Positions 1 to 44,450 of a stretch of 44,450 bases of DNA are shown in pieces. The translations under genes and the position numbers were made by a program. The stretch covers positions 1-44,450 of the forward strand of contig DUMX01000083.1 of assembly GCA_012839665.1 (NCBI GenBank), in the 5' to 3' direction. The notes beneath the pieces are model-generated. The model ran no database searches. It had not been told where the DNA came from and saw only the letters and a program-made list of their open reading frames with translations. Source of the stretch: Gelria sp. GTDB taxonomy: Bacteria > Bacillota > Syntrophomonadia > Syntrophomonadales > Syntrophomonadaceae. The number at the start of each line of letters is the position of its first letter. Within the stretch, counting starts at the first letter, position 1.

Positions 1-130
1 CAGACATACGTCTGCCCCTACAAAACCTACATAAATCCGCATCCTTAAAAATTTAAAAAATCAGTGTTAATCATAAATAATCAGCGTCCTTCAGTGTCTA
101 ATCCCCGTCTATTTTCTTATTAACCCCCCA
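1..130 (-). repeat. Copy A of a short dispersed intergenic repeat family, with AATCAG(C/T)G-type sub-repeats
   Basis: 95-117 GTGTCTAATCCCCGTCTATTTTCT is near-identical to 4822-4846 GCGTCTATTCCCCCGTCTATTTTCT. In reverse complement it also matches 24408-24422. The region holds no ORF of 60 aa or more. The left end is cut by the window edge. Confidence 0.5.
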
Positions 131-254
131 AGGGCAAAGGTCGCAACCATTGATGAAAATTCTGTTTGCTTTCAACACTGGCGAAGAATCGATTCTGCTT
201 TCGTAGTCGCATATTAAAACATTTTTACAATAACTCGTTTACTATAACTTGGAC

Positions 255-283
255 TTGACACCACTACGTAATGGTGGTAGCAT
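255..283 (+). promoter_or_regulatory. Candidate sigma-A promoter with a MerR-style operator dyad in the spacer
   Basis: TTGACA (255-260), 17 nt, then TAGCAT (278-283). The spacer holds an imperfect inverted repeat ACCAC-N9-GTGGT (260-278), which is where MerR-family operators normally lie. It sits about 40 nt upstream of the merR-like start. Confidence 0.45.
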
Positions 284-319
284 TAATTTACATACACCAA
301 ATAAAGGAATGAATTGCCA

Positions 320-859
320 ATGTCTGAAAAATATCGTATCAGTGAACTGGCGCAAAAGGCTGGGGTTACAAACCGAACCGTGCACTACTATGTTGGACGA
401 GGACTGTTACCACCGCCGGATGGGGCCGGGGTAGGAACTACTTATCGGAAAGAACATCTACTTAGGCTGCGCTTAATCAAAAAATTACAGGAACAGTATC
501 TCCCTTTAGAAAAAATCAAAGAAATTACTAGCGGAATGAAAATGGAAGAAATAGAGCAGGCTCTGGAAGGCGGAGGGGCGCAAGAAATGGCACGGCCTAA
601 AGAAATTGCTCTTGATTCTGATGTCATAGAAAAAATTATGTACTCCGAAACGAAGGAGAGAACCGGTGCCGATTACCCATTGTTTACGACAGTGGACGAC
701 TATCGACTCGGGGGGGATGAAGCCCGGGGAAATGTTTATGTTCGCGCTGTACTTGGAGCAGGCATAGAACTTCATGTTCCTGCAGAGCTGTTTCATGAAC
801 AGCCCGACCTGATTGCTAAAGTAAGGAAATATACCATGAAATTGATAAAAGGGAAATAA
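320..859 (+). CDS. MerR-family transcriptional regulator
   Basis: The N-terminus YRISELAQKAGVTNRTVHYYVGRGLLPPP is a MerR-type winged HTH. I prefer the ATG at 320 over the TTG at 314. The stop lies 12 nt before the next gene. The C-terminal ~100 aa has no family I recognise. Confidence 0.85.
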   Translation: MSEKYRISELAQKAGVTNRTVHYYVGRGLLPPPDGAGVGTTYRKEHLLRLRLIKKLQEQYLPLEKIKEITSGMKMEEIEQALEGGGAQEMARPKEIALDSDVIEKIMYSETKERTGADYPLFTTVDDYRLGGDEARGNVYVRAVLGAGIELHVPAELFHEQPDLIAKVRKYTMKLIKGK

Positions 860-871
860 GGAGGAAGCCTG

Positions 872-3172
872 ATGGAATACGGATTAATAAACCGGAAAAA
901 CCAAAAATCTATGGTCCTGAAAGCAGTAGATATCAGTGGTGACCTGGCGGGAAATGCTCTGTGGGTAAAAATAAGGCAGCATTACCATAACGATAGCGGT
1001 GAAAATGCAGAATTTATCTATACCTTTCCCATGCCTGAAAACGCAGCTGTTTGTGATTTTATCGCCACCATCGGCGAAAAAGTTATTACTACCGAGATCA
1101 AGGAAAAAGAGGAGGCTTTTGCTGCTTATGATGAGGCTATCCGGCAGGGAGATAGCGCCTTTTTGCTGGAGAGCATGCGGGTCAATGTATTTCAGATCTC
1201 CCTGGGTCAGATTGATGTCGGAGAAGACGTAAAGATTGAGATTAATTATTTTCAGGAGATTACAACCAGTGATACTGAAATGCGTCTCCTCATTCCAACA
1301 TTGGTCGGAGCGCGTTATATTCCCGGCAATGTTTCCGGGGAAAAAATTGGCCCCGGAGAAGCTCGCCCCACTGACCGGGTACCGGATGCAGATTTTATCA
1401 CCCCTCCCAGAGGGAATACCGATTACCGGGCTTCATTGCAGATGAACATTAAAACTTTGAGCCCCTTTATCAGCATCGACTCCCCGTCGCACCGCATTCA
1501 GGTTGAGCAAAGCGATCCTACCACGGCAGCCGTTTCCCTGGAAGGAGGGACTACCCGCATGAATCGGGATTTTATCTTGTCCCTGAAACTGTCTGATGAA
1601 CCGCTGCCGCGTATTCTCTACAGCCAAAACGACCGCAGCGAATACTATGCGCTGGCCAGTTACACGCCGGAATTTCCTCCAATCGATAGAAAACAGGCCG
1701 GGGAATACATATTCCTGATAGATATCTCCGGGTCTATGGCAGGAGAAAAACTGGAGCAGGCGGCCCAGGCTATGAAAATCTGTCTGCGCAACCTGGGGAC
1801 AAATGATTTGTTTAACCTGGTGGCATTTGAAAGCGGACTGCACCCCTTCTCCCCTGGGAGTCTGCCCTTTAACCAGAAGAATCTGGATTCGGCAACCAGA
1901 TGGGTAAGTCGGCTAAGATCCATGGGAGGAACAGAAATCCTTCCTGCAGTCAAGTTTGCGCTTAATAAAGAAACACCGGGATACGAAAAAATCATCCTCC
2001 TTTTTACCGATGGCCAGGTAGGAAACGAAAACGAAATCATCAAATATACAAAGGCGCGCAATAAAAACCTGCGTTTATTCAGTATCGGCATCGATACTAC
2101 GGTAAATGATTTCTTTATTAACCGCATTGCCGAAGCCGGAAACGGCTATGCTGAATTTGTCTATCCGGGAGAAAATCTCGAAGATAAAGTTATCAGACAT
2201 TTTTCCCGTATTCATGCCAGCTATATGGAAAATATCACTATCCAGATGGAGGGCCTTTCCCTGGAGCCGGGCGGTAAAATCCCCAACCGCTTGTATGATA
2301 TGGAACCCTTTACCCAGGTATTTAAAATGAACAGTCAGCCTCAAGATAAAATGATTATCAAAGGCTATAGTGGCACCCAGGAAATCGTATTGGAGATAGA
2401 TGAGATACTGGAAACTCCAAATGCCGAGGCTTTGGAAAAATTATGGGCTAAACGCAAAATTACCGAACTGGAAACTTATTTGCAATCGGGAAACCCCAGG
2501 CGGGCTAAAACCATCGAAGCAGATATAATTGAACTCTCCCAAAAACATCACCTGCTCTCATCATTGACCTCATTCGTGGGGGTATACCAGCGGGAAAATA
2601 AATTATCCGGATTGCCGGAGCTAATAGTAATACCGGTTGACATTCCTTATGGTTGGGATATGTTTGCAATAGACAGCGTAAGTTATGATTGCATTACTGT
2701 AAATGAATGCTTATCATCCACTATCAGTGGAGCCCTGTTATCCCCAACAAGAAGTACTAGTAGGGCCAGGTTCAAAGCGAAAAGGATGTACAGGCAGGAT
2801 TCTGTGGATATCGCGGATACCCCGCAACTGGATGCAGATATCCAGGAAAGCAAGGTAAAACAGCTGGCCGCTGGCCAGAATGCGGACGGTTCGTTTGGCA
2901 GCATTACCGGGGAAAGACCTGCAATTATTGAGGAAACTGTGCAGGCCATTATTTATATTCTAGAAAGCGCCGGCAGTATCAACCTCTTCAGGAACCAGCT
3001 GCTAAAGGCATTTAGGTTCTTAATGACCCAGGAGGAGACGATAAGAGAGGATAAGGATTTACTGGGGTTGGTCAATCAGGTACTCCAGATGTCCCGAATC
3101 GATAGAATCATTTGCATAGGAGAACAGGATGTAAAGGATTTTGTAGACAGAATAAAAGCAGAGCTTTCCTAA
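872..3172 (+). CDS. VIT domain plus von Willebrand factor A (vWA) domain protein, with no signal peptide
   Basis: GGAGG RBS at 860-864. VIT-like N-terminus (FPMPENAAVCDF...IGEKVITTEIKEKEEAFAAYDEA...GDSAFLLE). vWA MIDAS motif D-I-S-G-S at nt 1721-1735. QNADGSFG motif near the C-terminus. No hydrophobic N-terminal segment. Confidence 0.85.
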   Translation: MEYGLINRKNQKSMVLKAVDISGDLAGNALWVKIRQHYHNDSGENAEFIYTFPMPENAAVCDFIATIGEKVITTEIKEKEEAFAAYDEAIRQGDSAFLLESMRVNVFQISLGQIDVGEDVKIEINYFQEITTSDTEMRLLIPTLVGARYIPGNVSGEKIGPGEARPTDRVPDADFITPPRGNTDYRASLQMNIKTLSPFISIDSPSHRIQVEQSDPTTAAVSLEGGTTRMNRDFILSLKLSDEPLPRILYSQNDRSEYYALASYTPEFPPIDRKQAGEYIFLIDISGSMAGEKLEQAAQAMKICLRNLGTNDLFNLVAFESGLHPFSPGSLPFNQKNLDSATRWVSRLRSMGGTEILPAVKFALNKETPGYEKIILLFTDGQVGNENEIIKYTKARNKNLRLFSIGIDTTVNDFFINRIAEAGNGYAEFVYPGENLEDKVIRHFSRIHASYMENITIQMEGLSLEPGGKIPNRLYDMEPFTQVFKMNSQPQDKMIIKGYSGTQEIVLEIDEILETPNAEALEKLWAKRKITELETYLQSGNPRRAKTIEADIIELSQKHHLLSSLTSFVGVYQRENKLSGLPELIVIPVDIPYGWDMFAIDSVSYDCITVNECLSSTISGALLSPTRSTSRARFKAKRMYRQDSVDIADTPQLDADIQESKVKQLAAGQNADGSFGSITGERPAIIEETVQAIIYILESAGSINLFRNQLLKAFRFLMTQEETIREDKDLLGLVNQVLQMSRIDRIICIGEQDVKDFVDRIKAELS

Positions 3173-3263
3173 ATTGCACAGTGACAAGGTCGTGTCACCA
3201 TAATATGTAATAATTAAAATCAAGGTGGACCGTGTTAGTGTAACTAAAAGGGGGGTGGTTAAC

Positions 3264-3431
3264 GTGGCCAGAAATAGTATTTCCGGGATTAGGAGTTTTT
3301 TGTATGCTCTGGCTAGATTTCTGGGAGATGTTGATGCTGTATCCAAGGGGAGTAAAGCTACCCAGAAGCGGATAGGCAGGAGAATAGCTGGCAGAGCTAC
3401 TGGAAGAGCATTAAGAAACCTGTTTAAATGA
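3264..3431 (+). CDS. Small (55-aa) arginine/lysine-rich hypothetical protein
   Basis: G-rich RBS AAAGGGGGGTGG (3247-3258) lies 5 nt before the GTG at 3264, in frame within the 3225..3431 ORF. The sequence is MARNSISGIRSFLYALARFLGDVDAVSKGSKATQKRIGRRIAGRATGRALRNLFK. I cannot name a family. Confidence 0.45.
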   Translation: MARNSISGIRSFLYALARFLGDVDAVSKGSKATQKRIGRRIAGRATGRALRNLFK

Positions 3432-3557
3432 TTTCATTTCTATAAGAGAAGGATAAATTAAAAAGGGGAATGCTCGAAACAAGGATAGTTTTAGTAATAA
3501 AGATGGTTGCCGATATTAGAATCTAAAGGTTCTATTACCCAAGAACGGAGGAAATTT

Positions 3558-4148
3558 ATGAAAAAAGTTGTAAGCTATGGCCTTATACTGGTATTTCTAG
3601 TTTCTGTAAGCGGATGTTTGTTCACAACCCCTCCAGACCAAGTGGTTGTGAGCTTTTTAGATGCAATGCTGGAAGGAGATTTTGAAAAGGCCGCTGAGTT
3701 TGTAAACCCTGATGAAGATAACAGTAAGGATATAGAAGAAATGTCTATAATTGAAGATGAGGAAGGAGAACGCCTCTTTCGGGCTATTCTGGACAAAACA
3801 AGTTACGAAATAGGAGAGAAGACAATTGACGGTAATAAGGCGACCGTTACGGCCAAAATTACGGCACCGGATCTGCTGCGAATTGTGAGCCAAACTATGA
3901 GTGAATTGATTCCGATGGCTTTTGCAATGGCCTTTTCCGAGGAAGAAGCTGATGATAAAATGGATGCCATGATTCAACAGTATTTTGAAAATGCTATTAG
4001 TGACCCCAATGCTCCTATGACAGTTTCTGATACCCAGATTAAACTTGAAAAAATAGATGGTACTTGGTTTGTTATTCCAGATGACGAGCTTATTAATGCT
4101 CTAACTGGGAATCTTGAAAAAGCCTTTGCCAGTTTAGAAGAGGAATAA
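3558..4148 (+). CDS. Putative lipoprotein (DUF4878/NTF2-like, tentative)
   Basis: GGAGG RBS then ATG at 3558. Signal peptide MKKVVSYGLILVFLVSVSGC carries a V-S-G-C lipobox. The mature part is acidic and begins VVVSFLDAMLEGDFEKAAEFV. Confidence 0.7.
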   Translation: MKKVVSYGLILVFLVSVSGCLFTTPPDQVVVSFLDAMLEGDFEKAAEFVNPDEDNSKDIEEMSIIEDEEGERLFRAILDKTSYEIGEKTIDGNKATVTAKITAPDLLRIVSQTMSELIPMAFAMAFSEEEADDKMDAMIQQYFENAISDPNAPMTVSDTQIKLEKIDGTWFVIPDDELINALTGNLEKAFASLEEE

Positions 4149-4175
4149 AACAAATTACTTTACAAATGGATAAGG

Positions 4176-4790
4176 CTACTTCTGTTCAATGCGCAAGAGG
4201 CGTAACTCGCGGTCATGTTCACGCTGTTTGCTCTCAACGTTATAAAGCATGTGGCGAAAGGACTCCTGACTGGCTTCGATTCTAGCCAGGGTGTTTTTAA
4301 TGCTGGCAAAGTAATCCAGGCTTACTTGTCTGGCATCAAATAAGGCCCGAATTTTTTCCGTTATTTCGGTTTCCAGGCGTACTTGATTGGTATCAATGTT
4401 ATTGACCTTAGAAGTTAGGACTGCCATGTCATTGGTAAGGGTACCAACTTTAGAATCCAAGCTGGCCACATTATCAGTAAGAGTATCGACCCTGGAATCT
4501 AGACTGGTCACATTATCGGTAAGAGTACCAACTTTGGAAGTTAAGTCAGTCATATTATTAGTAAGGGTTCCGATTCTAGAATCCAAGCTAGCTACATTAT
4601 CAGTAAGAGTATTGAATCTAGAATCCAAGCTGGCCACATTATCAGTAAGAGTATCGACCCTGGAATCTAAGTTCGCCATATTATCGGTAAGGGTACCAAC
4701 TTTAGAATCTAGACTGGTTACATTATCGGCAAGGGTATCCAGCAGTTCAAGTTTTTTGAGCACCAGCTCTTGGAATTTCGCGTTGTCCAT
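4176..4790 (-). CDS. Coiled-coil protein made of 14-aa tandem repeats
   Basis: GGGGGAG RBS lies 7 nt upstream of the ATG on the minus strand. About 8 units of L-D-S-[RK]-V-[DG]-T-L-T-D-N-[VM]-[AT]-[SN] are followed by a non-repetitive 70-aa C-terminus. The plus-strand mirror ORF lacks an RBS. Confidence 0.7.
   Translation of the reverse strand: MDNAKFQELVLKKLELLDTLADNVTSLDSKVGTLTDNMANLDSRVDTLTDNVASLDSRFNTLTDNVASLDSRIGTLTNNMTDLTSKVGTLTDNVTSLDSRVDTLTDNVASLDSKVGTLTNDMAVLTSKVNNIDTNQVRLETEITEKIRALFDARQVSLDYFASIKNTLARIEASQESFRHMLYNVESKQREHDRELRLLRIEQK
4405..4745 (-). repeat. In-frame 42-bp tandem repeat array (about 8 units) inside the coiled-coil CDS
   Basis: The period is 42 bp. An exact duplicate of about 51 bp occurs at 4451-4501 and 4619-4669, 168 bp (4 units) apart. 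Confidence 0.85.
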
Positions 4791-4821
4791 AGTTATACTC
4801 CCCCATGGTTTTTTTATAACT

Positions 4822-4846
4822 GCGTCTATTCCCCCGTCTATTTTCT
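4822..4846 (-). repeat. Copy B of the dispersed intergenic repeat family
   Basis: GCGTCTATTCCCCCGTCTATTTTCT matches 95-117. Its reverse complement ACGGGGGAATAGACGC matches 24408-24422. It lies in the promoter region of the coiled-coil gene. Confidence 0.5.
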
Positions 4847-5206
4847 AATTACCTGCTTAAACTTTACAGTATTTTAACTTCTGCCTCGTAATTAGAATTC
4901 CTTTAAATTAAATAATTTTGTTGGAAAAGGAGAATGTTGTCAGGAAAAAGTGGTACCGGGCGTGAAAAATTAAATAGAGTCAATATTTAGCTAAATAACC
5001 TCAAAAATTGCAGGAAATAAGGGCATTGGGCGCGAAATATAAAAGGATATTACTTGCTAATGTTTGGGGAAAATTACTATATAGAGGAAATGGCCGACAA
5101 GGCTGTAAACACGGGAGCAGTACACTATTTCGTAAACCTGTGTTTATTTTTCTAAAAAGCTTTTGTTTTTAGTTATAGCACAAATCATCGGGAGGGTACA
5201 TAAACA

Positions 5207-7570
5207 GTGGCCATAAAAAAGAGTGACCTGTACAGCAAACTGTGGCAGAGCTGTGATGAACTAAGGGGAGGTATGGATGCATCCCAGTATAAGGACTATG
5301 TTTTAGTATTGTTATTTGTCAAATATGTAACTGACAAATACTATGGTAAGCCGGACTCATTGCTGATAGTGCCTGCAGGCGGCAGCTTTCACGATATGGT
5401 GAAGCTTAAGGGTAATAGTAAGATTGGCGATGAGATGAATAAAATAATACATAAATTAGCTCAAGAAAATCAGTTGGATGGGGTTATAACCGTAGCTGAT
5501 TTTAATGACGACGACAAATTGGGACGGGGAAAGGAAAAAGTAGACCGACTGACCAATTTAGTGTCTATTTTTGAATCCGATAGCCTGGATATGAGTAAAA
5601 ACAGTGCTGATGGTGATGACCTGCTCGGTGATGCTTACGAGTATTTGATGCGTAACTTTGCCACCGAATCGGGAAAATCCAAAGGACAATTCTATACACC
5701 GGCGGAAGTATCTCGCGTAATGGCGAAGGTAATCGGGGTGGAAAAATCAAAAAGCCGGGGCGATACCATTTATGACCCCACCTGTGGGAGCGGTTCTCTG
5801 CTGCTTAAGGCAGCAGATGAGGCGCCTTTTGGGCTTACTATTTATGGCCAGGAAAAAGATAATGCTACCCGAGCCCTGGCCAAGATGAACATGATTTTGC
5901 ATGGGAATGAAATAGCAGATATCAGGCAGGGCGACACCTTGTCATCACCTGAATTTCTTAAAAAGGAGGGTGGTTTAGAAACCTTTGACTATGCAGTGGC
6001 TAATCCACCTTTTTCAACTAAATCCTGGAGGAACGGACTGGACCCTGAAAATGATGAATATGGGCGTTTCCAGGGCTTTGGCATTCCACCGGCTAAAAAT
6101 GGGGATTATGCCTTTTTACTGCATTTTATTCGTTCCTTAAGGAGCCACCAAGGCAAAGGGGCCATAATCCTTCCTCATGGGGTACTGTTTCGGGGAAATG
6201 TAGAAGCTCAAATCCGTAAAAACATTATACAACGAGGACTTATCAAAGGGATAATTGGACTGCCGCCTAACCTGTTTTATGGCACCGGCATACCGGCATC
6301 AATAATTGTAATCGATAAAGAGGATGCCCATAAACGAAAGGGCATATTTATGATAGATGCCAGCCGTGGATTTATAAAAGATGGCAACAAAAACCGCCTG
6401 CGGGAGCGTGATATCCACAAGATAGTAGATGTATTTAAGGGTCAGCTGGAGATTGCTAAATACTCCCGCTTTGTAAACATAACGGAAATAGAAGCAAATG
6501 ACTATAATCTCAATATACCAAGATACATAGACACCCAGGAAAAAGAGGATATTCAGGATATTGGTGCTCATTTGAGGGGAGGAATCCCTGATCGGGATAT
6601 AGATGATTTAGAAAAATATTGGTCCGTATATCCAGGCTTGAAAAACCAACTATTCTTACCTGGTAACCGGGCTGGCTACAGCAAACTAAATGTCAAAACC
6701 GATGCTATAAAAACAACTATTTTCTCCCATCCGGATTTTATTAAATATTCTCAAGCAGTCGCAGAAAAAAACAACTATTGGAAAAATAAATATCTCCCTA
6801 TTCTAAAAAGTATAGATGCTGCTACCAAACCTAAGGAATTGATACACCAAATGTCGGAAGACTTGTTAGATACCTTTGCGGACAGCAAATTAATTGACAA
6901 ATATGACGTATATCAACATCTGATGGATTATTGGTTGGGGACTATGAGGGATGATGTTTATATGGTTTCTGAAAACGGGTGGGTAGCAAATGAAGAATTA
7001 ATACCGGATGATTTTATTATAAACCGATATTTTAGCTCGGGAAAACAGGCTCTGGAGGAGCTGGAGGTACAAAGAGATGAAATAACCGGATTAAAAGAAG
7101 AATTTGAGGAAGAACATTCCGGAGAAGACGGGGCATTAGAAGAAGTTAAAAATGATAGAGGGAATATAACCAAGACTAATTTGAACCAGCGCCTAAGAGA
7201 ACTAAAGGATGACCGGGATGCGGTGGAGGAGTTAGAGATTCTGGAAGAGTATCTGGAATTGATGGATAAGGAATCAAATGTAAGGCGGGAAATAAGGGAT
7301 GCCGAGAAAAAATTGCAAAAGAAAGTACAGGCCAAATACAAAGAGCTTTCTACGGAGGAAGTGCAGGAGATATTAGTAAATGACAAGTGGTTGGCGACTA
7401 TTACTGCTGCCATAAATACGGAAATGGAAAAAATCTCCCACCGGCTTACCACCAGGATTAAGGAATTATCCGAAAGATACGGAGATACCCTCTTTGAGAT
7501 AGAAGCAGAAGTAGAGGAATTAAGTAAAAAAGTAGAATCTCATTTGCAAAGGATGGGATTGGCGTGGTAG
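5207..7570 (+). CDS. hsdM: Type I restriction-modification system, DNA methyltransferase subunit M (long form, 787 aa)
   Basis: HsdM-type N-terminus (LYSKLWQSCDELRGGMDASQYKDYVLVLLF). AdoMet motif DPTCGSGSLL. Catalytic NPPF at about aa 266. GGGAGGG RBS before the GTG at 5207. The C-terminal ~260 aa is an extra charged coiled-coil region. Confidence 0.92.
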   Translation: MAIKKSDLYSKLWQSCDELRGGMDASQYKDYVLVLLFVKYVTDKYYGKPDSLLIVPAGGSFHDMVKLKGNSKIGDEMNKIIHKLAQENQLDGVITVADFNDDDKLGRGKEKVDRLTNLVSIFESDSLDMSKNSADGDDLLGDAYEYLMRNFATESGKSKGQFYTPAEVSRVMAKVIGVEKSKSRGDTIYDPTCGSGSLLLKAADEAPFGLTIYGQEKDNATRALAKMNMILHGNEIADIRQGDTLSSPEFLKKEGGLETFDYAVANPPFSTKSWRNGLDPENDEYGRFQGFGIPPAKNGDYAFLLHFIRSLRSHQGKGAIILPHGVLFRGNVEAQIRKNIIQRGLIKGIIGLPPNLFYGTGIPASIIVIDKEDAHKRKGIFMIDASRGFIKDGNKNRLRERDIHKIVDVFKGQLEIAKYSRFVNITEIEANDYNLNIPRYIDTQEKEDIQDIGAHLRGGIPDRDIDDLEKYWSVYPGLKNQLFLPGNRAGYSKLNVKTDAIKTTIFSHPDFIKYSQAVAEKNNYWKNKYLPILKSIDAATKPKELIHQMSEDLLDTFADSKLIDKYDVYQHLMDYWLGTMRDDVYMVSENGWVANEELIPDDFIINRYFSSGKQALEELEVQRDEITGLKEEFEEEHSGEDGALEEVKNDRGNITKTNLNQRLRELKDDRDAVEELEILEEYLELMDKESNVRREIRDAEKKLQKKVQAKYKELSTEEVQEILVNDKWLATITAAINTEMEKISHRLTTRIKELSERYGDTLFEIEAEVEELSKKVESHLQRMGLAW

Positions 7571-8748
7571 GGGGAAAAAGCATACCGGAGGGATATAAAG
7601 AGACCGAGGTTGGGGTAATACCGGAGGATTGGGAAGTAGCTACTTTTGGAGATGTTTTAACAGGATTTAATAGTGGTGCTACACCATCTAGGCGTAAATC
7701 ACAATATTACAAAGGTAACATTAAATGGGTAACCAGTGGAGAACTAAATTACAATATAATTAACGATACTCTTGAAAAAATTTCATATGATGCCATGTTA
7801 GATACAAATTTAAGTATTCAGCCTATAGGAACGTTACTTATAGCGATAACTGGTTTAGAAGCACAAGGAACAAGGGGGAGTTGCGCAATACTGGGAGTGG
7901 AGGCGACAACAAATCAATCTTGTATGGCTTTACATACAACAGACAGAATTACTACGAACTTTCTATTTCATTACTATAGATATAAAGGAGCTAATTTTGC
8001 TTTAAAGTATTGCCAAGGGACTAAACAACAAAGCTATACTGGAAAGCTGGTAAAAATTTTACCAATTCCCCTCCCACCTTTACAGGAACAAAAAGCTATA
8101 GCAGAGGTTTTATCTGATATGGATAAACTAATTGCAGCAATTGAAAAATTAATTGCTAAAAAACAGAAAATTAAACAGGGTACTATGCAGCTGCTGTTAA
8201 CTGGTAAAAAGCGGTTGCCGGGATTTACCGGGGATTGGGAAGTTAAGAGGTTGGTGGAGATTCTTAAAGTAAAGCATGGCAAAAGTCAACATCAAATTGT
8301 TGATGCAGATGGTGAATATCCGATATTGGCTACAGGAGGGGAAATAGGGAGGACAAATCAGTATTTATATAATAAACCATCAGTACTTATCGGTAGAAAA
8401 GGAACTATAGATAGGCCGCAATACATAGAAACACCTTTTTGGACAATTGATACTCTGTTTTATACGGAGATTTCCAGTAAAAGCATAGCAAAGTATATTT
8501 ACTATCTTTTTAATAGAATTGATTGGTATTCTTATAACGAAGCATCTGGAGTACCAAGTTTAAATGCATCTACCATTGAAGAAATCAGTATCCCCCTCCC
8601 GCCCCTACCAGAACAACGAGCCATAGCTCAAATCTTATCGGACATGGATGCGGAAATAGAGGCGTTGGAGAAGAAACTGGAGAAATATAGGCTTATCAAG
8701 GCGGGGATGATGGAAAAGCTATTGACCGGGGAGGTGAGGTTAGTATGA
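7564..8748 (+). CDS. hsdS: Type I restriction-modification system, specificity subunit S
   Basis: Two variable target-recognition halves are each followed by a conserved helix: LPPLQEQKAIAEVLSDMDKLIAAIEKL and LPPLPEQRAIAQILSDMDAEIEALEKK. It overlaps the hsdM stop by 7 nt. Confidence 0.9.
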   Translation: MVGGKSIPEGYKETEVGVIPEDWEVATFGDVLTGFNSGATPSRRKSQYYKGNIKWVTSGELNYNIINDTLEKISYDAMLDTNLSIQPIGTLLIAITGLEAQGTRGSCAILGVEATTNQSCMALHTTDRITTNFLFHYYRYKGANFALKYCQGTKQQSYTGKLVKILPIPLPPLQEQKAIAEVLSDMDKLIAAIEKLIAKKQKIKQGTMQLLLTGKKRLPGFTGDWEVKRLVEILKVKHGKSQHQIVDADGEYPILATGGEIGRTNQYLYNKPSVLIGRKGTIDRPQYIETPFWTIDTLFYTEISSKSIAKYIYYLFNRIDWYSYNEASGVPSLNASTIEEISIPLPPLPEQRAIAQILSDMDAEIEALEKKLEKYRLIKAGMMEKLLTGEVRLV

Positions 8749-11700
8749 GTAGAGTCGGGGAAATCGAACGCATGACTCAAAATAGAGTAGTCCGGCTGTT
8801 TACGGACAAACTCGGCTATCAATATTTAGGGAATTTGCAGGATAAAGATGATAACAAAAACGTAGAAACCCGTATCCTTAGAAATTATTTAAAAAGAAAA
8901 GGCTACAGCGGAAACCTGATTGAAAGGGCTATTAACATACTGAATAGAGCAGTCAGGAATCAGACTAATAGCCTTTATGATATTAATAAGGAAGTCTACG
9001 GGTATTTAAGATATGGGGTGGAAGTAAGGGAAACCATTGGGGAAAACAAACAGACTGTAAAACTCATCAATTGGGATGATGTTTACGACAACGAGTTTTA
9101 CATAGCCGAAGAGGTAAGTATCAAAGGAGAACATACCAAAAGACCGGATATTGTCTTATATGTCAACGGTATTGCCCTGGGAGTTTTGGAATTAAAACGG
9201 AGCACGGTTGCGGTAGCGGAAGGCATACGGCAAAACCTGGAAAACCAAGAATCCATTTTTATCAAGCCGTTTTTTAATACTATGCAGCTTATCCTGGCTG
9301 GTAATGATACCGAAGGACTGCGTTATGGAACTATTGAAACCAAGGAGCAATACTATCTTACCTGGAAGGAAGATAAAAAAGCCGAGGATAGATTAAGCCG
9401 GGAGGTAAGGAAGCTTGGCGATGAGGTAGAGCATATACTGGACCAGCAGCTTATTGGGTTTTGTCATAAGGAAAGATTTCTGGAAATCATATATTATTTT
9501 GTAGTTTTTGACCGCGGGATAAAAAAGCTGTGTCGACCCAGTCAATATTTCGGGGTAAAGGCGGCTATGCCGCGAATTAAGAATAAAGAAAGCGGGATTA
9601 TCTGGCATACTCAGGGCAGCGGGAAAAGCCTGATTATGGTATGGATAGCTAAATGGATCAGGGAAAATATCAGCGATTCCCGGGTTTTGATAATTACTGA
9701 TAGAGATGAACTGGATAAGCAGATTGAGAAAGTATTTAAGGGTGTAGAGGAGGATATTTACCGGACTAAAAGCGGCAAGGACTTAATAGAAAGACTTAAT
9801 CAAACTACACCACTGATGTTGTGTTCTCTTATCCACAAATTTGGCTCGAGAGGAGAAAAAGATGATGATACCAGCTATGACGACTATATTGATGAATTAA
9901 AAAGCAATTTGCCCCCGGATTTTAAAGCTAAAGGGGATATATATGTATTTGTAGATGAATGTCACCGCACCCAGTCCGGTAAACTGCACACCGCCATGAG
10001 GGAAATCCTGCCTGACAGCATGTTTATAGGTTTTACCGGCACCCCCCTGCTGAAAAAGGACAAAGCCACCAGCATAGAAGTTTTCGGAAGTTATATTCAT
10101 ACTTACAAATTCGATGAAGCTGTAAAAGATGAGGTAGTATTGGATTTATGTTATGAAGCCCGGGATATAGAGCAGGATATTACTTCCCAGGAAAAAATTG
10201 ACCAATGGTTTGAAGCGAAGACCAGGGGGCTTACTGATTATGCTAAAAACCAACTGAAACAAAGATGGGGAACTATGCAGAGGGTTTTAAGCTCCAAATC
10301 CAGATTAGAACAGATAGTAAAAGACATTATCTTCGATATGGAAACAAAAGACCGCCTCCAAAATGGACAGGGCAATGCCATGTTAATAGCCGGCAGTATA
10401 TACGAAGCTTGTAAATACTATGAGTTATTCCAGGCAACTGGATTTACTAAATGTGCCATGGTTACTTCTTATGTTCCCAATATCAGGGATATAAAAGGTG
10501 AAACTACCGGGGAGGATAAGCCTACTGAAAATGTAGAAAAATACAGGATTTATCAGGACATGCTCAAGGGCAAAAGCCCGCAGGAATTTGAAGAAGAGGC
10601 TAAAAGGAAATTTGTCGAACAGCCGGCTCAATTAAAACTACTCATCGTAGTGGATAAACTGCTTACTGGTTTTGATGCTCCCCCGGCAACTTACTTGTAC
10701 ATTGATAAAAGCATGAAAGACCATGGATTGTTCCAGGCTATTTGTCGGGTAAACCGGATTGACGGTGATGGCAAAGAATACGGCTATATCGTGGATTATA
10801 TGGATTTATTTAAGAGCCTGGAAAAGTCTGTACAGGATTATACCTCGGAGGCTTTTGCTGATTATGATAAGGAAGATGTTGAGGGACTGCTTAAAAACCG
10901 GCTGGAAAAAGCCCGGGAGCGGTTGGATGAGGCTTTGGAAAAAGTGAAGGCATTATGTGAACCGGTAGCTCCTCCCAAAGGGACCCTGCAATATATCAGG
11001 TATTTCTGTTGGGAAAATATATTTGATGAAAAAGAATTAAAGGATAACGAACCTAAGCGATTAGCCCTCTATCAATATACTACCGCACTAATCAGGGCCT
11101 ACGCCAATATTGCCAATGAGATGGAGGAGGTCGGATACACGGCCAAGGAAATTGCAGATATAAAAAATGATGTAGAACATTTTAATAATGCTCGCAGAGA
11201 GGTAATGCTGGCCGCCGATGATGATATCGACTTAAAATCCTATGAACCGGCGATGCGGCATTTAATAGATAACTACATAAGTGCTGAAGACAGCAAGCAA
11301 ATCTCGGCTTTTGAGAATATGACCCTGGTTGATCTTATAGTGGACAGGGGAGTAGATTTTGTCCAGGAATTACCGGCTAATATTAAAAAAGATGAAGAAG
11401 CTGCAGCTGAAACGATTGAGAATAATGTACGCCGCTTAATTGTGGACCAAAGGGCTACAAATCCGAGATATTATGACCGCATGTCAGCACTTTTAGAAGA
11501 GGTCATTAGACAACGAAAAGCAGCAGCCATATCTTATCAGGAACATTTAAAGCGGGTAGTTGAAATAGCCCGCAGGTCGAAAAACCCGGCGACCGTTTCC
11601 GAGTATCCGGCTACTATCAATACTCAAGCCAAAAGGGCATTATATGATAATTTAGATAAAAATATAGATTTAGCCATTTCTTTAGATAAAAAAATTAGAG

Positions 11701-11837
11701 AAGAAGCCCCCAGCGGTTGGAAAGACAATGATGTAATCAAGGAACGTATGGTACGGTATTTAATCAAGAGATATATAGATGATGACCAATTAGCAGAAGA
11801 GGTTTTTCGGTTGGCGAAGGAGCAGGAGGAATATTAG
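8745..11837 (+). CDS. hsdR: Type I restriction endonuclease subunit R
   Basis: N-terminal PD-(D/E)xK-like RPDIVLYVNGIALGVLELK. Helicase motif I HTQGSGKS. Motif II VDECHRTQ. ATGA start/stop overlap with hsdS. Confidence 0.93.
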   Translation: MSRVGEIERMTQNRVVRLFTDKLGYQYLGNLQDKDDNKNVETRILRNYLKRKGYSGNLIERAINILNRAVRNQTNSLYDINKEVYGYLRYGVEVRETIGENKQTVKLINWDDVYDNEFYIAEEVSIKGEHTKRPDIVLYVNGIALGVLELKRSTVAVAEGIRQNLENQESIFIKPFFNTMQLILAGNDTEGLRYGTIETKEQYYLTWKEDKKAEDRLSREVRKLGDEVEHILDQQLIGFCHKERFLEIIYYFVVFDRGIKKLCRPSQYFGVKAAMPRIKNKESGIIWHTQGSGKSLIMVWIAKWIRENISDSRVLIITDRDELDKQIEKVFKGVEEDIYRTKSGKDLIERLNQTTPLMLCSLIHKFGSRGEKDDDTSYDDYIDELKSNLPPDFKAKGDIYVFVDECHRTQSGKLHTAMREILPDSMFIGFTGTPLLKKDKATSIEVFGSYIHTYKFDEAVKDEVVLDLCYEARDIEQDITSQEKIDQWFEAKTRGLTDYAKNQLKQRWGTMQRVLSSKSRLEQIVKDIIFDMETKDRLQNGQGNAMLIAGSIYEACKYYELFQATGFTKCAMVTSYVPNIRDIKGETTGEDKPTENVEKYRIYQDMLKGKSPQEFEEEAKRKFVEQPAQLKLLIVVDKLLTGFDAPPATYLYIDKSMKDHGLFQAICRVNRIDGDGKEYGYIVDYMDLFKSLEKSVQDYTSEAFADYDKEDVEGLLKNRLEKARERLDEALEKVKALCEPVAPPKGTLQYIRYFCWENIFDEKELKDNEPKRLALYQYTTALIRAYANIANEMEEVGYTAKEIADIKNDVEHFNNARREVMLAADDDIDLKSYEPAMRHLIDNYISAEDSKQISAFENMTLVDLIVDRGVDFVQELPANIKKDEEAAAETIENNVRRLIVDQRATNPRYYDRMSALLEEVIRQRKAAAISYQEHLKRVVEIARRSKNPATVSEYPATINTQAKRALYDNLDKNIDLAISLDKKIREEAPSGWKDNDVIKERMVRYLIKRYIDDDQLAEEVFRLAKEQEEY

Positions 11838-12541
11838 TGGGGAAGTTGATGGTTGGAGATATAGAAATTGAGTTAATCAAGAAAAATATAAAAAACCTGC
11901 ATCTTTCGGTACTGCCACCTGACGGCAGGGTGCGGATTTCGGCACCTAAAAAACTGGATGATGAAACTATCAGGCTTTTTGCAGTATCTAAATTATCCTG
12001 GATAAAAAAGCAGCAGGTAAAGTTTCAAAACCAGGAAAGACAGCCGGAAAGGGATTTTGTTTCGGGTGAGAGTCATTATTTTTTAGGGGAGCGCTACCTC
12101 TTAAATGTAATCTACACCAATAAAAGGAAGCAGGGTGTTGAAGTCCGCAACAAAACTTATCTGGATTTGTTCGTACGGGAAAACAGCAATAAGGAACAAA
12201 GGGAAAAAGTTATGCGGGAATGGTATCGCCGTAAGTTAAAAGCCTTAATTCCCCCATTGATAGAAAAATGGGAACCTATAATAGGGGTGGAGGTGGACGC
12301 GTGGGGGGTAAAATTAATGAAGACCCGATGGGGTAGTTGCAATACCACCGCCAGGAGGATATGGCTGAACCTGGAACTGGCAAAAAAGAATCCCGTCTGT
12401 TTAGAATACATAGTTGTCCATGAAATGGTACATTTACTTGAGCGTCTCCACAATGAAAAATTTGTGGCCTACATGGATAAATTTTTACCTGATTGGCGAA
12501 GTACCAGGGCGGAGCTAAACGGGTTAGTTTTTGATGAGTAA
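11837..12541 (+). CDS. DUF45/YgjP-like zinc metallopeptidase (HExxH) linked to the R-M operon
   Basis: HEMVHLLERLH motif near the C-terminus. The GTG start shares one base with the hsdR TAG stop. An alternative ATG is at 11849. Confidence 0.8.
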   Translation: MGKLMVGDIEIELIKKNIKNLHLSVLPPDGRVRISAPKKLDDETIRLFAVSKLSWIKKQQVKFQNQERQPERDFVSGESHYFLGERYLLNVIYTNKRKQGVEVRNKTYLDLFVRENSNKEQREKVMREWYRRKLKALIPPLIEKWEPIIGVEVDAWGVKLMKTRWGSCNTTARRIWLNLELAKKNPVCLEYIVVHEMVHLLERLHNEKFVAYMDKFLPDWRSTRAELNGLVFDE

Positions 12542-12725
12542 ATAGATTAATCATGATCCGGGATTTGGTTTTTTGGCATTTACCTTTAGCTACCAGCATC
12601 GACCTGCCTTAATTGTCATTTTTCTAGGATAATAAGCACAAATATCCCGAAAATTTATGGAAAAGACCAGGGAAATATGACAATATATAGATAAGACCAT
12701 GGCGATATTATGGGATAAGTAGAAA

Positions 12726-14156
12726 ATGGAGGAAGCAATGAATCGTTTTGCAGCATCTGATAGGGAAGTGGTCAGGGAAAATGGCCTGCCGGAAGAATTA
12801 ATAAACAGCCGGGAGAAAATACTGGCTTACTCGGGTCTGCCTGCGGATAAGGTCCAAATGTTTACGGCCCACTTAGAAGAGTATAAGCGGATTCAGGGTG
12901 ATTACCGGGCGGATAGACAGATAAGAAGGCTACGAGGAGCATTGACAGAACTGTTTTTCGAGGTTTACGGCCTGGTAGCCAGGAAGGTTTTGCAGGAGAA
13001 AAACCCCGGTCGGTTGTATAAAATGTTTTTGCAGTATGGTTATATGGACGAAGAGTTGGCTGGTAAAGAGAGTACTCTAATCCTGTATGAAATGGCGAAT
13101 CAGACCCAACCTGAAGGGAACTACGATGTATACAATGGCTTGACCTGGTTGGAACAAATCAGGAATCAGGAAAAGGAGCCTTCGGTAAATGATTTTGGGT
13201 TAGATTACCAGGATATGTTCCGGGAAAAGAGAAAACGGGGAGAGCTTCGTGAGGAGGATAAGGCCAGTTATGATGAAGACCTGGATGGCCGTATGGAGCA
13301 CGAGATAGGCAGTTTATTCAAAATGGGGCAACGGATGTGCTGTGGACGGTTAAATGACTATTTCCCTATATTTCATCAGGGGATGGTAATTGGGGATTTG
13401 TCAGAAACCCTGGTGACTCCGCAAAAAATTGAGGATAGTATGAACCGAGTTCTGCAGGTTGATTTTTCCGCTCTGCACCGGGAAACGGTTTATCGCAACC
13501 CGGAAAAGGGGATTCGTCAGGAGTTAATTATGCAAGCAGTTGAGCCGGATTTTATTCTGATGCCCATTTTTGGGGGCGAAGGGGTCATGTGGCAGAGCTT
13601 GAGTGGTAAACTGATGAATTCTCCCGGACGTTTTCTTTTCCCCATTTTTTCATCGGCTAATCTGGATGAGCTTATGATTGACGCTGTAGCTAAATTTCGT
13701 TGGGAGTTATCGCGGTCGCTTTCGGCCTATAGCTTGAGTGACTATCAGGAAGGGTCTTTGGTGGGGGATTATGGCAGTTATATTCAATTTTACAGGAAGA
13801 ATCGTGATCTTTCCGCCGATGCCAAAGAAAAAATAAAAGTACAGATAAATAGAAATCGCAACAATACGGTTGAAATTTTTGCCTCTGATTATTTCACCTG
13901 GGTGCAGTATGAATCTAAAGGTATGTTGCGATTAAATAAGGTAGTCCGGGAAATTCTTTTCAAACATTGTCCTTTTTCGCAGCCAATACGTGATAGCTTG
14001 GAGAAGCAGCCTTTGTTCAGTTCATTTATCCGTAGGTTTGAGAATATCAGGGCTAAAGAGGCCCGACTGCTGGAAGCACGCTATGCTAAATTAGAGCGCT
14101 CCGGTATTGAGCTCGACCCGGAACTGAAGGATAATTTGTTATATTATCAGAGTTAA
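12726..14156 (+). CDS. Hypothetical protein, 476 aa, no recognisable motif
   Basis: Long uninterrupted ORF with typical coding composition. It has no TM segment and no catalytic motif I can name. It lies between the R-M operon and sbcDC. Confidence 0.6.
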   Translation: MEEAMNRFAASDREVVRENGLPEELINSREKILAYSGLPADKVQMFTAHLEEYKRIQGDYRADRQIRRLRGALTELFFEVYGLVARKVLQEKNPGRLYKMFLQYGYMDEELAGKESTLILYEMANQTQPEGNYDVYNGLTWLEQIRNQEKEPSVNDFGLDYQDMFREKRKRGELREEDKASYDEDLDGRMEHEIGSLFKMGQRMCCGRLNDYFPIFHQGMVIGDLSETLVTPQKIEDSMNRVLQVDFSALHRETVYRNPEKGIRQELIMQAVEPDFILMPIFGGEGVMWQSLSGKLMNSPGRFLFPIFSSANLDELMIDAVAKFRWELSRSLSAYSLSDYQEGSLVGDYGSYIQFYRKNRDLSADAKEKIKVQINRNRNNTVEIFASDYFTWVQYESKGMLRLNKVVREILFKHCPFSQPIRDSLEKQPLFSSFIRRFENIRAKEARLLEARYAKLERSGIELDPELKDNLLYYQS

Positions 14157-14361
14157 AACGTAAATAGGGTGCTGGTAGCAGGCAGCATAGGTATGGCGGA
14201 GTTAAGGGGTAACCCAAAATAGCGTGGTCAATTAAGAATTAAGAATTTTGAATTAAAAATTAGTGGGAAACTGTCGGTAGCGGAGGCTTATGCTATTTTC
14301 ACGGGTTGTGCTCTGTGGGGGTACGTTATTTGCGCCTATTTTTTACGAAAGGGAAAATGTC

Positions 14362-15591
14362 ATGAGGATTATGCATACTTCGGATTGGCACTTGGGGTGC
14401 TCTCTTTATGGGCGGAAAAGATATGAAGAAGCGGAAGCATTTCTGGACTGGTTGAGTAAGCTGCTGGAAGAGGAAAATATTGATGTGCTGCTGGTAGCAG
14501 GAGATATTTTTGATACTACTACTCCCAGTAACCGGGCGCAAAAGTTGTATTACCAGTTTTTATGCCGGGTAGCGGAGTCCTCTTGCCGTCATGTGGTAAT
14601 TACGGCGGGAAACCATGATTCTCCCTCTTTTTTAAATGCCCCCCGGGAATTGCTGCGCCATTTGCAGGTTTACATAGTAGGAAGTATAGGGGAAAGTCCG
14701 GATGACGAAGTTTTGTTATTGAAAAACCCTGAAGGGGAAGCAGAATTAATAGTCTGTGCAGTTCCTTACCTGCGGGATCGAGATATTCGTAAAGTAGAAG
14801 CGGGGGAGAGTGTGGAGGATAAGGGGCGCAAGCTGGTTGAGGGGATTTGCTCCCACTATGCTCTGCGGGCTGACGCAGCCCAAGCAATTCAGGGCGGTTT
14901 GGAAAAACCGGTTCCTATAGTTGCTATGGGTCATTTATTAGTTGCCGGGGGAAAAACAGTGGACGGTGACGGAGTCAGGGAGCTTTATCCTGGAGCCTTG
15001 GCCCAGGTGGGAGCCGATATTTTTCCACCGGTATTTGACTATGTAGCTCTGGGACATTTACATAACTTTCAGACCGTAGCAGGAAGGCGAAACTGCTGTT
15101 ATTCCGGGGCGCCGCTCCCGATGGGTTTCGGGGAAGCTTCCCGGGAAAAGAAAGTAATTAAGGTGGAGTTCGCAGATGCTAAGGTCGAAATTACGCCGAT
15201 TACAGTTCCACTTTTCCAGGCTTTACATAGTATTCGCGGGGATTGGCATCAGATTGAGGAGCAACTGGAGGAGCTGAAGTCAGAGCCGCAAAATATCTGG
15301 GTGGAAATCATTTATGAAGGTGCTGAAATAACAAGTAATTTGCGGGAGCGGGTAGATGAAGCGGTAGCCGGAACGGATATAGAAGTCTTGCGGGTGGGAA
15401 ACAAAAGCCAGTGGGACCGGGAATTAAGCCTCCTGGGTGAGGGTGAAGTTCTTAGTGAACTGCATCCCCGGGAGGTTTTTATACGTTGTTTAGAGGCTTA
15501 TGAAGTGGAAGAAAGCCAGCGCCCGGAATTGTTGAAGCTATATAATGAAGTAGTGGACTTGCTGGATTTGGAAGATTGGATGGCAGAATAG
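14362..15591 (+). CDS. sbcD: Exonuclease SbcCD, nuclease subunit D (Mre11 family)
   Basis: Starts MRIMHTSDWHLG. Calcineurin-type phosphoesterase motifs GDIFD, GNHD and ALGHLH are present. The start is moved to the ATG at 14362 because the 24 upstream codons in the track ORF lack an RBS. Confidence 0.9.
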   Translation: MRIMHTSDWHLGCSLYGRKRYEEAEAFLDWLSKLLEEENIDVLLVAGDIFDTTTPSNRAQKLYYQFLCRVAESSCRHVVITAGNHDSPSFLNAPRELLRHLQVYIVGSIGESPDDEVLLLKNPEGEAELIVCAVPYLRDRDIRKVEAGESVEDKGRKLVEGICSHYALRADAAQAIQGGLEKPVPIVAMGHLLVAGGKTVDGDGVRELYPGALAQVGADIFPPVFDYVALGHLHNFQTVAGRRNCCYSGAPLPMGFGEASREKKVIKVEFADAKVEITPITVPLFQALHSIRGDWHQIEEQLEELKSEPQNIWVEIIYEGAEITSNLRERVDEAVAGTDIEVLRVGNKSQWDRELSLLGEGEVLSELHPREVFIRCLEAYEVEESQRPELLKLYNEVVDLLDLEDWMAE

Positions 15592-15604
15592 GAGGCGTTT
15601 ACTT

Positions 15605-18600
15605 ATGAGGATACACGAGGTACGCTTTCAAAACTTGAACTCTCTGGTGGGGGAATGGAAGATAGATTTTTCCGATCCGGCCTATTTAGCTGATGGTATA
15701 TTTGCTATTACCGGACCCACCGGGGCAGGGAAAACTACTATTTTGGATGCCATCTGTTTGGCTCTTTATGGTCGTACTCCGCGTCTGGAGCGAGTGAATA
15801 GGAGCAGTAATGAGATAATGTCTCGCCATACCGGCAGTTGTTATGCTGAGATCAGTTTTGAAACTCGGGAGGGTTCTTTCCGCTGTCATTGGAGTCAGCA
15901 ACGTGCCTACAAGAAGCCGGGTGGAGAGCTACAAACACATAAACATGAGATTTCCGATGCGCTTGACGGTAAGGTATTGGAAAATAAAATTCGTGATGTG
16001 GCCCTTAAGGTAGAAGAAATTACGGGTATGAATTTTAACCGCTTTACCCGTTCTATATTACTGGCCCAGGGCGGGTTTGCGGCTTTTTTGCAGGCTTCGC
16101 CAGATGAACGCGCTCCTATCCTGGAGCAGATTACAGGTACTGAAATTTATAGCGAAATATCTATACAGGTGCATGAGCGCCAGCGGGAAGAAAAAAATTG
16201 TCTGGAAATTCTACAGGCTGAAATAGCCGGTATGAAGGTGTTGAGTGCAGAAGAGGAAGAAGACCTGCGCGAGGGTATTGACCATAAAACTAGTCAGGAA
16301 AAAAAGCAGCAGGAAGAGCTCGGCTTTTTGCGTAAGGCTTTGGCCTGGTTGGACCAGATAGCCCAATTAGAGGAAGAAATCGGTTCTCTTCAGATGCAGT
16401 GGGGCCAGCACCGAGAGCGGCAGGAGGCTTTTCAGGAGGACCGATTGCGTTTACAGAGGGCTCGTCAGGCCATGATTTTAGATGCTCCTTATGCCCAACT
16501 TACACATTTACGGGAGCTGCAGACTGGCGAAGTGGAGGAATTGGAAGGAATCAGGGAAGAATTGCCCCGGCAAAGGGAAGCTATTACTGCGGCTGTCAAG
16601 GCATGGGAAAAGGCCCGGCAGGAATTAAATGGGCTCAAAATTTTACGTAAAGCGGAAGGGGAAAAAGCTAAACAGGTCCGGGCTATGGATTTGTTAATTA
16701 AGCAGCAGGGTGAGCAGATAGAGGGAATACAAGCGCTAGTCAGCGATGGGGAAACCGAGTGCGCAGCCCTGCAGGACGAAATAGTTGATGGCAAGAAGAA
16801 ATTAAAAGAAATGGCCGGGGCCTGGGATAATATTGAAAAATATTTGCGGGAAAATAACCGGGATGCTACCTTAGTTACTAATCTGACCGGCATTACCAGG
16901 GCTTTTAACCAACTGAAAGAACTGGTAGTAGCATTGCAAAAAAAGGACTCCGAATGGCAGCAGGCGGCAGTAGCCCTGAAATCTCTACTGGATGCCGGGG
17001 AACAAATAGCGGGCACCTATGATAGTAATAAAGAAGTGCAGGAGCACCACTATAAGGTTTTGCAGGCAGAAGAGGATAAACTGAAAGAGGTCTTGCAGGG
17101 GCATGAAATAGACTGGTGGCAGGATGAGCTGGACGAATATAAGGAGCGGAAAGATAAGCTGCAGGAGCTTAAGCAGATATGGGACAGAATTATTCAGATA
17201 GAAGAGGATTTAAAGGGCGGACGGGAGTCGGTGCAACGGTTAGAAGAAGAACAGAAGCAGCTGGCCCGGGAAATAGAACAAGGGGAAGAAAAGGAACGCT
17301 ATTTAGCAGAAAAGATTGAAGGTTTGGAAACCCGGGTAGTATTATTAAGCCGCATCCGGGATTTGGAGGCGGAACGGGCGCAACTGGAAGATGGCAAAGC
17401 CTGTCCATTATGTGGGGCAACGGAACATCCCTATGCCCGGGGAAATGTGCCCCAAATGGACGAAAGCCAGGAGGAACTTAATCAAACCCGCAAGCAGCAT
17501 AGAGAATTAAGTAAGGATTTGGAAAAACGGAAAATACAAAAGGGCAAGTTAGATAAGGAACTGGAACATGCCAGGGCTACAGTCGAGCAGGCAGAACAGC
17601 AGCTTGGTAAAGAAATAAAATTGCGTGTGTACAGTATGGATGAACTAGGGTTGGATTTATCAGAGGTGAAGACTCGGGATGAGGTTGGACTGCAGGTAAA
17701 TCAGAGTCAAGAGAATATTAAATACTACTCGCAACAGCTTAAAACGATTGCAGCATTGCAGAAAAATGTAGGAGCATTGGCGCTTCAGTATGAAGAAAGC
17801 CGTACTGCATTTATCCAATCCGATAAAGATCGGCAGCAATCTGTCTGGCAGCAAAAACAAGCTCAGCTGGAGGATGAACGCCTTGAGAAGGAGTACCAGA
17901 CCTTAAAAGATGAGGTAGAAAATTTGCAGGCGATAGCTTTACAGGAAGTAAGCGAATATGGTATTACCCATTTGCCTCTAGAGAAGCTGTCGGCTATTCT
18001 AAAAATCCTGGGTGAACGTAAAACCCGCTGGGAAGCGCAACAGGAAGAGAAATTGCATTTAGAGAAAGATATAAACACTGCCCAAAGCGAACTAGACAAA
18101 CTAGAAATCCAGTTGCAAACCGGGAAAAAAGCATTGGAAAGTGAGCGTCAGAAGCTTAAGCGGCAGCAGGAGGAGTACGAAAAGCAGCGAGAGGCTCGTC
18201 TTAATCTCTATGGGGAGCGTGACCCGGATGAGGAAGAAAAACGTTTGGATGAGGAAATAAAGGCTGGCGAAAATGCAGTTGAGGAGGCAAGAGAAGAAGC
18301 GGAAGTGCTTAAACGCCGTGAGGAATTCTTAGTAGAGCGGGAAAAAACTTTGGTCAATGTTACCCAAAAGCGGATTCCAGAACTGCAGAGGATGGAGGAG
18401 AGTTTTGCCCGGCAACTGCGGCAGACCGATTTTAAACAGGAAGAAGATTATTTGCAGGCCAAATTATCTAACGAAGAACGGCAGTCCTTGTCTGCAGCCG
18501 AGGAAGAGTTGAAAACGGAGGGAACAAAACTGCAGGCCAGCCTGAGTAACAGTCGGAAAAATCTGCAGCGGGAAAAAGATAAAAACCTAACTGATGAGCC

Positions 18601-19285
18601 CCGAGAAGTGCTGGAAGAAAAACAGCAGGCCGGGGAGCAGGAATTAAAAGATATTCAGCAGGAAATTGGGGCCGCTGAAAAGACCCTGCAAGATAGCCAG
18701 GAAACTGCCCGGCAGATAGAGGCGCAAATGCAAAGAATTGAGCAACAAGAAGAAGAACTGGGACGCTGGCAGGTCTTGCATAATTTGATAGGTTCTGCTG
18801 ATGGCAAGAAATATCGTAATTTTGCCCAGGGTTTAAGTTTTGACATTATGATAAAACATGCTAATCGTCAGCTACAGAAGATGAGTGACCGCTACGTACT
18901 GCGGCGTAATCCGGGCCAGGTTTTAGAGTTAGATGTCATCGATAATTACCAGGCGGGAGAAATCCGCTCTACCACTAACCTTTCCGGAGGCGAGAGTTTT
19001 ATAGTCAGTCTGGCTCTGGCCCTGGGATTATCTGCTATGGCCAGCCGCAAAGTCAGCGTGGATTCACTATTTTTAGACGAAGGCTTCGGCGCTTTGGATG
19101 AAGATACTCTCGATATTGCGCTGAACACCCTGGCCGGGTTGCAGCAGGAAGGCAAACTGATTGGGCTTATTTCCCATGTCCCCGCCCTTAAAGAGCGCAT
19201 CAGCACCCAGATCCAGGTCATACCCCAATCCGGAGGCCGCAGCCTCCTACAGGGCCCTGGTTGTCGTTTGGTGGTTTCTTATTAA
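15605..19285 (+). CDS. sbcC: Exonuclease SbcCD, ATPase subunit C (Rad50/SMC-like)
   Basis: AGGAGG RBS. Walker A GPTGAGKTT. Very long coiled coil with a central zinc hook CPLCG (about nt 17400). Signature LSGGESF. Walker B LFLDEGFG. Confidence 0.9.
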   Translation: MRIHEVRFQNLNSLVGEWKIDFSDPAYLADGIFAITGPTGAGKTTILDAICLALYGRTPRLERVNRSSNEIMSRHTGSCYAEISFETREGSFRCHWSQQRAYKKPGGELQTHKHEISDALDGKVLENKIRDVALKVEEITGMNFNRFTRSILLAQGGFAAFLQASPDERAPILEQITGTEIYSEISIQVHERQREEKNCLEILQAEIAGMKVLSAEEEEDLREGIDHKTSQEKKQQEELGFLRKALAWLDQIAQLEEEIGSLQMQWGQHRERQEAFQEDRLRLQRARQAMILDAPYAQLTHLRELQTGEVEELEGIREELPRQREAITAAVKAWEKARQELNGLKILRKAEGEKAKQVRAMDLLIKQQGEQIEGIQALVSDGETECAALQDEIVDGKKKLKEMAGAWDNIEKYLRENNRDATLVTNLTGITRAFNQLKELVVALQKKDSEWQQAAVALKSLLDAGEQIAGTYDSNKEVQEHHYKVLQAEEDKLKEVLQGHEIDWWQDELDEYKERKDKLQELKQIWDRIIQIEEDLKGGRESVQRLEEEQKQLAREIEQGEEKERYLAEKIEGLETRVVLLSRIRDLEAERAQLEDGKACPLCGATEHPYARGNVPQMDESQEELNQTRKQHRELSKDLEKRKIQKGKLDKELEHARATVEQAEQQLGKEIKLRVYSMDELGLDLSEVKTRDEVGLQVNQSQENIKYYSQQLKTIAALQKNVGALALQYEESRTAFIQSDKDRQQSVWQQKQAQLEDERLEKEYQTLKDEVENLQAIALQEVSEYGITHLPLEKLSAILKILGERKTRWEAQQEEKLHLEKDINTAQSELDKLEIQLQTGKKALESERQKLKRQQEEYEKQREARLNLYGERDPDEEEKRLDEEIKAGENAVEEAREEAEVLKRREEFLVEREKTLVNVTQKRIPELQRMEESFARQLRQTDFKQEEDYLQAKLSNEERQSLSAAEEELKTEGTKLQASLSNSRKNLQREKDKNLTDEPREVLEEKQQAGEQELKDIQQEIGAAEKTLQDSQETARQIEAQMQRIEQQEEELGRWQVLHNLIGSADGKKYRNFAQGLSFDIMIKHANRQLQKMSDRYVLRRNPGQVLELDVIDNYQAGEIRSTTNLSGGESFIVSLALALGLSAMASRKVSVDSLFLDEGFGALDEDTLDIALNTLAGLQQEGKLIGLISHVPALKERISTQIQVIPQSGGRSLLQGPGCRLVVSY

Positions 19286-20793
19286 CCCTGCAAGGTTTTG
19301 ATAATGGTATTAATAGTGTCAATGGTAATACTTCGTTGAGTTTTATTCTGGGGTTGTTTATTTAGCATGAGGCGCATATAGTCCCAAAAGGCAGCATTCA
19401 TATTACTTTCATTTATAGCAAACGTAATTGCCGGGGGCGTGCTTTTTTCAATGATTACGCCTACATCTTCTTTACAATAGATCGAACAACCATATATTTT
19501 GCTGGTCGGAATAAGATGTACGTTATATGTATCAAAGGTTTGCAGGAGCTTAACAATATGTTGAAGATGTTTACTAAATTCCATTGGGGAGTAGGAAGCA
19601 AACATATGGGAGAAATTTATTATAGCCTCCCCGCATTCTATTGCTTGCAAATTAGGAAGAGGGACTATTTCTGTAAAGGCATAGGCCTGCAGGCTATTCT
19701 CAAAGCGTTTCATCCTCTTTTGGTGATAGGACAAAATTTGCTCCCGCCTATCCTTATCCATCCGTGAACATATGCTTTCGGCCACGCTAAATGGCATAGT
19801 AATAGTTGAAAACATATCAGATTTTAAAACCGAGTTACCTTCTTCTTCCTCAAATTCTGTAAGCACAGAAAGATAATCTCCCGGGTGGTTTGGTGTAAAA
19901 ATACGCATCAGTGGCCGGCAGAGAGAAAAATATTCCTGATATTCTTCTGTAAGTGCAACGATGGTGTTTTTATCGGTATAAAAGAAAGTAGCTGCATTTT
20001 TTGCGCCATCACCTACAGAACTTGAAGTAACTACGGCTGTATCGAGGGCAATAAAAAATGTATGCTTAAAAATTCCGTCACGGCTTTTAGGGTAGTAGTA
20101 GGGTTCTATGGCGCCAGTCATATAGAGCGGTAGCCACTTTTCAATTCCCAAAAACATTTCACCAAGATTGCGGTTTATTACATGAATAATTTTTATTTTA
20201 TTTCCATTCTGTATTACCTTGAATAATAGCTGGGCCCACCTTGCAGTAAATTCAGGGTCTTCCGTCAGCCATTCAATGCTTTCCTCGCTAAATAGATACA
20301 GAGTTGTAGGTGTTTTTCTCTTTATTACCAGAGATAAAAATTTTATAACTGCCTTTCGCTTACCCTCTATTCCATAAAAGATTGTCTCCTCTGATTCCCC
20401 ATTTTCAATAATATCCAGACTATCGGTGTCCAGCTCATTTGGCACCCTTTTAAATTGGAAATTGGTCAGGCCATCCATAAAGCTGGCAACCGAATTGGTT
20501 GGTATTATTTCTTCTAAAAACCAAACCTCTATTAATGCGATTAATTCAGTATCATTATCAGGCAAATCCTTTTGCAGAAATTCCCTTAATGCCGCTTTTT
20601 GATATTCAGTAGTACAATTGCGGACGAAATATTCTGACATTGCCCTTATGTAAGTTTGATTTTTGGAGGGAGTTCGGTCGCCTCTTCTTAAACGGCTGAC
20701 CAGGGACGGATCGATGGCACTGGCACGGGCCAGTACACTATTAGTTGTACTCGTTATATTCATTATAAAATCAAGCTTTTCACTGAAAGACAT
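19282..20793 (-). CDS. Helix-turn-helix (XRE-like) domain protein with a large uncharacterised C-terminal domain
   Basis: The N-terminus MSFSEKLDFIMNITSTTNSVLARASAIDPSLVSRLRRGDRTP resembles an HTH. I prefer the ATG at 20793 (GGTGGTG RBS) over the TTG at 20808. Its stop overlaps the sbcC stop by 4 nt (convergent). Confidence 0.65.
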   Translation of the reverse strand: MSFSEKLDFIMNITSTTNSVLARASAIDPSLVSRLRRGDRTPSKNQTYIRAMSEYFVRNCTTEYQKAALREFLQKDLPDNDTELIALIEVWFLEEIIPTNSVASFMDGLTNFQFKRVPNELDTDSLDIIENGESEETIFYGIEGKRKAVIKFLSLVIKRKTPTTLYLFSEESIEWLTEDPEFTARWAQLLFKVIQNGNKIKIIHVINRNLGEMFLGIEKWLPLYMTGAIEPYYYPKSRDGIFKHTFFIALDTAVVTSSSVGDGAKNAATFFYTDKNTIVALTEEYQEYFSLCRPLMRIFTPNHPGDYLSVLTEFEEEEGNSVLKSDMFSTITMPFSVAESICSRMDKDRREQILSYHQKRMKRFENSLQAYAFTEIVPLPNLQAIECGEAIINFSHMFASYSPMEFSKHLQHIVKLLQTFDTYNVHLIPTSKIYGCSIYCKEDVGVIIEKSTPPAITFAINESNMNAAFWDYMRLMLNKQPQNKTQRSITIDTINTIIKTLQG

Positions 20794-20850
20794 TTGGTTC
20801 ACCACCAATTAGCAGTATATATTCTTATATTACATTATTCGGGGTTGGTT

Positions 20851-20884
20851 TTGACACAATTCATGTCAAAAATTTGTCAATGAC
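20851..20884. promoter_or_regulatory. Cluster of TGTCA/TGACA half-sites (candidate operator) in the divergent intergenic region
   Basis: TTGACA (20851-20856), 7 nt, TGTCAA (20864-20869) forms an inverted repeat. It is followed by TTGTCA (20874-20879) and the palindrome GTCAATGAC (20876-20884). A TATAAT lies at 20923-20928 upstream of the 105-aa ORF. Confidence 0.35.
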
Positions 20885-20947
20885 GAATGGCGAAAACCTA
20901 TTTCAAACAAAATAGCGGTAAATATAATGTAAACAGAGGTGGTAGCG

Positions 20948-21256
20948 ATGCCATATAATGTCAGGCTTAGAGCCGGATTTTTTAAAACTCAGCCATACGT
21001 GCTGGATATTGTGGGAAAGCAAATTGTTCTCTACCCAAAACATGCCACGGATATGGAGAAATTTGTAATAGATGAACATGATTTGAACACCATAAGCATA
21101 ATTAAAGGTATTAAAAATTTGACGGAGTTCGAAATCAAAACCCAAACCGGTATATACATAGGAATTATTGATAGCAGGACAAATCTCGAGGAACTGTTAT
21201 GTGATCTCACCCGGGAATTTGGTAGAAAGTTCATTATTAATGGGAGGGATAGCTAG
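20948..21256 (+). CDS. Hypothetical protein (102 aa)
   Basis: AGAGGTGG RBS lies 5 nt before the ATG at 20948. I recognise no motif. It is the first ORF of the same-strand cluster. Confidence 0.45.
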   Translation: MPYNVRLRAGFFKTQPYVLDIVGKQIVLYPKHATDMEKFVIDEHDLNTISIIKGIKNLTEFEIKTQTGIYIGIIDSRTNLEELLCDLTREFGRKFIINGRDS

Positions 21257-21305
21257 GAAAATATTTTTGAAAGGTTCTTTATTAAATGTTAGGAGTTGAT
21301 TGCTA

Positions 21306-21872
21306 ATGAACACTGTTGTCATAATTACCATCGTCTCGGTTTTATTGGTAGCCCTGGTAATATTTCTGATTGCCACTTATAACAATCTGGTACAGCTACG
21401 GCAAAGGCTACGTAACGCCTGGTCGCAGGTGGATGTCCAGTTGAAACGCCGTTATGATTTAATCCCCAATCTGGTTAATGCCATTCAGGGCTATGCTGCT
21501 CATGAAAGGGCAATCTTTGAAGAAGTTGCCCGGGTACGCAGTCAGGCTATGACGGCTACATCAGTAGCTGAACAATCGCAGGCAGAAAATTTGTTAACCG
21601 GGGCCTTACGTTCCCTGTTTGCGGTGGCAGAAAATTACCCTGAACTGAAGGCCAATACAAACTTTTTACAGTTGCAGGAAGAACTAACCAATACCGAAAG
21701 TAAGATTGCTTATTCCCGCCAGTTTTACAACGATACTGTCCAAAAATTTAATACTCGGATTGAACTGTTTCCTACCAATTTAGTAGCCGGGATGCTAGGA
21801 TTCGGTCCGGCTGACTATTTCACTCTGCAAGGTGAACCGGAAGCCCGCCAGGCAGTACAGGTGAAGTTTTAA
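21306..21872 (+). CDS. lemA: LemA family protein
   Basis: N-terminal TM helix, then YNNLVQLRQRLRNAWSQVDVQLKRRYDLIPNLV...AENYPELKAN...YSRQFYND, which is typical of LemA. Confidence 0.88.
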   Translation: MNTVVIITIVSVLLVALVIFLIATYNNLVQLRQRLRNAWSQVDVQLKRRYDLIPNLVNAIQGYAAHERAIFEEVARVRSQAMTATSVAEQSQAENLLTGALRSLFAVAENYPELKANTNFLQLQEELTNTESKIAYSRQFYNDTVQKFNTRIELFPTNLVAGMLGFGPADYFTLQGEPEARQAVQVKF

Positions 21873-21915
21873 TTAGAAAATAACGGGAGGTTAATTTTGG
21901 GGAGGGATTTTTAAA

Positions 21916-23808
21916 GTGTTGGCAAGAGGCAATAAGCTGGGATTAATTATACTTTATACGCTATTTATAACTTTTTTGTTTGGTGCCTTTTATCCGGCAA
22001 TAGCTCAGGCCCGTAGTTTAGAAATGGATAAACTGGCGATTGATGCTGAGCTGCTTCCGGATGGTTCTATGCAGGTGACCGAGCATATAACCGTTACTTT
22101 TCATGGTTCTTATAATGGATATTTTGTTTCCATTCCCCAGGATAATGCCCCGATTACGGACATCCTGGTATCTGAAAACGGGAGCCCCTACCAGTTTAAC
22201 CCCGAACAGAGTTATGGGCCTCCGGGTACCTATCTGGTTAAACAGGAAGGCAACATACTTACCATTGACTGGAGTATTAATGCCAGTGATGAACAACGTA
22301 CCTTTGACGTTAGTTACCGGGTTAATAACTTAATTAAAATGCACACTGATGTAGCCGAATTTTATCGCAAGTTTGTCTCTTCTGATAACGCTCAAAAGAT
22401 TGGGCAGGTAATAGTGCGACTGCAATTACCAGCCGGGGCAGAAAATTTGCAGCAGGGTACTGATATCCGCATCTGGGGACATGGTCCCCTCCATGGTGAA
22501 GTTCAATTTACCGGACCCCGGGAGGTTACCTGGCAGATTGAGGATATGCCCAGCAATAAATTCCTGGAGGGGCGTATGGTTTTGCCCCTGCAGCTTTTCC
22601 CTGCTGCTCCCGCTGAACTTTCTACCGGGCAGGCGGGCCTGCCAATTATTATGGATGAAGAGGGACGCTGGGCTGAAGGTGCTAATCGCCGGCGCCAGGA
22701 GGCTCGTATGCAGGTTGGCATAGCCATTTTAATTCCTCTTTTGACCTTATTTGCTTTATTCCTTATGTGGCGTAAATACGGTAAAGAGTATCAAGCTGAG
22801 TTTCAGGGCGATTACTACCGGGAACTTCCGGCTGATTATTCCCCGGCTGAACTATCAGTTTTATGGAACTGGGGGCAGGTAAAAACGCATGATATTACAG
22901 CCACCTTGCTGGATTTGGCCCGACGACAATATATTACTATTGAGCAGGAACTATATGAGAAAAAACGCTTATTGGGAACCAAAGAAGTTACCACCTATTT
23001 ACTCAGCCTACGAAAAGAAAAATACGATGCCGAGCAGGAGAAGTTGCGCCCCCATGAAATTGATTTAATAAAATTGATCTTCTCTAAAATTAGCAAAGGT
23101 AAACCTTATTTGTATCTATATGAAATTGAGGAGTACTCCAAAGAACATAGCCGGGGCTTCTATAATTTCTGGTTAGGGTGGAAAAATGACTTGGCGGCAA
23201 TTGGAGAAACTAACGAGTGGTTTCTAGGAACTCCAAGCCGTATTCGCTGGATTGCTGCTGGAGTAGCGCTGGTATTCTTTTTAACTGGCCTGATATTAAT
23301 CAGAGCTGAAGTCGTCCTTCCTGGAGTTAGTATATTTCTCTGCAGTTTCTTCATTGCTATCGTACCGGCTAAATTTAAACGGCGATCTCAACCGGCCCAT
23401 GAGGATTTGCGTAAATGGGAAGCTTTTAAACTTTTCTTACTGCATTTTTCTAATATGGAAAGACACGAAATCCCCAGTTTAGTTATATGGGAACACTATC
23501 TGGTTTACGCTGTTACTTTGGGGGTAGCCAAAGAGGTAATGAAGCAACTGGAAATAGTCTTTCCTAATTTGCAGGAGGACGATTATCGTTTTGGTCAGTA
23601 CTGGTGGTATAGCCAAACCGGTTTTGCTATGGCAGGCTTGAGTGACAATTTTGATAAGATTTCCGAGAGTATCCAGCATTCAATTCAGGTAGCAGAGAAA
23701 ACTGTTAAGGCAGCTGAAAGCAAGTCATCCTCGGGCTCCGGCGGCGGGGGAGGCTTCTCCGGCGGAGGCGGCGGTGGTTCCGGTGGCGGCAGTTACGGTG
23801 GCCGTTAG
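21916..23808 (+). CDS. DUF2207-type membrane protein with a Gly-rich C-terminal tail
   Basis: Signal/TM at the N-terminus, an extracytoplasmic beta-rich domain and internal TM helices. The tail is SSSGSGGGGGFSGGGGGGSGGGSYGGR. The position directly after lemA is the usual LemA-DUF2207 pairing. Confidence 0.8.
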   Translation: MLARGNKLGLIILYTLFITFLFGAFYPAIAQARSLEMDKLAIDAELLPDGSMQVTEHITVTFHGSYNGYFVSIPQDNAPITDILVSENGSPYQFNPEQSYGPPGTYLVKQEGNILTIDWSINASDEQRTFDVSYRVNNLIKMHTDVAEFYRKFVSSDNAQKIGQVIVRLQLPAGAENLQQGTDIRIWGHGPLHGEVQFTGPREVTWQIEDMPSNKFLEGRMVLPLQLFPAAPAELSTGQAGLPIIMDEEGRWAEGANRRRQEARMQVGIAILIPLLTLFALFLMWRKYGKEYQAEFQGDYYRELPADYSPAELSVLWNWGQVKTHDITATLLDLARRQYITIEQELYEKKRLLGTKEVTTYLLSLRKEKYDAEQEKLRPHEIDLIKLIFSKISKGKPYLYLYEIEEYSKEHSRGFYNFWLGWKNDLAAIGETNEWFLGTPSRIRWIAAGVALVFFLTGLILIRAEVVLPGVSIFLCSFFIAIVPAKFKRRSQPAHEDLRKWEAFKLFLLHFSNMERHEIPSLVIWEHYLVYAVTLGVAKEVMKQLEIVFPNLQEDDYRFGQYWWYSQTGFAMAGLSDNFDKISESIQHSIQVAEKTVKAAESKSSSGSGGGGGFSGGGGGGSGGGSYGGR

Positions 23809-23826
23809 AGACTTTAAGGAGTGATG

Positions 23827-24402
23827 ATGTTCATGAATGCTATTGCACCGGCTGTACAGCCAAGATGGAAAGTTGCGCTAAGTATGATGATTAATCCGGG
23901 CGAAGTGGTCAAAAACCAGATGTCACAAGTACCCTGGCCGTTTTCGCTGCTAGTATCCGGTTTATCATTTACGTTATTTTTTCTACAAACCGGTCTGGAT
24001 ATGCTGCGTTCCGGGCAAATCAGTACTTCTACTGTAGTCCTTATCACTATGCTAGGTCTGGTCTACGGCACGGTTGGAATTGCTCTAATTGCAGCTATGG
24101 CCTGGGCCTTAGCTCAGGGTTCAGAGCGATCCTATACTATAGATTGGGCTATTTCCGCGTTTGCCCTGGGTTATTCAGCTACCCTGGTTTATGCCTTACT
24201 GGGAATTATTTTTTCTCTGGCGTTGGGATGGAAAACGGCGGTAGCTTTTGGGGTGACCGGTGTTTTATGGGCGCTTCGGCCTACGTTATTTACAGTACGG
24301 CAGATGTCCGGTGATCGCATGGCCTTTAGTATTGCTTTGGCCACGCTCTGTGGTGCTATTCTGCTTTTTGGCTGGGCCTTATTAGGACGCTTTGGGTTTT
24401 AA
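23827..24402 (+). CDS. Multipass membrane protein (about 5 TM; Yip1-like, tentative)
   Basis: AAGGAG at 23816-23821. Possible starts are 23824, 23827 and 23833. Hydrophobic segments run throughout. Confidence 0.6.
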   Translation: MFMNAIAPAVQPRWKVALSMMINPGEVVKNQMSQVPWPFSLLVSGLSFTLFFLQTGLDMLRSGQISTSTVVLITMLGLVYGTVGIALIAAMAWALAQGSERSYTIDWAISAFALGYSATLVYALLGIIFSLALGWKTAVAFGVTGVLWALRPTLFTVRQMSGDRMAFSIALATLCGAILLFGWALLGRFGF

Positions 24403-24407
24403 CAGAT

Positions 24408-24480
24408 ACGGGGAATAGACGCGGACTCGCTACGCTCGCGCGGATTAAGAAAGGATTTACGCAGATTTTAATAAGAATTC
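24408..24480 (+). repeat. Copy C of the dispersed intergenic repeat family
   Basis: ACGGGGAATAGACGC (24408-24422) is followed by GGATTAAGAAAGGATTTACGCAGATTTTAATAAGAATTC. It fills the only gap over 50 nt inside the gene cluster. Confidence 0.5.
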
Positions 24481-24503
24481 AATTATGGGGAGCTGGTGGG
24501 ATT

Positions 24504-24998
24504 ATGGAAATGAATTTGGGTTATGCAGGTAGTGCCGGCCAGAGAACGGTAAAACTCGGGCCCGTATATTTATGCTTCCTGGTATTTGGCATACTAATTC
24601 CTTTTAGTAAGCCCGAATTTAGCTGGATGACCTTATTATCATCAATATTTCTCGCTTTGGTAATGGGGTTACTGGCGGTAAATATGCTTATTATGCTATT
24701 AAATAACGGTAATCCAGTTTTACGAGCCGAAAGCGGAGGTCAGTTTGCCCGGGAAGCCGTTAGTACAGGGATGCTGTTTATGATTCCCTTTACCGTCCTG
24801 GCCGTTTTAGCCCTGGTAGTGTTAGGTTGGGATGCAGTAATGCCATTTGCTTCGACTGCTATAATGACTGCTGCTGCTACGGCTGGTACGGAAGCAATGA
24901 AAAAGGGAGCCCAGGGTATGAAAAATATGATGATACCAACGGTAATAGCTATGCTGGTTTCTACCGGCTGGATGATGCTGGTGGGATTGTTACCATAA
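24504..24998 (+). CDS. Small membrane protein (about 4 TM), uncharacterised
   Basis: Four hydrophobic stretches. It ends 9-18 nt before the start of the giant ORF. An alternative ATG is at 24510. Confidence 0.55.
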   Translation: MEMNLGYAGSAGQRTVKLGPVYLCFLVFGILIPFSKPEFSWMTLLSSIFLALVMGLLAVNMLIMLLNNGNPVLRAESGGQFAREAVSTGMLFMIPFTVLAVLALVVLGWDAVMPFASTAIMTAAATAGTEAMKKGAQGMKNMMIPTVIAMLVSTGWMMLVGLLP

Positions 24999-25007
24999 GG
25001 GGCGGAG

Positions 25008-28000
25008 GTGAAAAGCTTGTCAATATTATATTTGGCTAGAAATAAGAAACGAATCCGAAAAAACCTTGGGGTAGTATTTGCCTTATCTTTTATGTTTATG
25101 ATTCTGATATCTTCCTGGGGACCAGGAACTGCTCTGGCAGGAAGTGTCGGGGATGTAGTCACCCAGGTATCCAAGGCCAATACTGGCTCACCGGAATTTA
25201 AGTTTGGGCAGGAATCGGCTACCGGCTATGGCTTTGCCATTCATGCCGGCATGGGTAACTACGGTGACGGCGGCGGGTGTATGCTCAGTGTGCTAGGACC
25301 GGCACAGCCGGATGAAATACAAATCATGATCGATTATGTTGACGGGATATCGCAGGTTACTTACATCCGGACCACCCAGATGAAAGGCTGCGAAGTAAGA
25401 GAATATACCACGGATGACGGGGTAGGTATCGGGGTGGTCCTGCCGGATTATTTTATTACTGTGGAAATGCTGGATACCGGCTTAAACCAGGGTGCTAATA
25501 TGGCAGCTGCCAAGAGTATTGCCCAGCAGACTTTAGACGGGCTGGAACGGGCCGGGCTATTAAGTCAGGCTGCTCCAGACATAGAATCAGGAAAACCGGC
25601 AGCAGATCCTGCACCGAAAGATTCCGCGCCTGCAACTGCAAGCCCGGCTGGAGTCGGTTCTGTTGGAAATATACCTGGACCATCCAACACCACGGAAGCG
25701 GTGACGGGTGTTGTCGTTCCCGGATTGATCGCGACCGCCTTAGGGGCTTTAGGCGGCTTAGGCGGTGGCGGATTCATACCTCCGGCAGGCGGAACACCCA
25801 TATATCCCACTGGCGGAGGGCCATCACCACTTACCGGAGGATCTTATCCGGGAGCCGGAAATGCTCGTCCTGGTGCAATCCAGGGAGTCAACCAATTAGG
25901 TGGCAGACGGCGTGGTGAGGAAATCTATGTCGATACGGGTGCCATAGGGCAAAAAGCAATTGATATAAGAGAAGTTGAACAACCGGCAGATCATGGCATG
26001 ATTATTGATACTGCAGATATGTTTGAAACTCCTATAGCTGTTCAGCATGAGCCCGGTGTCATAATTGACACCGCAGATGAAGCGGGCATATTTGTACAGC
26101 CCGAGCCGGAAATTTATGTCGATACGGTTGATATGCATGAGCAAGCTATCGATATCAGGGAACCGGGGGGAGAAGCGGGTATCCACATCGATACCACGGA
26201 TATGTTCGAAGAAAGTCCCGTACCGGGAGCAATCGATGAAAAGAGAATTTTCATTGAGACGGAGGATGAGGCAGCCCTGTTTACGAAATCTGGATCGGAT
26301 CTGGAGATAGAAGCGGAGCCAGTGAAGACTCAGGCGTTCAGTGCCAGAGAAGGGGAAGCAGGAGGAGCACATTTTGCCACGGCGGAAAACAGCGAAGGGG
26401 CTCCAGCTGCGGCACAATCTGAACATCTGTATACAGACGCTGGAGATTCAGAAGTTCCTCTTGACACCAGTTCGCTGGAAGACAGCACGGGGGCGGAAAC
26501 GGTCCCCGGATCTGAAGAAGCAGCTACGGCCGCGGGAGCAGAAGGACAAAGTGCAGAACAGACTACTGTCGCCGATGTTGATAAGATTTATGACCAGAAC
26601 GGGTTTGATCCGGAAGGTTACAATCGAGAAGGCTTCGATAAAGAAGGATTTGATCGGCAAGGCTTTGATCGGCAAGGCTTTGATAAAGACGGATTCGATA
26701 GAGCCGGATTTAATGCTGAAGGCTTTGATAAAGAAGGCTTCAATAAGGCTGGATTCGATAAAGCGGGCTTCAACCGCGAAGGATTTGACCAGGCAGGTTT
26801 TGACCGGGAAGGATTCGATAGAGCCGGATTTAATGCTGAAGGCTTTGACAAAGAAGGCTTTAACAAGGCTGGATTCGATAAAGCGGGCTTCAACCGCGAA
26901 GGCTTTGACCGGGCGGGTTTTGACCGGGAAGGATTCGATAAAGCCGGATTTAATGCTGAAGGCTTTGACAAAGAAGGCTTTAACAAGGCTGGATTCGATA
27001 AAGCGGGATTCAATCGTGAAGGCTTTGACAAATCAGGTTTTGACCGGGAAGGATTCGATAAAGCCGGATTCAATGCTGAAGGATTTGACAAAGAAGGCTT
27101 CAATAAGGCCGGATTTGACCAAGAGGGATTCAATCGTGAAGGCTTTGACCAGGCAGGTTTTGATCGAGATGGGCTCGATAGAGCCGGATTCAATGCTGAA
27201 GGATTTGACAAAGAAGGCTTTAATAAGGCTGGATTCGATAAAGCGGGCTTCAACCGCGAAGGATTTGACAAGACAGGTTTTGATAAAGAGGGCTTTGATA
27301 AATCAGGATTTGACCGGGAAGGATTCGATAAAGCTGGATTCAATGCCGAAGGCTTCGACAGAGAAGGTTTCAATAAAGCTGGCTTTGATAAAGAAGGTTA
27401 TGGACGCAATGGTTTCGGCTCGGAAGGCTTTGACCGAGAAGGCTATGATGTAAACGGCTATGACCGCAAGGGATTCAACCGCAGCGGTTTTGATGCCAAA
27501 GGGTATGATAAACAAGGTTATGACAAAGAAGGGTTCAACAAGGATGGATGGGACCGGGAAGGTTATGATCACAAGGGGTTTGACGAGAACGGATGGGATC
27601 GTGAAGGCTACGATAAGAATGGTTTCGATAAAGAAGGATATGACCGTGAGGGATATAACCGGGAAGGCCAGTCAAAAGAAGGGTATGACGCAGACGGTTA
27701 TGACAAAAAAGGCTTTAATGAGCATGGCTATGACCGTGACGGCTATGACCGGGAAGGATTTGATTTCGAAGGCTATAGCCGGTCCGGTTACGATCCCTGG
27801 GGTTACAACCGCCAGGGTTACGATAAGGACGGATATCACTGGAGCGGTTATAACGCCGATGGATACAACCGGGCAGGAATGCACTGGACTGATAACCCCT
27901 ACGAAGAAGGTAGTATATGGAATGTAGACACTTACAATCCCTTTGATGGAAGGGTAGTCGATTTAGGTGGACGGAGAGAAGCCTGGGAGCCGACCAAACC

Positions 28001-31000
28001 GCCGCTGGGAGAACCATATCACCGGACGGTGGAAAAATACGGGGCCAAACCCTGGACTGATGAGATACCGCAGTCAACACCTGAAAAACCAACGATTCCT
28101 TTAACAGAAGATGCCGGAGTCATTGGTCCGGAAGATTCCATGAATACCCTGAAAAATCATGGGATAGATCAAGATGCTCCTACCGCACCGGAAGGGCAGA
28201 CTGGAACCGGATTGTCCATACCCGAAGAAGACATTCCCGATGCTGGGAATGTCCCACCGGATACAATTCCGGACGTACCACCGGTTTCCGGGCCTCAACA
28301 TGGGGATACCATTACTTTGCCTGGAAAAGATGGCCGGGATTATGAGCTGGAATACAACAGCCAAACTGGAGAATGGGAAAACCTGCTTACCGGAGGCAGA
28401 ATTCGTAATGAGGATCTGGGATCATATGTAGAAGACTTTAATAGATGGCAGGATGACGTTGCCGAAGACTTGAGCCGTTCTGCCCGCGATATTGAAAAGA
28501 TGGCAGCTCGTCAGGATGCCACCAGCCAGGCCATTGACAAGAATCTGGCCGATTGGAAGCGTTTGGAGCAAATGCAGAAGATGGCTGATAAATATAACAT
28601 CGGAGAACCAGGAGGTTCCGGAGATGTAGACAAAGCAATCCAGAATCTAAAAGATGATATGCTGGCCGGGAAAGAGCTTGACCAGGATAGATTGGAGCAG
28701 TTAAACAAGATTATCGACAACCGTATACAGGGAACAACAGCAGCGGATACCGGACAACGCTGGGAAGAGGATTGGTTCAAAAATCTAGGATGGGCTCTGG
28801 AAGCTAATGCAGCAACGGCCAAAGAAGTAGTAACTGGCGAGAAAGCTGACGGCAGTACATCCTGGCTGGGTATGGGTGCCCGTATCATGATTACTACAGC
28901 TACTGGAGGCACTGCCGGGGTAGTTATGGATGGGGGCTTAACGGTAGCAGAAGCCATGTATCGTATCAAGGACTCAATCGACAAGGGAGAATCAGATTTC
29001 CGGGCGGTATCCAAAGCGATTGGCTTGACGGTTCTGGGTGAAGAAGCAGGTTGGCTGGCAGGCGAAGCCGGCGGCAAGTTAATGGGAGAGATGATGGAAA
29101 GATACCCGGCGTTTACCAATAAGGCAGCCGACCTGATTGAAACTGCTATATTAAAAGGCAGTGCTAAAAATCAGATGTGGAGCAAGTCATTAGGTTTAAT
29201 TAGCAAAGAATCAGCAGAGGAAACCCTTGATCAAATAAATAAACGGTTGGTAGATATAGGCAGCGGTGAAGCGGCAGAAAACATCATAAAGAAAGCCAGA
29301 GGAGGCTATGGATTGTCGGTTGCTGACTCTTTTGATGATGTATCCAAAGCCGGAAAGGCATTTACCGGCAGCGGAGATGATATTCTCAAAGGAGGTAAAT
29401 CAGCTTCCGAGGGATGGTCTGATATAGCTGCAGATGGAGGCAAATCCGTCTCCGACATGGGAGACGATATGGGCAAAGGAGCAAGCAGGGCAGCTTCCGG
29501 TAGTGGAGATGATATAGCCAGAGGAACAGGCAAAGCAGCCTCCGGAAGCAGTGATGATGTAGCCAAAGGAGCAGGTAAAGTTGCCTCCAGTAGTGATGAC
29601 CTGGCCAAAGGTGGGAGTAAAGCAGGTAGTCGTGCTGGGGATGGACCTGATGGACCGGTGCGCACTGGTGATGGCGGCGGAGATGGACCAGGAACTCCGG
29701 GAGGGCCTCCATCTCGAGGTGGTGGCGGTGATGCAGGCAGCATGCATCCAGAAGCTATAAATAATAGGACTCTTAATACTAATGCCAGGACTCCTGAAGA
29801 GGTCTTGTCTGATCCGACTTCGGTAGCCAGAGCAGAACAATCCTTACAAAAAAATATCAAAGATTTTGATAAACTGCCACCGACCAGACAACAGGACCTG
29901 ATCAGGGAGCAGGCTATTTATGATGAATACAAAATGCAGGCTCAGGAAAGAACCTATAATGTGGCTGATAAGGTTGAGCGCCGAGAACCGCTAACGGTTG
30001 AAGATATTATGGAAATGAAAGCCGACCCGGCTTCTATGAGAACGCTCAAGGACCTTGAAAATGTTGATGGTATAGGAGCGGAACTAGGGCCGACCAGATC
30101 CCGCCAGGTACAGTCTGAATTTAACCATGTACTGGATACAGAGATACATCAGCCTTCTTATCGGACGGTGGAGGAGCACCTGCATAGCAGATATCCGGGT
30201 ACTGACCCTGAAGGTATACGCTGCAGAACAGTACGTACACCAGGCACTGAGTGTAATGCTTTCGATATAAATACGGATAATGATGTTATCGCTGAACGGT
30301 TGGTACATGGCCCCAATGGACCTGAATGGGTGGAGATTCCCAAGTCTGAATGGGAAGATGTTTATTATAAAGCCTTTGCTGATAAATCCGGCTTTAGTGT
30401 TGATGAAGCAACCAGACGGTTCCCGGACAGCGATTGGGCCAAAATGGATGACGCAACGCGCTTCCGAGAATGGGCAGGACGACATGAAGAATCTGCTATG
30501 GATCAATTTGATCTTGAAGCTGCCCGTGATTTCAGTGACCAGCGCACCTGGCGTATACAGGACGGGGATCTACCGGGCAGACCTATGATAGAGGCTACAC
30601 CGGAGGAGATTGCGCGCGGGGCGGACATAGTGATGATCGATGGCAGGCCAATGAGACCTTCGAGCGGATACGAATTGGTCCAAAGACGACAGGGTAATCT
30701 CCTGGACTCAGAACAACTGTCTATAATGGAATCATACAAAGTCGATGAATACTGGACTGCAGGAAGCACTCCAGCGGAGGTAATGAGGAATCAGACCGAG
30801 GCCATGGAACAATTGCGTAAAACTGCAAATGTTGCTCAGACCGTAGAAAGCAGTTATAGGGACATGGGTTACAGAATAGAGCAGATGCCGAATAACATGC
30901 AGGAGGCTATCAAAGTTATCAATAACAATAGCCTGTCACCGGCTGCCAGGGCAGCCCGTCTGCGGGAACTCGGCTATGAAACCCCCGGGGACTTTTTAAA

Positions 31001-31049
31001 TAAGGTAACCAGCCGCATAGGTGCAATTAGAGAAGCCAAAATGAAGTAA
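25008..31049 (+). CDS. Giant (about 2010 aa) multi-repeat protein with an N-terminal signal/anchor
   Basis: Single uninterrupted ORF. The likely start is the TTG at 25017, 8 nt after GGAGG (25004-25008). The N-terminal basic segment and hydrophobic helix end in ALAGS. It contains several unrelated internal repeat classes and a non-repetitive ~430-aa C-terminal region. I recognise no family. Confidence 0.8.
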   Translation: MKSLSILYLARNKKRIRKNLGVVFALSFMFMILISSWGPGTALAGSVGDVVTQVSKANTGSPEFKFGQESATGYGFAIHAGMGNYGDGGGCMLSVLGPAQPDEIQIMIDYVDGISQVTYIRTTQMKGCEVREYTTDDGVGIGVVLPDYFITVEMLDTGLNQGANMAAAKSIAQQTLDGLERAGLLSQAAPDIESGKPAADPAPKDSAPATASPAGVGSVGNIPGPSNTTEAVTGVVVPGLIATALGALGGLGGGGFIPPAGGTPIYPTGGGPSPLTGGSYPGAGNARPGAIQGVNQLGGRRRGEEIYVDTGAIGQKAIDIREVEQPADHGMIIDTADMFETPIAVQHEPGVIIDTADEAGIFVQPEPEIYVDTVDMHEQAIDIREPGGEAGIHIDTTDMFEESPVPGAIDEKRIFIETEDEAALFTKSGSDLEIEAEPVKTQAFSAREGEAGGAHFATAENSEGAPAAAQSEHLYTDAGDSEVPLDTSSLEDSTGAETVPGSEEAATAAGAEGQSAEQTTVADVDKIYDQNGFDPEGYNREGFDKEGFDRQGFDRQGFDKDGFDRAGFNAEGFDKEGFNKAGFDKAGFNREGFDQAGFDREGFDRAGFNAEGFDKEGFNKAGFDKAGFNREGFDRAGFDREGFDKAGFNAEGFDKEGFNKAGFDKAGFNREGFDKSGFDREGFDKAGFNAEGFDKEGFNKAGFDQEGFNREGFDQAGFDRDGLDRAGFNAEGFDKEGFNKAGFDKAGFNREGFDKTGFDKEGFDKSGFDREGFDKAGFNAEGFDREGFNKAGFDKEGYGRNGFGSEGFDREGYDVNGYDRKGFNRSGFDAKGYDKQGYDKEGFNKDGWDREGYDHKGFDENGWDREGYDKNGFDKEGYDREGYNREGQSKEGYDADGYDKKGFNEHGYDRDGYDREGFDFEGYSRSGYDPWGYNRQGYDKDGYHWSGYNADGYNRAGMHWTDNPYEEGSIWNVDTYNPFDGRVVDLGGRREAWEPTKPPLGEPYHRTVEKYGAKPWTDEIPQSTPEKPTIPLTEDAGVIGPEDSMNTLKNHGIDQDAPTAPEGQTGTGLSIPEEDIPDAGNVPPDTIPDVPPVSGPQHGDTITLPGKDGRDYELEYNSQTGEWENLLTGGRIRNEDLGSYVEDFNRWQDDVAEDLSRSARDIEKMAARQDATSQAIDKNLADWKRLEQMQKMADKYNIGEPGGSGDVDKAIQNLKDDMLAGKELDQDRLEQLNKIIDNRIQGTTAADTGQRWEEDWFKNLGWALEANAATAKEVVTGEKADGSTSWLGMGARIMITTATGGTAGVVMDGGLTVAEAMYRIKDSIDKGESDFRAVSKAIGLTVLGEEAGWLAGEAGGKLMGEMMERYPAFTNKAADLIETAILKGSAKNQMWSKSLGLISKESAEETLDQINKRLVDIGSGEAAENIIKKARGGYGLSVADSFDDVSKAGKAFTGSGDDILKGGKSASEGWSDIAADGGKSVSDMGDDMGKGASRAASGSGDDIARGTGKAASGSSDDVAKGAGKVASSSDDLAKGGSKAGSRAGDGPDGPVRTGDGGGDGPGTPGGPPSRGGGGDAGSMHPEAINNRTLNTNARTPEEVLSDPTSVARAEQSLQKNIKDFDKLPPTRQQDLIREQAIYDEYKMQAQERTYNVADKVERREPLTVEDIMEMKADPASMRTLKDLENVDGIGAELGPTRSRQVQSEFNHVLDTEIHQPSYRTVEEHLHSRYPGTDPEGIRCRTVRTPGTECNAFDINTDNDVIAERLVHGPNGPEWVEIPKSEWEDVYYKAFADKSGFSVDEATRRFPDSDWAKMDDATRFREWAGRHEESAMDQFDLEAARDFSDQRTWRIQDGDLPGRPMIEATPEEIARGADIVMIDGRPMRPSSGYELVQRRQGNLLDSEQLSIMESYKVDEYWTAGSTPAEVMRNQTEAMEQLRKTANVAQTVESSYRDMGYRIEQMPNNMQEAIKVINNNSLSPAARAARLRELGYETPGDFLNKVTSRIGAIREAKMK
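26601..27890 (+). repeat. About 86 consecutive in-frame pentapeptide units G-[FYW]-[DN]-x-x
   Basis: Translation reads GFDPEGYNREGFDKEGFDRQGFD...GYDKDGYHWSGYNADGYNRAGMHW with an unbroken 15-nt period. It is F-type up to about 27420 and Y/W-type afterwards. Confidence 0.9.
26691..27290 (+). repeat. Five 120-bp higher-order tandem repeats (8 pentads each) within the pentad array
   Basis: Units start at 26691, 26811, 26931, 27051 and 27171, each beginning GGATTCGATA or GGGCTCGATA. Neighbouring units look roughly 90% identical by eye. A degenerate sixth unit follows, with a 30-bp insertion. Confidence 0.85.
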
Positions 31050-31068
31050 ACGGTAAGGAGGTATTTAA

Positions 31069-32187
31069 ATGGAAATGAATCAGGGTATGGTGGGAGCTGA
31101 AGTATTTAAACTGGAACCGGGCGATATTAATCATTTATTCAGACGCTCGGGATTGAACGGGAACAGTCTTTCATCCTTCAGTTATAATGCTGAACAGGCT
31201 GCCACCAGCAGTTCTTCAGAAGTATTTAAAAAACTATCTGAGAGCCCCCAGTTTAGACAGATTGCCCGGCAGTTGTTGCAACCGGACTTAAAAATTGAGT
31301 TCAACAGCGGCGGGGCGGGTACGGCTGATGACAAATATTACGCATTGCTTTCAGCTGATGATAAAATCGTTTTGGCACAGTTGGCAAACTCTGATGGTGA
31401 TATACTTTTGCTGCTTTTCCCTGACGGGGAGTCATTTCTTAGGTGGTGGACCGATGTTTATGCTTCCACAGGTATGGGCGGTTACCAGACTGTATTTCCT
31501 AATATCATGGAAACTGAAGTCCTGGTCTGCGCGCTGCATTGTGTAGATATTTATCGCCGCTCTTATATGGAAAGCATGCTGGATTATCGCAGCGGGGTTG
31601 ATTCATCATTATCAATCCAGGATTTTGTACAGCTCTTAAAACGCTCCCTGGCCAGCAGAGACAAAAGATGGTTACTGCCGACTATGTTTGAAATTACCCC
31701 CGGTTTAAAAAACAGCAGTATGGCATTAACTCCTGAACATATGAAACAGATTGGGGAGTTAGGCTTTATTACCAGCGCTGCTAATGATGTTACCCTGGCA
31801 GAACGAAGCCGGATAATGGGAACTGAATTTATAACCAGCTGGATGGGAGGGTTTGGTTGGCAGGCAACGGCATTAATTAATGGACAGGAACGCTCCTTAT
31901 CCCGAGTTTTTTTGGCTCCGACTGCTTTTACCAATCACTTAATTTCCTTTGAAGCAGCTGAGGCAGGAAAAACCCGCTTTCGCCATCAGGCGGCCAACCG
32001 GCAGGAATTATTGGAAATACTATCTGGTTGGATGAAGGCCTTATGTGGGGCTGCTGGTATAACCGGCTCCGGACCGAGTACAGAACCTACACCGGCTTCA
32101 CCTCAGGCGGCGCGTTTCTGCAGCAACTGCGGAGCTGAAATTCGTCCCGGCAAGCGCTTTTGTACCGCCTGCGGTAATTCCGTATAA
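31069..32187 (+). CDS. Cytoplasmic hypothetical protein with a C-terminal zinc ribbon
   Basis: AAGGAGG RBS. No TM segment. The C-terminus is FCSNCGAEIRPGKRFCTACGNSV (CxxC-N10-CxxC). Confidence 0.7.
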   Translation: MEMNQGMVGAEVFKLEPGDINHLFRRSGLNGNSLSSFSYNAEQAATSSSSEVFKKLSESPQFRQIARQLLQPDLKIEFNSGGAGTADDKYYALLSADDKIVLAQLANSDGDILLLLFPDGESFLRWWTDVYASTGMGGYQTVFPNIMETEVLVCALHCVDIYRRSYMESMLDYRSGVDSSLSIQDFVQLLKRSLASRDKRWLLPTMFEITPGLKNSSMALTPEHMKQIGELGFITSAANDVTLAERSRIMGTEFITSWMGGFGWQATALINGQERSLSRVFLAPTAFTNHLISFEAAEAGKTRFRHQAANRQELLEILSGWMKALCGAAGITGSGPSTEPTPASPQAARFCSNCGAEIRPGKRFCTACGNSV

Positions 32188-32222
32188 CAGAGGGCTTTAA
32201 GTAGGGAAAAGGAGGAATTAGC

Positions 32223-33269
32223 TTGAGTCAGCTTATACAGTGCCCCCGCTGCGGGGGAGAGTTAATCCCCGGGGATCGGTTCTGTGGGGAGTGCGGATTT
32301 GATACAGGGCAACAGGTACAACAGGTAGCCAGTCCGGAACCGGTTAGACCGGCAGCCGGGACGGGAGAAGCCATTTCCCCACCGGTATCACCACCGGTGA
32401 CTCATCCTGAGCCGGTTTTCCCTCAGCAGTCCGTTACTCGGTTTGATCCAGCGCAGGGAAATCGGGGTCTGGGAGCAGCACCATCCCGTAGTGGAGGTAC
32501 CGGACCGATTATTATAGTAGTAGGATTAATTTTAGTTCTCCTGGCAGGAGGGGGATTATTCTGGTGGTTAAGCAAAGGTGAGGAACCCCCACAGGTTGCG
32601 GCCCCGCAAACTAATCAACCCCAGCAGTCTTCCCCCACACCGGCTGGATCATCTACCCAGCCTTCGGCTCAGCTCGACCTGACCCGGGCAGCTACCTACT
32701 TGTCCGAATCAGGCTTAAAATGCAGCTTTTTTGTGAATTATCCCGATGGGTTTTCCGGTACCGTGGAACGGGTTAGTGCCCGGGTAGTTCCAACCGAGGC
32801 AGTACGAGTTAGCGAGGCGGAAATAGTACAGGATAGTGGAGAGGTCATTGGTTATGGTTTCCACTATATTGAACGTCCGGACGGAATTTACCTGATTTAT
32901 GACTCTACTCCCCAGGAGTGTTCGCCGGTCCTGAAGAATAATTTGGCTGTCGGACAAAGCTGGAATTATGTCACTGAATTCGGCCAGATTGTATGGACTG
33001 TACTGGACATGGGGGTACGTTTAGATCTGGGCTTTGCCACTCTGGATAATTGCCTGTTGGTGGAAGAGGATAATCAAGCCGTAGGTTTCAAGACGATTAT
33101 TTATTATGCTCCTGGTATGGGGCAGGTTGTGGAAAGGACCTCTCAAGATGGTGCGGATTTATCGAAGTTAACTGCCTTTTCTAAGATAGATGCAGCCCAG
33201 GCGGCCGAAACCGTGAAAAAATGGTCTCCTAATTACGCATCCATTCAGGATGACAGGACCCAGAGCTGA
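32223..33269 (+). CDS. Zinc ribbon, Pro-rich linker, single TM and extracytoplasmic domain protein
   Basis: GGAGG RBS before the TTG at 32223. The N-terminus is QCPRCGGELIPGDRFCGECG. The TM is GPIIIVVGLILVLLAGGGLFWWL, followed by a P/Q-rich spacer and a ~200-aa domain. Confidence 0.7.
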   Translation: MSQLIQCPRCGGELIPGDRFCGECGFDTGQQVQQVASPEPVRPAAGTGEAISPPVSPPVTHPEPVFPQQSVTRFDPAQGNRGLGAAPSRSGGTGPIIIVVGLILVLLAGGGLFWWLSKGEEPPQVAAPQTNQPQQSSPTPAGSSTQPSAQLDLTRAATYLSESGLKCSFFVNYPDGFSGTVERVSARVVPTEAVRVSEAEIVQDSGEVIGYGFHYIERPDGIYLIYDSTPQECSPVLKNNLAVGQSWNYVTEFGQIVWTVLDMGVRLDLGFATLDNCLLVEEDNQAVGFKTIIYYAPGMGQVVERTSQDGADLSKLTAFSKIDAAQAAETVKKWSPNYASIQDDRTQS

Positions 33270-33277
33270 AGGGCAGG

Positions 33278-33306
33278 TTGACGGCTGCAGGTATCTGTTA
33301 TAAAAT
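33278..33306 (+). promoter_or_regulatory. Candidate sigma-A promoter for tRNA-Gly
   Basis: TTGACG (33278-33283), 17 nt, TAAAAT (33301-33306). The predicted start is within a few nt of the tRNA 5' end at 33316. Confidence 0.5.
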
Positions 33307-33315
33307 AACGTTGAT

Positions 33316-33390
33316 GCGGGAGTAGCTCAGTGGTAGAGCACCGGCTTCCCAAGCCGGGTGTCGCGGGTTCGACCCCCGTTTCCCGCTCCA
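33316..33390 (+). tRNA. tRNA-Gly (anticodon CCC), with encoded CCA
   Basis: Cloverleaf folded by hand. Acceptor GCGGGAG/TTCCCGC. D arm GCTC-AGTGGTA-GAGC. Anticodon stem CCGGC/GCCGG with loop TTCCCAA. T arm GCGGG-TTCGACC-CCCGT. Discriminator T plus CCA. Total 75 nt. Confidence 0.9.
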
Positions 33391-33521
33391 TTAATTGTAG
33401 GCGTTGCCTACATCTGTGTCCTGTAAAGGGCTCCATTAATTGTGAGCGTAGCTTATAATATTAGCGTCTAATCAAGCCTATTATTATATTAAGACCAATT
33501 TTCAACGGGAGGTTGGAGGAT

Positions 33522-33662
33522 TTGAAAAAACATATTGTTAATGTAGTAAAACCCAATCTTAAAAGAGATGGGGGTATTAATTGCCGTGAGTGTGCTACGT
33601 CTTGCCAGTCAGCTTGCAAGACTTCCTGCACCGTGGGCAACCAGATTTGCCGTAAACAGTAA
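33522..33662 (+). CDS. scfA: SCIFF six-cysteine ranthipeptide precursor (46 aa; absent from the ORF track)
   Basis: GGAGGA RBS then TTG at 33522. Translation is MKKHIVNVVKPNLKRDGGINCRECATSCQSACKTSCTVGNQICRKQ, with six Cys and the SCIFF core CxxCxTSCQSACKTSCTVxNQ. It lies directly upstream of a radical-SAM/SPASM gene. Confidence 0.85.
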   Translation: MKKHIVNVVKPNLKRDGGINCRECATSCQSACKTSCTVGNQICRKQ

Positions 33663-33676
33663 ACGGCACCAATAAA

Positions 33677-33697
33677 GGGGGCAGTGCCCCTTTTTTT
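33677..33697 (+). terminator. Short GC hairpin plus T7 tract between scfA and scfB (partial terminator or attenuator)
   Basis: GGGGC (33678-33682), AGT loop, GCCCC (33686-33690), then TTTTTTT (33691-33697). Flanking A/T pairs can extend the stem. Confidence 0.55.
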
Positions 33698-33730
33698 ATG
33701 CTCTAATACCCGAGGGAGAGGAGAAAATAC

Positions 33731-35107
33731 GTGTACCACCTGGTCAGTTATGACTTTAATGCTAATATCCATCTTTATCGCTGGAATGAATTAAATATAC
33801 TCCTGGATGTAAATAGTGGGGCAATTCATCTGTTGGATGAATTGGCTTATGATTTTATTTCCTGCCTGATGAAAAATCAGGGGGATTTTTACCTGGCAGC
33901 AGAAGAATGTAGTGCGCTTTATCCTTCTTCAGAGGTAATGGAAGTTGTTAATGAAGTATTAGCAGCTTACGAGGATGGAGCCATGTTTACCCCGGAAGAA
34001 GATTTGACCCTGGACTTGTCGATTTTGCCAATTAAGGCTCTCTGTCTTAATGTAGCCCACGCCTGTAACATGAAGTGTGGCTACTGTTTCGCCAGTCAGG
34101 GTAGTTTTGGCTTGAAACCGACTTTGATGAGTTCGGAAGTAGGCAAACAGGCACTTGACTTCCTTATTGCCAACAGCAGCGGGGTAAAAAACTTGGAGGT
34201 TGATTTTTTCGGTGGTGAACCTTTATTAAACTTTGAGGTGGTAAAGGAATTAGTCCTTTATGGGCGTAAGTTGGAAGAGGAAACGGGTAAGCAGTTTAAT
34301 TATACTCTTACCACCAATGCTCTCTTACTTGACCAGCCCGTTATAGACTTTATTATTGAACATGACATAGCTATTATTTTAAGTCTGGATGGCAGACCGG
34401 AGACTAATGACCGTCATCGGGTACTTAACAACGGTAGTGGAAGTTACGAACTGGTGCTGCCACGGATTCGTCAAATGGTAGCCCACAATCCGGTAAGCTA
34501 TTATATCAGAGGTACCTTCAGCCGGCATAACTTGGATTTTGTCAATGACCTGCGTCATATTGTGGATTTAGGTTTTGACTGTTTATCACTGGAGCCTGCT
34601 ATTGGTGCTGATAACGATTATACTTTGCAAAATGAAGACCTGCCTCGGGTACTGCAGGAATATAAAAAACTTACCAACACTCTGGTCAATTATGACTGCT
34701 CTGGTAAGGATATTCATTTTTTCCATTACAATCTGGATTTACAAAAAGGCCCTTGTCTGGCTAAACGCCATAGTGGCTGTGGAGCCGGTGTCGATTACCT
34801 GGCCATTACCCCAGAGGGTGATATTTATCCCTGTCATCAGTTTATTGGTAAAAAGGAGTTTTATTTGGGTAATGTAGCCCGGGGTTTTCTGGACAGCAAT
34901 GTAAGGGCTAGTTTCCAGGCTAATCATTTGGATAATAAGGAGCAATGTAAGCAATGTTGGGTCAGAAATTTCTGTGGTGGGGGTTGCCATGCTAATAACT
35001 ACTTTAGTAATGGCGATATTACGGTCCCGGCGGAGATTTCTTGTACTCTGCATAAGAAGCGGATTGAAGGGGCAATTTATCGAGATTTACAAAAAAAGGC
35101 AAATTAA
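33731..35107 (+). CDS. scfB: Radical SAM/SPASM maturase for SCIFF
   Basis: CNMKCGYC (CxxxCxxC) radical-SAM cluster motif. C-terminal SPASM-type cysteines (CGAG...C-HQF...CKQCWVRNFCGGGC). GGAGAGGAG RBS before the GTG at 33731. Confidence 0.88.
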   Translation: MYHLVSYDFNANIHLYRWNELNILLDVNSGAIHLLDELAYDFISCLMKNQGDFYLAAEECSALYPSSEVMEVVNEVLAAYEDGAMFTPEEDLTLDLSILPIKALCLNVAHACNMKCGYCFASQGSFGLKPTLMSSEVGKQALDFLIANSSGVKNLEVDFFGGEPLLNFEVVKELVLYGRKLEEETGKQFNYTLTTNALLLDQPVIDFIIEHDIAIILSLDGRPETNDRHRVLNNGSGSYELVLPRIRQMVAHNPVSYYIRGTFSRHNLDFVNDLRHIVDLGFDCLSLEPAIGADNDYTLQNEDLPRVLQEYKKLTNTLVNYDCSGKDIHFFHYNLDLQKGPCLAKRHSGCGAGVDYLAITPEGDIYPCHQFIGKKEFYLGNVARGFLDSNVRASFQANHLDNKEQCKQCWVRNFCGGGCHANNYFSNGDITVPAEISCTLHKKRIEGAIYRDLQKKAN

Positions 35108-35199
35108 AATAAAAAAATATCGGTATGGAAGGAGGATTTTACTAAAAAGAAATAGAAAAGAAGAAGACGTAATAAAAAAAAGAAATATGGAGTAAAATA

Positions 35200-36540
35200 A
35201 TGGTAAAGAATTTTCGAGAAAATAAGTCTTGTTTACCAGCAGTGGCTGTAATTGTAGTTTTACTTGTGAGTTTGATTGGTTTATTTGGGTTAAGGACACC
35301 GGGTTATATGGTCTATGTTGATGGCAATCAGGAGTTTGCGCTGAAGCATAAGGCTGATTTACAAGAGGTTCTTAACAAAATTGAGGTCAGGGAAGAAACA
35401 AACTGCCAGTATAAATTGGAACTAGCAACCAAGGTGGAATGTAAACGGGGTCTGGTAAGAAAAAGCCAGTTAGTATCTTGTAAAGAAGCAGAGAAGAAAC
35501 TGGTCCAGGTTTTAGATTTCAAAGTACCTGCGTGCGCCATTGTGGTTGATGGTAAGAAGATAGCCTATGTTGAAAGTAAGGCAGCAGCGAATAGTATGCT
35601 TAACAGGTTGAAAAAAGAATACAGCCAGCTGGAAGCAGGTGAGAAACTAGTAGCAATTGATTTTGCAGAAAAGGTAAAAGTTAAGGAAGAAAAGGTACCA
35701 TTTAAGAAACTAGTGTCGATAGAAGAAGCTTATGACCTTATTCGTACCGGAACTAATAATCCGGAGAAATATATCGTTAAGGAAGGCGACAACTTGTGGC
35801 TTATTGCCCGTCGTAACGATATGTATGTAGACGATATAGTTCAAGCCAACGGATTGACTACAGAGAATCTACAGTTAGATCAGGAATTAATTCTGGTAAA
35901 AAGTAAACCGTACATAAATGTTATTACTAAAGTAGAGGGAGAGAAAACTGAAGTTATACCTTATGAAACCAAGGTTATTGTGGATAAAAATTCCCCTGGT
36001 TCCATTCGGGTTAAACAGGAGGGAAAAAACGGGGAGCGGCACATAGCCTATACTGCCAATAAGCGTAATGGTATTACTGAAAAAACTAATATTATAGAAG
36101 AGAAGATTTTGAAAGCAGCGGTTGATAAGGTTGTCATTAAGGGAACTCGAGTTACCCAAATAGCCTCTCGTGGTGGCGGTGGGTCAGGAGCCCTGGACTG
36201 GCCGACTTACGGACGTATTACCCAATATTATAGGAGTGGGCATCGGGCCATTGATATTGGGGGCAGAACTGGTCAGGCTATTAGAGCGGCTGATTCAGGT
36301 TATGTAAGTTTTGCCGGGTATCAAGGTAGTTATGGTAAACTAGTTATAGTTAACCACAATAATGGAATAGTTACTAAATATGCACATTGCAGTTCCATAA
36401 ATGTATCTACTGGTCAGAAGGTTAGTAAAGGGCAAACTATTGCTGCACTAGGTTCAACTGGTCGAAGTAGTGGGCCTCACTTGCATTTTGAGGTATTGGT
36501 CAATGGTTCAGCTACCAATCCACTTAATTACTTACGTTAG
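35200..36540 (+). CDS. LysM, G5 and M23 domain peptidoglycan metalloendopeptidase
   Basis: N-terminal TM. LysM (YIVKEGDNLWLIARRNDMYVDDIVQANGL). G5-like (VIPYETKVIVDKNSPGSIRVKQEGKNGERHIAY). M23 motifs HRAIDIGG and GPHLHFEV. Confidence 0.85.
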   Translation: MVKNFRENKSCLPAVAVIVVLLVSLIGLFGLRTPGYMVYVDGNQEFALKHKADLQEVLNKIEVREETNCQYKLELATKVECKRGLVRKSQLVSCKEAEKKLVQVLDFKVPACAIVVDGKKIAYVESKAAANSMLNRLKKEYSQLEAGEKLVAIDFAEKVKVKEEKVPFKKLVSIEEAYDLIRTGTNNPEKYIVKEGDNLWLIARRNDMYVDDIVQANGLTTENLQLDQELILVKSKPYINVITKVEGEKTEVIPYETKVIVDKNSPGSIRVKQEGKNGERHIAYTANKRNGITEKTNIIEEKILKAAVDKVVIKGTRVTQIASRGGGGSGALDWPTYGRITQYYRSGHRAIDIGGRTGQAIRAADSGYVSFAGYQGSYGKLVIVNHNNGIVTKYAHCSSINVSTGQKVSKGQTIAALGSTGRSSGPHLHFEVLVNGSATNPLNYLR

Positions 36541-36549
36541 TTAAACGAA

Positions 36550-36578
36550 AACCCTGGCCGTTAGGTCAGGGTTTTTTT
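36550..36578 (+). terminator. Rho-independent terminator after the M23 peptidase gene
   Basis: AACCCTGGCC (36550-36559), GTTA loop, GGTCAGGGTT (36564-36573; 10 bp with one G-T pair), running into a T7 tract (36572-36578). Confidence 0.65.
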
Positions 36579-36608
36579 ATGATTTTTGGCATGAAAGGAG
36601 ACAGGTTT

Positions 36609-37514
36609 GTGTATGATGTAATAATTATCGGTGGGGGACCGGCCGGGTTGACTGCTGCCATATATACTGGCAGGGCTAAACTTAAGACTCTGGTACTAGA
36701 AGCGGGCACGCTCGGTGGAAATGCCGGACAAACCGACCTGATTGACAATTATCCAGGCTTTCCTTTTGGTATTAGTGGTAGTGATCTGGCGGATAATTTC
36801 TTAAAACAGGCAGAGCGCTTTGGGGCTGAAATAAGAATAGAAGAGGTAACTGGGATAGAAGAGTCACCTGGAGGTAAACGGGTGATTACTAACCAGGGTG
36901 AGTACCTGGCTCGTTCTGTAATTATTACTGTGGGTGCAAGACGCCGGGAGTTGGAAGTAGAAGGTGAAAAAGAATATTTAGGGCGAGGGGTTTCCTATTG
37001 TGCAACTTGTGACGGCGCCTTTTTCCAAAATTATCCGGTTGCCGTAGTAGGAGGAGGCGACTCTGCAGTTAAGGAAGCGCTTTATCTAGCTGATATAGCA
37101 GCGCGGGTTTATTTGATTCATCGTCGGGAAGGTTTCCGAGCTAACCAGACCGCAGTTGATAAAATGCGGGCTAATGATAAAATTGAACTGAAATTAAACA
37201 AGGTAGTAAAACGTATAGAAGGCGAAGGGCTGATGCAAAACGTAACCCTATTGGATGTTAAAACTGGAGAGGAAGAAAGCCTGCAGGTGGAGGGGTTGTT
37301 TGTCAGCATTGGACTGGTAGCAGCAGCAGACTTTATCGAAGGTCTGTTGGAAACCGAGGACGGTTACATAGTGACCGACGAGAATATGGAGACATCAGTA
37401 CCCGGTATTTTTGCTGCTGGAGATATCAGAGTGAAAACAGCCAGGCAGGTGGCTACTGCTGTGGGTGATGGAGCCCTGGCAGGAATAGCCGTTACTGAAT
37501 ATTTGAAGGAATAG
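36609..37514 (+). CDS. trxB: Thioredoxin-disulfide reductase
   Basis: AAAGGAG RBS lies 8 nt before the GTG at 36609. FAD motif YDVIIIGGGPAGLTAAIY. Redox-active CATCDG. NADPH motif VVGGGDSA. The track ORF start at 36579 lies inside the upstream terminator. Confidence 0.9.
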   Translation: MYDVIIIGGGPAGLTAAIYTGRAKLKTLVLEAGTLGGNAGQTDLIDNYPGFPFGISGSDLADNFLKQAERFGAEIRIEEVTGIEESPGGKRVITNQGEYLARSVIITVGARRRELEVEGEKEYLGRGVSYCATCDGAFFQNYPVAVVGGGDSAVKEALYLADIAARVYLIHRREGFRANQTAVDKMRANDKIELKLNKVVKRIEGEGLMQNVTLLDVKTGEEESLQVEGLFVSIGLVAAADFIEGLLETEDGYIVTDENMETSVPGIFAAGDIRVKTARQVATAVGDGALAGIAVTEYLKE

Positions 37515-37585
37515 TACCACTATTTGCTTTCCCCCCCACCATTGAGCCCATAGTATAATGGGGTGCAGAGGGGAGAGAGATAGGG

Positions 37586-38428
37586 ATGTTGGGGATTAAA
37601 TTGCCAGTTTCGGGCAAAGGTATGGTCCTGGTGCTGGCCTTTATTTTATTAATAACTTTGCTGATGAGTAAAAACAGCCAGGCTTTGATGCGTTTCATGG
37701 TAGGTCAAGAAGTAGATTTAAAAACCGCTAACTTTGACCAGTATCAGAGTGAACATTATGATATTAGATATACCCCGGTTGATGAACCTTATATAAAACT
37801 GATTGCTGGTACAGCTGAAGAGGCTTATGATGCAGTTAGCGCTATGTTCGGGGTAAAACCGAGTGGCAGGACGGTTTTAGTAGTTTATCCAGATAGCAGT
37901 AGTCTTTCTCAAAGTTTTGGTTGGGATAAGGATGCCAGTGCTATGGGAGTTTACTGGGCAGGTTCCATCCGTATATTATCTCCCCGGGAATGGCTGGGGG
38001 AACAGGATATGCAGCTGCACTTTGCCCGTGAGGGGCCTATGGTTCATGAATTTGCTCATCTAATGGTCGACGAATTGAGTCAGGGGAATTATAATCGCTG
38101 GTGGACCGAAGGCATTGCCCAGTATGTTGAAAAGAAAATTACCGGATTCGAGTTTTCCAGTCCTTTTGCCGGGGATAAAAAGGTAGAGTATTACCAGTTA
38201 AAACAACTGGCGAAAAGATTTGATGAATTGGAACAATCCATTGTTTATTGGGAGTCCCTGCAGGCAGTGGAGTATATTGCTGACTGCTATGGAGAGGCCA
38301 GTTTATTTGATATAACCCGGCAATTAGGTCAGGGAAAAAGCTTGGAACAAGCTATCGAAAAAATCCTGGCAATACCGTATACTGAATGGGAGGAAGGTTT
38401 TTACCAGCATATTATGAAACAAGTTTAA
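37586..38428 (+). CDS. Membrane-anchored gluzincin-like metallopeptidase (HExxH...E)
   Basis: N-terminal TM. HEFAHLMVDE is followed 24 aa later by WTEGIAQY, which would be a third-ligand Glu as in MA-clan peptidases. Confidence 0.65.
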   Translation: MLGIKLPVSGKGMVLVLAFILLITLLMSKNSQALMRFMVGQEVDLKTANFDQYQSEHYDIRYTPVDEPYIKLIAGTAEEAYDAVSAMFGVKPSGRTVLVVYPDSSSLSQSFGWDKDASAMGVYWAGSIRILSPREWLGEQDMQLHFAREGPMVHEFAHLMVDELSQGNYNRWWTEGIAQYVEKKITGFEFSSPFAGDKKVEYYQLKQLAKRFDELEQSIVYWESLQAVEYIADCYGEASLFDITRQLGQGKSLEQAIEKILAIPYTEWEEGFYQHIMKQV

Positions 38429-38443
38429 CAAGAGGTGTAAATC

Positions 38444-39697
38444 TTGAAAGATACATTAATAATTGAAGGGGGTAACCCCCTTTATGGGAAGGTACGGGCC
38501 AGCGGAGCTAAAAATGCTGGACTAGTTATAATGGCTGCCAGTATTATGGCCGATGGTGAGACGATATTAGATAACGTACCCCGGATACGCGATGTTGAAG
38601 TAATGATAAAAATATTAAATGATATAAATGTGGACACACGCTGGAATGAGGATGGTAGCCTATCTATTTGCCCACCGGCAGGTGAGATTAAGCCCCATAC
38701 CTCCTATGAATTGGCTAAATTACTGCGTGCGTCCAATCTTTTTCTGGGGGCTATGTTGGGGCGGCAGCAAGAAGCTACCGTTTCCCTGCCCGGAGGGTGT
38801 GATATAGGTTCGCGCCCGATGGATTTGCATATTAAGGGTATTCAAGCCCTGGGGGCTCAAGTTAATATTGAGCATGGTTATATATATGCCCGTAACCAGA
38901 GCCCGGGAGGTGCCCGTATTTATCTGGATTTTCCCAGTGTTGGAGCTACTGAAAACATAATAATGATGGCTTCTAAAACTCCGGGTCTAAGTATAATAGA
39001 AAATGCGGGCAAAGAGCCAGAGATAGTAGATTTGGCTAATTTTTTAAACTCCATGGGAGCAAGAATCAGGGGTGCTGGTACGGATGTTATAAAAATCGAA
39101 GGGGTAAAAGAGCTTAAGGCATGTCGTTATGCCATCATCCCGGATCGGATTGAAGCTGGTACTTATATGGTGGCGGCGGCTATTTCCGGTGGTGAAGTAC
39201 TGGTGGAAAATGTAATTCCTACGCATTTACATCCAATTGTAGCTAAACTGCAGGAGACTGGTGCGGAGGTTAGCGAGGTAAATGGCGGTATACTGGTAAG
39301 GGCTGCTGATAAAATACTGCCGGTTGATATTAAGACCCTGCCTTATCCGGGGTTTCCGACTGATATGCAGTCACAGATGATGGCCCTGTTGTCTCTGGGG
39401 GAGGGGTCCAGTGTAATCGTAGAGAATGTATTTGAAAACCGTTTTCAGATAGTTGACGAATTGAAGCGTATGGGTGCCAATATTAAAGTGGAAGGGCATA
39501 CTGCAGTGGTAGATGGAGTTAGTACCCTTTATGGTGCCAGGGTAAAGGCAACTGACTTGCGTGCTGGTGCAGCCCTGGTATTGGCAGCTTTGGTAGCCAG
39601 AGGCCAGACCGTAATCGAAAATGCGACCTATATTTTCCGAGGTTATGAAGATATTAGCAGTAAATTAGGAACTTTGGGTGCCAGGGTTATTGAATAG
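38444..39697 (+). CDS. murA: UDP-N-acetylglucosamine 1-carboxyvinyltransferase
   Basis: Full-length MurA pattern (GGNPLYGKVRASGAKNA...). Catalytic Cys in LPGGCDIGSRPMDLH. TTG start with AGAGGTG RBS. Confidence 0.92.
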   Translation: MKDTLIIEGGNPLYGKVRASGAKNAGLVIMAASIMADGETILDNVPRIRDVEVMIKILNDINVDTRWNEDGSLSICPPAGEIKPHTSYELAKLLRASNLFLGAMLGRQQEATVSLPGGCDIGSRPMDLHIKGIQALGAQVNIEHGYIYARNQSPGGARIYLDFPSVGATENIIMMASKTPGLSIIENAGKEPEIVDLANFLNSMGARIRGAGTDVIKIEGVKELKACRYAIIPDRIEAGTYMVAAAISGGEVLVENVIPTHLHPIVAKLQETGAEVSEVNGGILVRAADKILPVDIKTLPYPGFPTDMQSQMMALLSLGEGSSVIVENVFENRFQIVDELKRMGANIKVEGHTAVVDGVSTLYGARVKATDLRAGAALVLAALVARGQTVIENATYIFRGYEDISSKLGTLGARVIE

Positions 39698-39713
39698 TTA
39701 AAAAGTCAACAGG

Positions 39714-39762
39714 ACGGATGTTTGACCCTACTATGGGTGCGGCCGAACATCCGTTGTTTTAT
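39714..39762 (+). terminator. Putative terminator after murA (large-loop hairpin)
   Basis: ACGGATGTT (39714-39722) pairs with AACATCCGT (39746-39754), followed by TGTTTTATTT. The 23-nt loop lowers confidence. Confidence 0.45.
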
Positions 39763-39851
39763 TTATGGAAGATATTGAACAGTATAATAAAAGGCCATAG
39801 GTTAGAAAATATGACTGTTTCCTACCATAATAAACAATACAGGGGGATGTT

Positions 39852-40925
39852 ATGAACAGGCAAGCAGTCAGGGGAATACTATATTTTCTCATCTTCTTTT
39901 GCGTTGGTCTTGGTGTTGTGGCTATTTTCAACCACAAATCTCCATCCAGCAAACCGATTGCGGGACCGGAGGAAATAGTCGTTAGCGGGGCTATAAGTAA
40001 AGTAGCTGCCCAGGTTAGCCCATCAGTGGTGGGTATAACTAATTTGAGCAGTGACGGGGATATATTTAACCAGCGTAAGGTAGAGACAACTGGTTCGGGA
40101 GTTATTATTGACAGTCAGGGGCATATTGTAAGTAATAACCATGTAGTAAAAGATGCCCAAGGCCTGATAGTTACTTTAGCAGACGGAACCGAAAAAGAGG
40201 CGAAGATCATTGGTACCGACCCTCGTACCGACCTGGCCTTAATTAAAATAAAGGTTGAACGGAAGGTAACTCCGGTACAATTTGGTGATTCTGATAAACT
40301 GGTAGTGGGAGAGGAAGTAGTGGCTATAGGTAATCCCTTGGGACTAAGGTTTGCCCGCTCAGTTACTGCTGGCGTAGTAAGTGGATTAAATCGTTTGCTA
40401 ACTACGGAAGAAGGATTTACCTTTCGCCTTATACAGACTGATGCGGCTATTAATCCGGGTAACAGCGGGGGTGCTCTGGTTAATCTGCAGGGTCAACTGG
40501 TGGGAATAAATACGGTAAAAATTGCCGCCGAGGGATTTGAAGGTATGGGTTTTTCTATCCCTTCCAACCAGGTGAGAATGGTGGTAGAGGACATAAAAAA
40601 ACACGGGCGGGTTTTACGCCCCTTAATGGGAATCAAAATAATAGGGGAAATAAGTGGGGATGAGGCCAGGTACTTTAATCTGCCGGTTGCTAGCGGCGTA
40701 GTAATTGAACCGGCGGCAGGTGGACCGGCTGATAAGGCTGGTATTAAACGTTATGATATAGTATCTTCTCTGGACGGGGTTAAAATTGAAACCGCCTCCC
40801 AGTTGCAGGATCTAATATTTGGTAAAAAAATTGGACAGGTAGTTAAGTTGCAATTGGTAAGACTACCTCGTACTCAGGTAGGGCAAATAGAGGTTAAAAC
40901 CATCAAGGTTAAGCTGGATAAGTAA
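39852..40925 (+). CDS. S1C (HtrA/DegP-like) serine protease with a PDZ domain
   Basis: N-terminal TM. Catalytic triad context SNNHVV, TDLALIK and GNSGGALVN. C-terminal PDZ-like region (VVIEPAAGGPADKAGIKRYDIV). Confidence 0.88.
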   Translation: MNRQAVRGILYFLIFFCVGLGVVAIFNHKSPSSKPIAGPEEIVVSGAISKVAAQVSPSVVGITNLSSDGDIFNQRKVETTGSGVIIDSQGHIVSNNHVVKDAQGLIVTLADGTEKEAKIIGTDPRTDLALIKIKVERKVTPVQFGDSDKLVVGEEVVAIGNPLGLRFARSVTAGVVSGLNRLLTTEEGFTFRLIQTDAAINPGNSGGALVNLQGQLVGINTVKIAAEGFEGMGFSIPSNQVRMVVEDIKKHGRVLRPLMGIKIIGEISGDEARYFNLPVASGVVIEPAAGGPADKAGIKRYDIVSSLDGVKIETASQLQDLIFGKKIGQVVKLQLVRLPRTQVGQIEVKTIKVKLDK

Positions 40926-40961
40926 ACAGTCCAGATAGGATTGAACCTTCTGGACTGTTTT
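40925..40961. terminator. Hairpin terminator between the convergent htrA-like and Ig-like genes
   Basis: ACAGTCCAGA (40925-40934) pairs with TCTGGACTGT (40948-40957), followed by TTTT. It has an A-rich 5' flank, so it may act in both directions. Confidence 0.6.
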
Positions 40962-40996
40962 TGGCTTACTATAATGTTTTAGGGAAACCGGAAACA

Positions 40997-41395
40997 TTAT
41001 TCTTCAATTGGTGTTGGAACTACGCCTCTCCTTCCTGTGGTAAATACAATGATAACACCTTTACCCAGGCTTTCGCCGGCTTTTGATGTCAGCTTAGGAC
41101 CAATGCGGATAGTGTATTTAGTATTGGCAGTAAGTAATCCTATAGGTTTGATATAAATATTACGTCGTTTTTCGACAGCCATGGATCGTACTACATTATA
41201 GTCTATTCTCTTCTGCAGACGCTTGCTGCCCGCCCAAAATTCTATTTGTCGTTTGTTATCTTCCCAGACGGAATCATCTACCACATTTTTATCAAAGACC
41301 AGGGTGATGGTGCGGATACTGCGAGAAACGTTGGTGGCACCATTAGCAGGAATGGAACTGACAAAACTCAGGGGCTTTTCTCCGGGTTGCGCCAT
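40997..41395 (-). CDS. Small leaderless Ig-like (SbsA_Ig/Big_5-type) domain protein, paralog 1
   Basis: AAAGGAGG RBS. PLSFVSSIPANGATNVSRSIRTITLVFDKNV...NTKYTIRIGPKLTSKAGESLGKGVIIVFTTG fits the Big_5 pattern. No signal peptide. Confidence 0.7.
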   Translation of the reverse strand: MAQPGEKPLSFVSSIPANGATNVSRSIRTITLVFDKNVVDDSVWEDNKRQIEFWAGSKRLQKRIDYNVVRSMAVEKRRNIYIKPIGLLTANTKYTIRIGPKLTSKAGESLGKGVIIVFTTGRRGVVPTPIEE

Positions 41396-41677
41396 TTTTA
41401 TACCTCCTTTACTTAACCTGGTGTATACTATGCAGGTATATAGAACCCGGTTACTTCATAAAAAAGGTAAGTTATGGTATATAAGTTACTGCTATTGTGA
41501 GAAGGGTACAGTTAAGAATCCTTAATTTACATATTTGCTTAACTATAGTAATAAAATTAATTGTTTTGTGTCTGGAATAGACTGGAATATATACATTGTA
41601 TCCATATAATGTTGGCACGATTATTGCTAATCAAGAAAGCATTACTAAAAGACGTAACCCCGGAGAGAAGTCAGATT

Positions 41678-42067
41678 TTATTCAGCTGGAATAACACCAT
41701 TCGCACCAGTGGTAAAGGATACCCGTACGGTTTGGCCCAGAGTTTCTCCGGCCTTGGACCTTAGATTCCGGCCAATCACAATGGTATATCTGGTATTAGC
41801 GCGAAGCCGGTTTACTGGATGGACAAAAATTTTACGGCGCTGGGAAAAGTTGACCGTGTCAGGAATCCTGGTAACCCTGATAGGCACCCGGATAGTGCCC
41901 CTGAACATGCGAATTTGGTTGCGATTATTAGTCCAGACTGCATTATTGACAACGTTCTTGTCAAAAAACAGGGTGATAGTTCTGATACCAGGGGATACAT
42001 TGCGCGACCCGCGGGCGGGAATAGAGCGCACAAAATTTAAGGGTTTGGCACCATTTGGCATTTTCAT
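41678..42067 (-). CDS. Small leaderless Ig-like (SbsA_Ig/Big_5-type) domain protein, paralog 2
   Basis: AAAGGAGG RBS. PLNFVRSIPARGSRNVSPGIRTITLFFDKNV...NTRYTIVIGRNLRSKAGETLGQTVRVSFTTG. It looks roughly 45% identical to paralog 1 by eye. Confidence 0.7.
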   Translation of the reverse strand: MKMPNGAKPLNFVRSIPARGSRNVSPGIRTITLFFDKNVVNNAVWTNNRNQIRMFRGTIRVPIRVTRIPDTVNFSQRRKIFVHPVNRLRANTRYTIVIGRNLRSKAGETLGQTVRVSFTTGANGVIPAE

Positions 42068-42286
42068 ACCTCCTTTTACAGATTTGTTGTATAATATGCA
42101 AATGAATACGTAGGGGCTACTATTGAATAAGGGAAATAATGGTTATCTGTATTTGAGAAGGAACGAAAGATAGTCAGTATTAATAGAAATAGAGGGAACC
42201 CAACTTTTTTGTTAATGGAATAGATTGGAATAATGACACTTCTATTCGGAGAAGATGGTATACATTTTGCATAAGGTGGCGGGGCT

Positions 42287-42766
42287 GTGCGATATCGGAT
42301 TATATCAGTAGGTAAAATTAAGGAAACCTATTATTTAAATGGGATTAAAGAATACCTGAAAAGACTACAGCCTTATACCGGCATCGAATTGGTAGATGGT
42401 CTGGAGGAAAAAACTAATCCGCGGGCGGGGCCAAGTGAAATTAATAGGGTGCTAAGCCGGGAAGGTCAACGGGTCTTAAAGTTGATTAGCGATGATGATA
42501 TCCTGGTGGTTCTAGATATCCAGGGGAATAGTATGAGCTCGGAAGCGTTTGCCCAGCTAGTAGAGCAGTGGAACTTCTCAGGTAAATCTCGGGTTAACCT
42601 GGTTATAGGAGGTTCTCATGGGTTATCTGAAGAAGTAAGAGGAAGGGCCCATTACCGTATATCTTTTTCCGCCATGACTTTTCCTCACCAGATGGCTGTC
42701 CTTATACTTACCGAACAGCTTTATCGGGGATTTAAAATATTAAAGGGGGAACCATATCATAAGTAG
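42287..42766 (+). CDS. rlmH: 23S rRNA (pseudouridine1915-N3)-methyltransferase
   Basis: 159-aa SPOUT protein starting MRYRIISVGKIKE, with ...VLDIQG...LVIGGSHGLSEEV...SFSAMTFPHQM, typical of RlmH. Confidence 0.9.
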   Translation: MRYRIISVGKIKETYYLNGIKEYLKRLQPYTGIELVDGLEEKTNPRAGPSEINRVLSREGQRVLKLISDDDILVVLDIQGNSMSSEAFAQLVEQWNFSGKSRVNLVIGGSHGLSEEVRGRAHYRISFSAMTFPHQMAVLILTEQLYRGFKILKGEPYHK

Positions 42767-42859
42767 CGTGGAGGTAGCAGATGGTATAGGTATATCAAAG
42801 TTCGGTGGTAATCGTCTTAAACCCACATGAAGGGTTCCTTACTGATAAGGGGGATTAAT

Positions 42860-44254
42860 ATGGAGAAAACAGTAGTCAGGCAATTGGTAAGGGATACTGG
42901 TAGATACGCTAATCAGGAAGTGGAAATCAGCGGATGGATTAGGAGTAATCGCGACCAGAAGTCCTTTGGGTTTATAGCGCTTAATGATGGTACTCATTTT
43001 AATACGGTACAGGTGGTATATGAAAAGGAGTTTCTGGATAATTTTGACGAAGTAGCCCGGTTTAGAACGGGTGCAGCTGTTACGGTCAGAGGGGTACTGG
43101 TAGAGACACCGCAGGCCAGGCAGCCCTTTGAGGTTAAGGCCCGGGAGGTAATCCTGGCCGGGGATTCTCCAGAAGATTATCCGATACAACCTAAGCGTCA
43201 TAGCCGGGAGTTTTTGCGTGAGGTGGCTCATTTACGCCCCCGTACCAATTTATTTGCGGCTGTTTTCCGGATACGCTCCCTGGCATCTTATGCTATCCAC
43301 AAGTTTTTCCAGGAGCGGGGATTTGTTTATGTCCATTCTCCGATTATTACTGCCAGTGATGCCGAAGGGGCCGGGGAATTGTTCCGGGTTACCACATTAG
43401 ATGCAAAAAAGCTGCCGTTTGCTGATACTGGCGAAGTCGATTTTTCACAGGATTTTTTTGGCCGCAGGACCAATCTTACTGTGAGTGGTCAGCTGGAAGC
43501 GGAAGCCTTTGCATTGGCCTTTAAGGACGTATATACTTTTGGACCGACATTCCGCGCGGAGAATTCCAATACGGCCCGGCATGCCGCTGAATTCTGGATG
43601 ATTGAACCGGAAATGGCTTTCGCTGATTTGAATGATGATATGCAATTGGCTGAAGCTATGGTAAAATTCGCGATTGGTTATGTGCTGGAAAATGCCCCCG
43701 AGGAAATAGAATTCTGTAATAGATTTGTGGATAAGGGTTTATTGGAGAGGCTTACTAGCATCATAAATCAGGAATTTGTTCAGATAACTTATACCCGGGC
43801 GGTGGAAATTCTACAGGCAGCGGGGGAGAGTTTCGACTATCCAGTGGATTGGGGCAGTGACCTGCAGACTGAGCATGAACGCTATTTAACCGAGAAGGTC
43901 TTTAAAAGGCCGGTTTTTGTAACTGATTATCCCCGGGATATTAAGGCTTTTTATATGCGGCAAAATGATGATGGCAAGACTGTAGCTGCTATGGATTTAC
44001 TAGTTCCAGGAGTAGGAGAACTTATCGGCGGCAGCCAAAGGGAAGAAAGGCTGGAGCTCTTGGAAAAAAGGATGGCAGAAATGGGTGTACCTCGCGATGA
44101 TTTATGGTGGTATCTGGAGCTAAGGAAATACGGTGGAGTCAAGCATGCCGGATTTGGTCTGGGTTTTGAGCGGTTTATTATGTATCTTACCGGGGTAAGT
44201 AATATTCGCGATGTTATACCCTTTCCCCGAACCGTTAAGTCGTGTGAGTTTTAA
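42860..44254 (+). CDS. asnS: Asparagine--tRNA ligase
   Basis: OB-fold N-terminus ([25 protein letters not shown]). Class II motifs with the AsnRS signature [25 protein letters not shown]-terminal [15 protein letters not shown] at 42860 follows GGGGGA. Confidence 0.92.
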
Positions 44255-44295
44255 TATGGAATTTTTGACACTGAAGAAAAACTGCCACCTTAATA

Positions 44296-44408
44296 GTACC
44301 GATAGGTACATCCGTGTCCCCGTAGGGGGATTTCTTATGAAAACCATACCCTACGGGCACACAGCAGCTTTCGGTAGGAAGTGTAGGGAACGGCCCCTGT
44401 GCCGTTCC
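44296..44408. other. Cluster of stable hairpins downstream of asnS (unidentified structured element, cut by the window edge)
   Basis: GTACC-GATA-GGTAC (44296-44309). GTGTCCCCGTAGGG (44314-44327) pairs with CCCTACGGGCACAC (44349-44362) at 13 of 14 positions. GGAACGGC (44387-44394) pairs with GCCGTTCC (44401-44408). Confidence 0.3.
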
Positions 44409-44450
44409 GTCATGTTGTTCGTAATACCGGTGCAACCATTTTCATCGCTG

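Follow-up and report, generated by a model that had tools for sequence, protein, structure and literature searches.

A conserved envelope-spanning gene cluster of anaerobic Firmicutes built around a giant repeat protein with exchangeable C-terminal domains

In type VII secretion, chaperones of the EspG kind are paired with substrates, i.e. EspG with PE-PPE in ESX systems and EsaE with EsaD in T7SSb, where EsaE is likewise reported to have a predicted EspG-like structure (PMC12478183). Polymorphic toxins of the CdiA, Rhs, LXG and MafB type join a conserved N-terminal region to C-terminal domains that are exchanged, while DotG/IcmE of the Legionella Dot/Icm T4BSS carries a penta-/decapeptide array behind its membrane anchor. 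For LemA-DUF2207 pairs, such as S. mutans SMU.243, stress tolerance and biofilm formation were the sole phenotypes found in the literature, and MamQ, a relative of LemA, is a magnetosome-membrane biogenesis factor. Here, we describe a gene cluster of Gelria sp. with likenesses to these systems. It matches no described secretion or defence system that we found, and a literature search returned no description of it, in agreement with the sequence-only reading, which had taken it for a candidate novel system.

The window, i.e. the whole analysed stretch of 44,450 nucleotides, holds the cluster at 20948-33269 on the + strand as eight same-strand ORFs with intergenic gaps of 9-101 nt (43, 43, 12, 101, 9, 19 and 35 nt in ORF order). 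ORF calling reproduced this close array as first described. No convincing terminator was detected inside it, again as claimed before, and the sole strong + strand terminator-like hairpin (33674-33694) lies beyond the cluster. The features are as follows.

19282..20808, - strand: putative regulator of 508 aa, divergent and conserved together with the cluster
20948-21256, + strand: O1, small soluble 102-aa protein (ORF with ribosome-binding site and ATG)
21300-21872, + strand: LemA (O2), N-terminal TM segment and helical domain (Pfam LemA)
21916-23808, + strand: DUF2207 membrane protein (O3) with Gly-rich C-terminal tail (Pfam PF09972 and PF20990)
23821-24402, + strand: O4, Yip1-like 5-TM protein, core (about five TM segments by hydropathy; synteny)
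24504-24998, + strand: O5, 4-TM protein, core (synteny)
25008-31049, + strand: giant protein, 2013 aa, predicted membrane-anchored, core (ORF; 34 of 34 loci)
25008..25682, + strand: giant, signal peptide aa 1-45 (ending ...ALA|GS) and ectodomain aa 46-225 (hydropathy, inspection)
25695..25766, + strand: giant, PGPxNTT motif and Gly-zipper TM anchor aa 230-253 (hydropathy 1.86)
25905..26567, + strand: giant, acidic stretch containing five short hhh-D/E-T-x-D/E motifs (motif scan)
26598..27893, + strand: giant, about 86 DotG/IcmE-like pentapeptide units x-G-F/Y-D/N-x (repeat analysis, profiles)
28263..29261, + strand: giant, conserved central domain aa 1086-1418, ending in INKRLVDIG (alignment)
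29262..29762, + strand: giant, low-complexity (S/G)GDDxAKG linker (repeat analysis)
29763..31046, + strand: giant, exchangeable C-terminal domain of type A, aa 1586-2013 (locus comparison)
31069-32187, + strand: O7, 372 aa, cytoplasmic, EspG fold and C-terminal zinc ribbon, core (AlphaFold2, Foldseek, Pfam)
32223-33269, + strand: O8, 348 aa, N-terminal zinc ribbon, one TM segment (aa 88-118) and ectodomain of about 200 aa (profiles, hydropathy)
33316-33390: tRNA-Gly(CCC), right boundary of the cluster

Of the boundaries proposed earlier, tRNA-Gly on the right and a divergent gene on the left stand, whereas the HTH label of the latter needs correcting to HTH-like, as its 508-aa product has no Pfam HTH match. 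This protein has no Pfam or PDB match of any kind and an HTH-like N-terminus by sequence inspection only. Among the 34 loci with full flanks, 19 contain the gene in divergent orientation, the upstream flank being too short in some others, and GerE-type regulators take its position in two loci (L065 and L066); it is likely a regulator. The gap at 24403-24503, previously called repeat-filled, shows neither notable repeats nor a fold of significance (z -1.3). A type I R-M system adjoins the cluster in the window. O1 may start at GTG 20939 (105 aa) or at ATG 20948 (102 aa), the latter preceded by a GAGGTGG ribosome-binding site; its orthologue lies immediately 5' of the 5-TM gene in 20/34 loci, and no family match was obtained for it. 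Topologies given here are predictions based on hydropathy, and the scan backs the TM counts first assigned.

Co-conservation extends well beyond close relatives, with order and presence kept in 62 genome loci and, in addition, in Dehalobacter and Caldicellulosiruptor. The taxa comprise Syntrophomonadaceae, Pelotomaculum, Sporotomaculum, Desulfosporosinus, Dehalobacterium, Thermacetogenium, Syntrophaceticus, Sporomusa, Acetobacterium and one Acidobacteria MAG. Across the 34 full-flank loci, the 5-TM protein and the giant occur in 34, the 4-TM protein in 33 (each time immediately 3' of O4), O8 in 31, DUF2207 in 29 and LemA in 28; O7 served as the search anchor and its presence in 34/34 carries no weight. 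Flanking genes are unrelated from locus to locus, and the cluster was not found on viral contigs, which is neutral evidence. The eight ORFs are a single conserved envelope-spanning module of anaerobic Firmicutes, the core of which is O4, O5, the giant and O7, usually together with O8. In Acidobacteria and Caldicellulosiruptor, the cluster is reduced to O4, O5, O7 and a protein of signal peptide-ectodomain-TM-effector layout. The window copy is incomplete compared to its closest relative (L042), lacking two membrane proteins, one of 227 aa with a zinc ribbon and one of 416 aa. In other genomes, these two belong with LemA-DUF2207 to the frequently linked accessory set; most relatives have them, and the window copy has lost them.

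Pfam places O2 and O3 firmly in their families, confirming the initial assignments: LemA (PF04011) at E 4e-61 (205.6 bits, cut-off 26.2), with a TM segment at aa 1-33, DUF2207 at 6e-29 (101.8 bits, cut-off 24.4) and DUF2207_C at 5e-49 (167.8 bits, cut-off 33). The LemA protein also matches the MamQ model at 3.7e-29, well under the cut-off of that model, and the DUF2207 protein has four hydrophobic stretches by hydropathy, the last one of double length. Unlike pairs elsewhere, the pair here sits within or next to a conserved cassette of much larger size. DUF2207 is paired with LemA across the examined loci, and the two are linked to the cassette in about 28 of the 34 full loci, mostly downstream, but between O1 and the 5-TM gene in the window; in L002 and L010, they lie upstream in inverted orientation. 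They are missing in Caldicellulosiruptor, the Acidobacteria locus and several Syntrophomonas loci. Because the position varies and some loci are devoid of the pair, LemA-DUF2207 is a frequently linked accessory and not part of the invariant core, which amends the earlier view of the unit. The same observations could be taken to mean that two independent modules are neighbours, the pair (with the 227-aa zinc-ribbon protein) being a general membrane module with no relation to the giant cassette; O1 and the divergent gene would be separate as well. LemA-DUF2207 pairs are indeed widespread without the cassette, the cassette lacks the pair in Caldicellulosiruptor, Acidobacteria, L032, L052, L056, L057 and L061, and LemA is far more conserved (~80% identity) than its neighbours. 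We nevertheless consider such independence very improbable, as linkage in about 28/34 loci through at least four relative positions or orientations is a sign of selection for linkage. Moreover, L065 has LemA-DUF2207 on both sides of the cassette, and the pair of the window sits inside it, flanked by O1 and O4 at distances of 12-43 nt.

The predicted features of the giant show insertion via a signal peptide (hydropathy peak 2.04 at aa 18-40, with a basic n-region and an AxA site by inspection) and retention by a single conserved TM helix. Relatives have additional ectodomain insertions. The PGPxNTT motif is conserved out to Acidobacteria and Caldicellulosiruptor, and RRR follows the TM segment in Calow_2190; the rest of the giant is therefore predicted to be cytoplasmic. 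Beyond the anchor, the acidic motifs lie at aa 306, 351, 369, 392 and 414 in a region with a net charge of about -19 per 100 aa. The pentapeptide array keeps a strict register (80 of 86 unit spacings are exactly 5) and contains higher-order 120-nt repeats of up to 90% identity. It matches Pfam Decapeptide (8.8e-9), the NCBIfam DotG/IcmE repeat region (3.8e-22) and IcmE in the PDB (3.5e-20), i.e. the same kind of array in the same place behind a membrane anchor as in DotG/IcmE. However, only the repeats align (78 bits, cut-off 750), a VirB10-like C-terminal domain and other T4SS genes are missing, and distant members of the giant family have no array.

The central domain has a mean column identity of 63% among 20 sequences, Caldicellulosiruptor included, and no Pfam or PDB relative. 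Conservation stops after INKRLVDIG, where the linker, with a 45-nt tandem array at 29460-29595, begins. What follows belongs to at least four unrelated types, A in 39, B in 12, C in 5 and D in 1 of the 57 classified loci, window included. Unrelated C-terminal domains are hence swapped at a fixed boundary behind a conserved N-terminal region, as is characteristic of polymorphic toxins. The types are interleaved in the O7 tree, one MAG has both an A copy and a B copy, and no conserved cluster gene, O8 among them, co-varies with the C-terminal type. Type A, with the invariant motif VRTPG-x9-NTDNDV, is mobile and recurs in other large proteins (125 clusters), either C-terminally or right behind a signal peptide. 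Its AlphaFold2 model (pLDDT 76) yielded no PDB or BFVD match and no recognisable toxin fold, and neither the giant nor 36 other type-A-bearing proteins contain recognised trafficking or pre-toxin Pfam domains. In the window, O7 comes straight after type A; O7 is shared by all types, and neither A nor C has a dedicated partner or immunity gene. A candidate cognate gene accompanies type B alone: in all 12 type B loci, a private 274-aa gene is inserted before O7. Type B, which does not occur in the window, looks ExoY-cyclase-like from its profile: PDB matches are solely to ExoY-like cyclase toxins, at a marginal E of 0.027 and without a Pfam match. The stretch GMP..DQK...V...RP....K.K(S/T) aligns with the ExoY/CyaA/EF class II nucleotidyl cyclase toxins, and Lys, Lys, Asp-x-Asp and His are invariant, which we tentatively read as cyclase motifs. 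The hosts, unlike those of the class II toxins, are environmental anaerobes.

The partner proteins add to this picture. The AlphaFold2 model of O7 (pLDDT 89, pTM 0.82) is shaped like a type VII secretion chaperone: EspG structures account for each of the top 16 Foldseek matches in the PDB (E 6e-8 to 1e-5, probability 1.0), the next match having an E of 0.016. The likeness is at fold level only (TM 0.36-0.57, 7-11% identity), as no sequence-level match to EspG or DUF5081 was obtained. Zn_Ribbon_1 is found at 4e-8 by Pfam, and the family has 22 invariant residues at 40-94% identity across taxa. O4 has a mean column identity of 76% and many invariant Trp, Gly and Pro; Pfam Yip1 (PF04893) matches 3 of 28 orthologues (best 2.6e-7) and not the window O4 at E<=0.1, and one family member is annotated as Yip1 domain-containing in one source. 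O5 is also detected in Caldicellulosiruptor (1e-20) and Acidobacteria, and O8 has zinc-ribbon matches at 3e-4, four invariant Cys and a conserved ectodomain.

The sequence-only reading had held that the six ORFs other than LemA and DUF2207 match nothing it could name, which no longer applies, and had suggested a membrane-proximal scaffold, stress sensing or surface assembly. In a structural scaffold or surface-assembly complex, the giant would be a membrane-proximal scaffold or spacer assembled by the other proteins, and the C-terminal domains would be binding modules and not effectors. The long regular array does resemble the DotG region between membrane anchor and channel domain, several proteins have ectodomains, LemA is related to MamQ, and type A shows strong conservation and lacks a partner gene. 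Yet the array is dispensable, as it is absent in Calow_2190 and the Acidobacteria protein. A scaffold also leaves unexplained the unrelated C-terminal domains behind a sharp boundary motif, the type-B-specific gene, the enzyme-like invariant charged residues and the chaperone-fold partner, and we regard it as unlikely. O4 is Yip1-like, O7 has an EspG-like fold, and the giant combines DotG/IcmE-type repeats with an exchangeable C-terminal domain; as judged from sequences and models, this suggests that the cluster handles a polymorphic effector rather than serving as a passive scaffold.

We tentatively propose that the cluster is a new chaperone-assisted system that handles or delivers a polymorphic effector, a reading that is plausible but short of probable. 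The small ectodomain of the giant would lie outside and the C-terminal part of about 1750 aa in the cytoplasm, as a long tether (acidic motifs and ~86 DotG-like units) leading to the conserved central, possibly 'pre-effector', domain and on to the exchangeable effector domain. O7 would bind the giant and keep it soluble and competent, as EspG/EsaE do with type VII substrates, and the conserved TM anchor would dock on O4 and O5, which together with O8 would release the effector domain, translocate it or present it. LemA-DUF2207 and its set would aid the membrane step. As no ATPase is encoded, the system would depend on an energy source, or on a host export machine, outside the cluster.

The cluster resembles type VII pairs in having a dedicated cytoplasmic chaperone-fold protein encoded directly 3' of a large effector-like protein, a variable C-terminal domain, small membrane proteins and, for type B, a partner gene reminiscent of toxin-immunity pairs. 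However, the cluster is without EccC/EssC FtsK-type ATPase, WXG100, LXG, PE/PPE, EssB and EsaA, the giant itself is predicted to be membrane-anchored by signal peptide and TM segment, and O7 bears a zinc ribbon and no sequence similarity to EspG/DUF5081. An FtsK/SpoIIIE-type EccC/EssC was found neither in the window ORFs nor in the called genes of L063, L065 and L066, and no WXG100, LXG or PE-PPE substrate by Pfam or NCBIfam in the cluster. More generally, no cluster protein is an ATPase or has a Walker A motif, and neither WXG100, LXG and Rhs nor any further known trafficking domain was found; both count against delivery, as they leave no evident export route for a C-terminal domain that is predicted to lie in the cytoplasm. 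The giant resembles polymorphic toxins in its long conserved repeat-bearing N-terminal part, the pre-toxin-like region ending at a fixed motif, C-terminal domains swapped across lineages and one type with a cognate downstream gene. It differs from them in having no known trafficking, repeat or pre-toxin domain (no VENN, PT-HINT, RHS or FHA), few types with one dominant, no immunity gene for A or C, no orphan cassettes, and a C-terminal domain predicted to be cytoplasmic. Also counting against a polymorphic effector are the low diversity (type A 39/57), the slow evolution of type A, at about the pace of the remaining protein, the missing partner genes of types A and C, the lack of a toxin fold in type A, the fold-level nature of the EspG match and the marginal ExoY match.

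These objections lead to the main rival, in which the C-terminal enzyme stays inside the cell as an envelope-triggered effector of defence, abortive infection or stress signalling. Here, the giant, O8, DUF2207 and the 416-aa protein (X416) would sense envelope damage or phage attack through their ectodomains, and a signal passing down the tether would activate the C-terminal enzyme, e.g. as a nucleotide cyclase in the case of type B, with O7 as inhibitor or holder, akin to the long-tail logic of Zorya ZorA. The predicted cytoplasmic location and the missing export ATPase agree with this, as do moderate effector swapping with most types devoid of immunity genes, which is typical of defence systems, and the type I R-M system beside the cluster in the window. 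The many membrane proteins with cytoplasmic zinc ribbons recall Firmicute envelope-stress operons (PMC11237479), and stress-tolerance phenotypes were obtained in one DUF2207 study (PMC10457818). The giant-like protein of Acidobacteria weakly matches the ZorA tail (E 0.0055). However, this match was all that PADLOC-DB 2.0 gave for seven further members and relatives, with nothing for nine window proteins, and the neighbourhood in other genomes is no defence island. Type A lies right behind signal peptides in other proteins and so can function extracytoplasmically, the EspG fold is known elsewhere from chaperones of secretion, and the private partner gene of type B resembles an immunity gene. 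We therefore hold an intracellular effector to be a serious contender, if a rather unlikely one.

In conclusion, returning to the favoured effector-handling system, its core could represent an undescribed ATPase-less delivery or release machine of anaerobic Bacillota, in which polymorphic effectors and a type VII-like chaperone logic are combined with a different membrane apparatus; this more specific proposal is possible but doubtful. In such a machine, LemA-DUF2207 may supply membrane remodelling for the delivery or release step. If true, this would provide the first functional context for LemA-DUF2207.

The cluster is one conserved module, in which a membrane-anchored giant protein with a swappable C-terminal domain is accompanied by a partner of EspG fold. 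In the window it covers 20939-33269, where the eight ORFs named by the sequence-only reading are all present on the + strand, exactly as claimed.

The cluster and its borders in the window
19282-20808, divergent, left of the cluster: gene for a 508-aa protein
20948 (ATG), +: O1, 102 aa, preceded by a GAGGTGG ribosome-binding site
21300-21872, +: LemA, passing the Pfam cut-off
21916-23808, +: DUF2207, both DUF2207 domains above the Pfam cut-offs
23821-24402, +: O4, 5-TM protein
24504-24998, +: O5, 4-TM protein
25008-31049, +: the giant, 2013 aa
31069-32187, +: O7, soluble zinc-ribbon protein, 372 aa
32223-33269, +: O8, zinc-ribbon/TM/ectodomain protein, 348 aa
33316-33390, 3' of the cluster: tRNA-Gly(CCC)

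From O1 to O8 the intergenic gaps measure 43, 43, 12, 101, 9, 19 and 35 nt, and the sole strong terminator-like hairpin of the + strand lies past tRNA-Gly, at 33674-33694. Neither repeats nor a significant fold were detected in the 101-nt gap (24403-24503), so that its earlier description as repeat-filled is withdrawn and a structured RNA or repeat element at this position was rejected. The left border had been read as an HTH regulator; the divergent gene is there and its product lacks a Pfam or PDB match, the HTH assignment being suggested by inspection of the N-terminus and by GerE-type regulators occupying the equivalent position in two other loci.

Further out, a type I restriction-modification system and SbcCD lie upstream of the cluster, and housekeeping genes downstream. 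The restriction-modification system is complete (HsdM, HsdS, HsdR) and is followed by a YgjP-like metallopeptidase (5207-12541), a 476-aa ORF without Pfam match (12726-14156) and, directly upstream of the cluster, the SbcD-SbcC pair (14290-19285), where the stop of SbcC reaches 4 nt into the end of the divergent gene. A MerR-family regulator and then a 766-aa VIT-VWA protein are encoded at 314-3172. On the right, a small Cys-rich ORF (…GGINCRECATSCQSACKTSCTVGNQIC…; 33513-33662, +) lies upstream of the hairpin and a radical SAM/SPASM enzyme (33731-35107, +) after it; we take the two to resemble a SCIFF peptide and its maturase, and the pair is what actually borders the cluster on the right. Two short ORFs with one Big_5 Ig-like domain each (40997-41395 and 41678-42067, both -) may be pieces of one disrupted gene.

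Members of the O7 family fall into 124 clusters, with identities of 39-94%. One genome per species was scanned with O7 as anchor, which restricts the sample to genomes that carry it. In the 62 loci recovered (numbered L), all stop-to-stop ORFs were searched with the window proteins; ORFs of other loci are accordingly stop-to-stop translations. Two further members, X416 and ZnR227, recur in relatives.

Occurrence of components in the 34 loci with at least 8.5 kb of upstream and at least 6 kb of downstream flank
O4: 34/34
O5: 33/34
Giant: 34/34
O7: 34/34, by construction (search anchor)
O8: 31/34
DUF2207: 29/34
LemA: 28/34
X416, 416-aa polytopic membrane protein: 26/34
ZnR227, 227-aa zinc-ribbon membrane protein: 25/34
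O1: 20/34, count limited by the upstream flank
Divergent gene: 19/34, count limited by the upstream flank

The most frequent order is the divergent gene, then O1, O4, O5, giant, O7, O8, X416, LemA, DUF2207 and ZnR227. Hosts include Syntrophomonadaceae, Pelotomaculum, Sporotomaculum, Desulfoscipio, Desulfosporosinus, Dehalobacterium, Thermacetogenium, Syntrophaceticus, Acetobacterium and one Acidobacteria MAG, and cluster-bearing isolates are Sporomusa ovata DSM 2662, Pelotomaculum propionicicum, Sporotomaculum syntrophicum, Dehalobacter sp. DCM and Caldicellulosiruptor owensensis. Some genomes hold two full copies, namely the MAG JBMNGL01 (L017, L018) and S. syntrophicum (L005, L046). The flanks are unrelated from locus to locus (gatCAB, TatA, DEAD helicase, ABC transporters); the two closest relatives alone share SbcC and the rSAM gene, and the M23 gene otherwise matches weakly, only in L016. 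It is therefore the cluster itself that is conserved and not a chromosomal region, and the earlier proposal of one unit holds in this synteny check of the 62 loci. A phage origin was rejected, as the cluster was not found in phage contigs and has no relatives in viral contigs.

Distant versions delimit the core. In C. owensensis (L066), homologues of O4 (3e-47) and O5 (1e-20) precede Calow_2190, and an O7 homologue (3e-34) follows; a divergent GerE regulator is present and LemA-DUF2207 absent. Calow_2190 is a short giant, consisting of signal peptide, ectodomain, motif and TM helix, coiled coil, central domain and a C-terminal domain of the same type A as the window copy, without the pentapeptide array. 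The Acidobacteria MAG locus (L062) encodes O4 fused to an N-terminal zinc ribbon, O5, O7 and then a 928-aa protein of giant-type layout with a different small C-terminal domain, and lacks both the pentapeptide array and LemA-DUF2207. These minimal versions indicate that the core is O4, O5, the giant and O7.

The LemA-DUF2207 pair is mobile around this core. It follows X416 in most loci and O8 or O7 directly in several, is inverted and upstream in L002 and L010, flanks the cluster on both sides in L065, and is missing from L032, L052, L056, L057, L061, the Acidobacteria locus and Caldicellulosiruptor. In the window it stands between O1 and O4; DUF2207 likewise directly precedes O4 in the closest relative of the window copy, L042 of Syntrophomonas sp. 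UBA5432 (O7 94% identical), a locus that begins inside DUF2207. The only study of DUF2207 found describes, for S. mutans, phenotypes in stress tolerance and biofilm formation (PMC10457818). Alignment of the window with L042 is continuous save for two stretches of the latter, 11120-11860 (ZnR227) and 12924-14584 (X416), with clean, intergenic breakpoints at window 32187-32223 and 33269-33316, and no homologue of either gene occurs anywhere in the window. By this comparison the window copy is a reduced version that has lost ZnR227 and X416 relative to L042.

A hydropathy scan finds just two hydrophobic segments in the giant. The N-terminal one resembles a signal peptide, has a basic n-region and ends ALA|GS, and the second is a Gly-zipper helix (aa 230-253) preceded by a PGPxNTT motif; motif and helix are kept even in the Acidobacteria and Caldicellulosiruptor relatives, with RRR after the helix in Caldicellulosiruptor. 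On these grounds, about 180 aa are predicted to face outward and about 1750 aa to lie in the cytoplasm.

Predicted cytoplasmic part of the giant, in order
Five short acidic 'hhh-D/E-T-x-D/E' motifs
About 86 pentapeptide units (x-G-F/Y-D/N-x), 80/86 spacings exactly 5, with 120-nt higher-order repeats
Conserved central domain, aa 1086-1418, 63% column identity, ending INKRLVDIG
(S/G)GDDxAKG linker
C-terminal domain, 428 aa

The likeness of the pentapeptide array to DotG/IcmE is confined to the repeat region of that protein, and no relative of the central domain is known from family or PDB profile searches. Two alternative-frame ORFs within the array, of 370 aa (26341-27453, +2 frame) and 251 aa (26618-27373, -), are by-products of the periodic repeat and not genes. 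G+C across the giant-to-O8 stretch (25000-33000) is 0.45-0.54 vs ~0.38-0.49 in most of the window, which may reflect Gly/Asp/Ala-rich composition or foreign origin.

Beyond INKRLVDIG the giants fall into mutually unrelated C-terminal classes: type A in 39 (the window copy included), type B in 12, the short type C in 5 and type D in 1; kinship between types A and B was tested and they proved unrelated. All 12 type B loci (L014, L015, L018, L029, L033, L037, L038, L041, L048, L052, L055, L058) and no type A locus carry an extra gene between giant and O7, encoding a soluble 274-aa protein rich in Trp and Cys; in L014, the type B domain and this gene lie at 8375-9184 and 9148-9969. No relatives of the 274-aa protein are known, its PDB sequence and profile search was empty, and its reading as a diverged O7 was rejected (hhalign probability 0.1). 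The types are interleaved, as the nearest O7 relative of four type B loci belongs to a type A locus, and both types occur within the one MAG JBMNGL01, A in L017 and B in L018. None of the conserved genes varies in step with C-terminal type, so that O8, or any other conserved gene, was rejected as type-specific partner; O8 identity is 54.6% within types vs 54.1% between them.

The only PDB similarities of the type B profile are weak ones to ExoY-like nucleotidyl cyclase toxins (E 0.027 and 0.33), in an alignment spanning the catalytic Lys region. Even a member of only 27% identity keeps the Lys, Lys, Asp-x-Asp and His positions unchanged, and these invariant positions are presumably the cyclase active-site residues. 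When metagenomes were searched for type B domains attached to other delivery contexts, only near-identical copies turned up. Type A occurs in 125 representative clusters, Calow_2190 among them, and stands directly behind a signal peptide in proteins from a Deferribacterales MAG and a Bacillota MAG; the only Pfam domains of type A-bearing proteins are ankyrin repeats (6/36). Its invariant charged residues lie in VRTPG-x9-NTDNDV, HEE..MD and RDFSxQRT, and its predicted structure (pLDDT 76) has no PDB or BFVD neighbour. A nucleotidyltransferase-like G[ST]-x9-DxD motif was noticed in type A, is backed by no tool and is not claimed.

The structure predicted for O7 from a 115-sequence alignment (pLDDT 89, pTM 0.82) has EspG1, EspG3 or EspG5 as its best 16 Foldseek PDB matches (E 6e-8 to 1e-5, probability 1.0, target-based TM up to 0.57), the first match outside EspG being at E 0.016; no sequence-level link to EspG was found. 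The EspG-fold domain is followed by a variable linker and a C-terminal four-Cys zinc ribbon. EspG1, EspG3 and EspG5 are cytoplasmic chaperones of mycobacterial type VII secretion. EsaE of T7SSb is likewise predicted to be EspG-like (PMC12478183). A diverged second O7 paralogue of EspG fold lies directly upstream of O7 in L049 (8925-9884) and L052 (8378-9319), where the giants have the most unusual C-termini of all the loci. O4 is surpassed in conservation only by LemA: its columns are on average 76% identical, and many Trp, Gly and Pro positions are invariant. Pfam Yip1 matches 3/28 orthologues (up to 2.6e-7), a member is called 'Yip1 domain-containing' in one source, and the window copy is below Pfam reach. 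Apart from this, the only families recognised by Pfam, NCBIfam, PHROGs and PADLOC were LemA, DUF2207, zinc ribbons and DotG repeats, and PDB sequence and profile searches with the giant, O7, O8, O4, the regulator, the central domain and the 274-aa protein matched only zinc ribbons and IcmE repeats.

The layout recalls polymorphic effector systems, in that a conserved, putative delivery part runs to a fixed boundary, the probably enzymatic ends beyond it are exchangeable, and one type has a partner of its own. The cluster also resembles type VII secretion in its apparent pairing of an effector with a chaperone. On the strength of these two likenesses we tentatively favour a chaperone-assisted system that handles or delivers a polymorphic effector, a reading we consider quite possible. 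O7 would hold the cytoplasmic part of the giant, O4, O5 and O8 would act upon its conserved TM anchor, and the type A domain would finish outside the cytoplasm, because it works behind signal peptides elsewhere. Against delivery speak the missing energy source for export (no NTPase motif in any cluster member, no secretion ATPase in the wider window), types A and C without an immunity gene, and the low C-terminal diversity. The main rival, which we regard as rather unlikely, is that the effector stays intracellular and is triggered by envelope sensors via the long tether, for defence or stress signalling; none of the PADLOC models gave a significant match. That the giant is purely a scaffold is more doubtful still, since exchangeable, enzyme-like ends would be left unexplained.

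By the features tested, the cluster is neither a T7SS nor a T4BSS, and it belongs to none of the known polymorphic-toxin families or defence systems. Nor is it described in the searchable literature, in agreement with the earlier remark that it had not been reported as a unit. We rate the polymorphic effector with its chaperone as of a known kind and the membrane apparatus as without a described counterpart, and there is a realistic chance that the cluster is a categorically new delivery system.

Syntrophs and acetogens, among the hosts of the cluster, dominate anaerobic digesters. If the favoured effector-handling reading is true, Gram-positive anaerobes would have a new route to handle or deliver variable effectors without a recognised secretion ATPase, and the EspG chaperone fold would reach beyond classical type VII systems. 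Type A represents a putative new mobile effector domain of ~125 protein clusters, and the widespread, functionless LemA-DUF2207 pair and bacterial Yip1-like proteins would gain a testable set of partners.

Follow-up and report, generated by a model that had tools for sequence, protein, structure and literature searches.

The stretch of DNA analysed here, 44,450 nt from Gelria sp. and in the following called the window, harbors a gene cluster around the gene of a 2013-residue giant protein (25008..31049), which is contained in the list of open reading frames and has about 60 full-length orthologues. All features described below lie on the forward (+) strand unless stated otherwise. Upstream of the giant gene are found a LemA-family gene (21300..21872; Pfam PF04011 at 4e-61), linked in 41 of 61 loci, a DUF2207 membrane-protein gene (21916..23808; PF09972 and PF20990), linked in 40 loci, and the genes of two polytopic membrane proteins of 193 residues (23821..24402; 51 loci) and, directly adjacent, 164 residues (24504..24998; 50 loci). 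The 193-residue protein is 61-95% identical in independent genomes and matches no Pfam or NCBIfam model; the 164-residue protein is a member of no known family. Directly downstream follow a 372-residue soluble protein with a C-terminal zinc ribbon (31069..32187; Pfam Zn_Ribbon_1; 52 loci) and a 348-residue protein which, as judged from Pfam and its sequence, consists of an N-terminal zinc ribbon, one TM helix and a C-terminal ectodomain (32223..33269; 42 loci). Scans of the giant protein, its domains and all neighbors against Pfam, NCBIfam and PADLOC returned only a sub-threshold match to PF25296, the zinc ribbons, LemA and DUF2207. No defence-system match was obtained for the giant protein or its neighbors in the PADLOC and family scans, and a literature search for the combination of LemA and DUF2207 yielded nothing useful. 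An origin from a prophage or defence island, raised by the adjoining type I R-M and SbcCD genes, was discarded, as the cluster keeps its synteny in genomes devoid of R-M and SbcCD neighbors. Together with its closely linked partners the giant protein represents an unstudied conserved membrane system of syntrophic, dehalogenating and acetogenic Bacillota.

The giant protein starts with a hydrophobic segment (aa 20-38, 25065..25121; hydropathy 2.04 over 19 residues) that is flanked by KKRIRK on its N-terminal and ALA-GS on its C-terminal side, as read from the sequence, and would serve as signal peptide or anchor. The predicted ectodomain (aa 45-230, 25140..25697), delimited by the conservation profile and the consensus, has no Pfam match and contains an extra module of about 150 residues in many orthologues. 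It is followed by a second hydrophobic segment, a predicted TM helix (aa 231-255, 25698..25772; hydropathy 1.86) which with a column identity of 0.84 belongs to the best-conserved parts of the protein, and by a variable, acidic region in which I-x-I-D-T-x-D motifs occur in degenerate form (aa 300-531, 25905..26600); this region carries a net charge of about -19 per 100 residues and is poorly occupied in the family alignment. Behind the pentad array described below lies a conserved segment, W-x-PTKPPLGEPY-x-RTVEKYGAKPWTDE (27891..28157), which contains invariant columns and is predicted to be disordered (pLDDT <50). The subsequent conserved middle region (aa 1095-1430, 28290..29297; column identity 0.5-0.8) is mainly alpha-helical, with mostly low AF2 confidence for its helices. 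A second tandem repeat, unrelated to the pentads, has a 45-bp (15-residue) unit of the GDDIAKGAGKAASGS type (29460..29595; 3.0 copies by TRF); it lies within a low-complexity linker (pLDDT <35) and reaches up to about seven copies in orthologues. The C-terminal alpha+beta domain (aa 1594-2009, 29787..31034) is modelled at a pLDDT of about 85-95 and has no Pfam match and nothing better than E=0.8 among PDB structures in Foldseek; a match to DrrA (E=2, TM 0.28) was discarded as noise. The overall topology would comprise a signal peptide, the ectodomain and a single TM helix, leaving about 1750 residues on the predicted cytoplasmic side.

Translation of positions 26601-27890 in the frame of the giant gene yields 86 consecutive pentads (aa 532-961), in agreement with the number proposed by the first-pass annotation. 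Glycine occupies position 1 in 86 of 86 pentads; position 2 is aromatic with few exceptions (F 60, Y 21, W 2; L, Q and M once each), position 3 is mostly Asp or Asn (D 55, N 25; G, S and H twice each), and positions 4 (K 33, R 31, A 9) and 5 (E 38, A 20, D 7) are dominated by charged residues and alanine. The strict motif G-[FYW]-[DN] is matched by 79 of the 86 pentads, and the longest strict in-register run comprises 38 pentads as opposed to a maximum of three across 500 shuffles of the giant protein, which excludes a chance origin. The net charge of the array is -34.

Two parts can be distinguished. The proximal, plastic part (26601..27395) consists of 53 pentads, mostly of the GF[DN][KR][EA] type, and the distal conserved core (27396..27890) of 33 pentads of GY, GW and GF types ending with GYDPW...GYHWS...GMHWT. 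The switch from F-type to Y/W-type pentads, previously placed near 27420, is located at about 27396-27441. Within the proximal part, five higher-order units of 120 bp, corresponding to eight pentads each (26691..27290), had been estimated by eye to be roughly 90% identical; their pairwise identity is indeed 85-95%, compared with about 55% for flanking 120-bp blocks, and TRF reports a 120-bp unit with 4.9 copies and 90% matches (26691-27283). The codon differences between the units are 83 synonymous versus 41 nonsynonymous, and of the latter 37 fall on pentad positions 4-5, the other four being a single F-to-L change. All four glycine codons are in use and the third-codon-position identity between pentads is as low as 0.34-0.40. 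Together with the synonymous excess, this indicates selection on the protein period and not only on a DNA repeat. The distal core shows no repeat at the DNA level (third-codon-position identity between pentads 0.34). An ORF in another frame (26341-27453, +) and one on the opposite strand (26618-27373, -) are by-products of the repeat. The array is a true coding tandem repeat, part of a giant protein anchored in the membrane.

The full-length orthologues (1321-2462 residues) stem from anaerobic Bacillota and one actinobacterium, and every one of them is annotated as 'hypothetical'. Each contains the array in an unbroken five-residue register, with 12-112 pentads. The two parts of the array behave very differently within the family. 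Across 22 orthologues drawn from several bacterial families and classes, the distal pentads, about 33, are aligned with zero internal indels and bear pentad-specific signatures, and conservation at core positions 4 and 5 amounts to 0.78 and 0.70, respectively; with a column identity of 0.6-0.85 and an occupancy of at least 0.93 the core ranks among the most conserved stretches of the giant protein. The occupancy over most of the proximal part is 0.3-0.8 in the family alignment, hence the pentad copy number differs between orthologues. These contain independent higher-order units of 3-22 pentads (sizes of 3, 4, 8, 10, 11, 12-14, 19 and 22 pentads at 58 loci), and expansion of the proximal zone is independent in each lineage. 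A super-period of two or four pentads per structural unit, sought in the array lengths and DNA unit sizes of the 58 loci, was not found.

A different copy number is seen at locus L003 of a near-identical strain, the flanks of which are 99.9% identical to the window over 25 kb. It contains one 120-bp unit instead of five, and its array is exactly 480 bp (32 pentads) shorter, with the junction inside a unit. This one-unit version may be a true deletion or a collapsed assembly. The view that the array evolves by duplication of multi-pentad units, with expansion and contraction, is borne out by both the orthologous units and L003. The copy number as assembled differs between near-identical strains, and the array breaks assemblies; gene lengths from short-read MAGs should be distrusted at such loci.

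The motif is by no means confined to this family. It was detected in 3,715 protein cluster representatives, 290 of them at E<=1e-30, and 143 of the 145 top non-family representatives contain in-register arrays with the consensus G-[YF]-[DN]-[RK]-[DEN]. Only Gly1, the aromatic residue and Asp/Asn are constant across the repeat class, while positions 4-5 vary between families. The partner domains are varied and comprise both cytoplasmic and secreted contexts: UvrD helicase, RNase T, HNH, ferredoxin and zinc ribbons as well as FHA, HECT, CWB2, VWA and beta-propeller domains. In P0088 the array is situated between the propeller and a C-terminal anchor in a stalk-like placement, and in P0150 between a TM helix and a TrbI/VirB10 domain, i.e. 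at the position of the DotG repeat. P0104 carries the uncharged pentad variants GYNAA/GYDVN, which shows that conservation does not hinge on the charge pattern. A literature search for the motif strings returned a chance match to a scrambled Sup35 construct as its sole result. The pentads belong to a very widespread, essentially unstudied repeat class.

The array is interpreted here as an ordered, length-variable spacer or scaffold, a reading to which a probability of roughly 0.5 is assigned. The pentads would adopt a non-globular, regular and elongated structure in which the aromatic side chains stack and Gly/Asx turns occur, and the resulting rod would fix the distance of the C-terminal domains from the membrane-embedded part of a conserved six- to seven-gene membrane system. 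The array would comprise two functional zones. Its distal pentads, about 33 and individually orthologous, probably form a specific docking surface or a structural cap, and in the proximal zone unequal recombination or slippage between multi-pentad DNA units would tune the length of the rod. A more far-reaching version of this interpretation is put forward tentatively: the pentads may represent a new autonomous fold without solved analogue, widely employed by bacteria in thousands of protein families as an adjustable rod on both sides of the membrane, including the periplasmic linker/collar of VirB10/DotG-type secretion-system proteins, and the giant protein may form a hitherto undescribed envelope machine of syntrophic and acetogenic anaerobes with five or six partners, namely LemA, DUF2207, the two small polytopic proteins and the two zinc-ribbon proteins. 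If the pentads fold as predicted, a new repeat architecture would be present in thousands of bacterial 'hypothetical' proteins.

AF2 assigns a pLDDT of 87-96 to the pentads (residues 1-150 of the modelled piece). For the same protein, the conserved post-array tail stays below 50 and the low-complexity linkers below 35; the confidence for the array can therefore not be put down to conservation or low complexity in general. The confidence peaks in the most regular pentads and amounts to about 70-80 in the most conserved ones (alignment of 22 sequences), a distribution that would be expected of pattern-driven over-confidence on repeats. According to DSSP the model contains isolated bridges only, the spacing of which fits 10, 15 or 20 residues per turn alike.

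The first-pass annotation had offered two structural hypotheses, a regular solenoid with a stacked aromatic ladder and a disordered sticker-and-spacer region. As considered here, a disordered region with polyampholyte composition and an aromatic residue in every pentad would form condensates or hydrogels through its aromatic residues or act as an entropic elastic tether, in the manner of FG nucleoporins, the PEX13 YG domain or elastin/silk springs. We regard this as unlikely, yet it accounts for several observations. With 20% Gly, a charged fraction of 0.40 and a mean hydropathy of 0.34 (0.44 at the boundary), the array is placed among disordered sequences by the charge-hydropathy plot, a test that also misplaces the confidently folded C-terminal domain. 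Searches of the PDB with the single sequence and the family profile found only the DotG repeat region and no solved structure with the repeat, and the model is without structural analogue in Foldseek, with zero matches at E<=10 among 350,542 PDB chains, to which masking of repetitive structures may contribute, and one trivial 23-residue match in BFVD. Furthermore, the copy number is highly plastic, and the DotG repeat region has never been resolved and is called flexible. In disordered regions both spacing and spacer identity typically drift. This is at odds with the 33 indel-free pentads and the spacer positions conserved at 0.70-0.78 across families and classes, and the pLDDT of the pentads exceeds by far the values (<35-50) of linkers in this protein that are truly of low complexity. 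The uncharged variant in P0104 and the use of the module in secreted contexts also argue against it. On account of the model confidence, the indel-free core, the conserved spacer positions and the uncharged variant, the regular solenoid is better supported, and charge-hydropathy and the DotG precedent are what the sticker-and-spacer hypothesis retains.

The period of five, the hydrophobic residue in each pentad and the negative net charge are reminiscent of classical pentapeptide-repeat proteins (PRPs), of which the array might be a divergent member; several of the unrelated proteins in which the pentads recur contain nucleic-acid enzymes (UvrD helicase, RNase T, HNH), and a 120-bp unit would correspond to two four-pentad coils. 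The resemblance extends to the long uninterrupted array and to the Asp/Asn adjoining the hydrophobic residue. The residue order is different, being G-Ar-[DN] in the array and [STAV]-[DN]-[LF] in PRPs. The published PRP consensus is (A/C/S/V/T/L/I)(D/N/S/K/E/I/R)(L/F)(S/T/R/E/Q/K/V/D)(G/D/E/N/R/Q/K) (PMC8145042), and for membership it has to occur in at least eight contiguous pentads. With the aromatic residue as centre, the consensus fails at two of five positions: i-1 is the disallowed Gly in 86 of 86 pentads, and i-2 is A/S/T in only 27 of 86. The centre itself is commonly Tyr or Trp (23 of 86). Position i-2, which faces inward in PRPs, is mostly charged and as E/D/K/Q/N in about 70% of the pentads cannot be buried. 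In hmmscan of the whole giant protein at E<=1 only PF25296 was found and none of PF00805, PF13599, PF13576 and PF01469, Foldseek, subject to possible masking of repetitive structures, matches none of the many PRP structures, and multiples of four are not favored among the unit sizes of orthologues (3, 8, 10, 11, 13, 19 pentads and others). Membership in the classical A(D/N)LXX family, already doubted from the residue order, is therefore very improbable.

We consider it similarly far-fetched that the array is a metal-dependent fold like the RTX beta-rolls, with Asp/Asn ligating Ca2+, disordered without the metal and rigid with it. RTX folding is Ca2+-conditional, and AF2 models such conditionally folded repeats confidently. 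The invariant Gly and the Asp/Asn of each pentad would suit this notion, as would the secretion of some motif-bearing proteins, and like RTX the array is a Gly- and Asp-rich tandem repeat with one hydrophobic residue per unit. RTX repeats, however, have a period of nine and the motif GGxGxDxUx, which is absent from the array with its period of five, no Pfam match to RTX/PF00353 (HemolysinCabind) was obtained for the giant protein, and the array is predicted to reside in the cytoplasm, where free Ca2+ is low. That the array is an assembly artefact or a non-coding simple repeat of unreal copy number or frame, as the near-identical contig with four fewer units and at least three related contigs ending inside the array might suggest, can be dismissed, since the five units diverge from one another at 5-15% of positions, chiefly by synonymous changes that no assembler can create, and since the frame, open for 2013 codons, is conserved in about 60 orthologues that share the full-length protein.

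The array was also compared with cohesive aromatic-Gly disordered repeats and with elastomeric pentapeptide repeats. With FG nucleoporins, the PEX13 YG domain, elastin (VPGVG) and flagelliform silk (GPGxx) the array has in common the regularly placed aromatic or Gly residues, the low hydropathy, the variable copy number and the lack of a globular core. These regions are tolerant to indels, poorly conserved by position and of low AF2 confidence, whereas the array keeps its register throughout, with distal pentads that are each conserved and a pLDDT above 90.

The nearest characterised analogue of the array is the decapeptide repeat of DotG/IcmE. A check against described repeat families in Pfam led to this repeat only (PF25296), with a score of 35.6 bits for the giant protein, below the gathering cutoff of 45. 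This weak link, like the division into distal core and plastic proximal zone, the spread of the motif and the context of membrane proteins and gene cluster, was absent from the first-pass annotation. Orthologues score 22.4, 37.6, 24.3 and 53.5 bits, and the cutoff is passed by P0024 (53.5 bits) and the unrelated array protein P0104 (90.2 bits); the boundary of PF25296 thus runs through this repeat class. The NCBIfam model of DotG (NF033900) reaches 78 bits, in the repeat only, versus a cutoff of 750. No TrbI match was found in the giant protein and no T4SS gene in the window, and literature searches for the decapeptide repeat and IcmE returned mostly unrelated 'ICME' papers. The DotG unit, [KR]-x-A-G-[FY]-[STND]-x-x-x-[LI], contains one G-aromatic per ten residues and Leu/Ile at the other hydrophobic position, in contrast to the five-residue unit of the array with G-aromatic-D/N in each pentad; alignment of the two matches only 'AGF', in alternate pentads. 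Common to both are the A-G-[FY]-[DN/ST] core, a hydrophobic residue every five positions, the location in a long linker after a TM helix and the variable copy number, which in DotG changes from species to species and from strain to strain (PMC6761968). None of the cryo-EM and cryo-ET maps resolves the DotG repeat region, which has been described as probably flexible. The two repeats are connected by the TrbI/VirB10-type protein P0150, in which true G-Y-D pentads take the position of the DotG repeat, and the structure of a simpler, more regular pentad array would provide a handle on the middle region of DotG/IcmE and its relatives.

The pentad array at 26601-27890 lies in frame inside a 2013-codon ORF (25008-31049, + strand), and its translation comprises 86 consecutive pentads (aa 532-961 of the giant protein), exactly as the first-pass annotation had described it. 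Position 1 is Gly in 86/86 pentads, position 2 is aromatic (F60/Y21/W2) except for one L, Q and M each, position 3 is Asp or Asn (D55/N25) in most, and positions 4 and 5 are chiefly K/R and E/A, respectively; 79 of the 86 fit G-[FYW]-[DN] strictly. The longest strict in-register run amounts to 38 pentads, compared with at most 3 in 500 shuffles. The annotated switch from F-type to Y/W-type pentads is found at ~27396-27441, and the five units judged by eye to be ~90% identical were recovered by TRF as a 120-bp unit (4.9 copies, 90% matches, 26691-27283) with measured pairwise identities of 85-95%, flanking blocks reaching ~55%. The array is a real feature; it is no artefact, and it does not fall into a family for which an explanation exists. 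Two spurious ORFs across it, at 26341-27453 (+, other frame, 370 aa) and 26618-27373 (-, 251 aa), are by-products of the repeat with periodic translations of their own (…KALI… and …KPSLSNPS…) and might be annotated as genes in error.

The array makes use of the four Gly codons and of both codons for each of Phe, Tyr, Asp and Asn, and third-codon-position identity between pentads is near random (0.40 where duplication is recent, 0.34 distally). Among the five 120-bp units 83 synonymous face 41 nonsynonymous codon differences; 37 of the latter affect position 4 or 5 of a pentad, and the remaining four represent one single Phe-to-Leu change. The 5-residue period is thus maintained by selection on the protein.

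A MAG contig of a near-identical strain (L003), whose flanks match the window at 99.9% identity over 25 kb, carries one 120-bp unit instead of five, exactly 32 pentads fewer, with the junction sitting within a 120-bp unit. Since the five units of the window have diverged from each other, they cannot be an invention of the assembly; the one-unit allele of L003 may be real or a collapsed assembly. Arrays in 58 related loci range from 12 to ~112 pentads, and many orthologues contain recent higher-order repeats of their own, with units of 3, 4, 8, 10, 11, 12-14, 19 or 22 pentads, so that expansion is a recurrent event, specific to each lineage and without a preferred super-period. The array is where at least three contigs stop (L005, L032 and L052, at the starts of the loci), direct evidence that short-read assemblies are broken by arrays of this kind.

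In the giant protein an N-terminal hydrophobic segment (aa 20-38), preceded by KKRIRK and followed by ALA-GS, and a second one at aa 231-255 (TM2) would correspond to a signal peptide, a ~190-aa ectodomain and a TM helix, all that follows being predicted cytoplasmic. After TM2 come an acidic region, the array and a Trp/Pro-rich conserved motif, then a region of helices, and finally the C-terminal alpha+beta domain, preceded by a low-complexity linker. The linker (pLDDT <35 in AF2) harbors a separate tandem repeat at 29460-29595 (+), with three copies of a 45-bp (15-aa) GDDIAKGAGKAASGS-like unit, which is unrelated to the pentads; because orthologues have up to ~7 copies at the equivalent position, this linker is variable in length as well. 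In an alignment of 63 family sequences conservation is highest in TM2 (0.84) and in the distal pentads (0.6-0.85, at an occupancy >=0.93), the proximal pentads have occupancies of 0.3-0.8 over most of their length, and conservation of the C-terminal domain is lower (0.3-0.5). That domain is modeled by AF2 with a pLDDT of ~85-95, Foldseek finding no PDB relative of the model, and the non-repeat parts of the protein gave no Pfam, NCBIfam or PDB profile matches. Most orthologues possess an extra ectodomain module of ~150 aa (A2 family-alignment consensus …YHWN…GTIGL…YGPWQA…AYWEV…TYTIIDSDPATWSQN…) that is absent from the window protein (region 25140-25697), and the predicted extracellular part is therefore modular too.

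About 60 orthologues (1321-2462 aa), every one annotated 'hypothetical', are known. A scan of species-representative genomes places the family in Syntrophomonas, other Syntrophomonadaceae, Pelotomaculum, Syntrophaceticus, Thermacetogenium, Desulfotomaculaceae and Dehalobacterium, and further in Sporotomaculum, Sporomusa, Desulfitobacteriaceae, Desulfosporosinus and Acetobacterium. The lone actinobacterium, Schaalia suimastitidis DSM 15538 (L058), has the m193-m164-giant-zn372 core and, with 12 pentads, the shortest array seen; either horizontal transfer or a system older than Bacillota would account for it. Two giant-gene paralogues per genome occur in Sporotomaculum syntrophicum (L018/L022) and as the pairs L025/L037, L031/L032, L034/L040 and L038/L045, each with its own partner set where flanks are available. 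In 50-52 of 61 loci the 193-aa and 164-aa polytopic membrane proteins are encoded upstream and the 372-aa zinc-ribbon protein downstream, and in 40-42 loci genes for LemA, DUF2207 and a zinc-ribbon-TM-ectodomain protein are close by; missing partners are mostly due to truncated contigs. The giant-gene context showed no T4SS or defence-system signature.

Between the zinc-ribbon gene of the window and a SCIFF locus lies a tRNA-Gly (anticodon CCC, 33316-33390, +). The 49-aa SCIFF six-cysteine peptide (33513-33662, +; TIGR03973, 63 bits, above cutoff), whose small gene is easily overlooked by ORF callers, is directly followed by a radical-SAM/SPASM thioether maturase (33731-35107, +; TIGR03974, 542 bits), and the two are a known ranthipeptide pair. 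The stretches 5207-12541 and 14290-19285 hold an entire type I restriction-modification system (hsdM, hsdS, hsdR), succeeded by a YgjP-like metallopeptidase, an unassigned 476-aa ORF and SbcD/SbcC; in other genomes none of these genes belongs to the conserved cluster. Just upstream of LemA, on the opposite strand, a 508-aa ORF (19282-20808, -) has no family match in Pfam, NCBIfam or PADLOC, and only a short N-terminal stretch of it resembles sequence in a Dehalobacter locus.

On balance an ordered, elongated repeat structure is favoured for the array, with a probability of about 0.5. No internal indel interrupts the distal pentads in 22 orthologues representing several bacterial families and classes, and pentad-specific signatures (GYDVN, GWDRE, GYDPW, GYHWS, GRHWS) are kept in the distal core, both of which argue against disorder. 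So does the conservation of the 'spacer' positions, which is nearly that of the aromatic one, as the majority-residue frequencies at pentad positions 1-5 are 1.0, 0.81, 0.83, 0.78 and 0.70. AF2, run on this alignment, yields a pLDDT of 87-96 over residues 1-150 and of 68-81 from there to residue 210, versus <50 for the conserved post-array tail and <35 for the remaining low-complexity linkers; a caveat is that this confidence peaks where the repeat is most regular. Points that count against order include the secondary structure of the model, in which DSSP assigns nothing but isolated bridges (pentad positions 2 and 3), and the Foldseek comparison with the PDB, which gave no chain at E<=10 (the sole other match being trivial and viral). 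The composition, too, falls on the disordered side of a charge-hydropathy plot, albeit one that also misplaces the folded C-terminal domain. Disorder is kept as the less likely reading. In an ordered array the pentads would form an elongated regular module with a length set by the proximal zone and shifted by unequal recombination between multi-pentad units, while the distal core and the conserved post-array motif may act as a fixed docking or capping element. Such a module could keep the C-terminal domains away from the conserved membrane complex; fold, topology and spacer or docking function are all what we infer.

When the distal 210 aa served as query for an exhaustive HMMER search of 1.84 billion cluster representatives, 3,715 matches were obtained at E<=1e-3, 1,465 at E<=1e-10 and, at the strictest level of E<=1e-30, 290. 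In 143 of the 145 best non-family matches among the 3,715, there are arrays that keep the register and follow the consensus G-[YF]-[DN]-[RK]-[DEN]. These arrays are placed at the very N-terminal end, behind TM helices or zinc ribbons, or C-terminally, and their partner domains comprise nucleic-acid and redox enzymes (UvrD-type helicases, RNase T, HNH, ferredoxin), signalling or effector-type domains (FHA, HECT, HopA1, WXG100-like, FecR), surface and enzyme domains (CWB2, VWA, transglutaminase) and secreted types (CarboxypepD_reg/PEGA, beta-propeller). In P0088 the array is stalk-like, located between the propeller and a C-terminal anchor. As the array of P0104, a FecR-domain protein of 825 aa, is uncharged (GYNAA/GYDVN), the universal residues are reduced to Gly, the aromatic one and Asp/Asn. 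The named example proteins are all 'hypothetical', and the pentad motif is absent from the searchable literature; it is a widespread repeat module with no prior structural or functional description.

The classical pentapeptide-repeat (PRP) family was rejected, in agreement with the initial view that the array is not of the A(D/N)LXX type: there is no Pfam match, the published consensus is broken at i-1 and i-2, and Foldseek finds no PRP structure. The sole sequence link is with the 'Decapeptide repeat region' family of Pfam (PF25296) and with the repeats of DotG/IcmE, a VirB10-family T4SS protein. Against PF25296 the window protein scores 35.6 bits, below the cutoff of 45, a Sporomusa orthologue 53.5 and P0104 90 bits, and the alignment of DotG with the window array agrees only at 'AGF' in alternate pentads. 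The TrbI/VirB10-type protein P0150 (721 aa; TrbI match marginal, 33.5 bits vs cutoff 35) bears true G-Y-D pentads, grouped in units of ~15, between TM helix and TrbI domain, exactly where DotG has its decapeptides. Like the window array, the DotG repeat is variable in copy number, both among species and among strains (PMC6761968); AlphaFold models of it do not show the PRP fold, cryo-EM does not resolve it (PMC12501162), and it is described as likely flexible, with its function undetermined (PMC13244404). Given the sub-threshold PF25296 link, the position of the P0150 pentads and these parallels, the window array would represent a more regular form of the same broad repeat class as DotG rather than a member of the DotG family, and it is one with an unusually clear conservation pattern and a very wide distribution.
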